NCBI GenBank assembly: GCA_964356235.1
Contig: CAYHGJ010000002.1
Coordinates: 1 to 34,871, forward strand
Reading direction: 5' to 3'
Origin: an uncultured Candidatus Saccharibacteria bacterium
Lineage (GTDB): Bacteria > Patescibacteriota > Minisyncoccia > Phycocordibacterales > CAYHGJ01
Length of the DNA: 34,871 bases
This document shows, piece after piece, positions 1 to 34,871 of this stretch. The notes beneath the pieces are model-generated. The model did not search any database. It was given only the letters and a program-made list of their open reading frames with translations, and had not been told where the DNA came from. The position numbers were made by a program, and so were the translations under genes. Within the stretch, counting starts at the first letter, position 1. Each line of letters starts with the position of its first letter.

Positions 1-133
1 TTTCCCCAGAAAATTGTTTCCGCAAAACTTCGTCCGCATTGTTTCAGATTTCTTCGTCAGGATTGCTTTCAAAAAAGGTTCGAATTTTGTACAATGAATA
101 CCGCCAATACTAAAATCGATACGCAAGCCCGTT

Positions 134-370
134 TTACAAAGTTGTTTTTGGCCTTTCTTCAATAGAAAGCGAGCTCTTTTTGGCCACAAAGAAAATATAA
201 TATATTTCTAGTAAACCAAGTGTGTTTATAAGCAAAAGTGCTATAAACCACCACCTATGATGAAGTCTGGCAGACTTCCAAAGAGCGACCCCTTTCCATG
301 GAATAGTCCAGATGGCGGCGATAACCACTACCCAAAGCAACCATGGTTTCTCTAAAATTAACTGTTCCAT
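134..370 (-). CDS. small two-helix membrane protein, family uncertain
   Basis: 78-aa ORF with two hydrophobic helices (LLWVVVIAAIW and WWFIALLLINTLGLL), a WKGVALWKSA motif and a TAA stop. Confidence 0.45.
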   Translation of the reverse strand: MEQLILEKPWLLWVVVIAAIWTIPWKGVALWKSARLHHRWWFIALLLINTLGLLEIYYIFFVAKKSSLSIEERPKTTL

Positions 371-520
371 GCGGACAATGTAGCAAAAATAGACCCCTTT
401 TTGAAGAGGTCTGTTTTAGAGGGCCCCTTTCTTCATAAATGAAAATGCTTTTGATACAATTAAAGAAATACAAATCTAAATGATATATAGAAAACACACA
501 CAACAAAAAGGTTTACCCGT

Positions 521-646
521 ACACCAAAGATGGTATTGCGCGAGCAAGGTTTTTGCTAAAATTTATATCCAGAGTATTTCAAATGAACAAAACTAGTCAT
601 ATAAAATGTAGTAACGCGCAGAAAAAACAGATACCATCTTTGGTGT
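521..646 (+). promoter_or_regulatory. Long-range inverted repeat enclosing the pilin translation start
   Basis: ACACCAAAGATGGTAT (521-536) is the exact reverse complement of ATACCATCTTTGGTGT (631-646). It is extended by TGCGCG (537-542) pairing with CGCGCA (615-620). The enclosed loop holds the ATG at 583. Confidence 0.8.
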
Positions 647-1056
647 CCGGATTTACTCTAATAGAACTGATGGTGGTTATTGCTCTTATAGGCATATTGG
701 CCTCTGTTATTTTGGCCTCATTTTCATCTGTTAGAGAAAGAAACAGGGACAGTAAAAGATTATCGGATGTGCGAGAAATACAAAAAGCCCTCTCCTTGTA
801 TCAAATAGACAATGGCCGTTTCCCCGCCCCGACAAATCCAACGGAGATAGTCACCATAACAGGAGAAGATGAAATATCGCTTGCCCTAGAAGAAGGAGGC
901 CATATAAGCGCCGTACCGAAGGACCCACAACACGACACCCTTTCTTACACATACCAGGCAGATGAAAACGGATACGATTTCACAATAACTTTTTGCCTTG
1001 AAACAAACACAATAAGAAGCTTTGAGCAAGGTTGTGGCAACTCAATAAAACCATAA
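583..1056 (+). CDS. type IV pilin-like protein (prepilin N-terminal cleavage/methylation domain)
   Basis: Class III signal: basic leader then G|FTLIELMVVIALIGILASVIL. The ORF opens at TTG 553; ATG 583 is the more likely start. TAA stop. Confidence 0.8.
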   Translation: MNKTSHIKCSNAQKKQIPSLVSGFTLIELMVVIALIGILASVILASFSSVRERNRDSKRLSDVREIQKALSLYQIDNGRFPAPTNPTEIVTITGEDEISLALEEGGHISAVPKDPQHDTLSYTYQADENGYDFTITFCLETNTIRSFEQGCGNSIKP

Positions 1057-1070
1057 TACATAATAAACAA

Positions 1071-1529
1071 ATGGAGCAAGATTTTATAAGATGGAACGCA
1101 TACGAAAACAATGACCCCAGCCATCCAGATGACTGGTATTGGGCCTTGGCTATTCTATCTGTCGCTTTCGCTTTGACGGCCATTATTTTAGGAAATATGA
1201 TTTTCGCCGTTCTTATCATAGTAAGTGCTTTTTCTATCGCCCTACACTCAAAAAAGGCCCCTGATATTTATGAATTTGAGTTAAACACAAAAGGTGTCCG
1301 TATAAACGATAAAATGTACCCCTACCAGACACTTGAAGCTTTTTGGGTGGAAGAAGAGTTTAATCCACAAATAATCCTCCGCTCAACTAAAAAACTTATG
1401 CCTTATATATTCATCCCCCTTGGAGACGAGGATATAAATCTAGTCAGAAATTATCTTGTGCAAGTCTTGGACGAAGAACCAATGAGAGAGTCTCTTCTCC
1501 ATAAGATCGCAGAGTTTCTTGGTTTTTAA
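1071..1529 (+). CDS. hypothetical membrane protein
   Basis: ORF 1032-1529, with ATG 1071 (MEQDFIRW...) chosen to avoid overlap with the pilin gene. Two adjacent TM helices (WYWALAILSVAFALTAIILGNMIFAVLIIVSAF). A terminator follows. Confidence 0.5.
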   Translation: MEQDFIRWNAYENNDPSHPDDWYWALAILSVAFALTAIILGNMIFAVLIIVSAFSIALHSKKAPDIYEFELNTKGVRINDKMYPYQTLEAFWVEEEFNPQIILRSTKKLMPYIFIPLGDEDINLVRNYLVQVLDEEPMRESLLHKIAEFLGF

Positions 1530-1563
1530 AATATTAAACAACATTAAACAACAAGTATGATGT

Positions 1564-1588
1564 GGGATTTCTATAATCCCCTTTTTTA
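1564..1588 (+). terminator. intrinsic terminator
   Basis: GGGATT-tctat-AATCCC followed by CTTTTTT. Confidence 0.6.
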
Positions 1589-1610
1589 TATTATGATAGC
1601 CATACAAATT

Positions 1611-1682
1611 GCTCTCGTCGTTCAACGGATAGGACATATCTTTGCGGAAGATAAAATAGAGGTTCGATTCCTCTCGAGAGCA
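1611..1682 (+). tRNA. tRNA-Arg, anticodon GCG
   Basis: Hand-folded cloverleaf. Acceptor GCTCTCG/CGAGAGC, D stem GTTC/GGAC, anticodon stem TATCT/AGATA, loop TTGCGGA (U33, GCG, G37), T arm AGAGG-TTCGATT-CCTCT, discriminator A. No encoded CCA. Confidence 0.85.
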
Positions 1683-1696
1683 CAAAAGACACAAAC

Positions 1697-1718
1697 ATCC
1701 CGCCTGCGCGGGATTTTG
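1697..1718 (+). terminator. intrinsic terminator after tRNA-Arg
   Basis: ATCCCGC-ctgc-GCGGGAT followed by TTTTG. An outer GCACAAAAG / CTTTTGTGC pairing surrounds it. Confidence 0.6.
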
Positions 1719-1981
1719 TGCTTTTGTGCTAGGCGCAAGTATATTTTTGTTTTGGCGAAACCAAAGGCAAAAATACTGAGCCGGGGTCGCGAGATTTTTC
1801 CGTCAGGAAAAATACTTGTGGCCACAACCATTTTGAAATTTTGCGAGTGACGACGAGCAAAATATCCCTGACCACAAGATTCAAGAAAAACCATCAGGCC
1901 AAAAGTTTTGATTTAAAAATTTTCATAAAATACAAAAATACATTTGGCATTCGCTTTTGAAAAAGTTAGAATATAACCACC

Positions 1982-2248
1982 ATGAGCAATAACCGTGCAG
2001 AGATGCCTAAAAACGGACCAGGGTCAAACGAAGCCCCTATGAAACTTACAGAAGAGAGGGTGTTGGCGATTGTGGAAAAATTTAATGACCCAAGAATAGA
2101 CACGAAAGAACATCCAGAATATTTTAGTATTCATCTAAATAACAAGGTAGTTCGTATCCCAAAATGGGAATACATACTATATGAAAAAAGACAAAAGATA
2201 AGTATTGAGGATGAGATAAAACAAACCTTAAATCAGGAGCCTCTCTAA
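1982..2248 (+). CDS. hypothetical protein
   Basis: 88-aa ORF. Upstream TTGGCA-17 nt-TAGAAT promoter-like sequence at about 1944-1972. A hairpin region lies downstream. Confidence 0.4.
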   Translation: MSNNRAEMPKNGPGSNEAPMKLTEERVLAIVEKFNDPRIDTKEHPEYFSIHLNNKVVRIPKWEYILYEKRQKISIEDEIKQTLNQEPL

Positions 2249-2315
2249 AGGTTCCTAAAACAAAAATCCCCCTCCGCCTTCGTTAAAACTTTGGCGAGAC
2301 AAGGGAGGATTTTGT

Positions 2316-2579
2316 TTATTTTGATTTATTAACTTTGGCAGAAAGTTTAGATTTTTTTCTTGCTGCTGTGTTTTTCTTTATCACTCCTCTTTTTGTTGCT
2401 TTATCTATGGCCTTGTAGGCTCTAGAAAGTGCCTCTATCGCCTCTTTCTTCTTGCCTTCTTTTACAAACCTCTCCACTTCCTTAAAAGCAGACTTCATAT
2501 TGTCCTTACGGTGCAAATTGGATTCTCTCCTCTTCTTTGAAGCGCGGAGCGCCTTTTTTGCTGATTTTGTGATTGGCAT
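2316..2579 (-). CDS. rpsT: 30S ribosomal protein S20
   Basis: MPITKSAKKALRASKKRRESNLHRK... is typical lysine-rich, all-helical S20. Confidence 0.9.
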   Translation of the reverse strand: MPITKSAKKALRASKKRRESNLHRKDNMKSAFKEVERFVKEGKKKEAIEALSRAYKAIDKATKRGVIKKNTAARKKSKLSAKVNKSK

Positions 2580-2646
2580 TTTATTATTTATCTATTTTTT
2601 GACCTACCCAAACTAACACATAAGGACAAAAAAAACAATGCCTCCA

Positions 2647-2691
2647 AACTTTAAGAACTTTATAAACTTTATAAACTTGCTAAACTATTGG
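2647..2691 (+). repeat. five tandem 9-mers (AACTTTAAG AACTTTATA AACTTTATA AACTTGCTA AACTATTGG) ending 1 nt before the ruvA ATG
   Basis: Direct reading. Positions 2648-2667 are the exact reverse complement of 9472-9491 (a 20-mer). Confidence 0.85.
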
Positions 2692-2692
2692 T

Positions 2693-3262
2693 ATGATTTC
2701 AATGATTTCCGGCAAAATAATACATAAGGACTTTTCCTATGTAATCATAGATTGTGCTGGTGTGGGCTACAAGGTCTTTACTACCCCAGACACCCAAGAT
2801 AAACTGATAAACAAAAACGAGACTTCGCTCTGGACACACCTGGCAGTGCGAGAAAATGCTCTCGATTTATATGGTTTTCTAAACAAACAAGACCTTGATT
2901 TTTTCTCTTTACTTATAACAATTTCTGGCATAGGACCAAAATCAGCGCTTGGGATACTCTCTGTCGCATCTGTTGGGGTCCTTAGAAAAGCCATTTCATC
3001 CGAGGACACATCATATTTGGTAAAAGTCTCTGGTATAGGCAAAAAGAGTGCGGACAAAATAGTGCTTGAACTCAAAGACAAGCTTGGTAAAGAGTATGAA
3101 TCAGATGGCACAACTCTAAAAGAAGAATCCGATGTTGTGGAAACGCTCAAAACTCTCGGTTACAAATCATATGAGATAAGAGAGGCCTTGAAAAAAATGC
3201 CAAAGGACGCATCCGGAACAAGTCAAAGGGTAAAAGAGGCATTAAAAATTTTAGGCAAATAA
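2693..3262 (+). CDS. ruvA: Holliday junction DNA helicase subunit RuvA
   Basis: N-terminal OB domain (GKIIHKDFSYVIIDCAGVGYKVFTT), HhH motifs (ISGIGPKSALGIL, VSGIGKKSADKIVLEL) and a C-terminal domain III. Confidence 0.9.
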   Translation: MISMISGKIIHKDFSYVIIDCAGVGYKVFTTPDTQDKLINKNETSLWTHLAVRENALDLYGFLNKQDLDFFSLLITISGIGPKSALGILSVASVGVLRKAISSEDTSYLVKVSGIGKKSADKIVLELKDKLGKEYESDGTTLKEESDVVETLKTLGYKSYEIREALKKMPKDASGTSQRVKEALKILGK

Positions 3263-3264
3263 AA

Positions 3265-4095
3265 ATGACAAGCGAAATTCTGCGAGTCATAAAAAAAATA
3301 CTGCCAGAGAAGCTCTTTAAGTTTTTCCAACCGACATATCATTATCTTCTTTCTTTTGCGGGAGCACTTTTTTATGGTTTTCCATCAAGAAAAATAAAAG
3401 TGATAGCGGTCACTGGCACAAAAGGTAAATCCACATCTGTTGAAATGATTAATACTATTTTTGAGGAGGCAGGATATCAAACAGCAGTTGCAAGCACTAT
3501 CCGTTTCAAGATAAAAAGTAAAAGTCAGAGAAACCTATACAAGATGACAATGCCTGGTAGGTTTGTGATGCAAAAATTTCTACGCGATGCCCTAAAAGTG
3601 AAGTGTGATTTTGCCATCATAGAAATGACCTCTGAGGGAGTGAAGCAATTTAGACACAAATTTATATACCTTGATGCTCTTCTTTTTACAAACATTTCTC
3701 CGGAGCATATAGAGTCCCATGGCTCATTTGAAAAATACTTGAAGGCAAAATTAAAAATCGCTGAGGCTCTCAACAATTCTCCCAAAAAAGACAAGCGGCT
3801 TGTGGTGAACGAAGATGATGAAAACTCTCAAAAATTTATAGACAAAGCAAAAAACGCAAGGGTGTTTTCATATAGCAAAAAAGCGTCAGAGCCAATTGAA
3901 ATAACCGACAATGGATCAAAATTTAACTTTCTGGGGCAAGATATTGAGAGCCCATTGCCGGGGCTATTTAACGTATACAACATGCTTGGAGCAGGAATGA
4001 TTGCCAAGTGTTTCGACATAGATCCAAAGACCATAAAGCAAGCACTTGCTAAAATCCACACCATAAAAGGGCGAGTAGAAAAAATAGACGAGTGA
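3265..4095 (+). CDS. Mur ligase family protein (MurE-like), N-terminal and central part, ends at an in-frame TGA
   Basis: P-loop VTGTKGKST, EMTSEG, and NISPEHIESHGSFEKYLKAKL (Mur ligase middle domain). Confidence 0.7.
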   Translation: MTSEILRVIKKILPEKLFKFFQPTYHYLLSFAGALFYGFPSRKIKVIAVTGTKGKSTSVEMINTIFEEAGYQTAVASTIRFKIKSKSQRNLYKMTMPGRFVMQKFLRDALKVKCDFAIIEMTSEGVKQFRHKFIYLDALLFTNISPEHIESHGSFEKYLKAKLKIAEALNNSPKKDKRLVVNEDDENSQKFIDKAKNARVFSYSKKASEPIEITDNGSKFNFLGQDIESPLPGLFNVYNMLGAGMIAKCFDIDPKTIKQALAKIHTIKGRVEKIDE

Positions 4096-4113
4096 CAAAA
4101 ATATGAGGTTGTA

Positions 4114-4569
4114 GTGGATTATGCTCACACCATAGACTCCCTAGAAAAATTGTACAGCGCTTTCCCAAATAAAAACAAAATCTGTGTGCTTGGAAACACC
4201 GGTGGAGGAAGAGATAGGTGGAAAAGAGGAGGTATGGCAAAAGTGGCTGAAAAAAACTGCTCCCATATAATACTCACAAATGAGGACCCATACGATGAAA
4301 ACCCTGAGGGGATAATAAATGACATGGCAGAGACAATAGAAGAAAAAGGAAAGCTCCAAATCATAATGGACAGAAGAGGTGCGATAGCGGAAGCTCTCAA
4401 AATAGCACAAAAAGAGACGGCAAGCCCCGATGAACATAAAAACTGGGTTATTTTGATTACAGGCAAAGGCACGGACCCTTATATAATGATAGAGGGGGGT
4501 AAAAAAATACCATGGAGTGATGAGGAGGTGGCAAGAGAAGAGATTAGAAAAATAATGAGCAAAATGTAA
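4114..4569 (+). CDS. Mur ligase family protein (MurE-like), C-terminal part, same frame as 3265-4095
   Basis: VDYAHT motif straight after the TGA at 4093-4095, then the C-terminal domain (GNTGGGRDRWKR, NEDPYDENP). Confidence 0.7.
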   Translation: MDYAHTIDSLEKLYSAFPNKNKICVLGNTGGGRDRWKRGGMAKVAEKNCSHIILTNEDPYDENPEGIINDMAETIEEKGKLQIIMDRRGAIAEALKIAQKETASPDEHKNWVILITGKGTDPYIMIEGGKKIPWSDEEVAREEIRKIMSKM

Positions 4570-4647
4570 TATTGGTGAATATATAATTCATTTTATTCAT
4601 AATAAATTAACCCCACCCCAGAATCATTTCACTCCTAAAAAATCGTC

Positions 4648-5562
4648 ATGCCTGAGCTCCCAGAAGTACAAACAACAGTAAACGGACTAAATAAAAAGGT
4701 TCGCGGTCTTGTTATAAAAGATGTTTGGACAGACTATTACAAAAAAACTGCCCTCAAAGGAAAACCTAGCATAAAAAACAAAAAGTATTTCACCAATTTT
4801 AGAAAAAAGATTAGAGGCAAAAAAATAATGGAGGCCGAGAGGTTCGGCAAAAATATAGTTATGCATCTTTTCGGAGATTTTTCTATTTTGACTCACATGA
4901 AAATGACAGGGCATTATTTATATGGAAAATATAAGTACAATAAGAGCAAGAATACTTGGTCAGCAAAAGAAAGTGGACACTTGCAAGACCCTTTCAACAA
5001 GTTCGCTCGTCTAGTTTTCACCCTATCAAACGACAAGCACCTTGTCCTTTCTGATATGAGGAGGTTCGCCAAAGTAATCCTCATCAAAACAAAGAATATC
5101 CACTTGCACGATGATATAAACTCGCTTGGGCCAAACCCTTTATCAAAAAACTTCAATTTTGCAGATTTTTATAAAATAATTTCTTCGTCCTCTGGACCAA
5201 TAAAGTCCGTTCTCATGGACCAAAGAAAAATTTCTGGCATAGGAAATATATACTCTGACGAAATACTCTGGCGAAGCAACATACATCCAAACTCAAGTCC
5301 TACCAAAATACCAAAATCATTATTTAAAAAGATGTTTTTATCTCTAAAAAAGATCCTGAAACATTCTATATCATTAGAAGGAGATTCTATGTCTGATTAT
5401 AGGACAATCACGGGCGAAAAGGGAGGCTTCCAAAACAGACACAAGGTTTACAGGAAAAAAGGAGAGGAGTGTTTAAAAATGAGATGCAGGGGAATAATAG
5501 AAAGAATCATTGTCAGGGGCAGGAGCGCTCATTTTTGCAACAAGCACCAAAAAATGTACTGA
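4648..5562 (+). CDS. mutM: formamidopyrimidine-DNA glycosylase (Fpg/MutM family)
   Basis: MPELPEV N-terminus, H2TH region (LMDQRKISGIGNIYSDEILW), C-terminal zinc-finger-like region. TGA stop at the expected end. Confidence 0.9.
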   Translation: MPELPEVQTTVNGLNKKVRGLVIKDVWTDYYKKTALKGKPSIKNKKYFTNFRKKIRGKKIMEAERFGKNIVMHLFGDFSILTHMKMTGHYLYGKYKYNKSKNTWSAKESGHLQDPFNKFARLVFTLSNDKHLVLSDMRRFAKVILIKTKNIHLHDDINSLGPNPLSKNFNFADFYKIISSSSGPIKSVLMDQRKISGIGNIYSDEILWRSNIHPNSSPTKIPKSLFKKMFLSLKKILKHSISLEGDSMSDYRTITGEKGGFQNRHKVYRKKGEECLKMRCRGIIERIIVRGRSAHFCNKHQKMY

Positions 5563-5583
5563 TGTGATAAAATTTACCCCATA

Positions 5584-6537
5584 ATGGCAGACAAAGAAGA
5601 CAAAGGAAAAAGTAGCCCAACAAATGACCTCTTTTGGGTAATAATCATATTCGTGGGCATTGCCTTTTTGTGGTTTTCTGCCGGAGGCCCAAACAAAACC
5701 AATAACAAAGACCCCTTTTTCTCTGGTTCTAAATTAGATTTGAAAACAAATAACAAAAACGACAATAATGATGAGCAAAAAGGCACAACAGAGATTGCTG
5801 ATGAAATAAAAGATGCGGAAAAAAAACTCGCAAAAATACAAAAGGAAGTAGTAAAACTTCAAGAAGAGAAAAACCGGTCGGTATTGTATGGCAAACTAAA
5901 CCTCTCCATTGCAGGGGCCGATGAAGGTTTCCAAAAAGAATACGTTAGGATATCTGTTTCGGGGTCTCTTCCCGAAAAAGTCCTCATTTCTGGCATGTCT
6001 CTTTATAGTCCCATAACTGGCAAAACTGCCATTATAGGAGGAGCCAATCCTCTGCCAAGAGTAGGGGAGGTCAATATGGAACCCCTCCTTTGGGCAGAGC
6101 CCGGGGACATTTTATATGTAAATACAGCCTCATCCCCTATTGGTGTTTCTTTTAGAACAAATCTCTGCACCGGGTATCTTGCGCAATATCAGATATTTCG
6201 CCCTAGTATGAAAGAAAACTGCCCCGCAGGAGATGATGAAGCAACATATTTGAAAACAAGTTTGGTCTTTGATAGCGCTTGTATGAATGAGCTTTCTAAA
6301 ATAAATTCTTGCGAGGTCACAAACAACCTCTCAAAGATGGGGGTCCTTTGTCAGAGTTTCGTCAGAGCCAATCTAAACTACAACGCCTGTCTGACAAACC
6401 ACTTCAAAGATACAAATTTCCCAAAAAGAGAATGGTATGTATATTTACGAAAAACTGAAGAGCTTTGGAAAAACGATGATGAAATAATAAAACTCGTTGA
6501 TAGCGAGAAAAAAACAATAGATTCTGTTTCCTATTAG
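5584..6537 (+). CDS. hypothetical membrane-anchored protein
   Basis: 317-aa ORF with an N-terminal TM helix (LFWVIIIFVGIAFLWF), a coiled-coil segment and a Cys-containing C-terminal domain. Confidence 0.5.
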   Translation: MADKEDKGKSSPTNDLFWVIIIFVGIAFLWFSAGGPNKTNNKDPFFSGSKLDLKTNNKNDNNDEQKGTTEIADEIKDAEKKLAKIQKEVVKLQEEKNRSVLYGKLNLSIAGADEGFQKEYVRISVSGSLPEKVLISGMSLYSPITGKTAIIGGANPLPRVGEVNMEPLLWAEPGDILYVNTASSPIGVSFRTNLCTGYLAQYQIFRPSMKENCPAGDDEATYLKTSLVFDSACMNELSKINSCEVTNNLSKMGVLCQSFVRANLNYNACLTNHFKDTNFPKREWYVYLRKTEELWKNDDEIIKLVDSEKKTIDSVSY

Positions 6538-6995
6538 ACACAACTATATAAAATCACACCAACTGCCACAGAAACATTTAGTGACTCCTTTTTACCAAGC
6601 ATTGGTATCTCCACCACCTCATCTACTTTTTTTAATATTTCTTTTGATAGCCCCTCTGTTTCACTTCCAAAAATAAAACACGTCTTGGTGTGTTTTTTTA
6701 ATTTTCTAAAATCAGTAGAATTTTTTTCTTGTTCCACTGCAACAATTTTAAACCCTTCTTCTCTTAGGTTTTCTATAACAGAAAAAATGTCTTTTGAGTA
6801 TTGCCAAATGATGCTTTCTTCTGCCCCCAAAGCCACCTTGGCAAAGTCTTTTCTTTTTCTCCCAAACCTATCCGTTGGAGTCGGAGTGATGCCGACAAGA
6901 TAAATCTTTGACACACCAGAAGCATCCGCCGTGCGGAAAATTGAGCCTACGTTGTAGACACTTCTTATGTTGTTTAAGATAATAGCCCTTTCCAT
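6534..6995 (-). CDS. SpoU/TrmH-family RNA 2'-O-methyltransferase
   Basis: NVGSIFRTADASGV, FIFGSETEGLS and ESLNVSVAVGVILY are the three SPOUT motifs. Confidence 0.85.
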   Translation of the reverse strand: MERAIILNNIRSVYNVGSIFRTADASGVSKIYLVGITPTPTDRFGRKRKDFAKVALGAEESIIWQYSKDIFSVIENLREEGFKIVAVEQEKNSTDFRKLKKHTKTCFIFGSETEGLSKEILKKVDEVVEIPMLGKKESLNVSVAVGVILYSCV

Positions 6996-7064
6996 ACATT
7001 ATTAATAACACAAAAAAAGCTTTTCTTCATTCATACATTTATACCATTCGCATTAATTCGTAGA

Positions 7065-7493
7065 TTGGTTTATAATTTTTATATGTTAAATCCTTTTCCA
7101 ATTCTTCTATCTTTTGGACTATTAGCCCCATTTATTCTGCGAGTGGTTGTCGGTTTTTACTTTTTAAGAACGGGATGGTCTCATATGTCCATAAACAGAC
7201 ACACTGGTGAAGAAATCGCCATATCAGAAAACAAAATGGGATCTTATTCTCCTTACATATTTTTTGGTATTGCAGGTCTTGAAGCTATTTGTGGTATTGC
7301 TCTTATTATTGGTTTTCTTACCCAAATAGCGTCTCTTATAATGGCGGTGCTATGCGTTTTGGCAATTGTGTTTAAAAATAAAGCCCCGGGGATTTTTAGA
7401 AAAAAAATTAGCTTTTATTTCCTGCTTTGTGCCATTTGTGTTTCCCTTTTGTTTTCGGGCGCCGGAATCTTCGCCTTTGACTTGGCTTTGTAA
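7065..7493 (+). CDS. DoxX-family membrane protein
   Basis: Four TM helices; LRVVVGFYFLRTGWSHM resembles the DoxX N-terminal motif. The start could be ATG 7083. Confidence 0.6.
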   Translation: MVYNFYMLNPFPILLSFGLLAPFILRVVVGFYFLRTGWSHMSINRHTGEEIAISENKMGSYSPYIFFGIAGLEAICGIALIIGFLTQIASLIMAVLCVLAIVFKNKAPGIFRKKISFYFLLCAICVSLLFSGAGIFAFDLAL

Positions 7494-7520
7494 AATTAAA
7501 CTAAGTCGAGCAAAACAAAA

Positions 7521-7538
7521 ATGGCGCTTGCGCGCCAT
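7521..7538 (-). terminator. intrinsic terminator for the minus-strand gene 7557-7967
   Basis: ATGGCGC-nnnn-GCGCCAT. On the minus strand it is followed by TTTTTGTTTTG. Confidence 0.65.
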
Positions 7539-7556
7539 ATTGAAAAGTTGACCCTT

Positions 7557-7967
7557 TCAGACCCGAACATTAAGCCGCGGATCGACAAAAAACTCTTTCG
7601 GGACTTCGGTCAGGACACATCGAGCATACCCATGACCTACAGCTGGGCCAGTCCCTTCCCCAACCCAAAAACTGTTTTCCTTTTTCTGAAAATTGTAAAA
7701 AATTGGATCGTGCCGATGAATGTAGTATTTGGTAAAAGAAAGTTGTTTTTCGTCAACTTTCACATCCACCAGCTCGGCTTCACCGTAGTGGTCAGACATA
7801 AAACCAACAAGGCGTCCTTCATCCTCTGGGTCTGGCCCAATAGCCCCAACAAAAATACTTCTTACCAAAACAGAAAAAATCATAATATTACCATTATCAA
7901 CTTTGTCAAAATAGGCCACAAAAGGCATATCATTTTTTTGGAAAAAGAAACCGTGAATGGTGTACAT
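7557..7967 (-). CDS. hypothetical protein (accessory, beside tRNA-Lys)
   Basis: 136-aa ORF. Strong SD (AAAGGAGTGAGGGAGA then ATG), an upstream TTGACA, a downstream terminator, and a GC-richer 3' half. Confidence 0.5.
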   Translation of the reverse strand: MYTIHGFFFQKNDMPFVAYFDKVDNGNIMIFSVLVRSIFVGAIGPDPEDEGRLVGFMSDHYGEAELVDVKVDEKQLSFTKYYIHRHDPIFYNFQKKENSFWVGEGTGPAVGHGYARCVLTEVPKEFFVDPRLNVRV

Positions 7968-7992
7968 TCTCCCTCACTCCTTTCCACCATTA

Positions 7993-8021
7993 TTATTACT
8001 CCATTGAGAATGATTTGTCAA
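7993..8021 (-). promoter_or_regulatory. candidate promoter for 7557-7967
   Basis: Minus strand TTGACA (8016-8021), 17-nt spacer, TAATAA (7993-7998). Confidence 0.4.
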
Positions 8022-8048
8022 TCTGATATATTGTTAAGGTTTTAATAT

Positions 8049-8121
8049 CCGCCCGTAGCTCAGTCGGTAGAGCAGCTCCCTTTTAAGGAGAGGGTCGCAG
8101 GTTCGATTCCTGCCGGGCGGA
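8049..8121 (+). tRNA. tRNA-Lys, anticodon UUU
   Basis: Aligns arm by arm with canonical bacterial tRNA-Lys: CCGCCCG TA GCTC AGTCGGTA GAGC A GCTCC CTTTTAA GGAGA GGGTC GCAGG TTCGATT CCTGC CGGGCGG A. Confidence 0.9.
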
Positions 8122-8157
8122 CCTGAATAAAATATTTGAAATGAATCCACACACAAT

Positions 8158-8185
8158 ACACATATGCGCGATAGCGCATATGTGT
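8158..8185 (+). repeat. 28-nt hairpin, copy 1 (ACACATATGCGC-GATA-GCGCATATGTGT)
   Basis: Perfect 12-bp stem with a 4-nt loop. Direct repeat of 8654-8681. Confidence 0.9.
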
Positions 8186-8218
8186 GCTAATTGTTTTATA
8201 TTGTTTTATAATCTACCT

Positions 8219-8608
8219 ATGCCTAACAAAAAATACCTCTATTACAAAGGTGTGTGCGTCAACGCTTTTGGCTTGCCTGTCTGGAAAGATGATAAAAAAG
8301 ATCGTCGCAAATATACAAACCGCAAAAGAAATTTTTATGGATTAAGTTTTGCTTCGCCGTTTAAAAAAGACTCTGTGAGAAACCTGATTGTGATGTACGA
8401 TATTATAGATATAAAGAAAAAAGAACGCGATTGGCTACGACGGCATTTAATAAAGTTTGGTTATTTGATGATACAGCGAAGTGTTTGGGTTGGGCCATCA
8501 CCTCTTCCAAAAGATTTTGTTGATTATGTTAAAAAACTTGGCCTACGAGCACATATTAAAAAGTTTAGACTAGCCAAACCCTACACTCCCAAAGAAAACA
8601 GATTTTAA
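8219..8608 (+). CDS. Cas2-fold / PaaX-C-terminal-like protein, orphan
   Basis: LIVMYDIIDIKKKERDWLRRHLIKFGYLMIQRSVWVG matches the Cas2-like beta1-alpha1-beta2 pattern (hydrophobic strand-YDI, helix, IQ+SV+). Basic N-terminus. The ORF opens at 8141; ATG 8219 was chosen because upstream codons lie inside hairpin copy 1. Confidence 0.45.
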   Translation: MPNKKYLYYKGVCVNAFGLPVWKDDKKDRRKYTNRKRNFYGLSFASPFKKDSVRNLIVMYDIIDIKKKERDWLRRHLIKFGYLMIQRSVWVGPSPLPKDFVDYVKKLGLRAHIKKFRLAKPYTPKENRF

Positions 8609-8653
8609 TTTACTAAGTTTGATTAACGCCCATAATAAAATAAAGTTTTCTTA

Positions 8654-8681
8654 ACACATATGCGCGATAGCGTATATGTGT
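8654..8681 (+). repeat. 28-nt hairpin, copy 2 (ACACATATGCGC-GATA-GCGTATATGTGT)
   Basis: One substitution relative to copy 1, which gives a G.T (G.U) pair on the plus strand. Confidence 0.9.
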
Positions 8682-8746
8682 GTAGTATAGGGTAAATATA
8701 AGAGAGTAAATATAAGGTAAGGTAGATAGATAATTATGTATAAAAA

Positions 8747-9448
8747 CTACATATCCAAAATCCACTTTTCAAAAACATTTTCAAGATTAACTTTCCCCAA
8801 CCTGCTGTTATGTAACATTTTCACTAGCTCTTCTGCATGCTTTTGAAGCTCCTTTCCCTCCCATTTTTTTGCATAACTTTTTGCCTTACTTATTACAAAG
8901 GGTTTTAATTTAAATTCCCCATCCAAAAGCTCTCTTTTGGCCAAAATCAGATTTTTTATCTGCCAAAATATAATATTAACAACATCCTCCACCTCAACCC
9001 CTTCACTTGCCGATTTCCTATACAAAAGCCAGAGCTTTTTCTTATCCTTCTCGCCATAAGCATCACTAATACTAAAAACATTAAACCCCCTTTCTTTATC
9101 TTCATCACCGACATCAATCACTTTTTCCGCTTTTTCTTTGAGTTTCTTCAAATTCTCGGAAGAAATATCGTTTTCAATAAGAATAAAAATATTTTCTGAT
9201 TTTTGTATTTTTTCCACGTCTTCTTCATTTGGCAACTCTCCTGACCAAAGATTGTCTGCAAGAATAACTGACTTGTTTTCAAAAAGTCCAGCACTTCCAG
9301 CAAATTCATCAAAAAAGGTCCCCACCCATTCTTCTTCGTCCACTTTTATATAAGAAGCGTTCGGTTTTTTGGCAAGAAGTCCTTCAATGAGGGCAATGGC
9401 CTTATTTGAAGATTTGTTTCTATTTTTGCCGTGAATTAAATAAAACAT
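8747..9448 (-). CDS. DNA polymerase III delta subunit-like protein (tentative)
   Basis: 233-aa ORF with a MFYLIHGKN... N-terminus of the kind seen in HolA-like clamp-loader subunits, placed directly downstream of polA. Weak assignment. Confidence 0.4.
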   Translation of the reverse strand: MFYLIHGKNRNKSSNKAIALIEGLLAKKPNASYIKVDEEEWVGTFFDEFAGSAGLFENKSVILADNLWSGELPNEEDVEKIQKSENIFILIENDISSENLKKLKEKAEKVIDVGDEDKERGFNVFSISDAYGEKDKKKLWLLYRKSASEGVEVEDVVNIIFWQIKNLILAKRELLDGEFKLKPFVISKAKSYAKKWEGKELQKHAEELVKMLHNSRLGKVNLENVFEKWILDM

Positions 9449-9549
9449 AAATTTAGTTTATAAAGTAAAAAGTTTATAAAGTTCTTAAAGTATTTCTGTT
9501 TGAATTTATTTTTCTTTCCACTTTAATAACCTTACGAACTTTACGAACT
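9449..9549 (+). repeat. AT-rich 9-nt-periodic repeat element, full copy
   Basis: TTTAGTTTATAAAGT..GTTTATAAAGTTCTTAAAGT ... CACTTTAATAACCTTACGAACTTTACGAACT. Collinear with 17011-17128. The two halves are mutually inverted. Confidence 0.8.
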
Positions 9550-11949
9550 GCCCTTTGGCGTAGCCAAAGGATTCATTTCCGCCCAATTTTGTCCAACCTT
9601 TATATTTGCTTCAAATTTTATTCCCAGGGCATCCTCTCTTGGCACCACCCCTTCCATTATCATTTCTATTTTGGGAGCCACTTCTTTAACAATCTTCTCG
9701 TCCATTTCAAAGACGAGCTCATCATGCACTTGGAGAAGAAGCCTAACCTTGTTTTCCAAACCTTCTTTTAGAATAAGCTCGTCCACCCTTTTCATGGCTA
9801 TTTTTATAATATCAGCGGATGTCCCTTGTATTGGCGCGTTTATAGCCATTCTTTCTGCGGAGGCTCTTATGAATGGAAGTTTGGATTTTATATCAGGAAA
9901 ATATCTCCTTCTGCCAAAAAAGGTCTCTGTATATCCCCTCCTGTAAGTTTCCGCTTTCACATGTTCCAAATATTCTGCCAGTCCTGAAAATTCTTTGAAA
10001 TATTCATTATAAAATTTTTGCGCCGTTTCTCTATCGCTCCCGAGATTTGCCCGAAGAGCATTTACCCCCATACCATAAAGAATGCCGAAGTTTATAATCT
10101 TTGCCTGCCTTCTCATATCGCTTGTGACCTTATCAAGCGAAACATTAAAAACCTCGCTAGCAACGGCTTGGTGAACATCAACCCCTTTTTTGAAAATATC
10201 TACAAGTTTTTTGTCCTTGCTAAGAAGGGCGGATATACGAAGCTCTATCTGAGAATAATCAAGGGCCACAAGTTTTTTACCATCATCCGCCACAAAGGCC
10301 TTCCTAACATTTCTACCTTCATCATCTGTGTTCACCGGAATGTTTTGGAGGTTTGGGTTATTTGATGACATTCTGCCTGTTGTGGTGCCTGCCTGCAAAA
10401 ACTTAGCGCGTAGTCTGCCATCGGGAGATACCATATCCGGAATATTGTCCACATAAGTGGAGAGAATTTTTTGAAGTGTTCGATGTTTTAAGATTTCTTT
10501 TACTATTGGGTATTCGTCTTTTAGTTTTTCAAGCTCCGATTCGCGAGTGGACCTTGCCCCACCTGCTGTTTTTTTGAGACCCTTTGCTGTAATCCTAAGT
10601 CTATCAAACAAAATATTACCAAGCTGTTTTGGTGAATTTATATTAAAAACCTCTCCCGCCATCTCATAAATATTGTTTTCTATAACAGAGAGGTCTTTGT
10701 GGTACTCCTTTGAAAGTTTTGCTAGATAATCCTTATCCACCCTTATGCCACTTTTTTCCATCTTGGTGATTATAGGAATAAGAGGTTTTTCAATATCATT
10801 AAAAATAGAGATTGTTTTGTTTTTCTCAAGCTCTTTTATTATTTTTTCATAAGCATTATCTAGTGTTTTTGTGTTTGTTTCTTCTAAAATACCTGCAAGG
10901 TCGGCGTTTGTGTTGTTGGAATCAAAAACCCAAAAGGCAATCTTTGTCTCTTGTAGCATCTTTTCATCCACTTCTTTGGGGGTGGTATTGTATCCTCCTA
11001 TATCCAAACCAAGTTGTTCTCCTTTAAACAAAATGGTCTTCACTCTTTCTCTAAGAACCTTAAATTCAAGTTCCTTGAAAAGCTCATCTATCTTTTGGAA
11101 AGATAAGTTTTCTTTAAAATGTTTCTTAGGGATTGCAAAATCAATATTTACATCTTTTTTTATAGTGGCCAATGCCTTGCTAAATAGCGCCTCCTCTTCA
11201 TTGTCCAAAAGAAGTTTTATTATTCTTGGTTTTATTCCTGCCTTTAAAAAAGGAGCTTCATCTTTTTTTAGTTTTTTGTATATTTCCTCAATACTTCCAA
11301 AATTTACGATAAGTTCGGTCGCCGTTTTTTCTCCAATGCCAGAAATGCCGATAATGTTATCCGACGGATCCCCCCGCAACCCCTTATAATCCACGAGAAG
11401 CTCGGGCGAAAAACCAAACCTTTCTTTGACCATACTCTCATCATAAACAATGGTATCTTTTATTCCTTTTTTCAAAGTATAGACTGTCACCTTTTTGCCA
11501 GAAACAAGTTGCAGTGTATCCATATCACCGGAGGCAATAACCACTTCCATATTTTTCATAGGAGTACAAAGTGTGGCGATAGTGCCTATGATATCATCCG
11601 CCTCGTACCCTGCCCTATCATAGATAGGAACACCAAAAGCTTCAAAAATTTTGCGGGATTTTATTATCTGCATCACAAGATCATCCTCCGCTTTTTTTCT
11701 ACCCGCTTTGTATGCCTCATATGCTTCGTGTCTGTGTGTTGGCCCGGGCAAATCGTAACAAGCCGCCACATAGTCCGGTTTTAAATCTTCTATTATTTTT
11801 ATGAGCATGGCCGAGAGGCCATAAAGACCTCCTGTTGGCTCGCCACCTCTTGTAGAAAAATCCGGTAGAGCATGATATGCCCTGTGAAGTATGGCGTGCA
11901 CATCAAGAAGCACCAGTCTTTTGTTTTCTTTTTCTGCTTTAGCTATCAT
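9541..11949 (-). CDS. polA: DNA polymerase I
   Basis: N-terminal 5'-3' exonuclease domain (LLDVHAILHRAYHA, GYEADDIIGT), C-terminal family A polymerase motifs (DYSQIELR, RRQAKIINFGILYGM, QVHDELVFE). Confidence 0.95.
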   Translation of the reverse strand: MIAKAEKENKRLVLLDVHAILHRAYHALPDFSTRGGEPTGGLYGLSAMLIKIIEDLKPDYVAACYDLPGPTHRHEAYEAYKAGRKKAEDDLVMQIIKSRKIFEAFGVPIYDRAGYEADDIIGTIATLCTPMKNMEVVIASGDMDTLQLVSGKKVTVYTLKKGIKDTIVYDESMVKERFGFSPELLVDYKGLRGDPSDNIIGISGIGEKTATELIVNFGSIEEIYKKLKKDEAPFLKAGIKPRIIKLLLDNEEEALFSKALATIKKDVNIDFAIPKKHFKENLSFQKIDELFKELEFKVLRERVKTILFKGEQLGLDIGGYNTTPKEVDEKMLQETKIAFWVFDSNNTNADLAGILEETNTKTLDNAYEKIIKELEKNKTISIFNDIEKPLIPIITKMEKSGIRVDKDYLAKLSKEYHKDLSVIENNIYEMAGEVFNINSPKQLGNILFDRLRITAKGLKKTAGGARSTRESELEKLKDEYPIVKEILKHRTLQKILSTYVDNIPDMVSPDGRLRAKFLQAGTTTGRMSSNNPNLQNIPVNTDDEGRNVRKAFVADDGKKLVALDYSQIELRISALLSKDKKLVDIFKKGVDVHQAVASEVFNVSLDKVTSDMRRQAKIINFGILYGMGVNALRANLGSDRETAQKFYNEYFKEFSGLAEYLEHVKAETYRRGYTETFFGRRRYFPDIKSKLPFIRASAERMAINAPIQGTSADIIKIAMKRVDELILKEGLENKVRLLLQVHDELVFEMDEKIVKEVAPKIEMIMEGVVPREDALGIKFEANIKVGQNWAEMNPLATPKGSS

Positions 11950-11970
11950 TTGATTATCATAATGCGAATT

Positions 11971-12408
11971 TTACATATTTATTTCTCTAGTATTTTCATC
12001 CACAAATTCAAAATAAATTTTTTTAATATCCTTTGGCAGTTTTTCTAAAATTCTTTCCGGCCATTCTATAAAAATAATATTTTGCGGATCATTTCTTAAT
12101 TCTTCAAAACCAAGGTGTCTCAACTCATCGGCATTCTCCAAGCGATACGCATCTATATGAACCATATGTTTCCAAAAATTTTTTGTTTTTGCTGGCAGTT
12201 TATATATTTTTTCAATTATAAAAGTTGGACTTATTATTGTCTCATCTATACCAAAATGTTCCGCGCATTTTTTTACAAAAGCGGTTTTACCGGCTCCAAG
12301 ATCCCCAAACAAACCGACAACAACCGCCTTTTCTCCCATTTTCAAAGTGTCTAAAAAAAAAGACGCCAGAGTAGCTGTTTCCTCCAAGCTTTTAGAAACA
12401 TATTTCAT
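11971..12408 (-). CDS. tsaE: tRNA t6A37 biosynthesis ATPase TsaE
   Basis: GDLGAGKTAFVK Walker A, SPTFII, HIDAYRL. Confidence 0.85.
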   Translation of the reverse strand: MKYVSKSLEETATLASFFLDTLKMGEKAVVVGLFGDLGAGKTAFVKKCAEHFGIDETIISPTFIIEKIYKLPAKTKNFWKHMVHIDAYRLENADELRHLGFEELRNDPQNIIFIEWPERILEKLPKDIKKIYFEFVDENTREINM

Positions 12409-12419
12409 CCCTTGATTTT

Positions 12420-12458
12420 ACCCTGTTAAATAAAATTTAGCTAAGCTAAATTTTGGCC
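12420..12458 (+). repeat. ACCCTG-family repeat, left flank of the GC-rich cassette
   Basis: ACCCTGTTAAAT (12420-12431; the same 12-mer as 28245-28256) ... AAATTTTGGCC (12448-12458). Same orientation as 13227-13249. Confidence 0.7.
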
Positions 12459-12497
12459 TTACTTTTTCGCAAGAATAAAAGGCCATTTATCGCAGAA

Positions 12498-12541
12498 CCC
12501 ATAGGATACACCTATGTATGTACATAGGTGTATCCTATGGG
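12498..12541. repeat. 44-nt near-perfect palindrome
   Basis: CCCATAGGATACACCTATGTA TG TACATAGGTGTATCCTATGGG: 21 complementary positions on each arm. Confidence 0.9.
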
Positions 12542-12544
12542 AAA

Positions 12545-12586
12545 TTTTGCAAAAGGAAAGCCCCTCCGCGCAAGCGCAGAGGGGCT
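12545..12586 (-). terminator. intrinsic terminator of the GC-rich lipoprotein gene
   Basis: 13-bp GC-rich stem (AGCCCCTCCGCGC / GCGCAGAGGGGCT on the plus strand). Its single odd pair is G.U only in the minus-strand RNA. The minus strand continues TTCCTTTTGC. Confidence 0.7.
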
Positions 12587-12600
12587 GTGGACGGGCGAGG

Positions 12601-13110
12601 TCAGGACAAGCTGACCCTGCGCCGTCCGGAGCTTTTCCGAGGGGTCGTCGGCCCCTCGGGGGATGAGGATGGAGTGGTTGTGGTTGACTGTCGGAGACTC
12701 CTTCCGACAGTAACCATGTCACTTCGCCACTCACCGGGACGGGTCCGGACACGCGCCCGAACCTCGTCCGTGCCAACGACGCGTCCCGCGCCATCGAGGA
12801 AGGTGATTGCCAGCGTGACGTAGTCACGCTGGCGAACCACGACCGTATGGTTAGCGAAGAAGAACTCCGCCACACCGCCCGCCGGGATCAATTCGTTGAC
12901 CCCGGGACCACGGTCTCCGTGGAAACTCGGGCCGACGACCCGAGCATTCATCGCAAACGCTGAGGCGTTTGCGACCGCGATCGTGGTCCCGCCGTTGGCG
13001 GGCCACGTGTAGGAGGTGGTCCTACGACCGCTCTGGTCGTAGGTCGCCATCGAGCACCCCGTCGCGCCAAGCGCGACGAGAGCAATGAGAACGACAAAAA
13101 ACTTCTTCAT
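12601..13110 (-). CDS. lipoprotein of unknown function, GC-rich foreign-looking gene
   Basis: MKKFFVVLIALVALGATG|CS signal peptide plus lipobox, GGGAG SD, GC-rich codons, TGA stop. The longer ORF to 13149 lacks an SD. Confidence 0.6.
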   Translation of the reverse strand: MKKFFVVLIALVALGATGCSMATYDQSGRRTTSYTWPANGGTTIAVANASAFAMNARVVGPSFHGDRGPGVNELIPAGGVAEFFFANHTVVVRQRDYVTLAITFLDGAGRVVGTDEVRARVRTRPGEWRSDMVTVGRSLRQSTTTTPSSSPEGPTTPRKSSGRRRVSLS

Positions 13111-13198
13111 TTTCTCTCTCCCTGCTCGTCCACCCGTGTCAGTTGACACAGGCGGACTAGGGCTGTTAGTTGTCTATGGAAACTTCGCTTCTGTCTGT

Positions 13199-13228
13199 AT
13201 TATAGCATACTTTGCCCCATTTTGTCAA
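13199..13228 (-). promoter_or_regulatory. near-consensus sigma70 promoter of the lipoprotein gene
   Basis: Minus strand TTGACA (13223-13228), 18-nt spacer, TGcTATAAT (-10 at 13199-13204). Confidence 0.65.
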
Positions 13229-13249
13229 CCCTGTATTGAATTTTGGCAT
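13227..13249 (+). repeat. ACCCTG-family repeat arm AACCCTGTATTGAATTTTGGCAT
   Basis: 22 of 23 nt identical to the reverse complement of 15149-15171, and 19 of 23 to 15094-15116. Confidence 0.85.
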
Positions 13250-13358
13250 TCGCACATTATCTTGAAGACGGACCTCAAGGTGGGGAAATATTGGATACGA
13301 GAGCAACATGGCGCCGTATTATTTTCTTAAGCCCTTATTTTAAGTTATAATTTAACAA

Positions 13359-15041
13359 ATGGTACAGTTTAATGAAGATTATAAAAAGCGAGTTTCAGAC
13401 CTACGCAAAAAAGAGGAGGAGAATTTGGCACAGCTTCTTTCAAAAAAATATTCCGTCCGGTACAGTGACCTCTCTGGCGTCTCCATAAACACAGACGCTC
13501 TGCGCCTTATTAGTGAAAAGGTTGCCAGAGAAAACAAGATGGCCGCTTTTAAGCTTGTTGGCAAAAATCTAGACATCGCCGTCCTCTCTCCAAACAAAAA
13601 AGAAGCCCTAGCGGTAGTGCGAGAGCTTGAAGAAAGAGAATATAAAATCACACTTCACATGGTCTCTACCGCAAGTTTAGAGAGAGCTTGGGAGAGATAC
13701 AAGGACATCACCTTTTCCACAGAAACAAAGGAGGGGGTACTTGATGTTTCAAGTGAAGAAATAACAAAAATTCTCAAAAAAACAAAGGGGCTTAATGACG
13801 CAAGAAAAATCATACAAGAAATCCTAACTGCCAAAAAAGGTTTTCGCATTTCAAGAATTGTAGAGATTGTTGTGGCCACAAGTCTTGCCACAGGGGCATC
13901 GGATATACACATAGAGCCAGAGGAAGGATACATCAGACTGCGCTTCCGACTAGATGGCATCCTAACAGAGGTCTTAAATTTTGACAGAGAAACATACGAG
14001 CTTTTGCTTTCAAGAATAAAACTTCTCTCGGGACTTAAATTAAATATAAAAGAATCCCCGCAAGACGGGCGTTTTTCCATACGACTTGAAGAGTCCGATA
14101 TAGAGATAAGGAGCTCTACTCTCCCCGGGGCATACGGCGAAAGCATTGTCATGCGTATCCTAAACCCAGACGCTATTTCTGTGCCCCTTGAAGAGCTTGG
14201 TATGGATGATTATTTTTTGGAAATAGTAAAAAAAGAAATCTCCCGCCCAAATGGCATGATACTAAACACAGGACCAACAGGTTCTGGAAAAACAACCACC
14301 CTTTATGCTATCCTCAAAAAAATCCACACACCCGAAGTAAAAATAATCACCATTGAAGACCCTGTTGAATATCACCTCCCCGGCATTGTTCAGACACAAG
14401 TAGAAAAGGCAAAAAAATATACGTTCGCATCGGGTCTTCGCGCTTCTTTGCGACAAGATCCAGATGTCATAATGGTTGGAGAAATAAGAGACCAAGAAAC
14501 AGCAGAGATAGCCATAAACGCGGCTCTGACGGGGCACCTTGTTTTTTCTACACTTCACACAAACAACGCCTCCGGCACATTCCCCCGCCTTATTGATCTT
14601 GGTGTAAATCCAAAAGTCATTTCCTCTGCTATAAACCTTTCAATGGCACAAAGACTTGTACGAAAGCTTTGCAAAGATTGCAAAAAGGAGGCAACGGCTA
14701 CAGAGGCAGAGCTTGTAAAAATAAAAAGAATTATAGATTCAATCAAAGACAAGACTAGAATTCCAAAAGATTATAAAAAAGTATGGGTAGCGGGCGTTGG
14801 GTGCGCCACTTGTGAAAAAACTGGCTACAAAGGCAGACTTGGAATATTTGAAGCCATCGTTTCTGATAAAGAGCTTGAAGATGTGATACAAAAAAATCCC
14901 TCGGAGCGAGAGATAGAGAAAGCGTCAGAACATCAAGGCATTTTAAATATGAAACAAGACGGAATATTGAAGGTCTTGCGCGGAATAACTTCTATGGCGG
15001 AATTGGAGAGAGTGCTTGATTTAGATGTAGAAACAAACTAG
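13359..15041 (+). CDS. pilB: type II/IV secretion system ATPase (GspE/PilB family)
   Basis: Walker A GPTGSGKTTT, Asp box, Walker B DPDVIMVGEIRD, His box TGHLVFSTLHTN, and a CxxC...CxxC zinc motif. Confidence 0.9.
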   Translation: MVQFNEDYKKRVSDLRKKEEENLAQLLSKKYSVRYSDLSGVSINTDALRLISEKVARENKMAAFKLVGKNLDIAVLSPNKKEALAVVRELEEREYKITLHMVSTASLERAWERYKDITFSTETKEGVLDVSSEEITKILKKTKGLNDARKIIQEILTAKKGFRISRIVEIVVATSLATGASDIHIEPEEGYIRLRFRLDGILTEVLNFDRETYELLLSRIKLLSGLKLNIKESPQDGRFSIRLEESDIEIRSSTLPGAYGESIVMRILNPDAISVPLEELGMDDYFLEIVKKEISRPNGMILNTGPTGSGKTTTLYAILKKIHTPEVKIITIEDPVEYHLPGIVQTQVEKAKKYTFASGLRASLRQDPDVIMVGEIRDQETAEIAINAALTGHLVFSTLHTNNASGTFPRLIDLGVNPKVISSAINLSMAQRLVRKLCKDCKKEATATEAELVKIKRIIDSIKDKTRIPKDYKKVWVAGVGCATCEKTGYKGRLGIFEAIVSDKELEDVIQKNPSEREIEKASEHQGILNMKQDGILKVLRGITSMAELERVLDLDVETN

Positions 15042-15093
15042 GATGGGAGAGAGTTGTTTAACAAAAAAACAAGCTCAATTCCTTTTTCGATTT

Positions 15094-15171
15094 CACCCCG
15101 TAGTAGATTTTGGCATTTATCTTGGAGATAGAACACTTGTAGCGCTCGATGCCAAAATTCACTACAGGGTT
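15094..15171 (+). repeat. ACCCTG-family inverted-repeat element
   Basis: Arms CACCCCGTAGTAGATTTTGGCAT (15094-15116) and ATGCCAAAATTCACTACAGGGTT (15149-15171), with 19 of 23 positions pairable and a 32-nt interior. Confidence 0.8.
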
Positions 15172-15176
15172 CAGAG

Positions 15177-15312
15177 GATAAACCTCTCCACAATACTTTT
15201 GACGCAAAGCGTCAAAAGCTAGAAAAATTTTCAAAGGATAACACCAGTCGAAACCAGTGTGTCCCCAAAATAAACCCATTTACTCGCAAAAGTAATTGTA
15301 GAGAGGTTTATC
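15177..15312 (+). repeat. second long inverted repeat in the pilB-ruvB spacer
   Basis: GATAAACCTCTCCACAA (15177-15193) pairs with TTGTAGAGAGGTTTATC (15296-15312) at 16 of 17 positions. The interior holds a perfect hairpin CTTTTGACGC-AAA-GCGTCAAAAG (15196-15218). Confidence 0.8.
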
Positions 15313-15408
15313 ACCTGAAAGATAAGAAACCAAACGCATAAAGCGTGCTATGTGATATTAAAACGAAGATTGTCAAAACTACCGGAAGCTTAACATAAAA
15401 TCATTCAA

Positions 15409-16419
15409 ATGTCAAGCAAAAACGATACCCCCAAAGAAGACTCATTTTTGGACCAGACACTACGCCCTAGCGCCTGGAAAGAGTACGTTGGCCAAGAAAA
15501 TATTAAAAAGAATTTACAGATTTTGCTTTCCGCCGCAAAGGGACGAAATCACCCGCCTGAACACTTGCTTTTCTACGGTCCGGCGGGCTTGGGCAAAACA
15601 ACGCTGGCATATCTTATAGCAAAAGAAACAGGTAGTCAAATGAAGGTAACCTCGGGCCCCGCCATTGAAAAAGTGGGTGATTTGGCATCAATTTTAACAA
15701 ATCTTTCTCCCGGCGATATTCTTTTTATAGACGAGATACATAGACTAAATAGAAATATTGAAGAAATCCTCTACCCCGCCATGGAATCCGGCGCCCTTGA
15801 TATCATCATAGGCAAAGGTCCGTCAGCCCGCACCATACAACTTGAACTCCCGCCGTTTACACTTATTGCTGCCACTACAAAAATAGCGATGCTTTCCACT
15901 CCGCTACGCTCTCGTTTTTCTGGCGGAGTTTTCAGGCTTGAGTTTTACACAGAAGATGAAATCGCCCAGATTCTTTCTCGCTCAGCAAAAATTCTTGGAG
16001 TTAATGCTGAAAAAAAAGCCATTGAGGAGATTGCCAAGAGAAGCCGTTTTACCCCGCGCACCGCAAACTATCTTTTAAAAAGGTCTAGGGATTTTACTGA
16101 GGTGCACAACAAACCTTTTGATGAAAAAGCTGTAATGGAAGCCCTGGCCCTTCTCGGAGTTGATCCGCTTGGGCTTATCCCGTCTGACATAAAACTTCTT
16201 GAAGCAATCATTCACAAATTTAACGGAGGGCCTGTCGGGCTAAACACCCTCTCTGCTTCTCTTTCAGAAGAAGAGGCAACGATAGAAGAAGTGCACGAGC
16301 CATACTTAATACAGCTTGGTTTTTTGGAGAGAACCCCGCGCGGAAGGACTGCGACAGAAAAAGCTTATGGGCATTTAAAAATAAAAATGCCGGAAAGTCT
16401 CCAAAATAAGTTAATCTAG
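15409..16419 (+). CDS. ruvB: Holliday junction DNA helicase RuvB
   Basis: LRPSAWKEYVGQE, Walker A GPAGLGKTT, Walker B LFIDEIHRL, C-terminal winged helix. Confidence 0.95.
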   Translation: MSSKNDTPKEDSFLDQTLRPSAWKEYVGQENIKKNLQILLSAAKGRNHPPEHLLFYGPAGLGKTTLAYLIAKETGSQMKVTSGPAIEKVGDLASILTNLSPGDILFIDEIHRLNRNIEEILYPAMESGALDIIIGKGPSARTIQLELPPFTLIAATTKIAMLSTPLRSRFSGGVFRLEFYTEDEIAQILSRSAKILGVNAEKKAIEEIAKRSRFTPRTANYLLKRSRDFTEVHNKPFDEKAVMEALALLGVDPLGLIPSDIKLLEAIIHKFNGGPVGLNTLSASLSEEEATIEEVHEPYLIQLGFLERTPRGRTATEKAYGHLKIKMPESLQNKLI

Positions 16420-16484
16420 TCCAGGAGAACATTCTGTTTTTGCTAATCTCATACTTAGTGTTTATAACCAATAAGCAAGCCACC

Positions 16485-17015
16485 ATGTCCGGTCATAACA
16501 AGTGGTCAAAAATAAAAAATAAAAAGGCGATTACCGATGCTAAAAAGAGCAAGATCTTTTCTAAGCTTGTAAAGCTCATACAGGTAGAGTCACGCCTCTC
16601 ACATGGCAACATGGAGTCCCTCGGACTTCGCACAGCCATACAAAAAGCCAAAGAGGCCAATATGCCAAGCGATAACATAGATAGGGCTGTCAAAAAAGGC
16701 GCCAAAGGAGAGGGGGTGGAGCTTGAAATGGCGGTCTATGAAACATACGGACCAGGGGGTGTGGCAATAATGATAGAAATCCTAACCGATAATAAAAACA
16801 GGTCCTCCGCAGAAATAAAACATATACTTTCTAAAAACGGACACGCTCTTGCGACTCCCGGTAGTTGCTCTTGGGCGTTTCACAAAGAGGGCAAAGAGTG
16901 GTTGCCACAAACCACAGTAGAAATAAGCGCTGAGGATGGAGCAAAACTTGAAGCCCTCATAGATGAGCTTGAAGAAAATGATGAGGTCCAAGAAATTTTT
17001 CATAATGGACTTTAG
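16485..17015 (+). CDS. yebC: YebC/PmpR-family protein, short form
   Basis: MSGHNKWSKIKNKKA..., YETYGPGGVAIMIEILTDNKNRS. 176 aa from ATG 16485. Confidence 0.85.
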   Translation: MSGHNKWSKIKNKKAITDAKKSKIFSKLVKLIQVESRLSHGNMESLGLRTAIQKAKEANMPSDNIDRAVKKGAKGEGVELEMAVYETYGPGGVAIMIEILTDNKNRSSAEIKHILSKNGHALATPGSCSWAFHKEGKEWLPQTTVEISAEDGAKLEALIDELEENDEVQEIFHNGL

Positions 17016-17128
17016 TTTATAAAGTTAAAAGTTTTTAAAGTTCATAAAGAAACCCGCAAGCGCAAAGTGTTCCACGTTTTTGAATTTTTCTTTTCACTTT
17101 ATAAACTTTCTAAACCTGATAAACTAAC
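17011..17128 (+). repeat. AT-rich 9-nt-periodic repeat element, full copy
   Basis: TTTAGTTTATAAAGTTAAAAGTTTTTAAAGTTCATAAAG ... CACTTTATAAACTTTCTAAACCTGATAAACTAA. Collinear with 9449-9549 and carries an extra GC-richer insert in the middle. Confidence 0.8.
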
Positions 17129-17131
17129 GCC

Positions 17132-17608
17132 ATGCGCATTCTAGGAATAGATCCGGGGTATGACAGATGTGGTCTTGCCGTTGTAGAAAAAAACAAAGGG
17201 AAAGACACTCTTCTCTTTTCTGCCTGCATACCGACAGACAGAAAACAAACTATTGCCGAAAGACTTTTTGACATAGAAAAACAAATCCAAGAGGTTATAG
17301 ACAGCCACCGCCCAGAAGCCGTAGCTTTGGAGAAATTGTTTTTCAACACAAACCAAAAAACAGCGGGGGCTGTGGGCGAAGCTCGTGGCATGATACTTTC
17401 AAAATCTGCCGAAAATTCTTTGCCAGTTTTTGAATTTACCCCTGCGCAAATAAAGGTGGCAATAACGGGATACGGCAAAAGTGACAAAAAGCAGATGATT
17501 TTTATGCTTCCCAAACTCGTCTCCATACAAAAAGAAATAAAGTATGATGACGAGTATGATGCCATAGCCGTGGCCTTGACAGCTCTTGTTTCTATTAAAA
17601 GTGTTTAG
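17132..17608 (+). CDS. ruvC: crossover junction endodeoxyribonuclease RuvC
   Basis: MRILGIDPGYDRCGLAVVE, ALEKLFF, YDAIAVAL catalytic-acid positions. Confidence 0.9.
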   Translation: MRILGIDPGYDRCGLAVVEKNKGKDTLLFSACIPTDRKQTIAERLFDIEKQIQEVIDSHRPEAVALEKLFFNTNQKTAGAVGEARGMILSKSAENSLPVFEFTPAQIKVAITGYGKSDKKQMIFMLPKLVSIQKEIKYDDEYDAIAVALTALVSIKSV

Positions 17609-17758
17609 TGGGCTATCCACACAAAACCATACAAAACACTTGCAAAATAATCCCAATTTGATAAAAATATGGCACGCTCGTTTTTGCAAATTTTAAAGGG
17701 GTATAAATAGATCCTTTTGAAACAAAAATAGGACGTTTTACAAGGTAAAATATTTAAT

Positions 17759-17962
17759 ATGAGCACATTTGAGAATGATACTCTAAAACCAATTTTCTTG
17801 GATGAGGAGGAAGAGGAAATAGGCACGGACATAGACGAGGGAGTGGATGAAAAGAAAAACAAACATTTGGGAGATGAAGAATATAATGAGAACGAGTTTG
17901 AGGATGAAGAAGATGGCGGAGTTGACCTAGACGGCGACGAAGAGGAGGAAGGGGATTTTTAA
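17759..17962 (+). CDS. small highly acidic protein, hypothetical
   Basis: 67-aa ORF, mostly D/E-rich, followed by a strong terminator. Coding status is uncertain. Confidence 0.35.
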   Translation: MSTFENDTLKPIFLDEEEEEIGTDIDEGVDEKKNKHLGDEEYNENEFEDEEDGGVDLDGDEEEEGDF

Positions 17963-17973
17963 GAAACTAAAAA

Positions 17974-18003
17974 ACACCGCCCCGACCTAAATCGGGGCGG
18001 TGT
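17974..18003. terminator. bidirectional intrinsic terminator
   Basis: ACACCGCCCCGA-cctaaa-TCGGGGCGGTGT, flanked by an A-run and a T-run, between convergent genes. Confidence 0.8.
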
Positions 18004-18025
18004 TTTTCTTTTGCTTTTTTGCGAT

Positions 18026-19438
18026 TTATTTTACTATAATTTTGAGAAATCTTTTTTTGCCAATCTTCAACTTCATATTTTCTTTTACCACAAAGTCTGG
18101 GTCATCTATTTTCCCGCAAGAGGCGTCTTCTATGGCGCCCCCTGCGATAAGTCTTCTAAAATTTGTTTTTGAGGAGACCACTTCCGCGCCCAAAAGGACT
18201 TCAACCAATTTCTCTCCAACGCTTGCCAGCGCTGCCGGCGCATTTTCTGGCATTTCTTTGTTTTTGAAAGTTTTTTCAAAAGATTGTTCGGCCTTCTCGC
18301 TTGCTTCTTTGCCATGATAAATTTCTACTATTTCTTTGGCAAGGCGCGCTTTGATATCTTTTGGATTTATCTTGCCCCCAACCAGCTCTTTTTCTATTTT
18401 TGAGATATCATGGAGAGAAGTATACGTTGCCAATCTAAAATAATTGGTGATAGCTTGGTCTGGGATGGACATAACCTTGCCAAACATTTCTTCCGGGCTC
18501 TCTGTAATGGCGATGTAGTTGTCCAAACTTTTGCTCATTTTTTCTTTGCCGTCTGTGCCTTCCAAAATCTCCATAGTCATCACGGACTGTGGCTCTTGCC
18601 CATTTACCTTCATCACTTCGCGACCCATAAGCATATTAAAATGCTGGTCTGTCCCCCCTATTTCTAGGTCACAGCTCCCATAGATAAGAGCAATAAGAAG
18701 AGAATCTATCCCCTGCAAAACAGGGTACAGCATTTCATGCATATAAAGCTCGTTTCCCTTTTTTATCCTCTTTTGAAACATATCCCGAGCAACAAGAGCA
18801 GAGTGAGTGATACGCCTGAGCGTCGCCAAAAGGCCCCTTAGAGTAACTGAGCTCACAGATGCCTTCCCCAGATGAGTCTTTTGCATTCTGGTATTTTCAT
18901 AGTAAATGGTCTTGCCAAGAAGTGAGTCCGGGTTTATAGAAATTGTATTTTTCTCTCCTGTTTGCGCAACCATTTCAATGTTTATTTTCTCAACATTTGG
19001 TGGGGCAACAAGATCTGCGGGAGAGTAGAACCAGTCAGAGTTTCTTATCCAAGAAAAATGCTCTGGGTCAGTTTTTAAAATTTTACCAACTTGGTCAATA
19101 TATGTCCGAGCATTTTCTTCAACTGTCTTTTGATCAATTTCTGGCCTAACCTTGCTTTTGCCTTCTGGGTCTCCTATTTGAGCTGTAAAATCTCCCACAA
19201 TAAACACCACTTTGCATCCTAGGTCTTGAAATTGGCGAAGTTTTCGAAGCACCACAGCAAAGCCCAGGTGAATATCTGGTCTTGTGGGGTCTATGCCAAG
19301 CTTAACAATAATGTCCTTGTCGTATTCTCCCTTGGCCTTTTTTTCTAATTTTTTGGCAAAAGAGCCGTCTGGGTCCACAAAAGCACTTACCGCTCTTTCT
19401 AAAACCTCTTTTGTCTGTTCTTCCTTGGTATTTGTCAT
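18026..19438 (-). CDS. tyrS: tyrosine--tRNA ligase
   Basis: Class I motifs PDIHLGF (HIGH-like) and KMSKS, GDFTAQIGDP, S4-like C-terminus. Confidence 0.8.
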   Translation of the reverse strand: MTNTKEEQTKEVLERAVSAFVDPDGSFAKKLEKKAKGEYDKDIIVKLGIDPTRPDIHLGFAVVLRKLRQFQDLGCKVVFIVGDFTAQIGDPEGKSKVRPEIDQKTVEENARTYIDQVGKILKTDPEHFSWIRNSDWFYSPADLVAPPNVEKINIEMVAQTGEKNTISINPDSLLGKTIYYENTRMQKTHLGKASVSSVTLRGLLATLRRITHSALVARDMFQKRIKKGNELYMHEMLYPVLQGIDSLLIALIYGSCDLEIGGTDQHFNMLMGREVMKVNGQEPQSVMTMEILEGTDGKEKMSKSLDNYIAITESPEEMFGKVMSIPDQAITNYFRLATYTSLHDISKIEKELVGGKINPKDIKARLAKEIVEIYHGKEASEKAEQSFEKTFKNKEMPENAPAALASVGEKLVEVLLGAEVVSSKTNFRRLIAGGAIEDASCGKIDDPDFVVKENMKLKIGKKRFLKIIVK

Positions 19439-19517
19439 AAAACTAATTTACCACATTTGATAACTTTTGTCTTTTTGTTAATATCAAATTTTCTTTGGTG
19501 CTATAATTTAATGTGAC

Positions 19518-21668
19518 ATGAAAAAACACGGATTGATAAATAAAAAAACGACACTGGCCTTTATATCTTTGACTATTTTTTTCCTAGGGGCTCTTTTGAT
19601 GTGGCTTGCCACCCTTCCCATACCAGACCTTGACTCGTTTGAAGAAAGAAAGGTCTCTCAATCCACAAAGATATACGACAGGACTGGTAAAGTCTTGCTA
19701 TATGATGTTAGCCAAAATATAAGACGCACCATAGTACCTATTGACGAGATATCAAGATACGCAAAAAATGCCACTGTGGCCATAGAGGATAGTGAATTTT
19801 ATGAGCATAACGGCATAAAACCAAAAGCAATCCTGCGCGCTGTACTTGTCAATATGTTTTCGTTTGGTTTCAACCAGGGGGGCTCCACCATCACACAACA
19901 AGTGGTCAAAAACTCTCTCCTTGTTCAAGATAAGCTCATATCTAGAAAACTAAAAGAGTGGGTTTTGGCTATAAAAATAGAAAAGGTTTTAAGCAAGGAG
20001 CGCATTTTGGAAATTTACCTAAACGATGCTCCCTACGGTGGAAGTATTTATGGAATACAAGAAGCCTCTCTGGCCTTCTTTGGAAAAACAAGTCGTGACC
20101 TAACCCTTGCCGAGGCGGCCTATCTTGCGGCTCTCCCCCAAGCCCCTTCTTATTATTCTCCGTATGGAAAAAATAAAAATAAGCTTGATCAAAGAAAAGA
20201 TTTGGTGCTCTCAAAAATGTTAGAGAATGATTTTATAGAAAAGGGTGAGTATGAGCAGGCCAAGAAAGAAGTCATTTCCTTTTTGCCAAGACCGGAAGAG
20301 AACATACGAGCCCCACATTTTGTATTTTTTATTATTGATTATTTAAAACAAAAATATGGGGAGAGGGTTGTGGAGGAACAAGGGCTCAAGGTAACAACCA
20401 CGCTTGATTATGAAATGCAGAGAAAGGCGGAGGAGATTGTAAAAAAACACGCCTTAGAAAATAGCCAAAAGTTTAACGCGGAAAACGCATCACTTATTGC
20501 CATAGACCCAAAAACTGGGGACATCCTTGTTATGGTTGGTTCCCGTGATTATTTTGATAAAGAAATAGATGGCAACTTCAATGTGTCCATCGCGCATCGC
20601 CAGCCAGGCTCTGCATTCAAGCCTTTTGTTTATGCTGCATCTTTTCTTAAAGGATACACCCCGAAAACTATCGTTTTTGACCTGCCAACAGAATTTTCTA
20701 CTTCGTGCAGTTCTGATAGCCGTCCCCTTTTTGAAGGAGCTGTTTGTTACAACCCCACAAACTATGATGAGAAGTTTCGTGGCCCAATAATGCTCGAGGA
20801 AGCCTTGTCACAATCTATAAACATACCCTCTGTAAAACTTCTCTATCTTGTTGGTATAGACAAAGCTCTCGCGCTTGCAGAAAAAATGGGCATAGATTCC
20901 CTTGGCGATAAAAACCAGTACGGTCTGACTTTGGTGCTTGGAGGTGGAGAAGTCTCTCTCCTTGACATGACGAGCGCTTATGGAGTTTTTGCAAACGAGG
21001 GTATTCGCGCCCCCAAAAGGAGTGTATTAAAAATAGAGGACTCAACAGGAAAAATGCTCGAAGAGGAAGAAGCAAAAAGTGGTGAGGTTTTAGACAGACA
21101 AGCTGCTTTACAAATAAGCAAAATACTTTCAAGTGAGGCATTGCGCGCTCCAGCTTTTGGTTTTGGATCATACCTAAACATCCCTGCGCGCTTCGTAGCG
21201 GTCAAAACGGGTACCACAAACGATTATAAAGATGCGTGGATACTTGGATATACCCCATCCGTTGCCGTGGGTGCTTGGGCAGGCAACAACGACAACACAC
21301 CAATGGAGAAAAAGGTTGCTGGTTTTATTGTGGCGCCACTTTGGAACGAGTTCATGCAAGAGGTTTTGCAAAAATATCCAAATGAAAGTTTTAATGAGCC
21401 AGACTCGGAAATAAGTAGCAATTTAAAGCCAATCCTCCGTGGTGTTTGGCAAGGAGGAATTCTCTCCACAATAGATACTCGTACAGGACTCCCGTCAAAT
21501 GAAAGCACTCCGCCGGAATACAGAAAGGAAGTTTACTCAAATGAGGTTCATTCTATTTTGCACTGGGTAGATAAAAACAACCCAAGGGGACCATCCCCCA
21601 CAAACCCACAAAATGACCCCCAGTATAGATTGTGGGAACCCTCTGTACAAAAATGGCTAGCCAGATAA
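19518..21668 (+). CDS. class A penicillin-binding protein (glycosyltransferase plus transpeptidase)
   Basis: GT51 motifs EDSEFYEHNGI, GGSTITQQ, RKLKEW. Transpeptidase motifs SAFKP, SQSIN (SxN) and KTGTT. Confidence 0.9.
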   Translation: MKKHGLINKKTTLAFISLTIFFLGALLMWLATLPIPDLDSFEERKVSQSTKIYDRTGKVLLYDVSQNIRRTIVPIDEISRYAKNATVAIEDSEFYEHNGIKPKAILRAVLVNMFSFGFNQGGSTITQQVVKNSLLVQDKLISRKLKEWVLAIKIEKVLSKERILEIYLNDAPYGGSIYGIQEASLAFFGKTSRDLTLAEAAYLAALPQAPSYYSPYGKNKNKLDQRKDLVLSKMLENDFIEKGEYEQAKKEVISFLPRPEENIRAPHFVFFIIDYLKQKYGERVVEEQGLKVTTTLDYEMQRKAEEIVKKHALENSQKFNAENASLIAIDPKTGDILVMVGSRDYFDKEIDGNFNVSIAHRQPGSAFKPFVYAASFLKGYTPKTIVFDLPTEFSTSCSSDSRPLFEGAVCYNPTNYDEKFRGPIMLEEALSQSINIPSVKLLYLVGIDKALALAEKMGIDSLGDKNQYGLTLVLGGGEVSLLDMTSAYGVFANEGIRAPKRSVLKIEDSTGKMLEEEEAKSGEVLDRQAALQISKILSSEALRAPAFGFGSYLNIPARFVAVKTGTTNDYKDAWILGYTPSVAVGAWAGNNDNTPMEKKVAGFIVAPLWNEFMQEVLQKYPNESFNEPDSEISSNLKPILRGVWQGGILSTIDTRTGLPSNESTPPEYRKEVYSNEVHSILHWVDKNNPRGPSPTNPQNDPQYRLWEPSVQKWLAR

Positions 21669-21708
21669 AAAGGGCCGCTGGCATGCTGTTTGTAAGCTTG
21701 TCTTTATA

Positions 21709-21966
21709 CTAAATAATATCTCTTGGTGTTTTGTTGGAAACTAGAAGACGAGTCTCGTTTAATATTTCTTCTTTTTTTATAAGAATTTTTATTTTTGTGC
21801 TTTGATTTGTTTGTATTCTTGCGACCACTCCATTTATTTTTATATTCTTTACTTCGATTTTTATCCCAGTAACCTTTTCTATAACAGAAGACAAAACATC
21901 TTTTGTTTTTTGATCTTTGTTTTGAAAATTTCTAAACCTCTCTATAAGCTCTGATATCTTTTGCAT
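21709..21966 (-). CDS. DUF721/DciA-like small protein (tentative)
   Basis: 85 aa directly downstream of dnaN. The pattern ...VIEKVTGIKIEVKNIKINGVVARIQTNQSTKIKILIKKEEIL resembles DUF721. Confidence 0.45.
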   Translation of the reverse strand: MQKISELIERFRNFQNKDQKTKDVLSSVIEKVTGIKIEVKNIKINGVVARIQTNQSTKIKILIKKEEILNETRLLVSNKTPRDII

Positions 21967-22013
21967 TTTTTTCCTCTCCCCAGTTTCTAACTACTAACTT
22001 ATAACTAATATTA

Positions 22014-23117
22014 TTATCTATTCATCGGCATCACAAGGTATGAGAAAGATTCGTCTGATACCCCCTTTATGACCATTGGTTTCCCGCTATCATTTAGTCC
22101 CAAAGAGACGCTGTCGGCCTCTATTGATTGGAATGAATCTAATATGTATCTATAATTAAATTTTATTTCTATTTGCTCCCCACTTAATGCTCCGTCTATT
22201 TCTGTTTTGTTTTCCCCAACATCCGCGTTTGTTGTTTCTACGGAGAATTTTTTAGATTTGGGGTCTGCTTTAAATGTTATCTGATTAAATTTGTCAGAAA
22301 AAACGGTTGCCACCTTCATGGCATTTAAGAAATCCTGTTTTAACAATATAACCTCTGTTTTAAATCCTTTTGGAAAAAGTTGTTTGTAGTCTGGAAAGGT
22401 GCCGTCAATTACTCTTGATGTTATATAGTTTCCATTAAAACTAAAAGATATTTGGTTTTTATTCAAAGAAAAGTCCACCTCCTCGTTACTATTTTCAAGG
22501 TTTCTTATTATTTCTGGGATGTTTTTAATCGGTAGTAAAAGCTGGCGAAACTCTGTTTTTGTGTTTTTATTTTGAACTCTTTTCTCTGCTAGTCTAAAAG
22601 AGTCTGTGGCGACAAAGTATATAAAACCGTCTTTGCTTTCAAGCATAACGCTTGAAAGTTCCGGTTTTATGTTCGAATTTGATGCGCTAAAATAAACAGA
22701 TTTTAGACCCTTTACTAAAAGCTTTGGGTCTATCTTAAAGGCCACACCATCCTCTATTTTTGGAATATTTGGAAAATCTTCATGGTTTATGCTTTTTATA
22801 AGCGTTGCGTTTTTAGGAGTGGAAACTTTTAGGTTGCCGTCTTTTGTTTCAAGGGTTATGTTTTTATCAGAGATGATATTTTGAATAAAATTGTTCAAAA
22901 CCACTGCCGGAACACAAATAATCCCCGTTTTTTCTGTTTTTGCCGGTATTTTTATCTCTATACCAACATCGAGGTTTGTGGCCCTAATAACAAGCTCGTT
23001 ATTTTTTGCCTCTAAAAAAAGACAATTCAAAACGGGCAGGCTCATATTTCTCCCAGCAACTTTTTCTGCCCGAAACACAGCATCATTTAATTTTTCCTTT
23101 AAAACCTCTGTTTTCAT
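22014..23117 (-). CDS. dnaN: DNA polymerase III beta sliding clamp
   Basis: 367 aa with three-domain clamp architecture, C-terminal YLVMPMN, located downstream of dnaA. Confidence 0.95.
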   Translation of the reverse strand: MKTEVLKEKLNDAVFRAEKVAGRNMSLPVLNCLFLEAKNNELVIRATNLDVGIEIKIPAKTEKTGIICVPAVVLNNFIQNIISDKNITLETKDGNLKVSTPKNATLIKSINHEDFPNIPKIEDGVAFKIDPKLLVKGLKSVYFSASNSNIKPELSSVMLESKDGFIYFVATDSFRLAEKRVQNKNTKTEFRQLLLPIKNIPEIIRNLENSNEEVDFSLNKNQISFSFNGNYITSRVIDGTFPDYKQLFPKGFKTEVILLKQDFLNAMKVATVFSDKFNQITFKADPKSKKFSVETTNADVGENKTEIDGALSGEQIEIKFNYRYILDSFQSIEADSVSLGLNDSGKPMVIKGVSDESFSYLVMPMNR

Positions 23118-23384
23118 AATTAATTATTTTTTATATAAAGAAGATTATTATTTTTATTATAAGTGTGGATATGTTAGTTTCTTTATTTTACGCTTTGTTA
23201 TATGAATAATTTTGTGCTACCAAAAAAGAATTACTCGCTTAAAACTACCTACCAATACCTCCACTATTTTTAGTAATCATTTTTTTATTTTAAAAACACA
23301 AACTTTTCCACAAACAACTAATAATTTTTACAAAACTTATACACAAACACATACAGACTTTTCCACACAAAGCCAAACAGAAAA
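23118..23384. promoter_or_regulatory. candidate oriC (DnaA-box cluster plus AT-rich unwinding tract)
   Basis: 8-of-9 DnaA boxes TGTGGATAT (23164-23172), TTTTCCACA (23304-23312 and 23359-23367) and TTATACACA (23337-23345). Almost pure A/T tract at 23118-23160. Confidence 0.6.
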
Positions 23385-24728
23385 TCAAATCATCGTCCTA
23401 ATCTGGTTTATCTCATCAATAAGAGTGCCATCAATTTTTAAATCATTCTTAACCTTTTCATACGAATGAATCACGGTTGTGTGGTCTCTTCCCCCAAGTT
23501 TCTGTCCTATTGTTGGATATGGAATATTAAAATCTTCTCTCAATATATACATAATAAGCTGTCTTGGCTTCACCACCTCTTTTTTTCTCGTTTTTTTGTA
23601 TATAGAATCCTCCTCAATATTGTAAAAACCAGCAACAGCCCTAACAATGTCTTTTATAGGGACTGTTTTTTTAGGTCGTATATTATTTTTTATTAAATTT
23701 TTTATCTCCGGAAGGCTTGGAACTTTTTCTTTTAGCCTTGCTTGGCAGACAATCATATTTAGAGTGCCTTCAAGCTCCCTTATGTTTCCTTCTATGGAAA
23801 GAGATAAATATTGAAGAGCCTCTTCGGGTATTTCTATGTCGTTTTGAGTTGCTTTGGCCTTTAATATAGCCATTCTAGACTCGTGGTCAGGAGAAGGAAT
23901 GTCTATCAACATGCCGGCGCTGAAACGAGACTTTAAACGCTCTTCAAGGCCCGGAATGTAGTTTACATGCTTGTCTGATGAGAAAATTATTTGCTTGTTA
24001 TTATCATACATGGTGTTGAAGAGATGAAAGAGCTCTTCTTGGGTCTTTTCTTTGTTTGAGAAAAATTGAACATCATCCATAATCAAAACATCATATTTTC
24101 TGTATCTTTCTTTGAAATCATTTGTATTGTGGTTGGCAAGAGAGTTCATATAGTCAAGGGCAAATCTTTCAGAAGTAACATAAAAAATCTTTTTTGACGG
24201 GTCGTTTGTTTTTATTTGATTTCCTACCGCTTGTATGAGATGTGTTTTGCCGTGACCTGTTTTTCCATAAATGAAAAGAGGGTTATAGGCGATGCCCGGT
24301 TTTTTGACAACCGCCTGAGCGGCGGCGTAAGCCATGTCATTGAAAGAGCCGACAACAAAATTTTCAAAAACATAACGAGGGTTTAGGTTATCATCTTTGT
24401 TTATATAATAATCTGCCAAAGGAAGCTCATCTGTTGTTCTGCTGTATGCAGACTCGCTGGGGTCTTTCTTGTAAGGGTTGTTTTTTGAGATAATGTATTC
24501 AAGCCCGCGCACCCCCTCAGACCCCCTGCGGAGTGTTTTCAATATAAACTGGTGGTATTTTTTGGTTAACCAATCTTTTACAAACTGATTTGGGACACCA
24601 ACATAAACAACGTTTTCTTCTTGTTTGAAGATAAAAGTATCTTTAAACCAAGTGTTAAAATTTGCCTTAGAAACCTCGATCTCTATTTCAGAAAGAGAGC
24701 TTTCCCAAAGTTGTCTGTTGTCTACCAT
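23385..24728 (-). CDS. dnaA: chromosomal replication initiator DnaA
   Basis: Walker A GKTGHGKTHL, DDVQFF, domain IV GGRDHTTVIHSYEKV. TGA stop at the canonical end. Confidence 0.95.
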   Translation of the reverse strand: MVDNRQLWESSLSEIEIEVSKANFNTWFKDTFIFKQEENVVYVGVPNQFVKDWLTKKYHQFILKTLRRGSEGVRGLEYIISKNNPYKKDPSESAYSRTTDELPLADYYINKDDNLNPRYVFENFVVGSFNDMAYAAAQAVVKKPGIAYNPLFIYGKTGHGKTHLIQAVGNQIKTNDPSKKIFYVTSERFALDYMNSLANHNTNDFKERYRKYDVLIMDDVQFFSNKEKTQEELFHLFNTMYDNNKQIIFSSDKHVNYIPGLEERLKSRFSAGMLIDIPSPDHESRMAILKAKATQNDIEIPEEALQYLSLSIEGNIRELEGTLNMIVCQARLKEKVPSLPEIKNLIKNNIRPKKTVPIKDIVRAVAGFYNIEEDSIYKKTRKKEVVKPRQLIMYILREDFNIPYPTIGQKLGGRDHTTVIHSYEKVKNDLKIDGTLIDEINQIRTMI

Positions 24729-24923
24729 TTTGTTTTAAAAGATTAAAAAGATTAAAGAGTCGGTGCCCATATTATATCCTTAAAGAAAAGAAGCGAAACT
24801 TGTTAAACCCCGTCAAATATGTTAATAATGTGTGCATAAGTTAGCAAATTTCACGCTTGACATTCTATTTCCGCTTTATACGCTTATACAATTTATAAAA
24901 ACAATAGACTTAATAAATAATCT

Positions 24924-25058
24924 ATGTCATTTACTTACAAAGGAAAGGTTAGAAAAAAGAAAAGAAGCCACGGATTCTTGGCAAGGAAGAGTACTCCGGG
25001 GGGCAAAAAGGTTGTAAAAAGACGCCGAGCAAGAGGAAGAAAGAAATTAACCTCATAA
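24924..25058 (+). CDS. rpmH: 50S ribosomal protein L34
   Basis: 44-aa ORF absent from the supplied track: MSFTYKGKVRKKKRSHGFLARKSTPGGKKVVKRRRARGRKKLTS. It has the classic L34 pattern and the classic position beside rnpA and dnaA. Confidence 0.9.
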   Translation: MSFTYKGKVRKKKRSHGFLARKSTPGGKKVVKRRRARGRKKLTS

Positions 25059-25064
25059 TGGAAA

Positions 25065-25099
25065 AACACCCCGCCAAAGCAGTGCTTTGGCGGGGTGTT
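25065..25099 (+). terminator. strong hairpin after rpmH
   Basis: AACACCCCGCCAAAGC-agt-GCTTTGGCGGGGTGTT. The T-run is weak, so it may be an attenuator or processing site. Confidence 0.55.
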
Positions 25100-25123
25100 C
25101 ACTAACACATAGCACCAAACAAC

Positions 25124-25447
25124 ATGCTTTCAAAGAACAAAAGGCTAAACAAAGCCAAATTTAAGGAAATTTTAAAAAAATCCAAGAAAATTGAGGGAGA
25201 AAATTTTTCATACAGGGTGCAGTTTATAAAAAACGGCCAAGAACCGAGGTTTTCTGTGGTGGTATCTTCCAAAGTGTCGCCAAAAGCGGTTGTTCGAAAC
25301 AAGATAAGAAGACAGATATACGAAATATTAGGAAAAACCGCTCTGAATGGTCAAATATCTGCGATTGTATATGTAAAAAAAGAGGCCCTAAAACTTGATT
25401 TTAGGGCTATGAATAAGGAAATTTCTGGTGTTTTGGGCAAGATTTAG
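25124..25447 (+). CDS. rnpA: ribonuclease P protein component
   Basis: Basic 107-aa protein, KNKRLNKAKFKEI..., VVSSKVSPKAVVRNKIRRQ (RNR motif), downstream of rpmH. Confidence 0.85.
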   Translation: MLSKNKRLNKAKFKEILKKSKKIEGENFSYRVQFIKNGQEPRFSVVVSSKVSPKAVVRNKIRRQIYEILGKTALNGQISAIVYVKKEALKLDFRAMNKEISGVLGKI

Positions 25448-25448
25448 C

Positions 25449-25477
25449 TTGACATATAAACGTTTTGGGTGTATAAT
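25449..25477 (+). promoter_or_regulatory. consensus sigma70 promoter, unit 1
   Basis: TTGACA (25449-25454), 17-nt spacer, TATAAT (25472-25477). It starts 2 nt after the rnpA stop. Confidence 0.7.
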
Positions 25478-25497
25478 ACTAAGAGGAGGACAGTCAG

Positions 25498-25638
25498 ATG
25501 ACTTGGCTCATCGTGTGGGACACCCGTCAGGGTCAGACGGTTGAGATCTACATTGGAGGAGCTGACAAGTTCGCAGACTATCTGCGCCACAAGATCAGCT
25601 CTGGATTCAAGGCGGTCTCAATCTGCTGTCAGGGCTAG
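25498..25638 (+). CDS. 46-aa protein of unknown function
   Basis: AAGAGGAGG SD 8 nt upstream of the ATG. MTWLIVWDTRQGQTVEIYIGGADKFADYLRHKISSGFKAVSICCQG. GC-richer than the flanks. Absent from the track because it is shorter than 60 aa. Confidence 0.45.
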   Translation: MTWLIVWDTRQGQTVEIYIGGADKFADYLRHKISSGFKAVSICCQG

Positions 25639-25661
25639 CGGCCCTGTCCTAACCCTGACAA

Positions 25662-25686
25662 GTGGCGCGGAAACGCGCCACTTTTT
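25662..25686 (+). terminator. intrinsic terminator, unit 1
   Basis: GTGGCGCG-GAAA-CGCGCCAC followed by TTTTT. Confidence 0.8.
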
Positions 25687-25721
25687 AAAGCCGTTTTGGA
25701 GGCAAAGGGATTGTTTTAATA

Positions 25722-25750
25722 TTGACAAACTAGTTAATTAGGAGTATAAT
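25722..25750 (+). promoter_or_regulatory. consensus sigma70 promoter, unit 2
   Basis: TTGACA (25722-25727), 17-nt spacer, TATAAT (25745-25750). Confidence 0.7.
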
Positions 25751-25770
25751 AAACATAGGAGGAAACAAAC

Positions 25771-25953
25771 ATGGACAGCGTGGACAGACAAAAAGTCCTA
25801 AGGCGGGCGACCCTTGTGGGTGCAGGTGTATTTTTAGTAGCTCTTTTTTTGATTGAAGTTTTTTTTGGAGGGATTGATATCCCCCTGGTTGTATTTGCTG
25901 GGGGCATCGCAGTAGCATCTGGGGTGATTTACGATTGCATTGTGTGCTGGTAG
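25771..25953 (+). CDS. 60-aa two-TM membrane protein of unknown function
   Basis: AGGAGG SD (25757-25762). MDSVDRQKVLRRATLVGAGVFLVALFLIEVFFGGIDIPLVVFAGGIAVASGVIYDCIVCW. Confidence 0.5.
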   Translation: MDSVDRQKVLRRATLVGAGVFLVALFLIEVFFGGIDIPLVVFAGGIAVASGVIYDCIVCW

Positions 25954-25959
25954 GTTGGA

Positions 25960-25985
25960 AGTGGGGATTCGTCCCCGCTTTTTTA
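25960..25985 (+). terminator. intrinsic terminator, unit 2
   Basis: AGTGGGGA-TTCG-TCCCCGCT followed by TTTTTT. Confidence 0.8.
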
Positions 25986-25998
25986 TTACCACGTTCAC

Positions 25999-26027
25999 TT
26001 GACATGCATTAATTATCAGAATATACT
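25999..26027 (+). promoter_or_regulatory. near-consensus sigma70 promoter, unit 3
   Basis: TTGACA (25999-26004), 17-nt spacer, TATACT (26022-26027). Confidence 0.6.
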
Positions 26028-26033
26028 TTAAAA

Positions 26034-26078
26034 CAATGCAGACATAGCTGTCCGCCCGAGAGGGTGGGCATTTTGTTT
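26034..26078 (+). ncRNA. candidate ~45-nt small RNA (promoter-to-terminator unit without a real ORF)
   Basis: Only a 3-codon ATG-CAG-ACA-TAG lies between the promoter and the terminator TGTCCGCCC-GAGA-GGGTGGGCA plus TTTTGTTT (26049-26078). The 5' end is assumed, not observed. Confidence 0.3.
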
Positions 26079-26180
26079 AATTGTCATAATGCGAATAAAG
26101 CAAAAAAGACGCGAATGGCACGAATTTTAAACAATAAAACAAATGTTTTTAATAACTAATATCTACTAACTAATAATTAT

Positions 26181-27404
26181 ATGTTTGACCTAAAAGTTAT
26201 AAACTCAGTTCTTTCTCAGCTTGAGGAGGAAAAAGCCATACCAAGAGAAAAAGTTCTAGACGCCATAGAATCTGCTTTGGCGACGGCTTACAAAAAAGAA
26301 TATGGCAAGAAGCATCAGATAATCAAATGCACTTTTGACCTAAATACTGGAAAAACAGAATTTTTTCAAATGAAAAAAGTGATTTCACCTGATATGGTTG
26401 TTCCAGAAGATGAAGATTTGCCTATTGGTAATGATGAAATGGTGCATTTCAACGAAGAAAGACATATATACATAGATGATGCCAAAAGAATCAAGAAAGA
26501 TATTTCTGTTGGGGAAGAAATAAGTTTTCCTCTTGAAGACAAACATGATTTTGGAAGAATTTCTGCGCAGACCGCAAAACAAGTTATTATACAAAAAATA
26601 AGAGAGGCAGAAAGAAGTTCTGTGTTTAGCGAGTATGGACAAAGAGAAGGAGAGATTGTTTCTGGTACAGTTCAGAGAATCGAAAGAGGGAATATTTTTG
26701 TGGACCTCGGAAGGGCCACTGGTATTATTCCTTATGAAGAGCAGATCCCAGGAGAAAGATATAAACAAGGAGAAATAATCAGAGGATATCTCTACTCTGT
26801 GGAAGAAAGCCCAAGAGGAATATTTGTTAGAATTTCTCGCTCACACCCAAAGTTTCTGGTTAAACTTTTTGAAAATGAGGCGCCTGAGATTGCAACAGGT
26901 GTTGTAGAAATAAAAGCGGTGGCAAGAGAAGCTGGGGCTCGATCAAAAATAGCGGTTCTTTCCCACGATGCGCAGGTGGATCCTGTGGGTGCATGTGTTG
27001 GACAACGAGGGTCTCGTGTTTCTGTTGTCACAAGCGAGCTTGGAGGAGAAAGAATAGATATTGTGGAGTGGTCGCCAGAGGACGTGAGGTTTATAGAAGA
27101 GGCTCTCTCTCCTGCCAAAATAAATAATGTGAAGATAATTGATGAAGAAGAAAAAAGGGCAGAAGTAGAAGTGGCCGAAGATCAGCTGTCTCTTGCCATT
27201 GGTAAGGGAGGACAAAATGTTCGTTTGGCGGCAAAACTTACTGGCTGGAAGATAGACATAAAATCTAACATGATGAAAAAAGAAGAAAACAACGAAGAGG
27301 ATGAGGGGGTAGATTATGGCACAGAGATATATACAGAAGAAAGCCCTCAAAAAGAAGATGAAACTGTTTCTTCAAAAAGTGACGAAGAGAAAGCAGAAGA
27401 ATAG
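26181..27404 (+). CDS. nusA: transcription termination/antitermination factor NusA
   Basis: N-terminal domain, S1 domain (GEIVSGTVQRIERGNIFVDLG), two KH domains (GACVGQRGSRV, AIGKGGQNVRLA), acidic tail. Confidence 0.95.
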   Translation: MFDLKVINSVLSQLEEEKAIPREKVLDAIESALATAYKKEYGKKHQIIKCTFDLNTGKTEFFQMKKVISPDMVVPEDEDLPIGNDEMVHFNEERHIYIDDAKRIKKDISVGEEISFPLEDKHDFGRISAQTAKQVIIQKIREAERSSVFSEYGQREGEIVSGTVQRIERGNIFVDLGRATGIIPYEEQIPGERYKQGEIIRGYLYSVEESPRGIFVRISRSHPKFLVKLFENEAPEIATGVVEIKAVAREAGARSKIAVLSHDAQVDPVGACVGQRGSRVSVVTSELGGERIDIVEWSPEDVRFIEEALSPAKINNVKIIDEEEKRAEVEVAEDQLSLAIGKGGQNVRLAAKLTGWKIDIKSNMMKKEENNEEDEGVDYGTEIYTEESPQKEDETVSSKSDEEKAEE

Positions 27405-27508
27405 ATGTTAAGAACTCAAACCAAAAACAGTTTTTTACTTTGGGGGGTATTTTTTGTATAATGGTAAGGATTATTAGAGGTTCGTTTTTAACCAAAGATA
27501 TAAACAAT

Positions 27509-28234
27509 ATGAAGAAACTTACATTTTTGATAGCGCTTATGATGGTGGCGCTCCCAGCCTTTGCCCTGGCCGAGGAGGATTCTCTCAAAGAGGATGAGAG
27601 CAGAGGGTATGGTATTAGAAGTTTGTGGCAAGAAAGCAGAGAAAAAAGAGAAGAGGAAAGAGAGGCCCTTCTTGAAAAAAGAAAGGAGTGTCTTGAAGAG
27701 AGGGAGGATGATTGTTCCCCACTTCTTTTAGGACAAGAGAGAAGAGAAGAGAAGAAAAATGAAGTAAAAAAGATGATGGAGGAGCAGAGAAAGAAAATGG
27801 AAGAAAGAAGAGCAGAAATAAAAGCGAAAGTTTCTGAAAAGCTAGCAGAAGCATTTGAGAAATCATTTGAAAACTTCAAAAAAGCAACGGAAAGGTTGGC
27901 AGAACACACTACAAATATAGAAGAAAGAATATCGGAGTTTGAAGCTGACGGAAGAGATTTGGCAAATGCCAAAAAAGAGCTTGAAGAGGCAAAAGTTTTG
28001 ATAGGGGCACTTCCTGCCATTATAGAAACGGCAGAGAAAAGTATTGCTGAGAAACTTTCTCTTGATGATCCAAAAAATAAAATTCCTGAAATAAGGCAAA
28101 TCTTGAATGAAACGAAACAACAGATAAAGGATGCTCATAAAGCGCTCATCGAGGCAATTGTTGAAATAAAAAACAACATAAAGTCAGAGGAAGATGAAAG
28201 CGATGATGATTCGGCAGACGACACTTCAAATTAA
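27509..28234 (+). CDS. secreted coiled-coil protein, unknown function
   Basis: MKKLTFLIALMMVALPAFALA signal peptide, E/K/R-rich helical body, acidic tail. Upstream TTTACT-17 nt-TATAAT. Confidence 0.55.
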   Translation: MKKLTFLIALMMVALPAFALAEEDSLKEDESRGYGIRSLWQESREKREEEREALLEKRKECLEEREDDCSPLLLGQERREEKKNEVKKMMEEQRKKMEERRAEIKAKVSEKLAEAFEKSFENFKKATERLAEHTTNIEERISEFEADGRDLANAKKELEEAKVLIGALPAIIETAEKSIAEKLSLDDPKNKIPEIRQILNETKQQIKDAHKALIEAIVEIKNNIKSEEDESDDDSADDTSN

Positions 28235-28244
28235 AAATTTATTC

Positions 28245-28297
28245 ACCCTGTTAAATCATTCTCGTCGAGAATGACACAGTGGTGTATTTAACAGGGT
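28245..28297 (+). repeat. ACCCTG-family inverted repeat, short member
   Basis: ACCCTGTTAAAT (28245-28256) and ATTTAACAGGGT (28286-28297). Nested hairpin CATTCTC-gtc-GAGAATG (28257-28273). Confidence 0.85.
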
Positions 28298-28315
28298 AAA
28301 CTTAACTAAAACAAC

Positions 28316-28585
28316 ATGGAAGGTTTCACACCAAATCCAAACATAGGAAGCGCAAGCACTTCTCCGGAAAAAGGAGGAATGGGGGCTCTCATAGGATCGG
28401 TCATCGTCGTTATCATTTTAGTCTTCGGGGGGATTTATTTTTGGGGACAAAATGTTGATGAAATAAAAAAGTCTGAAAATGCCACAACCACAGATTCTAT
28501 TTCTGATATTGAGGCCGATTTAAATGCAGAAAATCTAGACACGCTAGATGCCGATTTGGATCAGAGTCTTAACACAGAGCTTTAA
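28316..28585 (+). CDS. small membrane-anchored protein, unknown function
   Basis: 89 aa, single TM helix (ALIGSVIVVIILVFGGIYFW), acidic C-terminal tail. A terminator follows. Confidence 0.45.
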   Translation: MEGFTPNPNIGSASTSPEKGGMGALIGSVIVVIILVFGGIYFWGQNVDEIKKSENATTTDSISDIEADLNAENLDTLDADLDQSLNTEL

Positions 28586-28602
28586 TTGTTTTTTCAAAAA
28601 AT

Positions 28603-28641
28603 CACTCCACTCCGCCAGCTGGCGGATTGGGGTGGTTTTTT
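28603..28641 (+). terminator. intrinsic terminator
   Basis: CACTCCACTCCGCC-AGCT-GGCGGATTGGGGTGG followed by TTTTTT. Confidence 0.7.
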
Positions 28642-28655
28642 GTTTGAGGGGCATG

Positions 28656-28787
28656 CCCGCACACCAACCCTGCCATTATTTTACTTTGTCAGCAACTTAT
28701 TTTTTTCTATACTGATTAAAACGATAAGATGTATTAATAAAAATTATATATAAAAATAGTGAGGCGATGGCAGGGTTGGTGTGCGGG
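28656..28787 (+). repeat. 21-bp perfect inverted repeat enclosing a 90-nt AT-rich promoter-like segment upstream of tig
   Basis: CCCGCACACCAACCCTGCCAT (28656-28676) and ATGGCAGGGTTGGTGTGCGGG (28767-28787). The interior has TTGTCA (28686-28691), 16 nt, TATACT (28708-28713), pointing at tig. Confidence 0.9.
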
Positions 28788-28827
28788 TTTTGATTTTTTC
28801 TTAAAATTCGTATACCTTTAATGAGCG

Positions 28828-29841
28828 ATGACAACAATAAAAAAATTAGATAATAGCGAAGTAGAGATAGAGGCCGAAATAGAAGTGGACGTTTTAGACA
28901 AGCATTTCAACGAGATTTTAAATGAGTCTGTCAAAGAGTTTGAGACTCATGGGTTTAGAAAGGGCAAGGCCCCTCTCTCTTTGGTTAGGCAAAAAATAGG
29001 AGAGAAGTACCTTTTGGATGAGGCGGGACTTTCTGCCATAGAAGAAGAATATTTATCTATATTGGAGAAGGAAAACATAAAAGCCATTGGCTCCCCCGCT
29101 GTCACTATAATCAAGCTTGCGCTTGGCAACCCTCTTTTATTTAAGATAAAAACTGCTGTTTTGCCAGAGTTTACCCTTCCGGACTATAAGAAAATTGGAA
29201 GTGAAGTAAACAAAACAAAAATAAAAGAAGAAGAATTATCTCCAACAGAGGAGGAGATAAAAAATGTTTTGATGCAAATAAGAATGTCAGGAATGTCTCA
29301 AAAAGAAAAAGAAGACAAAAAAAAGCCGGCAGAGTTGACAGATGAACTTGCTAAAAAGCTTGGCGCGAAAGGCAAGGAAGACTTGGAGAAAAAAGTAAAA
29401 GAAAATCTAACACAAGAAAAAACTTATCACCATAAAGAAAAGAAAAGAGCTGAGATTTCTGAAAAACTTATCGCAAGCACCGAGATTTTATTGCCGAGCA
29501 TTTTAGTAGAAAATGAATTGTCAAAAATGCTCGGGGAGTTTGGTGCAAACATTGAAAAAATGGGTCTCAAAAAAGAAGATTACCTTAAAAAAATAAACAA
29601 GAGTGAAGAAAAATTGAAAGAAGAATGGAAGACGGATGCAGAAAAAAGAGTGAAACTTCAACTTGTTATAAATAAAATTTCTGAAACAGAAAAACTAATT
29701 CCAGACCGTGACAAGGTAAAAAGAGAGGCGGAGCACCTGCTCCACCATTATAATGACGCTTCTCCGGAGAGAGTGCTTGATTATGTGGAGATGATAATGA
29801 CTAATGAAACAGTATTTGATTTTCTAGAAAATCAAAAATAG
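28828..29841 (+). CDS. tig: trigger factor, short form lacking the PPIase domain
   Basis: N-terminal ribosome-binding signature GFRKGKAP. The sequence passes from the N domain directly into the helical C-terminal arm region. 337 aa. Confidence 0.8.
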   Translation: MTTIKKLDNSEVEIEAEIEVDVLDKHFNEILNESVKEFETHGFRKGKAPLSLVRQKIGEKYLLDEAGLSAIEEEYLSILEKENIKAIGSPAVTIIKLALGNPLLFKIKTAVLPEFTLPDYKKIGSEVNKTKIKEEELSPTEEEIKNVLMQIRMSGMSQKEKEDKKKPAELTDELAKKLGAKGKEDLEKKVKENLTQEKTYHHKEKKRAEISEKLIASTEILLPSILVENELSKMLGEFGANIEKMGLKKEDYLKKINKSEEKLKEEWKTDAEKRVKLQLVINKISETEKLIPDRDKVKREAEHLLHHYNDASPERVLDYVEMIMTNETVFDFLENQK

Positions 29842-29876
29842 TCAAAATGTGTTAGAATATAAAAGTCGTTAATTTA

Positions 29877-30010
29877 TCCGCACACTGACCCTGTTATCGT
29901 CTAATATTTTGATGATTGAGACTTACCATTTGGTTTTGTATAATAAGGGTGGTATAAAGAGATACCCGATTTATTACAAAGACAAAATAATAACAGGGTT
30001 AGTGTGCGGA
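29877..30010 (+). repeat. 21-bp inverted repeat (20 Watson-Crick pairs plus one G.T) enclosing a 92-nt promoter-like segment upstream of clpP
   Basis: TCCGCACACTGACCCTGTTAT (29877-29897) and ATAACAGGGTTAGTGTGCGGA (29990-30010). The interior has TTGAGA (29916-29921), 17 nt, TATAAT (29939-29944), pointing at clpP. Confidence 0.9.
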
Positions 30011-30033
30011 CACGCTCATAACCCAAAACTCAC

Positions 30034-30615
30034 ATGTTAGTCCCAATCGTTGTAGATAAAACCCAGTTTGGAGAGAGGTCATATGATATATACTCTCGCC
30101 TGTTAAAAGATAGGATAGTTTTTCTTGCCGGTCCCATTGATGATGTTGTGGCAAATATTGTTATTGCCCAGCTTCTCTTTTTGGAATCGGAGGATTCAAA
30201 GAAGGACATATATCTTTACATAAACTCTCCGGGAGGAGATGTTAGCGCTGGCCTTGCTATCATAGATACAATGAACCACATCAAACCTCCTGTAAACACT
30301 GTTTGTGTAGGACTTGCCGCCTCAGCAGCCGCCATCATCCTTGCCTCTGGCCAAAAGGGCAAAAGGTTTGCTCTGCCAAATGCCGAAATAATGATTCACC
30401 AACCATGGGGAGGGGCTCAAGGTCAGACTTCGGATATTGAGATTACTGCCAAAAGAATGCTTAGAATGAGAGAAAACCTCAACAAAATGCTTTCTGATAA
30501 AACAGGACAACCTTTAGACAAGGTTTCCAAGGACGTGGATAGAGACTATTTTATGTCAGCAGATGAGGCCAAAAAATACGGACTTATTGATGAGGTGTAT
30601 AAGGTAAAGAAATAG
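30034..30615 (+). CDS. clpP: ATP-dependent Clp protease proteolytic subunit
   Basis: [17 protein letters not shown], catalytic GLAASAAA (Ser), MIHQP (His). Confidence 0.95.
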
Positions 30616-30640
30616 AAGGGAGCAAAAAAGCGCAAAAAGC

Positions 30641-30679
30641 AACCCCCCACTTGGCGGTTAAACCGCCAAGTGGGGGGTT
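30641..30679. terminator. 39-nt perfect palindrome after clpP
   Basis: AACCCCCCACTTGGCGGTT a AACCGCCAAGTGGGGGGTT. No clean U-run follows. The TTGTCA at 30678-30683 overlaps its end. Confidence 0.6.
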
Positions 30680-30724
30680 GTCAATAGGGGGGTTTTATGG
30701 TAATGTCAAAAATGGAGGTGATAT

Positions 30725-31120
30725 ATGAGGTCTCTACAAAGTCCATTTAATTGGACAGAAGTAGTAAGAGTAATTGTCGCGGCTTCTTTTTGTATTTTGA
30801 GCATAGGTGTAATTGTTTCTCTGTCTATCAGGGCAGCAAACATTGATCATGGGAAAGATTCCTCACCAATTCCCATCGGGATTTCTTCTGAAGGAGAATG
30901 GCGCGAAGTTGTTGGTGGCCCTTCATATGCGGAAGGAGTACCCTATTTTGTTTTGAAAAGCGGGTATGTCGCTTTCTGTTCCAGAGAAAAACTTGAAACA
31001 CTTGGTGGCAAAAAATACCCTCTTGAAGCAAGAGTGCGGAGTGTGCCGGGGCGATATTCCCTTGCGATTACGGGAGGACAAGTTATCTTGGAATTTAGGG
31101 AGATAAAAAATGTTCCGTAG
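30725..31120 (+). CDS. membrane-anchored protein, unknown function
   Basis: Anti-SD-complementary GGAGGTGAT (30714-22). N-terminal TM helix (VVRVIVAASFCILSIGVIVSL). GC-richer than the flanks. Confidence 0.5.
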   Translation: MRSLQSPFNWTEVVRVIVAASFCILSIGVIVSLSIRAANIDHGKDSSPIPIGISSEGEWREVVGGPSYAEGVPYFVLKSGYVAFCSREKLETLGGKKYPLEARVRSVPGRYSLAITGGQVILEFREIKNVP

Positions 31121-31274
31121 AACAAAGGAAGAGAAGGCTCGTTCAAAAGAACTGAATAAAATGGTTTTTTGGTTTCTTTGGAACACGGGAATTCTACCAA
31201 CATATATTGTAATTATGATTCTTCTCCTAGTTTTCATTATTGGCTTTGGAACAATGTCAACTCATGGGCGCTGA
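31110..31274 (+). CDS. 54-aa membrane protein, overlaps the previous gene by 11 nt
   Basis: MFRRTKEEKARSKELNKMVFWFLWNTGILPTYIVIMILLLVFIIGFGTMSTHGR. Basic N-terminus then hydrophobic helices. Absent from the track. TGA stop. Confidence 0.4.
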   Translation: MFRRTKEEKARSKELNKMVFWFLWNTGILPTYIVIMILLLVFIIGFGTMSTHGR

Positions 31275-31284
31275 AAGTTTCTAT

Positions 31285-31312
31285 ATCTCGAGGAAATCCC
31301 TCGAGATTTTTG
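31285..31312 (+). terminator. intrinsic terminator
   Basis: ATCTCGAGG-aaatc-CCTCGAGAT followed by TTTTTG. Confidence 0.8.
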
Positions 31313-31572
31313 TTATACAAATGTGTTGATAACATTATAAACCAGCCGTAACACTCCGTTTTTTTGATGTCTTGCCAAAACTACCGCCTTCTTGTATGAT
31401 AAGAGCATTAATCAATTAATTATTTAGTTCGCTTTTCGAGAAATTCCATTTTAAGCACGCAGTTTCCTAAAAAACCTAGATTTTTCAAAGCATTTTACGC
31501 ATGTTTACAATAAATTACAGTTATAGACTGCTCAACTTTAAAAGAACCTAGAAAGGCGAAAATTTATTCGCT

Positions 31573-33102
31573 ATGTCATTAAAATTAGTACTAGTTTTGG
31601 CAAGTTTTGCCGGACTAATTGGTATTGGCATTGGTTATTTTCTTAGAATACTGGTAGCTCTTGGCAAGAAGGGCTCTGTGGAGTTAGAGGTCAAACAACT
31701 ACTCCTTGATGCCAGAGGAGAAGCAAAAGAAATAACCGATAAAGCTCAAACCAGAGCAGAAGAAGTATTAGAGCAGGCCAAGTTTGAGCTTAAAGAAAAA
31801 GACGATAAGCTCAAAAAAACAGAAGACAGACTTGTCAAAAAAGAAGAGCTTTTGGACAAAAGACAGGTAGATATAGACACAGAGGCAGAAAATCTAAAAG
31901 CCAAAGTGTCTGAGATAAAGAAAATAAAAGAAAAGGCTGAAGAAATAGAGCAAGAAAAGAAAAAAGAACTTGAAAGAGTGGCTCGTCTTACAGAAGAAGA
32001 AGGCAAGGCCGAACTTCTCAGAATGCTTGAAAAGCAATATGAGGAGGATTTGGTTGTTAGGGTCCACAAACTAGAAGAAACAGGAAAAGAGGAACTTGAA
32101 AGAAAGGCTCAGGACATTTTGATTACCTCAATACACAGACTCGGCAACTCAGTTGCCAATGATGTTCTTTCTACATCTGTAGATATTCCATCAGATGAAG
32201 TCAAAGGTAAAATTATTGGTAAAGAAGGCAGAAATATAAAAGCGTTTGAGAGAATAACTGGCGTGGAGGTTATAGTGGATGATACTCCGGGCAGTATTAT
32301 GATTTCTTCATTTGACCCAATAAGAAGACAAATTGCCAGAGTGGCGCTTGAAAGGCTTGTTGCAGATGGCAGGATACAGCCGGCCAAAATAGAAGAAGAA
32401 GTAGAGAAAGCAAAACAAGATATAAACAAAATTGTTAAGGAAAAGGGAGAAAAGGCGGCCTACGAGTGTGGGGTTTTCAACCTAGACCCTAGGATTATAG
32501 CTATTTTAGGAAGACTACACTTCCGCACAAGCTATGGGCAAAATGTTTTGCAACACTCCATTGAGATGGCTCATATTTCCGGCATGATTGCTGAGGAGCT
32601 TGGGGTGAATGTTGCCATTGCCAAAGCAGGGGCCTTGCTTCACGATATCGGGAAAGCTGTAGACCACGAGGTGGTGGGCACTCATGTGGAAATTGGCAGA
32701 AGAATATTGCAAAAATTTGGGGCAGATGAAAGGATTGTCCAAGCAATGCAGGCTCATCACGAGGAATACCCTTATGAAACACCAGAATCCATCATTGTGC
32801 AGGTAGCAGATGCTATATCTGGTGGTCGTCCGGGGGCAAGAAGAGACACGGTGGAAAACTATCTCAAAAGACTCGGAGACTTGGAGGCTATTGCCAACTC
32901 TATGCCGGGGGTGGAAAAGTCTTACGCCTTGCAGGCAGGTAGAGAGGTCAGGATATTTGTTACCCCAGAGCAGGTGACTGATTTGGAGGCTAGAAATATG
33001 GCCCGTGAGATAGCTGTCAGGATAGAAAATGAGCTTAAATACCCAGGGGAGATCAAAGTCAATGTTATAAGAGAGTCCAGGGCGATTGAATTTGCTAGAT
33101 AA
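31573..33102 (+). CDS. rny: ribonuclease Y
   Basis: N-terminal TM helix, long coiled coil, KH domain (GKIIGKEGRNIKAFE), HD domain (LLHDIGKA...HHEE). Confidence 0.95.
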   Translation: MSLKLVLVLASFAGLIGIGIGYFLRILVALGKKGSVELEVKQLLLDARGEAKEITDKAQTRAEEVLEQAKFELKEKDDKLKKTEDRLVKKEELLDKRQVDIDTEAENLKAKVSEIKKIKEKAEEIEQEKKKELERVARLTEEEGKAELLRMLEKQYEEDLVVRVHKLEETGKEELERKAQDILITSIHRLGNSVANDVLSTSVDIPSDEVKGKIIGKEGRNIKAFERITGVEVIVDDTPGSIMISSFDPIRRQIARVALERLVADGRIQPAKIEEEVEKAKQDINKIVKEKGEKAAYECGVFNLDPRIIAILGRLHFRTSYGQNVLQHSIEMAHISGMIAEELGVNVAIAKAGALLHDIGKAVDHEVVGTHVEIGRRILQKFGADERIVQAMQAHHEEYPYETPESIIVQVADAISGGRPGARRDTVENYLKRLGDLEAIANSMPGVEKSYALQAGREVRIFVTPEQVTDLEARNMAREIAVRIENELKYPGEIKVNVIRESRAIEFAR

Positions 33103-33154
33103 AAGGTTAATGCTTGCCCCCGTAGCTTCCGAGCCTTGCGAGGAATGGTTCGGG

Positions 33155-33193
33155 GTTATTAGAGAATCTAGGGCCATTGAATTTGCAAGGTAA
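33155..33193 (+). other. second, out-of-frame copy of the last 12 codons plus stop of rny
   Basis: GTT ATT AGA GAA TCT AGG GCC ATT GAA TTT GCA AGG TAA encodes VIRESRAIEFAR*, the same peptide as 33064-33102. 33 of 39 nt are identical. Confidence 0.85.
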
Positions 33194-33197
33194 AATA

Positions 33198-33232
33198 GTT
33201 CATAAAGTTCATAAAGTACAAGGTTCATAAAG
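33198..33232 (+). repeat. GTTCATAAA 9-mer repeats (three copies)
   Basis: GTTCATAAA at 33198, 33207 and 33223. Related to the element at 17011-17128. Confidence 0.75.
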
Positions 33233-33246
33233 GAGGAGAAAAGAAA

Positions 33247-33280
33247 AGGGCTTGGGCATTCGCCCAAGCTCTGTTTTGTT
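33247..33280 (+). terminator. intrinsic terminator after rny
   Basis: AGGGCTTGGGC-attc-GCCCAAGCTCT followed by GTTTTGTT. Confidence 0.7.
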
Positions 33281-33425
33281 GCACAAAATATGGCTTAATA
33301 TATAATGTTTCAGAGGAGAAAACGGCACTTCTGGGGTATTTCTCCAATTTATAAAGACCCCGTGGTCGAAACAATCCACATGGATAAAATTTCAATTTGA
33401 TTATTAAATTTAATATTTTAACAAT

Positions 33426-33698
33426 ATGAATAAGCAAAGTATTGTTGAGAAAGTTCACGAGAAAATCGGTGGAACAAAAGTTTCCGCAGAATTAGCAGTT
33501 GATACTGTTGTTGATACTATCGTAAGCGGTTTAAAATCTGGGAATGAAGTATCAATCGCAGGACTCGGCATTTTCTCAGCTAAAACAAGAGCCGCAAGAC
33601 AAGCTCGCAATCCACGAACAGGAGCAAGTATCCAAGTTCCTGCAATGCGTGTGCCAAAATTTCGCGCAGCAAAAGCTCTGAAAGATGCGGTTCGATAA
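33426..33698 (+). CDS. hup: HU/IHF-family DNA-binding protein
   Basis: 90 aa with GLGIFSAKTRAARQARNPRTGASIQVPAMRVPKFRAAKALK (the DNA-binding arm with RNPRTG). Confidence 0.9.
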   Translation: MNKQSIVEKVHEKIGGTKVSAELAVDTVVDTIVSGLKSGNEVSIAGLGIFSAKTRAARQARNPRTGASIQVPAMRVPKFRAAKALKDAVR

Positions 33699-33720
33699 AA
33701 TAAATCTCGAGATTTATTTT
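33697..33720. terminator. palindromic terminator after hup
   Basis: AAAATAAATCTC|GAGATTTATTTT, a 24-nt perfect palindrome. Confidence 0.55.
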
Positions 33721-33728
33721 CCACTTAC

Positions 33729-33756
33729 AAAAAATCCGCTACACGCGGATTTTTTG
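33729..33756. terminator. bidirectional intrinsic terminator
   Basis: AAAAATCCGC-tacac-GCGGATTTTT with an A-run and a T-run. Confidence 0.7.
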
Positions 33757-33930
33757 TTTCTAATATTTTGATGTGTAATATTTTTGAATTAGTTCGAACG
33801 CACTTTTCCGAAAAAATCCCCCCGCGAAAATTCGGAAAGGCGGCGGAGCCGCACCGCTGACAATTTTCCTTCGATAAACTCAGGATGGTGAGCTTGTCGA
33901 ACCACAAGTTTTTCTTTGACGGCATTAAAA

Positions 33931-34785
33931 TTATGACTTATTCAATTTCCTCTCCAAATCTTCTAAATAATAATATGGTGCCGATTTTATTTCAATCGCT
34001 CGCCTTACTTCCGCAAGAACTAATGGCTTATTTTTCTTTGCAAGTTTCAATAAAAGAGCAAAGAAAGTGCAGCTTCCGTGCTTGCCAGTTTCTTGAACAT
34101 TTAACATCTGAATTAAAATTGGTACTAAAATTTTTGGCGGGAATATTAAAGATTCCGAGACAAATTTTCTTTCTCCAAAAATTTTATCACCAACCCTTTC
34201 AATTTTTTGTAAAGCAACTTGCAATTTTTTCACTTGCGGTTTTGGTAATTTCTCAAGAAAGGGTTTTATGTTTATTGTTTTCCGATCAATTAACTCTTTC
34301 TCCAAAAAGGCCACTACCCATTCATTAGAAAAATTTACCAAACTATGAAAATTACCCCAACCATTTTCTTTAACGACATAAAACCAATTTTTCCAAGACT
34401 TAACTTGGCTTTTGCAATACTTTTCAGAAAACCTCGCGTAAGCGGATGTTTTTTCCGTGAGAATATTCCTAGAGGTGGAAAAACTAAATTTTATTTCTCT
34501 TATAAGTGGTTTAAATCCCTTTTTGGTTGGGTTAATTTTACCAAGAATTTTTATCTTCGCCTTTCTCGCTTCTGGGTGGGGATTCAACAGATTTTCTTCA
34601 TCGCCCGTAGAGCCACGCGGTGGAAACACAATAATTCTCTTTACAAGTTTTGCATCCTCGCTTTTCAAGCGAACAAAAAAACAAGCTGGTCTTGTAATTA
34701 TTTCAACTTCTCCGTTACCAAGGAATTTTTTGAGAGTTTTTTGGAAAAGCGAGGATTTATAGATTTCATAAAAATTGGATTGCAT
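33931..34785 (-). CDS. hypothetical protein
   Basis: 284-aa ORF. I recognise no family motif. The upstream region runs to the window edge. Confidence 0.5.
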   Translation of the reverse strand: MQSNFYEIYKSSLFQKTLKKFLGNGEVEIITRPACFFVRLKSEDAKLVKRIIVFPPRGSTGDEENLLNPHPEARKAKIKILGKINPTKKGFKPLIREIKFSFSTSRNILTEKTSAYARFSEKYCKSQVKSWKNWFYVVKENGWGNFHSLVNFSNEWVVAFLEKELIDRKTINIKPFLEKLPKPQVKKLQVALQKIERVGDKIFGERKFVSESLIFPPKILVPILIQMLNVQETGKHGSCTFFALLLKLAKKNKPLVLAEVRRAIEIKSAPYYYLEDLERKLNKS

Positions 34786-34871
34786 AGCATGATTAAAAAA
34801 TTTTCTTCCCCCAAAATGCGAAATCGTGAATTCGTTTTTACCCCCAAAATTGAATACAAATTAGTCGCCGA

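Follow-up and report, generated by a model that had tools for sequence, protein, structure and literature searches.

A GC-rich lipoprotein gene in the pilB-tsaE slot of a Patescibacteria lineage: an old resident gene whose base composition is probably held up in large part by selection on mRNA structure

Results

Gene content and transcription signals

The window (the whole 34,871 nt stretch of DNA that was analysed) contains a GC-rich block between tsaE and pilB, in which we identified one stand-alone minus-strand unit: an ORF for a 169-aa lipoprotein, preceded by a sigma-70 promoter and a Shine-Dalgarno site and followed by a terminator (Table 1). An earlier note, made from the sequence alone, had described an autonomously expressed single-gene lipoprotein unit at this position, and the self-contained arrangement from promoter to terminator bears this out. 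The flanking genes that it named were confirmed by Pfam (TsaE, E = 3e-30; PilB-type T2SSE ATPase, E = 4e-123). The lipoprotein gene is divergent from pilB and lies upstream of tsaE-polA on the tsaE-polA strand. No integrase or other mobility gene was found near the cassette, the neighbours being polA, tsaE, pilB, ruvB, yebC and ruvC.

The promoter read by the earlier note agrees with consensus at every position, and the form TTGAC[AT]-N17/18-TGCTATAAT precedes the homologue in six of the seven other loci described below (L002, L005, L006, L010, L011 and L012). The GGGAG Shine-Dalgarno site was likewise confirmed, the leader motif GAAGTTTCnATAnACAACTAA is kept in L002, and the ribosome-binding region has a higher predicted probability of being unpaired than the transcript body (0.35 vs 0.27). 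At the 3′ end, the previously noted terminator with its GC stem and U-run was found, with a stem that we count as 12 pairs and a single U.G pair on the minus-strand RNA.

Table 1. Coordinates of features at the pilB-tsaE locus and in its surroundings
Feature	Position	Strand	Details
tsaE-upstream region	12420..12458	-	ACAGGGT abuts TAAAAT -10-like hexamer, 8 nt before tsaE start codon
44-nt perfect palindrome	12498..12541	.	arms 12498-12518 and 12521-12541, 2-nt centre; downstream of terminator
Intrinsic terminator	12549..12586	-	12-bp stem (12586-12559), 9 G-C pairs, loop CUUG, U-rich tail UUCCUUUUGC
Local hairpins, 15 in and just past ORF	12598..13110	-	stems 6-11 bp, mean spacing ~36 nt
ORF hairpins 1-5	13110-13094, 13081-13057, 13043-13021, 13002-12988, 12975-12950	-	
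ORF hairpins 6-10	12945-12925, 12922-12908, 12905-12882, 12872-12852, 12833-12809	-	
ORF hairpins 11-12	12797-12773, 12763-12742	-	upstream of the three tail-region hairpins
Tail-region hairpins	12711-12687, 12659-12637, 12617-12598	-	three further hairpins, encoding the tail
169-aa lipoprotein ORF	12601..13110	-	stop included; N-terminus MKKFFVVLIALVALGATGC
Lineage-specific C-terminal tail, aa 142-169	12604..12687	-	T/S/P/R-rich; homologues end at ...GR(H/N)LR(K/R)R
Mature domain, aa 19-141	12688..13056	-	predicted beta-sandwich (AlphaFold2)
Signal peptide and lipobox	13054..13110	-	MKKFFVVLIALVALGATG followed by C, Cys19 codon 13056-13054; lipobox pattern
Shine-Dalgarno site	13122-13114	-	GGGAGAGAG; read off sequence
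13-bp leader hairpin	13157-13128	-	RNA folding
Predicted 5′ UTR	13111..13192	-	~82 nt, TSS inferred; contains 13-bp hairpin and Shine-Dalgarno site
Sigma-70-type promoter	13199..13228	-	TTGACA-18-(TG)cTATAAT, extended -10; 12/12 consensus match
22-nt repeat, one copy	13228..13249	+	ACCCYGTAnTrrATTTTGGCAT, abutting lipoprotein promoter -35 hexamer
Inverted pair of 22-nt repeat	15095..15170	.	15095-15116 (+) and 15149-15170 (-); downstream of pilB, upstream of ruvB

Comparison of the window gene with its L002 counterpart gave 27/19/61 differences at codon positions 1/2/3, a pattern which, together with a dN/dS of 0.17-0.40 for the lipoprotein gene, indicates a real coding sequence under purifying selection. 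A spurious ORF or a non-coding RNA was ruled out on this basis, and there was no Rfam family match; a search of the window and the other loci with Rfam 15 covariance models at gathering score returned tRNAs only.

The encoded lipoprotein

The signal peptide and lipobox recognized by the earlier note were confirmed, the lipobox Cys being invariant in 11/11 family members and preceded by G, A or S. The Pfam LPAM_1 model matched below threshold (E = 0.68), and the lipoprotein assignment therefore rests on the lipobox pattern and its conservation. Four homologues are extended at the N-terminus by a segment predicted to contain two membrane helices, so that the processing of those four is uncertain. 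Modelling of the mature protein with AlphaFold2 and an 11-sequence alignment (A3) predicted a generic beta-sandwich with six main strands (pLDDT 82, pTM 0.71); this alignment was adopted in place of a two-sequence alignment, which gave a pLDDT of 41. Foldseek comparison against PDB and BFVD returned generic beta-sandwich matches only (TM <= 0.45), and Pfam, PDB sequence, PADLOC and PHROG searches yielded nothing significant. The profile search and structure prediction proposed in the earlier note thus supplied a predicted fold but no significant family match, and its statement that the 169-aa protein had no recognized homologue holds outside a family of ~11 members.

Base composition and codon usage

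Windowed computation substantiated the flip in G+C that had been noted between about 12545 and 13150. The block at 12550-13150 has 60-65 % G+C vs 38.5 +/- 3.7 % for the contig. With 300-nt windows, G+C was 0.55-0.65 across 12450-13200 and 0.31-0.45 on both flanks, whilst 500-nt windows placed the cassette peak at 0.648, ~7 sd above the rest of the contig (mean 0.385 +/- 0.037, maximum 0.49). Codon usage was a strong outlier as well: GC1/2/3 of the lipoprotein ORF was 0.59/0.59/0.72 compared with contig means of 0.47/0.33/0.37 (z = 2.3/6.0/7.3), AGA accounted for 0 % of Arg codons vs 50 % in the contig, GCG for 59 % of Ala codons vs 16 %, and GTC for 63 % of Val codons vs 16 %. Positions predicted to be paired in the RNA had a G+C of 0.56-0.71 vs 0.39-0.47 for unpaired positions, a comparison that is suggestive of stems raising the G+C but confounded, as control genes differ in the same direction; GC3 at unpaired third positions of the lipoprotein gene was still 0.46-0.65. 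A three-taxon parsimony comparison of GC-to-AT with AT-to-GC changes, run as a test of amelioration, placed all genes at an apparent equilibrium near 0.5, and the tsaE and pilB controls gave a mirror-image artefact.

Flanking motifs and palindrome

According to the earlier note, the block was bracketed by direct copies of a dispersed repeat that might act as an att-like site. Motifs of the form ACCCTGT...AATTTTGG are indeed present on the plus strand on both sides (12420-12456 and 13228-13246), but the gap between half-motifs is 22 nt at the tsaE-proximal site and 4 nt at the pilB-proximal one, and the pair therefore does not represent one repeat in duplicate. The heptamer ACCCTGT by itself has 10 occurrences vs 2.75 expected. 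The tsaE-proximal motif proved to be part of a conserved tsaE-upstream region, in which TAAATTTTATTTAACAGGGTAAAAT is kept in L005 and absent from L002. The other lies against the -35 hexamer of the lipoprotein promoter within a 22-nt repeat, an arrangement kept in L011, where the inverted partner is also present. Three copies of this repeat were found in the window vs 0 expected, and the inverted pair at 15095-15170 lies outside the cassette, so the repeat does not mark a cassette boundary. Both 'bracketing' motifs are missing in L002. We consequently rejected the ACCCTG repeats as att sites on the grounds of unequal spacing, absence from L002 and the further copies beyond pilB.

The 44-nt palindrome, previously described as near-perfect, has arms of 21 nt each that are 100 % complementary. 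It was not found in L002 or L005, and a search of a metagenome contig collection recovered only a contig of the same strain. Sub-threshold Rfam matches consisted of miRNA models on this palindrome.

Homologues, synteny and age of the gene

In seven other loci (L002, L005, L006, L008, L010, L011 and L012), from genomes of related Patescibacteria (Parcubacteria-like), the slot between pilB and tsaE holds a homologue of the lipoprotein gene, likewise divergent from pilB and upstream of tsaE; an empty site, which the earlier note had suggested looking for in relatives, was seen in none of the seven. This conserved synteny speaks directly against the recent acquisition that the note had proposed, and is one of the observations that the note itself had named as refuting it. 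TsaE and PilB in the relatives' genomes are 68-82 % and 73-83 % identical to the window proteins, respectively. Lipoprotein identities of 75, 62 and 25-31 % compare with 79-82 % and 68 % for TsaE and 83 % and 73 % for PilB, the lipoprotein diverging much faster than the neighbouring genes. Its synonymous sites are saturated (dS 0.7-2.4), yet GC3 is 0.49-0.72 in every annotated homologue ORF (0.59-0.72 in 7/8 loci) compared with 0.25-0.48 in flanking genes, indicating that the composition is maintained and does not represent a fading foreign signature.

Searches of 5.8 and 1.84 billion sequences yielded a family of ~11 proteins, all from the same clade, and no donor homologue outside it. Some distant Paceibacterota genomes have 56-59 % G+C, and a PilB search of genome contigs recovered only two distant GC-rich Paceibacterota loci, both without a lipoprotein homologue. 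In more distant relatives (down to 58 % TsaE identity) the slot between pilB and tsaE contains different secreted or lipoprotein genes, which indicates that slot content does turn over. A lipoprotein in the slot of L014 was rejected as a family member, its alignment being confined to the signal peptide. The junction continuity called for in the earlier note was obtained from an independent assembly (ERZ1292625), which is 99.6 % identical over 11724-14547, spans both junctions and has zero differences inside the cassette, so that the two sampled strain variants are identical there. A chimeric contig is thereby ruled out. In sum, the GC-rich block is an old, lineage-specific small lipoprotein gene and not a recent import.

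Excess RNA structure and covariation in the coding region

Folding of the window transcript predicted 17 uninterrupted hairpins, whose stems measure 6-13 bp and which together take up 60 % of the transcript. The folding energy of the whole transcript was -355.7 kcal/mol vs -264.8 +/- 5.7 for shuffled sequences (z = -15.9). Dinucleotide shuffles gave z-scores of -2.5 to -11.9 in 8/8 homologous ORFs, compared with -2.0 to +1.3 for five neighbouring-gene controls. Against synonymous-codon shuffles, the window gene scored -7.5 and 7/7 homologues scored -3.9 to -8.8, whilst 14 control coding sequences ranged from -2.9 to +1.1.

Covariation was analysed in alignments of two subclades (A4 and A5, of 3-4 sequences each), with a consensus structure derived from the same sequences on which it was tested. 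In A4, 91.6 % of cells stay paired and 17 pairs are changed on both sides vs 7.6 +/- 2.0 in shuffled alignments (0/500), a count that falls to 1-3 when partners are slid. A5 behaved similarly, with 90.8 % staying paired and 18 pairs changed on both sides vs 7.1 +/- 2.0 (0/500), falling to 2-5 with slid partners. The structure favours the sense strand: sense z was below antisense z in 8/8 loci, consensus energies were -169.9 vs -137.5 (A4) and -92.7 vs -55.3 (A5) for sense vs antisense, and G.U:A.C counts were 55:8 and 76:13 in sense compared with 33:23 and 50:12 in antisense.

No individual hairpin is kept between the two subclades, which have only the hairpin-dense style in common. The conserved peptide motifs ANASAFA and YDQxGR are each encoded by one hairpin. 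Other GC-rich small ORFs in the slot are unstructured (z = -0.4 for a 72-aa ORF in L005 and +0.6 for orf2 in L006), and hairpins therefore cannot account for all GC enrichment at the locus. Several intergenic regions of the contig are likewise strongly structured. Selection on mRNA structure best explains the excess folding together with its covariation and its bias to the sense strand, and is probably behind much of the GC spike.

Discussion

Our preferred explanation, for which we put the chances somewhat above even, is that of a vertically inherited, fast-evolving, clade-specific lipoprotein gene whose G+C content is held up by mRNA-structure selection and which would yield a stable, high-output mRNA. 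Two of the alternatives invoke a foreign origin. Recent acquisition of a moron-like lipoprotein cassette, with a dispersed repeat serving as an att-like integration site, would account for the extreme composition and codon usage, a unit with its own promoter and terminator, an orphan protein and the short motifs on either side. We regard it as highly improbable, as synteny is kept in seven related loci at saturated synonymous divergence, the flanking motifs are unequal in spacing, missing in L002 and found elsewhere around pilB, no mobility gene lies nearby, no donor homologue was detected among 1.84 billion representatives, and both junctions were confirmed by an independent assembly. Acquisition could instead have been ancient, with an unsampled GC-rich donor passing the gene to the ancestor of the clade, or could have involved repeated foreign allele replacement, in which case the G+C and perhaps the hairpins would be donor-derived. 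The amino-acid and codon usage do resemble those of a high-GC organism, distant Paceibacterota genomes at 56-59 % G+C exist, slot content turns over in more distant relatives and the lipoprotein is much faster-diverging than its neighbours. Such an origin nonetheless appears distinctly unlikely, since synonymous sites have been rewritten (dS 1-2.4) with GC3 still well above that of the flanking genes, and since a donor signature would give neither structure beyond the gene's own synonymous-codon shuffles nor compensatory changes inside the clade; the GC-rich Paceibacterota loci, and sequences elsewhere, also contained no homologue.

The remaining alternatives accept the structure and differ in what it does. 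In the first, quasi-palindromes would act at the DNA level, promoting template-switch mutagenesis or recombination that diversified a surface protein encoded beside the pilus ATPase, with RNA folding as a side effect. That both strands fold far better than shuffles, that the protein evolves fast with hairpin turnover between subclades, and that some compensatory changes fall at non-synonymous sites are compatible with this, given that template switching would make paired changes in one step. It is improbable in view of the consistently more stable sense strand, of one-sided changes that keep sense-strand G.U wobble (55:8, 76:13), which matters to RNA and not to duplex or cruciform DNA, of a dN/dS (0.17-0.40) that reflects purifying and not diversifying selection, and of two strain variants identical over the cassette. 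Another RNA-level role draws on the same structural evidence as mRNA stability and is a minor possibility: the hairpins might pace translation for co-translational secretion or lipidation, block Rho or read-through into tsaE-polA, sense temperature or a ligand, or form part of a dual-function RNA. In favour of such roles, the gene precedes tsaE-polA in the same orientation, has a very strong promoter and keeps its leader sequence. On the other hand, no Rfam family matched, and the hairpins differ in sequence and position between subclades, as would be expected of a generic property rather than of elements that are specifically recognized. A related proposal, which we consider unlikely, is that the hairpin chain is itself the functional device, either as ~15 stem-loops that are bound or processed in a dual-function transcript, or as a template-switch engine rewriting the pilus-adjacent lipoprotein.

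Several known systems offer partial parallels. Like genomic islets and morons, the gene is an outlier in G+C and codon usage, has a promoter and a terminator to itself, encodes an orphan surface protein and lies in an intergenic slot with content varying among distant relatives; unlike them, it is kept in place across the clade at saturated dS, with no mobility genes, true flanking repeats or donor. G+C-rich structured ncRNAs stand out in A+T-rich genomes, which forms the basis of GC-content ncRNA screens, and the GC spike at this locus, likewise set in an AT-rich genome, would similarly stem from selection for stable helices; here, however, the transcript is an mRNA, with a reading frame under purifying selection and no Rfam match. 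Like the type IV pilus lipoproteins (PilP; the pilotins PilF/Tgl), it is a small lipoprotein gene adjoining pilB, from which it is divergent, but neither Pfam nor fold comparison matched it to PilP or TPR pilotins, and no other pil genes are adjacent; any functional link to pili is putative.

The mRNA of E. coli lpp, the constitutive message for the abundant Braun lipoprotein, was reportedly found to be extensively base-paired in the original 1980 sequencing papers. It has a half-life of ~10 min and a very high translation efficiency (PMC5924895). The present gene is comparable in that it, too, stands alone, encodes a small lipoprotein, has a strong promoter and Shine-Dalgarno site as well as its own terminator, and gives rise to an mRNA that, we infer, is built for stability and output. 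It differs in its Patescibacteria-type host and in its product, a ~120-residue predicted beta-sandwich with no sequence or fold relationship to the 58-residue coiled coil of Lpp and no Pfam match; z-scores of about -11 to -16, coding-region covariation and a 25-point GC excess are not described for lpp. Structured coding regions extend functional mRNA half-life (10.1101/549022), and designed double-stranded mRNAs withstand degradation (PMC7457604). As in these 'superfolder' mRNAs, synonymous codons are arranged for pairing around an open initiation region, with protection from hydrolysis and nucleases as the expected gain. Those molecules were engineered and tested in eukaryotic cells or in vitro, whereas here the subject is a natural bacterial gene kept over deep divergence, with stability predicted.

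In the mechanism that we propose, the lipoprotein gene keeps a conserved pilB-tsaE slot within a narrow Patescibacteria (Parcubacteria-like) lineage, where its own near-perfect sigma-70 promoter would drive transcription and its strong terminator would end the transcript. Its mRNA is probably under selection to form closely set, short G+C-rich hairpins, strung like beads over the whole coding region, with the ribosome-binding region left comparatively open. Acting on synonymous and some non-synonymous sites, this structural selection would hold the gene at 55-65 % G+C in a ~38 % genome, and G+C kept in this way would mimic a horizontally acquired island. The hairpin chain may shield the transcript from ribonucleases, and possibly also from Rho. 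Its effect, added to those of a consensus promoter and a strong Shine-Dalgarno site, could be a long-lived, high-output mRNA, loosely like that of E. coli lpp, and an abundant envelope protein.

The gene is a clean counter-example to a standard inference. Its extreme G+C and codon usage against an AT-rich background, together with a promoter of its own, would lead island and horizontal gene transfer detectors to label it foreign, yet it is a long-standing resident. It also constitutes a natural, evolutionarily validated 'superfolded' coding sequence: over the whole gene, constraints on the protein coincide with constraints on RNA structure. If the hairpin chain were itself the device, much of the family's amino-acid sequence would be the outcome of selection on nucleic-acid structure. 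If the stability function is true, the gene would offer a template for the design of stable bacterial mRNAs. Its source is an uncultivated member of the Patescibacteria, about whose economy of gene expression and cell-surface proteins little is known; a stable transcript would here mean an abundant envelope lipoprotein encoded beside a pilus motor gene, which may matter for the episymbiotic lifestyle.

Composition and layout of the cassette

Windowed G+C, GC3 and codon usage were all computed, and the compositional jump described in the earlier note proved real and large. In 300-nt windows, G+C content was 0.31-0.42 ahead of the cassette, 0.55-0.65 at ~12450-13200, and dropped again afterwards; in 500-nt windows the cassette peaked at 0.648, against 0.385 +/- 0.037 (maximum 0.49) for the rest of the 34.9-kb contig. 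The lipoprotein ORF displayed GC1/2/3 values of 0.59/0.59/0.72 versus contig means of 0.47/0.33/0.37, an outlier by six sd at GC2 and seven at GC3, and its codon usage was radically unlike that of the remaining contig. The ORF, promoter, Shine-Dalgarno site, terminator, palindrome and neighbours described previously were all located in the sequence. The surrounding contig is core chromosome, carrying polA, holA-like, ruvB, yebC, ruvC, PBP, dnaN, dnaA and nusA genes and a class I aminoacyl-tRNA synthetase (Trp/Tyr type).

Features of the cassette and of the wider contig (window positions unless a related locus is named)
Feature	Position	Strand	Description
Lipoprotein ORF	13110..12601	-	169 aa, sole coherent ORF
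Lipoprotein promoter, TTGACA-18-(TG)cTATAAT		-	12/12 consensus match
Shine-Dalgarno site, GGGAGAGAG	13122-13114
Lipoprotein terminator			12-bp stem and U-rich tail
Palindrome, 44 nt			two 21-nt arms, perfectly complementary
tsaE	11971-12408	-	cassette neighbour
PilB-type ATPase gene	13359-15041	+	cassette neighbour
A8 homopolymer	12346-12353		tsaE 5' region
pilB-ruvB spacer	15001-15450		z about -9.7 on either strand
22-nt repeat, inverted pair	15095-15116, 15149-15170		within the pilB-ruvB spacer
Second inverted repeat	15170-15194, 15295-15319		within the pilB-ruvB spacer
ACAGGGT(C/T)AGTGTGCGGA motifs	29888-29999		divergent pair, about 100 nt apart
Promoter-like site	29916		11/12, between the divergent motifs
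Slot ORF, L005	3579-3930		72 aa, two hydrophobic stretches (read by eye)
Slot ORFs, L006; L008	4232-4641; 4066-4329		118 aa and 87 aa
Three miniature units	25449-26070	+	upstream of nusA; promoters 12/12, 12/12, 11/12
46-aa ORF	25498-25638		GC3 0.70; Shine-Dalgarno site, own terminator
60-aa ORF	25771-25953		predicted membrane helices; Shine-Dalgarno site, own terminator
tRNA	8049-8123	+
155-aa ORF	8141-8608		PaaX-central / Cas2-like domain
ACACATATGCGCGATAGCGCATATGTGT palindromes	8153-8186, 8654-8686		near-identical, 29-33 nt
Inverted pair ACCCTGTTAAAT...ATTTAACAGGGT	28245-28297
26-nt palindrome	28595-28642
57-nt inverted arms	28656-28712, 28731-28787
A+T-rich repeat TTTAGTTTATAAAGT...AAAGTTCTTAAAG	9452-9490, 17011-17049, 2636-2677, 33178-33241		intergenic, both orientations
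Other strongly folded windows	1501-1950, 30451-30900, 451-750		z -7 to -9

Age and descent of the lipoprotein gene

An independent ENA assembly (ERZ1292625, 'Hain_H41_01um', 2.8 kb) matched the window at 99.6 % identity over pilB, cassette and tsaE, with 11 differences and none inside the cassette. Both junctions, the continuity of which had been proposed as a check, are spanned by this assembly, ruling out an assembly artefact. Its A8 homopolymer near the start of tsaE is one base shorter, at 2x coverage, and its TsaE call is shortened to 122 aa; this is probably a sequencing error and possibly a real variant.

Pfam, PDB sequences, PADLOC and PHROGs gave no match to the protein, and its family proved very small. 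Querying 5.8 billion proteins by word index yielded one homologue, and HMMER run exhaustively against 1.84 billion representatives yielded three; with a profile search added, the total came to about 11 proteins. Encoding contigs were recovered for seven homologues from related Patescibacteria (L002, L005, L006, L008, L010, L011 and L012), leaving out P0124, P0125 and P0129, and in all seven the gene either diverges from pilB or immediately precedes tsaE, or does both. Among relatives, identity to the window lipoprotein was 75, 62 and 25-31 %; identities for the same relatives were 79-82 % and 68 % for TsaE, and 83 % and 73 % for PilB. Substitutions between the window and L002 genes numbered 27/19/61 at codon positions 1/2/3, dN/dS was 0.17-0.40, and dS was 0.7-1.2 within subclades and >2 between them. 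Because of this codon-position pattern, the dN/dS and dS values and the conserved slot, the gene is a real, selected coding sequence older than the radiation of the clade.

The earlier note had interpreted the cassette as a recently acquired, moron-like gene integrated at or beside a dispersed ACCCTG repeat that might serve as an att-like site. Conserved synteny, which that note itself named as evidence against recent acquisition, was found at the seven recovered loci. Synonymous sites have been overwritten at least once, yet GC3 of the annotated ORF is still 0.59-0.72 in seven of eight loci (flanking genes 0.25-0.48), the exception being L012 (0.49), whose annotated ORF includes a long upstream extension; a fading donor signature cannot explain this retention. 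As for the repeats, the two flanking motifs have in common only ACCCTGT and AATTTTGG, separated by 22 nt in one and 4 nt in the other, and the L002 locus contains neither flanking motif nor palindrome. The tsaE-side motif is conserved sequence immediately upstream of tsaE, with TAAATTTTATTTAACAGGGTAAAAT 8 nt ahead of the start codon and found in L005 too. The motif on the pilB side belongs to a 22-nt repeat (ACCCYGTAnTrrATTTTGGCAT), one copy of which abuts the -35 hexamer here, an arrangement shared by L011 of the other subclade, which also has an inverted partner; two further copies form an inverted pair past pilB (15095-15170). Unequal spacing, absence from L002, conservation at tsaE and the promoter, and recurrence beyond pilB all speak against an att-like site, and the motifs resemble promoter-proximal or regulatory elements repeated around pilB. 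In sum, the evidence refutes the interpretation by horizontal transfer and an att site.

A hairpin-packed message

The predicted lipoprotein transcript (13192 to 12550, minus strand) folded with a minimum free energy of -355.7 kcal/mol, whereas dinucleotide-shuffled versions gave -264.8 +/- 5.7 (z = -15.9). Like beads on a string, 17 local hairpins, each with an unbroken stem of 6-13 bp, follow one another about every 36 nt on average and take up 60 % of the transcript's length. The transcript body was more paired than control genes (probability unpaired 0.26-0.35 vs 0.45-0.47) and is predicted to be less accessible than the ribosome-binding region. Folding z-scores were -2.5 to -11.9 in all eight homologous ORFs and -2.0 to +1.3 in tsaE, pilB, polA and ruvB segments. 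Synonymous-codon shuffling within each gene, which leaves protein and codon usage unchanged, gave z = -3.9 to -8.8 in 7/7 homologues and -2.9 to +1.1 in 14 control coding sequences. Excess mRNA structure is thus a family trait, and since it is lost on synonymous shuffling, codon order is arranged so that stems form. Selection for this folding probably accounts for much of the G+C peak. In a contig-wide scan (300-nt windows), the cassette provided the top-ranked window and seven of the 20 most negative z-scores; several intergenic inverted repeats scored strongly as well.

Pairing was assessed in alignments of two subclades, A4 (Group A: window, L002, L005) and A5 (Group B: L006, L010, L011, L012), each of three to four sequences and with structure tested on the same alignment that yielded it.

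Conservation of pairing in the two subclade alignments
Measure	A4	A5
Consensus pairs	135	116
Cells paired	91.6 %	90.8 %
Cells paired, partners slid	35-44 %	42-50 %
Pairs changed on both sides	17	18
Same, in shuffles (observed value reached in 0/500 each)	7.6 +/- 2.0	7.1 +/- 2.0
Same, partners slid	1-3	2-5

The specific hairpins were not the same in the two groups; the property conserved over the long term is hairpin density, not particular helices. Sense z-scores were below antisense z-scores in all eight loci, and sense vs antisense consensus energies were -169.9 vs -137.5 (A4) and -92.7 vs -55.3 (A5). Non-Watson-Crick cells (G.U:A.C) numbered 55:8 (A4) and 76:13 (A5) on the sense strand, and 33:23 and 50:12 with the antisense strand folded. 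The structure is a property of the sense RNA.

The encoded protein

The Cys following the hydrophobic N-terminal segment was invariant in 11/11 family members. AlphaFold2, run on the 11-sequence alignment, gave a confident model of the mature domain as a six-stranded beta-sandwich (pLDDT 82, pTM 0.71), for which Foldseek returned only generic sandwiches (aegerolysins, MSP domains, starch-binding domains), all at TM <= 0.45. At its C terminus the window protein has 28 T/S/P/R-rich residues that are lineage-specific; three extra hairpins encode them, at a point where the homologues have already reached their stop codon. In four homologues the N terminus is extended by a segment predicted to contain two membrane helices.

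The pilB-tsaE slot and other features of the contig

In relatives at 58 % TsaE identity, the slot was occupied by other secreted or lipoprotein genes with no detectable homology to the window family, mildly raised G+C and synonymous-shuffle z-scores between +0.1 and -3.8; scores of about -3 to -4 belonged to each locus's lipoprotein or large secreted ORF. Given these distant occupants, the slot seems to have long housed envelope proteins beside the pilus ATPase gene, the window family being its occupant in one subclade. Extra GC-rich small ORFs unrelated to the lipoprotein also lie in the slot of L005, L006 and L008; a consensus promoter of its own accompanies each of the 72-aa and 118-aa ORFs, the L008 slot yielded no promoter-like site, and two terminators in L005 are nearly identical in sequence. 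Of the stand-alone units near nusA, the 46-aa and 60-aa ORFs showed no excess mRNA structure, and the third unit leads directly into a short hairpin and may be a small RNA or leader.

Elsewhere, ARAGORN labelled the tRNA 'tRNA-Stop' (anticodon TTA), and Infernal alignment placed UUU (Lys) at the anticodon position with a G-A mismatch topping the anticodon stem; counterparts are present in L006 and L008. This tRNA may decode Lys in the usual way or act as a UAA suppressor. The ACACATATGCGCGATAGCGCATATGTGT palindromes lie at the 5' end and just downstream of the 155-aa ORF. Shortly downstream of the 28245-28297 inverted pair lie the 26-nt palindrome and 57-nt arms, the region (to 28790) folding at z about -9. 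The A+T-rich repeats correspond to families D1, D3 and I5 of the window repeat listing.

A possible role for the structured message

These data show a conserved self-contained unit, with consensus promoter, Shine-Dalgarno site, open initiation region, hairpin-dense coding body and strong terminator, in which selection acts on protein and RNA structure alike. The hairpin chain would make the message resistant to endonucleases, perhaps also to Rho, so that an abundant envelope lipoprotein could be made in high yield from a long-lived mRNA; we give this role about an even chance. It would match E. coli lpp, whose mRNA is stable and highly translated (PMC5924895), and agrees with experiments and theory in which the functional half-life of an mRNA lengthens when its coding region is structured (10.1101/549022; PMC7457604). 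GC enrichment at small-ORF cassettes with strong promoters may also have another cause, because two further GC-rich small ORFs from this slot in relatives lack excess structure and unpaired third positions of the lipoprotein gene are GC-enriched too. Folding energy in those two ORFs was about -0.33 to -0.39 kcal/mol per nt, versus about -0.2 in host genes, and is lowered by raised G+C alone. A clade-specific lipoprotein gene whose mRNA is naturally 'superfolded' is the better description of the cassette.

Follow-up and report, generated by a model that had tools for sequence, protein, structure and literature searches.

The rnpA-nusA spacer of an uncultured patescibacterium probably combines a native nusA promoter and leader hairpin with two lineage-specific mini-protein cassettes

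The window analyzed in this study is a stretch of 34,871 nucleotides from an uncultured Candidatus Saccharibacteria bacterium, and the segment of interest lies between its genes rnpA and nusA. The position beside the replication origin proposed in the initial annotation is confirmed by the gene order, in which dnaN and dnaA are minus-strand genes and rpmH and rnpA plus-strand genes, and by the minimum of the cumulative GC skew near 23.6 kb. The neighbouring genes around the segment are dnaN, dnaA, rpmH, rnpA, nusA, tig, clpP and rny. The left flank is rnpA, encoding the RNase P protein (25124..25447, plus strand; PF00825, Ribonuclease_P, on the identical product), with its stop codon TAG at 25445-25447, and the right flank is nusA (26181..27404, plus strand), whose product shares 62-70% identity with NusA of 80 Paceibacteria genomes. 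Positions 25449-26078 hold three promoters of the type TTGACA-17-TATAAT or TATACT, two strong Shine-Dalgarno (SD) sequences, two small ORFs and three tetraloop terminators, and all of these signals were recovered where they had first been reported. Transcript boundaries throughout are predicted from sequence. The promoters of units 1, 2 and 3 rank first, second and third among the 55 sites of a consensus scan over 17000-34871, matching the consensus at 12/12, 12/12 and 11/12 positions, and the whole window has just one other 12/12 promoter, at 13228 on the minus strand. Fold energies of the terminators of units 1, 2 and 3 are -20.0, -18.6 and -19.8 kcal/mol, with z-scores of -5.9, -4.3 and -4.1, and none of 200 shuffles was equally stable. 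The GC content was indeed found to exceed that of the neighbourhood, being 0.469 in 25449-25998 versus 0.354 and 0.338 in the flanks.

The segment is natural DNA. It is present at 99.9-100% identity in four independent ENA assemblies from the Hainich aquifer (wells H41 and H51, 0.1 um fraction), and both ORFs are open in all four, from the two wells. Metatranscriptomes from these wells have been published (PMC12960796). The contig L002 runs from rnpA through nusA, so both junctions of the segment, about which the initial annotation had raised a question, are covered by it, and they are supported by the three further assemblies. The signals do look near-designed, with perfect promoters and GAAA and UUCG tetraloops, as might be expected of an assembly chimera, a vector or a spike-in contamination, and vector or contaminant DNA had been named at the outset as a finding that would overturn the initial reading. 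An assembly artefact was dropped on the concordance of the NCBI contig with the four independent assemblies. A vector, plasmid or phage contaminant was dropped as well, since blastn of 25440-26100 against PLSDB and INPHARED gave chance matches of 26-47 nt and nothing longer. The probability left to an artificial origin of this kind is negligible.

Unit 1 begins with a 12/12 promoter, TTGACA-17-TATAAT (25449..25477, plus strand; TTGACA at 25449-25454 and TATAAT at 25472-25477), followed by the SD sequence AAGAGGAGG (25481..25489, plus strand) with an anti-SD duplex energy of -11.9 kcal/mol. The 46-aa orphan ORF p46 (25498..25638, plus strand) starts with ATG at 25498 and ends in ICCQG. A terminator with a 10-bp stem, AAGUGGCGCG-GAAA-CGCGCCACUU plus a U-run (25660..25686, plus strand), closes the unit. 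No terminator was found between rnpA and unit 1, and transcription of rpmH-rnpA probably stops at the unit 1 terminator as well. Another hairpin, at 25627-25660, overlaps the stop codon of p46. The GC3 of p46 is 0.70 versus 0.369 in host genes (p = 4e-6), and its codon-position pattern, GC3 > GC1 > GC2, is the one that a genuine coding sequence from a donor of higher GC would be expected to show. The AlphaFold2 single-sequence model (pLDDT 76) predicts a soluble cytosolic mini-protein of beta-beta-alpha-beta topology. Only self matches were found for p46 among 5.8 billion proteins, and HMMER against 1.84 billion representatives gave no credible homolog, its hits beyond p46 being three unrelated repeat proteins. 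These three matches (WD40, Big_13 and ankyrin) were rejected as spurious, coming from unrelated families with scores summed over many weak repeats; the p46 stretch VWDTRQGQ resembles VWDTRTGQ of WD40. No credible match was obtained by tblastn against GenBank phage records, and Foldseek gave nothing significant in PDB or BFVD (best E 0.07-3.5, a range that includes p60 against PDB). The fold has a similarity, below significance, to many small uncharacterised phage proteins.

Unit 2 has the same layout. Its promoter, TTGACA-17-TATAAT, is again 12/12 (25722..25750, plus strand), and its SD sequence AGGAGG (25757..25762, plus strand; anti-SD duplex -10.2 kcal/mol) precedes p60 (25771..25953, plus strand), a 60-aa orphan membrane protein with a basic N-terminus and the C-terminus DCIVCW. 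The terminator, GGAAGUGGGGA-UUCG-UCCCCGCUUUU plus a U-run with an 11-bp stem (25957..25984, plus strand), would shield the nusA promoter and leader against read-through. AlphaFold2 places helices at residues 3-32 and 36-59 (pLDDT 80), and the predicted topology of p60 is a membrane hairpin of two helices whose N- and C-termini are both cytoplasmic. The gene was called in three independent assemblies. Its GC3 of 0.44 is host-like, without significant deviation, so p60 need not be foreign. Among 5.8 billion proteins p60 matched only itself; no credible match was found in IMG/VR, and nothing significant by Foldseek in PDB. A weak, sub-threshold likeness to a holin family and to MarC was noted (E = 0.06-0.09). 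Both p46 and p60 carry paired cysteines at their C-terminal ends. The only SNP within the two ORFs is a T>A change at 25940 in L003, which alters an amino acid.

The -10 regions and 5' UTRs of units 1 and 2 are 77% identical (repeat D4). Tandem duplication of the units was considered and rejected, the ORFs being unrelated and the likeness confined to the -10 region and 5' UTR. Both SD sequences are strong, as opposed to those of the host genes, 27/30 of which are weaker than -5 kcal/mol. Nothing significant was found for p46 or p60 in Pfam, PHROGs, NCBIfam or PADLOC, nor by sequence search of PDB. The initial annotation had suggested a toxin, immunity, exclusion or phage module, to be recognized by profile and structure searches of both peptides; these searches yielded no significant family or fold, and neither peptide could be assigned to a family concerned with toxicity, immunity, defence or phages.

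When 784 kb of the class were searched under strict criteria for small ORFs equipped with promoter, SD and terminator, units 1 and 2 were the only ones recovered. By tblastn, the two units are absent from 80 relatives and also from L086, a genus-level relative with the same dnaA-rpmH-rnpA-nusA order whose RnpA, DnaA and NusA N-terminus are 67%, 83% and 86% identical to those of the window. A repeat search at 25449/25998 found no terminal inverted repeats; the sole repeat at the borders is the 8-nt direct repeat CTTGACAT, which serves two promoters as their -35 element. An insertion sequence, MITE or integron cassette was rejected with no terminal inverted repeats, transposase or integrase found. 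A class-specific extended promoter motif, GGGTGTATAAT, which some nusA promoters also carry, was considered as a mark of the cassettes and dropped, for few relatives share it. Judged by this distribution, units 1 and 2 (about 25449-25998, 550 nt, with CTTGACAT at both ends) are lineage-specific cassettes. We propose that they were added between rnpA and the native nusA promoter as two self-contained cassettes for orphan mini-proteins, and that their terminators would end the rpmH-rnpA and cassette transcripts, keeping read-through from flooding a regulated nusA leader.

The cassettes could be a decaying scrap of foreign DNA with two non-functional ORFs. Such decay would fit the lack of a credible homolog of either protein in the searches described above and the single SNP that changes an amino acid. 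It is improbable in view of the expression signals, every one of which is intact and at consensus in both cassettes, of the coding-like GC pattern of p46, of the confident single-sequence structures of both proteins and of the ORFs that stay uninterrupted in four assemblies from two wells. For functional cassettes, our best guess is a constitutive membrane protein, p60, and a separately expressed cytosolic p46 with an accessory role at the envelope or in exclusion, other than toxin-antitoxin, though any such specific role is quite unlikely to be the right one.

Unit 3 is of another kind. It consists of an 11/12 promoter, TTGACA-17-TATACT (25999..26027, plus strand), the three-codon ORF ATG CAG ACA TAG (26037-26048, plus strand) and a leader stem UGUCCGCCC-GAGA-GGGUGGGCA (26049-26070, plus strand) followed by UUUUGUUU, so the three-codon ORF and hairpin RNA of the initial annotation are both present. 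The hairpin with its interrupted U-run, a candidate NusA-responsive attenuator, spans 26045..26080 on the plus strand and is matched by covariance model R1 with 30.9 bits (E = 2e-4). The rest of the nusA 5' leader (26081..26180, plus strand) is AT-rich, contains three (G)CGAAT repeats and lacks an SD sequence. The rnpA-nusA spacer of L086 is 141 nt long and holds only TTGACT-17-TATACT (1333-1361 of L086) and cagacaCagctgtccgcccgagagggtgggcattttgttta, which differs at one base from the 41 nt at 26039-26079 of the window; the core hairpin and U-run (26046-26079) are the same base for base. In the comparison with relatives that the initial annotation had proposed, L086 carries unit 3 alone, without units 1 and 2. 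Retention of unit 3 in L086, together with the hairpin upstream of nusA in 78/82 loci (see below), means that it is not a partner sRNA of units 1 and 2. By these comparisons, unit 3 (25999-26080) represents the predicted native promoter and 5' leader of nusA and not part of an inserted module.

The same arrangement was found throughout Paceibacteria. In our own scan, 74/82 regions upstream of nusA possess a promoter near consensus, followed by a hairpin (A)GUUCGCC-loop-GGCGRRC(U) and a U-run. Promoters this close to consensus, described at first as unusual, are so within the window, yet they are typical of nusA throughout the class. With R1, 78 matches were obtained at E < 0.01, one each in 78/82 loci, all on the plus strand and directly upstream of nusA. 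No R1 match was found elsewhere in 769 kb, where a regular expression gave the same picture, and none in 12 loci that contain rnpA without nusA. The hairpin core, from the G of GUUCGCC, typically begins 12-14 nt past the -10 element. Its seven pairs are kept in essentially all of 69 aligned sequences, with changes from U.G to U-A or C-G and compensatory double changes; 84.8% of the cells are paired, versus 33-53% after a shift of the 3' partner by 1-3 columns, and the covariation score lies above all 500 shuffles. The frequent U.G pairs spoil a DNA palindrome and keep the RNA pairing, which speaks for an element that works as RNA, in the direction of nusA transcription. In many loci the gap from the hairpin to the nusA ATG is only 17-30 nt, leaving no room for a further promoter, so nusA is read through the hairpin. 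These comparisons establish the position of the hairpin, its conservation, its pairing at the RNA level and its exclusive association with nusA, and, judged by the sequences compared, its conservation extends over the whole class. No Rfam 15 family was found at the hairpin, either in 25300-26250 at E <= 10, where only noise appeared, or at gathering thresholds in the window and 16 relatives; the gathering scan of the whole window returned only two tRNAs.

A GC-rich hairpin with a directly adjoining U-run in the sense RNA is the anatomy of an intrinsic terminator, and transcription of nusA would have to pass this terminator in its own leader. Abundant NusA would stimulate termination at the hairpin and limit its own synthesis. 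Such autoregulation has been demonstrated by experiment for the nusA 5' leader of Bacillus subtilis, where NusA stimulates intrinsic termination, according to the account of Mondal et al. 2016 given in PMC12288461. NusA-dependent terminators have distal interruptions of the U-tract (PMC8060035). Both leaders place an intrinsic terminator between promoter and nusA that must be read through, and both terminators look suboptimal, here through U.G pairs at the stem base and the interrupted U-run of the window. They differ in that the hairpin described here has no detectable sequence or Rfam relationship to the B. subtilis leader, occupies the outermost 5' part of the transcript, is directly followed by nusA without rimP between, and belongs to Patescibacteria/Paceibacteria, where we infer its response to NusA. 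Lacking homology to Rfam families or described leaders, it is an analogue of the known nusA leaders and not a member by descent.

The hairpin could also be a conserved but constitutive leader element, such as an mRNA-stabilising 5' stem, a fixed damper or insulator, or a tiny stand-alone RNA gene. Its place at the extreme 5' end, with the core starting only some 12-14 nt past the -10 element, fits a protective stem, and the stem sequence GUUCGCC is itself conserved beyond what pairing demands, which suggests recognition by some factor, not necessarily NusA. However, nearly all loci have a U-run after the hairpin, which marks it as a terminator, the hairpin is exclusive to nusA in the 769 kb, the U.G pairs at the stem base and, in the window, the interrupted U-run fit suboptimal terminators assisted by NusA (PMC8060035), and B. 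subtilis offers a direct precedent in the account cited (PMC12288461). We therefore consider a constitutive element unlikely. The leader hairpin is most likely an autoregulatory attenuator of NusA, its dependence on NusA being carried over from another phylum.

The initial annotation had treated all three units as one small foreign module, in which p60 would be a membrane toxin, p46 its partner or immunity protein and the unit 3 RNA a regulatory or antitoxin sRNA. The units are adjacent and co-oriented, p60 is small, hydrophobic and predicted to form a helical hairpin, and its sub-threshold likeness to holins and MarC would suit a toxin. However, unit 3 occurs without units 1 and 2 in L086, and its hairpin precedes nusA in 78/82 Paceibacteria loci. 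Complementarity of the unit 3 RNA to the unit 1 and unit 2 mRNAs, a check suggested at the outset, does not exceed that of shuffled sequences: 38/200 and 32/200 shuffles reach duplex energies as good, and a role of this RNA as an antisense regulator was rejected. No minus-strand promoter of at least 9/12 was found in 25449-26000, and thus no antisense promoter; a toxin expressed from a 12/12 promoter and a strong SD, without visible repression, would hardly be tolerated; and neither peptide belongs to a PADLOC, Pfam, PHROG or NCBIfam family. As regards unit 3 the three-part module is largely refuted, and as a whole it is highly improbable. What stands of the foreign-module proposal are the autonomous promoter-ORF-terminator units, absent in L086, and the p46 GC3 of 0.70; what falls is unit 3, which is native.

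Compared with known systems, the cassettes share with type I toxin-antitoxin loci (Hok/Sok, TisB/IstR, Fst/RNAII) a small hydrophobic intergenic protein and a small structured RNA nearby. They differ in that units 1 and 2 have no overlapping or antisense RNA gene, that the structured RNA beside them is the conserved leader of nusA, and that p60 is a two-helix protein of 60 aa behind an unrepressed consensus promoter and a strong SD. Phage morons (HK97 gene 15 element; PMC3594210) are similar in having a promoter and terminator of their own for each ORF, as both units do, a GC content deviating from the neighbours (0.469 in the segment versus about 0.35, with the GC3 of p46 deviant and that of p60 not) and the character of 'more DNA' between genes that are adjacent in the relative L086. 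Units 1 and 2, however, lie outside any prophage among 34.9 kb of housekeeping genes, adjoin the replication origin in the core chromosome and have a promoter style that matches the nusA promoters of the class. No phage, integrase or transposase gene or domain was found in the whole 34.9-kb window, so the phage-moron remnant suggested earlier survives only as an architectural analogy. Like small horizontally acquired genomic islets of orphan genes, the cassettes deviate in GC and codon usage, are of limited distribution and sit where gene order is broken; they differ in being unusually compact, in carrying full consensus expression signals on each gene and in belonging to a style that recurs at 12.6-13.2 kb of the window and in other Paceibacteria. 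Altogether, the 630-nt stretch probably consists of two things of different age, the native nusA promoter and leader and the lineage-specific cassettes.

The history of the spacer admits another reading, in which a cassette site after rnpA is ancestral with its cargo turning over, and L086 suffered a deletion between repeated promoters without any insertion having occurred in the window. The relative L106 (RnpA 54% identical) possesses TTGACA-18-TATAAT 1 nt past its rnpA stop (…TTTGGATGTATAATA), with a spacer and -10 context resembling unit 1, followed by AGGAG and a small two-helix-like hydrophobic ORF. A promoter at the same place suggests that the site may be ancestral and the cassette of L086 lost. 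Local duplication is suggested by the promoters and 5' UTRs of units 1 and 2, which are about 77% alike; the host-like GC3 of p60 points the same way, and the 8-nt repeat at the borders could mediate deletion as easily as insertion. However, the L106 ORF has no similarity to p60, its contig stops inside this ORF before any nusA, the codon usage of p46 is clearly foreign, and in more distant relatives rnpA is followed by yidC or yidD, without a cassette. The adjacency of rnpA and nusA is peculiar to the lineage of the window. We regard an ancestral site as conceivable but somewhat unlikely, and prefer addition of the cassettes in this lineage.

A sister cassette of the same style occupies 12559..13228 on the minus strand of the window and is also found on an independent contig, L107. 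Its promoter (13228-13199) is TG-extended and scores 12/12; a hairpin-bearing 5' UTR and an SD sequence precede the ORF for a 169-aa GC-rich orphan lipoprotein (13110-12601, minus strand; GC3 0.72, p = 7e-21), and a terminator with a UUGC loop (12586-12559, minus strand) closes the cassette. The lipoprotein matched no protein family. Across the class, 10/45 strong promoters other than those of nusA are followed by GC-rich sequence, versus a background of 2.4%, an enrichment of about 9-fold (p = 1e-7). A far-reaching reading, which is speculative and rather improbable as a whole, would be that Paceibacteria acquire accessory genes as pre-packaged cassettes, each made up of a consensus sigma-70 promoter, a strong SD foreign to the host's own genes, a GC-rich orphan ORF and a tetraloop terminator, from a GC-richer donor or mobile vehicle such as a host organism or phage; that units 1 and 2 form a new two-component system of a membrane hairpin and a cytosolic mini-protein, each with terminal paired cysteines; and that the GUUCGCC...GGCGRRC hairpin is a class-wide, undescribed RNA sensing NusA.

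For annotation, a conserved regulatory element can now be told apart from lineage-specific cargo that is easily lumped with it. The nusA leader hairpin is a compact and highly specific RNA motif, not in Rfam, that marks the nusA promoter in nearly all Paceibacteria examined. The candidate phyla radiation comprises ultra-small, mostly uncultured bacteria, and to our knowledge almost nothing is known of gene regulation in them. If the hairpin is responsive to NusA, autoregulation of an essential elongation factor by termination in its leader would be common to Bacillota and the candidate phyla radiation. The practical importance of the small proteins of the cassettes is modest for now. Units 1 and 2, the lipoprotein cassette and the class-wide link of strong promoters to GC-rich ORFs suggest that streamlined symbionts take up accessory genes ready to be expressed, which bears on their adaptation to hosts and phages.

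Three co-oriented transcription units follow the rnpA stop codon (25445-25447), as read from the sequence of 25000-26600, with all transcript boundaries predicted. Unit 1 has a promoter TTGACA-17-TATAAT (25449-25477), a Shine-Dalgarno sequence (AAGAGGAGG) between promoter and ORF, an ORF for a 46-aa protein, p46, ending in ICCQG (25498-25638), and a terminator with a GAAA loop (25660-25686; fold -20.0 kcal/mol, z -5.9). In unit 2, the promoter TTGACA-17-TATAAT (25722-25750) and the Shine-Dalgarno sequence AGGAGG precede the ORF of a 60-aa protein, p60 (25771-25953), and a terminator with a UUCG loop (25957-25984; -18.6 kcal/mol, z -4.3). Unit 3 consists of a promoter TTGACA-17-TATACT (25999-26027), a three-codon ORF (26037-26048) and a hairpin with a GAGA loop (26049-26070; -19.8 kcal/mol, z -4.1), then UUUUGUUU; all three units lie on the plus strand. 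Sequence reading, promoter scan and folding bear out the signals described in the initial annotation, including promoters unusually near consensus, which rank first to third among 55 sites in a consensus scan of 17000-34871, and a raised GC content (0.469 in 25449-25998 versus 0.354 and 0.338 in the flanks). The neighbourhood is that of the replication origin: the minus strand carries dnaN and dnaA, the plus strand rpmH and rnpA, and the cumulative GC skew is lowest at ~23.6 kb. Between rpmH and rnpA (25065-25099) lies a perfect hairpin of 17 bp (AACACCCCGCCAAAGCA/TGCTTTGGCGGGGTGTT; loop of 1 nt) with no U-run; it may serve in processing or attenuation within the rpmH-rnpA operon.

The segment is of natural origin. 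Four independent ENA assemblies from groundwater of the Hainich aquifer (0.1 um filter fraction of wells H41 and H51) encode the identical RnpA protein and align to the window at 99.9-100% identity; this setting agrees with the published genome-resolved study of candidate phyla radiation bacteria there (PMC8672522). The independent assembly L002 is continuous from dnaA to nusA, with rnpA and both small ORFs in between, and thus supports both junctions of the segment. The database record of p46 is the NCBI contig of the window itself. Plasmid and phage collections searched with the segment gave no meaningful match, and with four assemblies in agreement a vector or contaminant source is set aside.

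NusA relatives of 62-70% identity were obtained from 80 Paceibacteria/Parcubacteria genomes. The 4 kb ahead of nusA contained no rnpA, rpmH or dnaA in any of them; an arrangement with rnpA next to nusA is thus peculiar to the lineage of the window. A scan for RnpA relatives found one locus, L086, with the same gene order dnaA-rpmH-rnpA-nusA (identities to the window: RnpA 67%, RpmH 80%, DnaA 83%, NusA N-terminus 86%). Its rnpA-nusA spacer is 141 nt long and holds one unit only, TTGACT-17-TATACT and then 'cagacaCagctgtccgcccgagagggtgggcattttgttta', which differs by one base from window 26039-26079. As this spacer contains the counterpart of unit 3 alone, unit 3 is ancestral and units 1 and 2 are extra DNA, 550 nt in length (25449-25998), between copies of an 8-nt direct repeat, CTTGACAT, that is the -35 element of two promoters. 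It is possible, though we think it the less likely course, that the cassette site after rnpA is old with its cargo turning over, and that L086 lost its own cassette. This is suggested by L106, a 625-nt contig whose RnpA is 54% identical to that of the window: a 12/12 promoter TTGACA-18-TATAAT (region 438-625) starts 1 nt past the rnpA stop in a context resembling unit 1 (…TTTGGATGTATAATA), followed by AGGAG and a small hydrophobic Gly/Ala-rich ORF (MIMKVSSLVIVVLVAMFFSGIIGYAIAGFKGAAYAAAGGAFMISLA...), cut by the contig end and different from the ORFs of units 1 and 2. The functional reading is identical whether the cassette was gained or L086 lost it: the terminators of units 1 and 2 would stop rpmH-rnpA and cassette transcripts ahead of the regulated nusA leader.

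Unit 3 belongs to a class-wide nusA leader element, found in relatives without units 1 and 2, and is not part of an inserted module as had been proposed. In our scan, 74 of 82 regions upstream of nusA have a near-consensus promoter, then a hairpin (A)GUUCGCC-loop-GGCGRRC(U) and a U-run, and most of the remaining eight show the promoter-hairpin pattern by eye. In most loci the hairpin core (the G of GUUCGCC) begins 12-14 nt past the -10 element; in the window and L086 the distance is 22-23 nt. In an alignment of 69 sequences the seven core pairs form in virtually every sequence; changes are one-sided, from U.G to U-A or C-G, with compensatory double changes at three pairs. Paired cells amount to 84.8%, versus 33-53% with the 3' arm slid, and none of 500 shuffles reached the observed covariation score. 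The frequent U.G pairs break the DNA palindrome and not the pairing of the sense RNA, so the element is a structured RNA rather than an operator. A covariance model derived from this alignment gave 78 matches at E < 0.01 in 769 kb, several at loci outside the seed; all lie on the nusA strand directly upstream of nusA, one per locus, in agreement with the regular-expression scan, and the window scores 30.9 bits (26045-26080). Twelve loci with rnpA but without nusA gave no match to the model. The hairpin is just 17-30 nt from the nusA start codon in many genomes, so that nusA is necessarily transcribed through the terminator. The three-codon ORF is incidental, since L086 has no ATG at that position. 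No Rfam family matched the leader hairpin; as a leader terminator, unit 3 is of a regulatory kind already known, and it forms a family that is new to Rfam.

In position and logic the Paceibacteria element resembles the nusA leader of B. subtilis, where NusA-stimulated intrinsic termination autoregulates nusA (PMC12288461). NusA-assisted terminators are suboptimal, e.g. with distal interruptions of the U-tract (PMC8060035); likewise, the element has weak U.G pairs at the stem base, and its U-run is interrupted in the window. By this analogy the leader terminator would depend on NusA, the hairpin would act as a NusA-responsive attenuator, and unit 3 probably serves NusA autoregulation. The rival reading takes the hairpin for a constitutive 5' stem, a damper or a tiny RNA.

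Other features were seen in nusA leaders. Ten loci (L005, L013, L021, L024, L043, L046, L049, L052, L054, L075) have an extra ~100-380 nt from the leader terminator to the nusA ATG, with conserved distant complementary blocks, 'AACGAGCGAAGCGACTATAATTTT' ... 'GATTTTTATAGTCGCTTCGCTC...AAAATCATTC ATG', which suggests a second structured RNA element in this 5' UTR. Another conserved leader type occurs in L015, L035, L039, L048, L076 and L084; Rfam gave no family match for either set of loci. CGAAT/ATTCG repeats occur in the nusA leaders of the window (26090-26125), L018, L031, L057, L060 and L067, with a conserved block 'ATTCGTAGCYATTCGTAGATTCG' as part of them in several relatives, and elsewhere in the window at 7046, 7056, 11969 (minus strand), 13248 and 28806. 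Of the seven ATTCG[CT]A occurrences in the window, five are in sense orientation no more than 120 nt ahead of a start codon, and the repeat may be a 5' UTR motif of these largely SD-less genomes.

The initial annotation had read the whole segment as one small foreign module. For units 1 and 2 the reading as foreign-looking extra DNA is borne out; that of a single three-unit module is not, since unit 3 is ancestral. A membrane toxin with partner and small RNA is rejected: unit 3 exists in relatives without units 1 and 2, its RNA is no more complementary to the unit 1 and 2 mRNAs than shuffled sequence, and the promoter scan found no antisense promoter within units 1 and 2. Phage morons are defined by their own promoter and terminator and deviant GC (PMC3594210). 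Units 1 and 2 share this architecture but lack the defining prophage context: no integrase, transposase or phage gene was found in the window, whose gene content is housekeeping only (pilin, RuvA, RuvB, Mur ligase, Fpg, PolA, TsaE, PilB, YebC, TyrRS, PBP1, DnaN, DnaA, NusA, trigger factor, ClpP, RNase Y). They are therefore called moron-like and not filed as morons. Within the same window two adjacent ORFs appear to divide a Mur ligase between them, the middle domain in one (3265-4095) and the C-terminal domain in the other (4114-4569); this may reflect a frameshift, a pseudogene or a gene truly split in two. In the region 8049-8608, a tRNA gene (8049-8121) directly precedes the gene of a 155-aa protein that has a Cas2-like/PaaX_M domain, and a 13-bp-stem palindrome (8157-8186) lies at the 5' end of the latter gene; no further CRISPR components were seen in the window.

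The proteins p46 and p60 matched only themselves among 5.8 billion proteins, and Pfam, PHROGs, NCBIfam, PADLOC, PDB sequences, phage tblastn and IMG/VR gave nothing. Exhaustive HMMER with p46 (1.84 billion representatives) returned itself and three repeat proteins (WD40, Big_13, ankyrin), judged spurious as unrelated families with weak scores summed over many repeats. AlphaFold2 on single sequences predicted a beta-beta-alpha-beta fold for p46 (pLDDT 76) and a two-helix hairpin for p60 (pLDDT 80); Foldseek found no significant neighbour of either model. From its sequence, with a basic N-terminus (RQKVLRR), a short loop (IDIP) and motifs of small residues in helix 2, p60 should have both ends facing the cytoplasm. 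Both proteins carry cysteine pairs at the C-terminus (ICCQG and DCIVCW), and one may speculate on a shared cytoplasmic contact. The GC3 of p46 (0.70 versus 0.369 in host genes, p = 4e-6; GC3 > GC1 > GC2) would be expected of a real coding sequence that came from a GC-richer donor; that of p60 (0.44) is host-like. Shine-Dalgarno duplexes reach -11.9 kcal/mol in unit 1 and -10.2 kcal/mol in unit 2. A strict scan of 784 kb of Paceibacteria sequence for promoter, Shine-Dalgarno sequence, ORF of up to 110 aa and terminator found units 1 and 2 alone. They are new orphan members of a known architecture, autonomous moron-like accessory cassettes. Our best guess, of low confidence, is an accessory envelope or exclusion role, with p60 as a constitutive small membrane protein and p46 as a separately expressed cytosolic mini-protein, and not a toxin-antitoxin pair.

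A third cassette, built like units 1 and 2, is found on the minus strand (12559-13228) between tsaE and pilB, and is also present on the independent Hainich contig L107. Its TG-extended promoter (13228-13199) is the only 12/12 promoter in the window besides those of units 1 and 2. A structured 5' UTR and a Shine-Dalgarno sequence lead to the ORF of a 169-aa orphan lipoprotein (13110-12601; signal peptide MKKFFVVLIALVALGATGC; GC 63%; GC3 0.72, p = 7e-21), closed by a strong terminator with a UUGC loop (12586-12559), the best in that half of the window. Directly downstream of it is a perfect ~44-47-nt palindrome (CCCATAGGATACACCTATGTA...TACATAGGTGTATCCTATGGG, 12497-12543), with spurious microRNA-like matches alone in Rfam. 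In other Paceibacteria, GC-rich ORFs (0.52-0.62; genomes 0.38-0.44) with Shine-Dalgarno sequences and terminators were observed behind near-consensus promoters on the minus strand of L045 (~1545), L048 (~627), L060 (1234), L082 (5738) and L053 (2020), and on the plus strand of L030 (2367) and L072 (1045). The 5' UTRs at L045 and L048 share the motif ggcctaatgg, and the terminators of these two are nearly the same; the ORFs of L030 and L072 code for lipoproteins (~430-450 aa) that are homologous to each other and contain the HExxH motif of metalloproteases. In the relatives, 10 of 45 strong non-nusA promoters have GC-excess sequence downstream, versus 2.4% of background windows (p = 1e-7), and the ORFs after such promoters have Shine-Dalgarno sequences, with lipoproteins and further orphan-like proteins among their products. 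Among 30 host genes, 27 lack appreciable Shine-Dalgarno complementarity, with a duplex weaker than -5 kcal/mol, and only the genes at 30725, 16440 and 4114 differ; all foreign-looking cassettes have strong Shine-Dalgarno sequences. These AT-rich, mostly SD-less genomes thus seem to carry accessory genes recurrently in GC-rich cassettes with a full set of signals.

Follow-up and report, generated by a model that had tools for sequence, protein, structure and literature searches.

Inverted-repeat elements at tig, clpP and a pilin gene

The window analysed here, that is, the whole 34,871-nucleotide stretch of contig CAYHGJ010000002.1, contains the genes tig and clpP, whose identities were confirmed with Pfam, and upstream of each lies a pair of 21-nt inverted repeats around an AT-rich interior (Table 1). 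Coordinates, arm sequences and interiors of 90-92 nt are as given in a preliminary description of this DNA. The arms follow the pattern YCCGNACACYRA...AT. Those of element A (28656-28787) are complementary at 21 of 21 positions and stand 90 nt apart, those of element B (29877-30010) at 20 of 21 and 92 nt apart. The left arms of A and B differ at positions 1, 10, 11, 18 and 19; four of the five differences are mirrored in the right arm and position 11 gives G.T on the plus strand, so that the four compensated differences and the single G.T reported earlier were confirmed. The motif CCGCACACNNACCCTG has four exact occurrences in the window, every one within the arms of A or B. The 24-mer arm consensus, allowing up to six mismatches, has an expectation of 0.04 per shuffled window, and scanning with it revealed no solo arms. 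Past the arms, the plus strand of A aligns with the minus strand of B. Element B is thus opposite in orientation to A, and the repeat at 29877-29897 is its right arm in the family orientation. Folds of both elements on both strands gave z = -7.3 to -8.5 relative to shuffled sequences. Within a single arm no inverted repeat exceeds 4 bp, and internal dyad symmetry is lacking; both interiors are free of ORFs. As already stated in the preliminary description, no recombinase gene is visible in the window: neither recombinase nor transposase nor Y1 transposase domains were detected by Pfam in its 40 ORFs, 12 of which had no Pfam hit of any kind.

Table 1. Features of the window relevant to elements A, B and C.
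Feature	Position	Strand	Remarks
Terminator-like hairpin and T-run of the gene upstream of A	28595-28642	+	
Element A, left arm (terminal inverted repeat)	28656-28676	.	21 nt, CCCGCACACCAACCCTGCCAT
Element A, interior	28677-28766	+	90 nt, 21% GC
Promoter-like TTGTCA-16-TATACT in A interior	28686-28713	+	motif scan
Element A, right arm	28767-28787	.	ATGGCAGGGTTGGTGTGCGGG
Block between A and tig start	28788-28821	+	34 nt, TTTTGATTTTTTCTTAAAATTCGTATACCTTTAA; identical in L002
Extended -10-like sequence just after tig stop, upstream of B	29850-29858	+	TGTTAGAAT; function inferred
Element B, right arm in family orientation	29877-29897	.	TCCGCACACTGACCCTGTTAT
Element B, interior	29898-29989	family orientation on -	92 nt, 29% GC
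Promoter-like TTGAGA-17-TATAAT in B interior	29916-29944	+	motif scan
Element B, left arm in family orientation	29990-30010	.	ATAACAGGGTTAGTGTGCGGA
Element C, older diverged family member inside pilin gene	516-651	.	arms 516-536 (CCCGTACACCAAAGATGGTAT) and 631-651
Prepilin gene	583-1056	+	

The preliminary description had placed promoters inside both elements. The motifs are indeed present and unlikely to be fortuitous, with a chance of 7% and 4%, respectively, for a match of at least 10 of 12 hexamer positions on a given strand. Promoters as a feature of the family were nevertheless rejected: the hexamer pairs of A and B sit in parts that are not homologous to each other, none of three further copies scanned (L005, L012 and L014) had a motif matching at 9 or more of 12 positions, and a conserved extended -10 sequence of clpP stands outside B.

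A third related arm pair, missed in the preliminary description, was found at 516-536 / 631-651. The interior of this element C measures 94 nt, and a 4-bp duplication, TTTA, brackets the element at 512-515 and 652-655. The interior holds an extended -10-like sequence, TGCTAAAAT (554-562), as well as the present start codon of the prepilin gene at position 583, and the 23-aa prepilin leader MNKTSHIKCSNAQKKQIPSLVSG is coded by the interior together with the right arm. In relatives the pilin starts with MNKKG|FTLIEL. Element C is located at the G|FT cleavage motif, inside the TTYA of GGN-TTY-ACN. C inserted there with a 4-bp duplication and is now the source of the pilin start codon and leader peptide. 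The orthologous copy in L023 has the arrangement ATGAACAAAAAAGGA-TTCA-(134 nt)-TTCA-CTTTGATAGAA and the ancestral MNKKGF start has been kept there; in L025 the site is empty. The L024 copy at 254-378 is, like C, part of a translated prepilin leader. Upstream of C, the motif TGATACAAT (452-460) has conserved counterparts, TTTTGATAGAATTA, in L023, L024 and L025.

Empty sites in relatives and further copies

In the closest relative, L002, whose Tig is 75% identical, the spacer upstream of tig is 92 nt long compared with 242 nt in the window, and the tig-clpP spacer 100 nt compared with 192 nt. At both sites the flanks are conserved and the arms absent. L003 (53% identical) is likewise without A and B. 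Element A is positioned between the terminator-like hairpin of the upstream gene and the conserved 34-nt block upstream of tig, and the identity of this block in L002, which has no A, marks it as native tig upstream sequence left intact after insertion. The extended -10-like sequence that follows the tig stop codon has counterparts at the matching position in L002 (TGTTATAAT) and L003 (TGGTAATAT). It is likely the native clpP promoter, upstream of and outside B, and clpP transcripts would therefore contain the whole of B. Both A and B were inserted in this lineage, B between this native promoter and the clpP start. Judged by the empty site in L002 and by flank similarity to L005, element A apparently has 13-14 extra nt on its left, which is atypical for a simple element with terminal inverted repeats and counts against a MITE reading. 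A swap of flanks by inversion between A and B, considered as a means to recover target duplications, was dismissed, as the flanks do not fit.

Altogether, nine family loci in at least five genomes were found, with three copies in the window; the public scans covered exact matches only. Elements of the family are 125-136 bp long with interiors of 86-94 nt. A two-arm pattern had no hits in GTDB genomes because real copies have one arm mismatch. With a degenerate single-arm pattern, seven loci were retrieved from GTDB genomes, and a partner arm was present only at L012 and L014. L008 to L011, L013 and the viral hit L015 were discarded as chance single-arm matches devoid of a partner arm, and the metagenome hits L004 and L007 as low-complexity sequence or unrelated palindromes. 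No related ends occurred in plasmid and phage collections. The copies from other Patescibacteria occupy unrelated loci, namely the infB-rbfA spacer (L012, paired arms), positions beside tRNA genes and a position after a terminator. L014 stems from a Saccharibacteria MAG and also has paired arms. L005, from a GC-rich genome, adjoins tRNA-Leu and has arms identical to those of A around an interior of 49% GC. The L024b copy at 1248-1382, whose arms are likewise paired, fills the spacer between tRNA-Arg and the stop codon of an ORF matching window 1032-1529; this spacer is empty in the window, an insertion polymorphism in the reverse direction. Relative to their neighbouring genes, A, L005 and L012 point in the sense direction, B and L014 in antisense. 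Alignment of interiors gave z = 3-5 for the orientation assigned to each copy, whereas flipping lowered z to about 0. Clean 4-bp target duplications accompany C and L012 (TTTA) as well as L023 and the L024 copy at 254-378 (TTCA). The flanks of L005 offer only CATG/CGTG, and no clean duplication was seen at A, B, L014 and L024b. A scan of the window with Rfam 15 at gathering thresholds and E-value scans of three regions returned tRNAs and generic hairpin noise only; the best matches of the elements were weak generic long-hairpin hits to plant miRNA precursors, far below threshold. Searches of the literature for MITEs, invertons and REP elements in CPR yielded nothing relevant. Near the L012 copy, at a distance of ~700 bp and next to tRNA genes, a large serine recombinase of integrase-like appearance is encoded.

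Arm co-evolution and the nature of the elements

Among six A-type copies the arms are 76-100% identical and the interiors 46-64%, the interior of A sharing 52-63% identity with those of the other copies. The distance between arm centres is nearly constant at 107-115 bp. The preliminary description had proposed that pairing, or symmetric recognition, of the arms is under selection and had suggested further copies as a check. The arms do co-evolve. In six distinct arm pairs, 96% of the cells pair and two-sided changes occur in 9 of 21 pairs, a result reached by none of 500 shuffles. At the fixed C locus, where the orthologues in the window and L023 have arms 71-81% identical and an interior 70% identical, the arms have drifted as fast as the interior and pairing has been kept: 19 of 21 and 18 of 21 positions still pair and three have changed on both arms. 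Arm sequence is thus kept between copies while interiors decay, and within one copy both arms change together. Transposase binding alone is insufficient to explain concerted arm change at a fixed locus, and the constant interior length of 86-94 nt despite sequence decay may reflect a spacing constraint beyond a plain MITE model. The G.T pair between the arms of B had been noted as a valid G.U pair in a plus-strand RNA only. As an argument for such an RNA this does not carry over to other copies, where one-sided changes produce wobble pairs on either strand. Wobble pairs and fold energies were also examined for an RNA reading tied to one strand, which was abandoned as no strand stood out consistently.

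We consider A and B to be copies of a MITE-like and Correia-like, non-autonomous palindromic mobile family in Patescibacteria (CPR), with a probability of roughly 0.7. Its terminal inverted repeats are the 21-nt arms. The family is a ~130-bp mobile element of ultra-small CPR bacteria that has apparently not been described so far. Its members are small, carry no ORF of their own and possess conserved terminal inverted repeats; they occupy non-homologous loci and vary in presence and absence at orthologous ones, with empty sites in L002, L003, the window and L025. Of the readings offered in the preliminary description it is the mobile palindrome that best fits, on account of the empty sites, the opposite orientations, the unrelated loci and the target duplication of the pilin copy. 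A transposase or an autonomous parent with these ends was not encountered among the 40 window ORFs (Pfam) or in the plasmid and phage collections. A putative transposase acting in trans would bind the arms, which would account for their conservation between copies. Complementarity might be upheld by selection on a hairpin, either in RNA or in single-stranded DNA during transposition; alternatively, intra-element conversion or template switching could maintain it. A transcript crossing a whole element, such as clpP mRNA over B, would form a 21-bp duplex and thereby an RNase III-type target as in Correia mRNAs. A transcript initiated inside a loop, at the strong sigma70-like motifs of A and B or at the extended -10 of C, would have no 5' arm and would escape the duplex. 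We read the loop promoter motifs of A, B and C as local exaptation rather than element design. The RNase III stems of the preliminary description are thus a plausible result of insertion, but they do not plausibly explain how the elements arose.

Two features, the concerted arm drift at the pilin locus and the held spacing of 86-94 nt, are not explained by a plain decaying MITE. The family could instead be a hairpin cassette recruited by the host with arms kept paired by selection, an alternative that we regard as unlikely. Upstream transcripts would then be cut or silenced at the 21-bp duplex and the loop promoter would take over expression, as would the start codon inside the loop in the pilin case; in a variant, a trans-acting recombinase would flip the loop and render pilin, tig and clpP phase-variable. 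Similarly unlikely are RNA stems selected as such: in read-through transcripts the duplex would be a processing or insulator site of the RNase III type or would regulate from the 5' UTR, with selection on pairing at the RNA level and mobility secondary. RNA readily pairs over a 90-nt loop, whereas a cruciform of this kind is improbable in duplex DNA, the fold z is about -8, pairing has been kept amid sequence drift at the fixed orthologous C locus, and the conserved upstream promoters would read through B (from 29850-29858) and C (from 452-460). Correia inverted repeats in mRNA are indeed cut by RNase III (PMC10969869). Conservation of arm sequence across unrelated loci and distant genomes would, however, be unnecessary for RNase III, copies stand in either orientation to flanking genes, wobble pairs from one-sided changes fall on either strand without bias, fold strength favours neither strand consistently, and close relatives with empty sites manage tig and clpP without stems.

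Promoter invertons, the first of the readings listed in the preliminary description, we judge improbable. A recombinase encoded elsewhere would then flip the ~90-bp interiors and thereby switch tig, clpP and the pilin gene. Conserved arms around variable interiors, motifs in A and B pointing at the downstream gene and the enclosure by C of the start codon of a pilin gene, a classic phase-variable target, would fit, and repeated recombination between the arms could bring about concerted arm evolution as a side effect. Inversion has been reported for Correia elements (PMC10969869), and flipping the L023 interior would put the ancestral ATG in an open frame with the pilin, with an estimated chance of ~6%; flipped-interior translations as support for inversion were suggestive for L023 only. 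These points are outweighed by the empty orthologous sites in the nearest relatives and the copies at unrelated loci elsewhere, which indicate that the elements move as whole units and are not fixed switches. Furthermore, whole elements and not interiors alone occur in both orientations, no copy has an interior flipped relative to arms and flank, asymmetric sequence beside the arms points the same way in all A-type copies, and the window, L001 and L006, three independent assemblies from different samples, agree in orientation. The arms are without the dyad symmetry expected of a recombinase dimer site, the 40 window ORFs scanned with Pfam are without a recombinase domain, and L005, L012 and L014 are without the promoter-like motif. 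We know of no invertible segment as small as 90 bp. Operator looping is hardly credible; here a DNA-binding protein, e.g. one controlling a chaperone/protease regulon, would loop promoter DNA between inverted 21-bp sites. Two identical sites at the near-constant centre spacing upstream of both tig and clpP would suit it, yet relatives have no such sites upstream of tig and clpP, which brings it close to refutation; moreover, other copies lie at infB-rbfA, at tRNA genes and inside the pilin gene, complementary drift of both sites is not required by a regulator, and the arms, as we read them, do not resemble CIRCE, CtsR or HspR operators. On comparison of the arms with consensus sequences, CIRCE and CtsR operators were accordingly rejected, as were integron attC sites (no RYYYAAC/GTTRRRY, no bulged bases) and Xer dif-like and hix-like sites (arms without dyad symmetry). 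DNA uptake sequences were set aside in view of the lack of solo copies, and retron a1/a2 repeats in view of the lack of a reverse transcriptase.

Known element families and wider significance

Among known elements, those closest to the CPR family are the Correia elements of Neisseria (CREE/NEMIS), which share with it a size of ~100-155 bp, the absence of an ORF and a frequent location just upstream of genes. In Correia elements the core is conserved and includes an IHF site, and the duplication is TA, whereas CPR interiors are barely conserved and the duplication, where visible, comprises 4 bp (TTYA) and is lacking in several copies. The inverted repeats measure ~26 bp in Correia elements and 21 bp in the CPR family, whose arm sequence is unrelated and which belongs to a different phylum. 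Correia elements carry sigma70 promoters and inverted repeats cut by RNase III, are sited upstream of genes, vary in presence and absence between strains and have been reported to invert (PMC10969869, PMC2649163). The RPEs of Rickettsia insert into genes in frame (PMC10969869, PMC2649163) and, like the CPR family, are small palindromes of reduced genomes that are translated within proteins (PMC10969869). RPEs reside mostly inside the mature protein, whereas the CPR copies concerned sit at the leader cleavage motif, rebuilding the G|F site, and most others are intergenic. REP/REPIN elements, which are mobilised by RAYT, share with the CPR family an intergenic location and the ability to form long hairpins from two inverted units, and several CPR copies resemble them in showing no clean target duplication. 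Compensatory evolution preserves the hairpin in REP/REPIN elements as well. A REP unit is, however, a short palindrome preceded by GTAG, whereas the CPR arms are not palindromic, showing no internal dyad of more than 4 bp, and Pfam scans of the 40 window ORFs detected no Y1 transposase; the loop of ~90 nt in the CPR family contrasts with a short one in REP/REPIN. Promoter invertons, e.g. the Mpi-controlled promoters of Bacteroides and the flgB switch of C. difficile (21-bp repeats), resemble the CPR family in having ~20-bp inverted repeats around a short promoter segment and one repeat serving several loci. The CPR elements differ from them as insertion-polymorphic whole units with a segment of only 86-94 bp, for which a second orientation was not seen in the assemblies and no recombinase was found nearby.

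The genomes of CPR/Patescibacteria measure ~1 Mb and supposedly contain little mobile DNA; most lineages cannot yet be manipulated. Near-invariant 21-bp ends common to Paceibacteria-like and Saccharibacteria genomes suggest a putative enzyme that mobilises the family as well as exchange of DNA between CPR classes, and the conserved ends may provide a route to a transposase and, in the long term, to genetic tools. Family copies occupy control regions of the core genes tig, clpP and infB-rbfA. Type IV pili are regarded as key to the episymbiotic lifestyle of CPR bacteria, and element C, which rebuilt the pilin leader and start, illustrates concretely how a mobile element can rewire expression in a minimal genome. 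For annotation, such repeats should not be called invertons from sequence alone.

A further inverted repeat at 15170-15319, with 25-nt arms 100 nt apart, was considered as another instance of the same architecture and rejected. It shows covariation and is present at the same position in four relatives. Conservation at this one position, interior included, sets it apart from the family of A and B and argues against a general architecture of repeat-flanked promoters.

Elements A and B and their empty orthologous sites

The inverted-repeat elements upstream of tig (A) and clpP (B) were re-read in the sequence, and the coordinates, arm complementarity and spacings of the preliminary description are all as it gave them. 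The motif CCGCACACNNACCCTG has four exact occurrences in the window, all inside arms of A and B, and a 24-nt consensus of the arms, with as many as six mismatches allowed, is expected to match 0.04 times per shuffled window. Comparison of the left arms bore out the claim of four compensated differences and one G.T: five positions differ; the right arm mirrors four of these changes, and the remaining one leaves a G.T on the plus strand. Folding z-scores were -7.3 to -8.5 on both strands, for A and B alike. Outside the arms, A(+) aligns with B(-), the arm being followed by TATTTT..TTTGT on one side and preceded by ..CG on the other. Interior-only alignments of all A-type copies gave z of about 3-5 in the assigned orientation and about 0 with one interior flipped. 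By this A(+)/B(-) homology B is inverted relative to A, and the promoter-like motifs of the two therefore sit in non-homologous parts of the elements.

The window is a contig of a Patescibacteria MAG from Hainich groundwater, and the genes flanking A and B are nusA, two ORFs without known function, tig, clpP and rny, with dnaA 4 kb upstream. In the closest relative found (L002; Tig 75% identical), gene order is unchanged and the spacers are shorter: the one before tig measures 92 nt vs 242 nt in the window, and that between tig and clpP 100 nt vs 192 nt. The arms are not present in either L002 spacer. Upstream of tig, L002 reads GGTGGTTTTTTG-ATTTTTTCTTAAAATTCGTATACCTTTAA; in the window the same terminator T-run and a block of 34 identical nt (28788-28821) are separated by about 150 nt, A among them. 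Directly after the tig stop lies an extended -10-like motif (TGTTATAAT in L002, TGTTAGAAT at 29850-29858 in the window); CTCATAACCCAAAACTCAC-ATG before clpP is common to both, and B sits between the -10-like motif and CTCATAACCCAAAACTCAC. The more distant L003 (53% identical) also lacks A and B and has TGGTAATAT at the position of the -10-like motif. Given the empty orthologous sites in L002 and L003, gain of A and B in the lineage of the window is the parsimonious reading, and the native clpP promoter most likely lies outside and upstream of B. Compared with L002, one flank of A shows an apparent 13-14 extra nt (TTTGAGGGGCATG) similar to the L005 flank, which suggests that they were brought in with A.

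Further copies and the insertion in the pilin gene

Searches of public collections for exact patterns, along with the loci retrieved in the analysis, yielded further A-type copies, all with paired arms and interiors of 86-94 nt. The contig of the L005 copy encodes small T4SS-pilin-like proteins (Pfam PF18895; three ORFs, each falling just short of the gathering cutoff, at E 8e-6 to 3e-4), and we take these proteins to suggest a CPR origin. The window spacer orthologous to the L024b site is empty. Relative to neighbouring genes, both orientations occur. Other pattern matches were rejected as chance matches. The main loci (the window, L002, L003, L005, L012 and L014), about 72 kb together, contained no solo arms, and a paired-arm scan of all the analysed sequence, about 210 kb, revealed no copies beyond those known.

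Coordinates of the palindromic elements and of the structured element upstream of ruvB
Feature	Position	Structure	Setting
Element A	28656-28676 / 28767-28787	arms 21/21 complementary, 90 nt between arms	window, upstream of tig
Element B	29877-29897 / 29990-30010	arms 20/21 complementary, 92 nt between arms	window, upstream of clpP
Element C	516-536 / 631-651	arm CCCGTACACCAAAGATGGTAT, 94 nt between arms	window, pilin gene; from whole-window inverted-repeat scan
L005 copy	470-597	arms and four flanking bases identical to A; interior 49% GC	adjoins tRNA-Leu genes
L012 copy	3660-3793		between infB and rbfA, Paceibacterota MAG
L014 copy	3797-3932		Saccharibacteria MAG
L024b copy	1248-1382		begins at stop codon of gene matching window 1032-1529
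L024 variant	254-378	125 nt; arms start CCCCGAACG, CCCCGAACGTAAA...	Logan SRR26582958; same TTCA of pilin G|FT motif as C
Structured element	15165-15325 (+)		367-nt spacer, T2SSE/PilB-like ATPase gene (13359-15041) to ruvB (15409-16419)

Element C matches the family in the first 11 nt of the arm, the terminal AT and total length, and departs from it in the inner arm half on both arms. Its right arm lies inside the prepilin leader coding sequence. Homologous pilins begin with MNKKG|FTLIEL, the window protein with MNKTSHIKCSNAQKKQIPSLVSG|FTLIEL. At the pilin locus L023, from the same sample as L002 (pilin 71% identical to that of the window), the ancestral start is intact upstream of the left arm, and the sequence reads ATGAACAAAAAAGGA-TTCA-[134-nt element]-TTCA-CTTTGATAGAA. 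In the window TTTA flanks C on both sides (512-515 and 652-655), and L025 is an uninterrupted pilin site without the element. The pilin locus documents directly an insertion that duplicated 4 bp of its target. Elsewhere, TTTA stands on both sides of the L012 copy and CATG/CGTG at L005, and a clean target duplication was not seen at A, B, L014 or L024b. C now gives the pilin its start codon, most of its leader, the cleavage-site glycine and an extended -10-like TGCTAAAAT (554-562); since these come from the element, C has been exapted. Translation from the ancestral ATG runs in frame through the L024 variant and yields a leader of 53 aa. This variant and C may be independent insertions into one and the same target; in that case insertion would be target-specific, or insertions that restore the leader would be strongly selected.

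Arm co-evolution, promoter-like motifs and alternative readings

Identity between A-type copies is 76-100% in the arms, against 46-64% in the interiors; such constraint on arm sequence between copies and across CPR classes would be expected of transposase-binding ends. When covariation was tabulated with the related copies, complementarity was kept: pairing holds in 96% of cells over six distinct arm pairs, with two-sided changes in 9 of the 21 pairs, a result matched by 0 of 500 shuffles. The co-evolution of the arms proposed earlier holds even at the fixed C/L023 locus. There, in the most telling case, the arms are no better kept than the interior (71-81% vs 70% identical), yet pairing persists at 19/21 and 18/21 positions. 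Both arms have changed at three positions, and every one of these changes alters a codon of the leader in the right arm along with the non-coding left arm. Such co-evolution may stem from hairpin selection, or from intra-element conversion or template switching. Any homogenisation of the arms is not rapid, because L014 and L024b keep the same G.T mismatch although their interiors have diverged to 55%.

The promoter scan recovered TTGTCA-16-TATACT in A and TTGAGA-17-TATAAT in B, which match the sigma70 consensus at 10/12 and 11/12 positions. Since only 7% (A) and 4% (B) of shuffled interiors reach at least 10/12 on the given strand, the motifs are probably not accidental. The notion of enclosed promoters thus stands for A and B as motifs, and not as a family trait: the L005, L012 and L014 interiors contain no promoter-like motif of at least 9/12, and for clpP the likely native promoter is the one upstream of B. 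We read the motifs as local adaptation. Transcripts from an upstream native promoter would form the 21-bp duplex, and a loop promoter would yield a transcript that lacks the 5' arm and escapes it. Two perfect 12/12 matches (TTGACA-17-TATAAT) at 25449-25477 and 25722-25750 (+), between rnpA and nusA, show that this CPR organism uses canonical sigma70-like promoters. A further 11/12 match lies at 25999-26027 (+) between the same genes, and the cluster 25449-26027 suggests strongly expressed small genes or RNAs there.

Promoter-like motifs in the loops and a pilin gene as target are what one would look for in an inverton, in which a recombinase flips the promoter segment between the arms, and arm-to-arm recombination would homogenise the arms too. 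The elements, however, are polymorphic for insertion, their orientation differs for whole units, three assemblies agree in orientation, no copy has a flipped interior, and the arms lack dyad symmetry. The 40 window ORFs scanned against Pfam (12 without any match) include no recombinase or transposase domain, in line with the earlier remark that no recombinase gene is visible in the window. We consider the inverton explanation, put forward in the preliminary description, quite improbable. That the elements exist primarily for an RNA-level function is unlikely. One-sided arm changes give wobbles on either strand and neither strand folds consistently better, so that no particular RNA strand finds support, the plus strand once proposed from the G.U pair included. 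An operator-pair model is highly improbable. The reading as a MITE/REP-like mobile family, in turn, is favoured by the empty orthologous sites, the further copies at unrelated loci and the 4-bp target duplication at C.

Known systems and other structures

Of the known systems, Correia elements of Neisseria come closest, being of similar size, with inverted repeats and a position upstream of genes; they can supply sigma70 promoters, their repeats are cut in mRNA by RNase III, they differ between strains, and inversion has been reported (PMC10969869, PMC2649163). The pilin copies recall the palindromic elements of Rickettsia, which are translated as in-frame parts of proteins (PMC10969869). The present family, in another phylum, has no sequence in common with either as far as could be judged; its interior is barely conserved yet of fixed length, and target duplication is not consistent. 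Full-text searches of the literature brought up no account of MITEs, invertons or REP-like elements from CPR bacteria.

The pair 15170-15319, which looks similar, was rejected as a family member, being part of a conserved structured element upstream of ruvB and hence a different object. This element (about 150 nt, with two hairpins inside a closing stem of 25 bp) occurs at the same position in four relatives (L017, L019, L020 and L021), and RNAalifold on the five sequences gave 43 pairs, 15 with compensatory two-sided changes. It had no Rfam match below E = 0.03, and we regard it as a candidate for an as yet undescribed Paceibacteria ncRNA or ruvB leader.

ARAGORN called a tRNA with anticodon TTA ('tRNA-Stop') at 8049-8123 (+), with the anticodon loop CTTTTAA. 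Judged against E. coli tRNA-Lys, the surrounding sequence presumably resembles tRNA-Lys(UUU). Rather than a suppressor tRNA, the call probably reflects a one-base misregistration that a G.A mismatch in the anticodon stem has caused. The Mur ligase gene at 3265-4569 (+) consists of two same-frame ORFs split by one in-frame TGA (4093-4095); possible explanations are a sequencing error, a pseudogene or read-through of the TGA. TGA terminates 3 of 33 ORFs counted, this one included. In L012, two interleaved, near-perfect inverted-repeat pairs (1052-1077/1322-1347, 26 nt, 96%; 1107-1127/1503-1523, 21 nt, 100%) bracket the beginning of a gene for a large serine recombinase (1366-2943) beside tRNA-Leu and tRNA-Cys; they are unrelated to the A/B/C family and could be an invertible or integrative module. 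Perfect palindromes lie at 12498-12541 (21-bp arms, 2-nt loop) and, directly after clpP, at 30640-30680 (20-bp arms, 1-nt loop), the latter looking like a minus-strand terminator.
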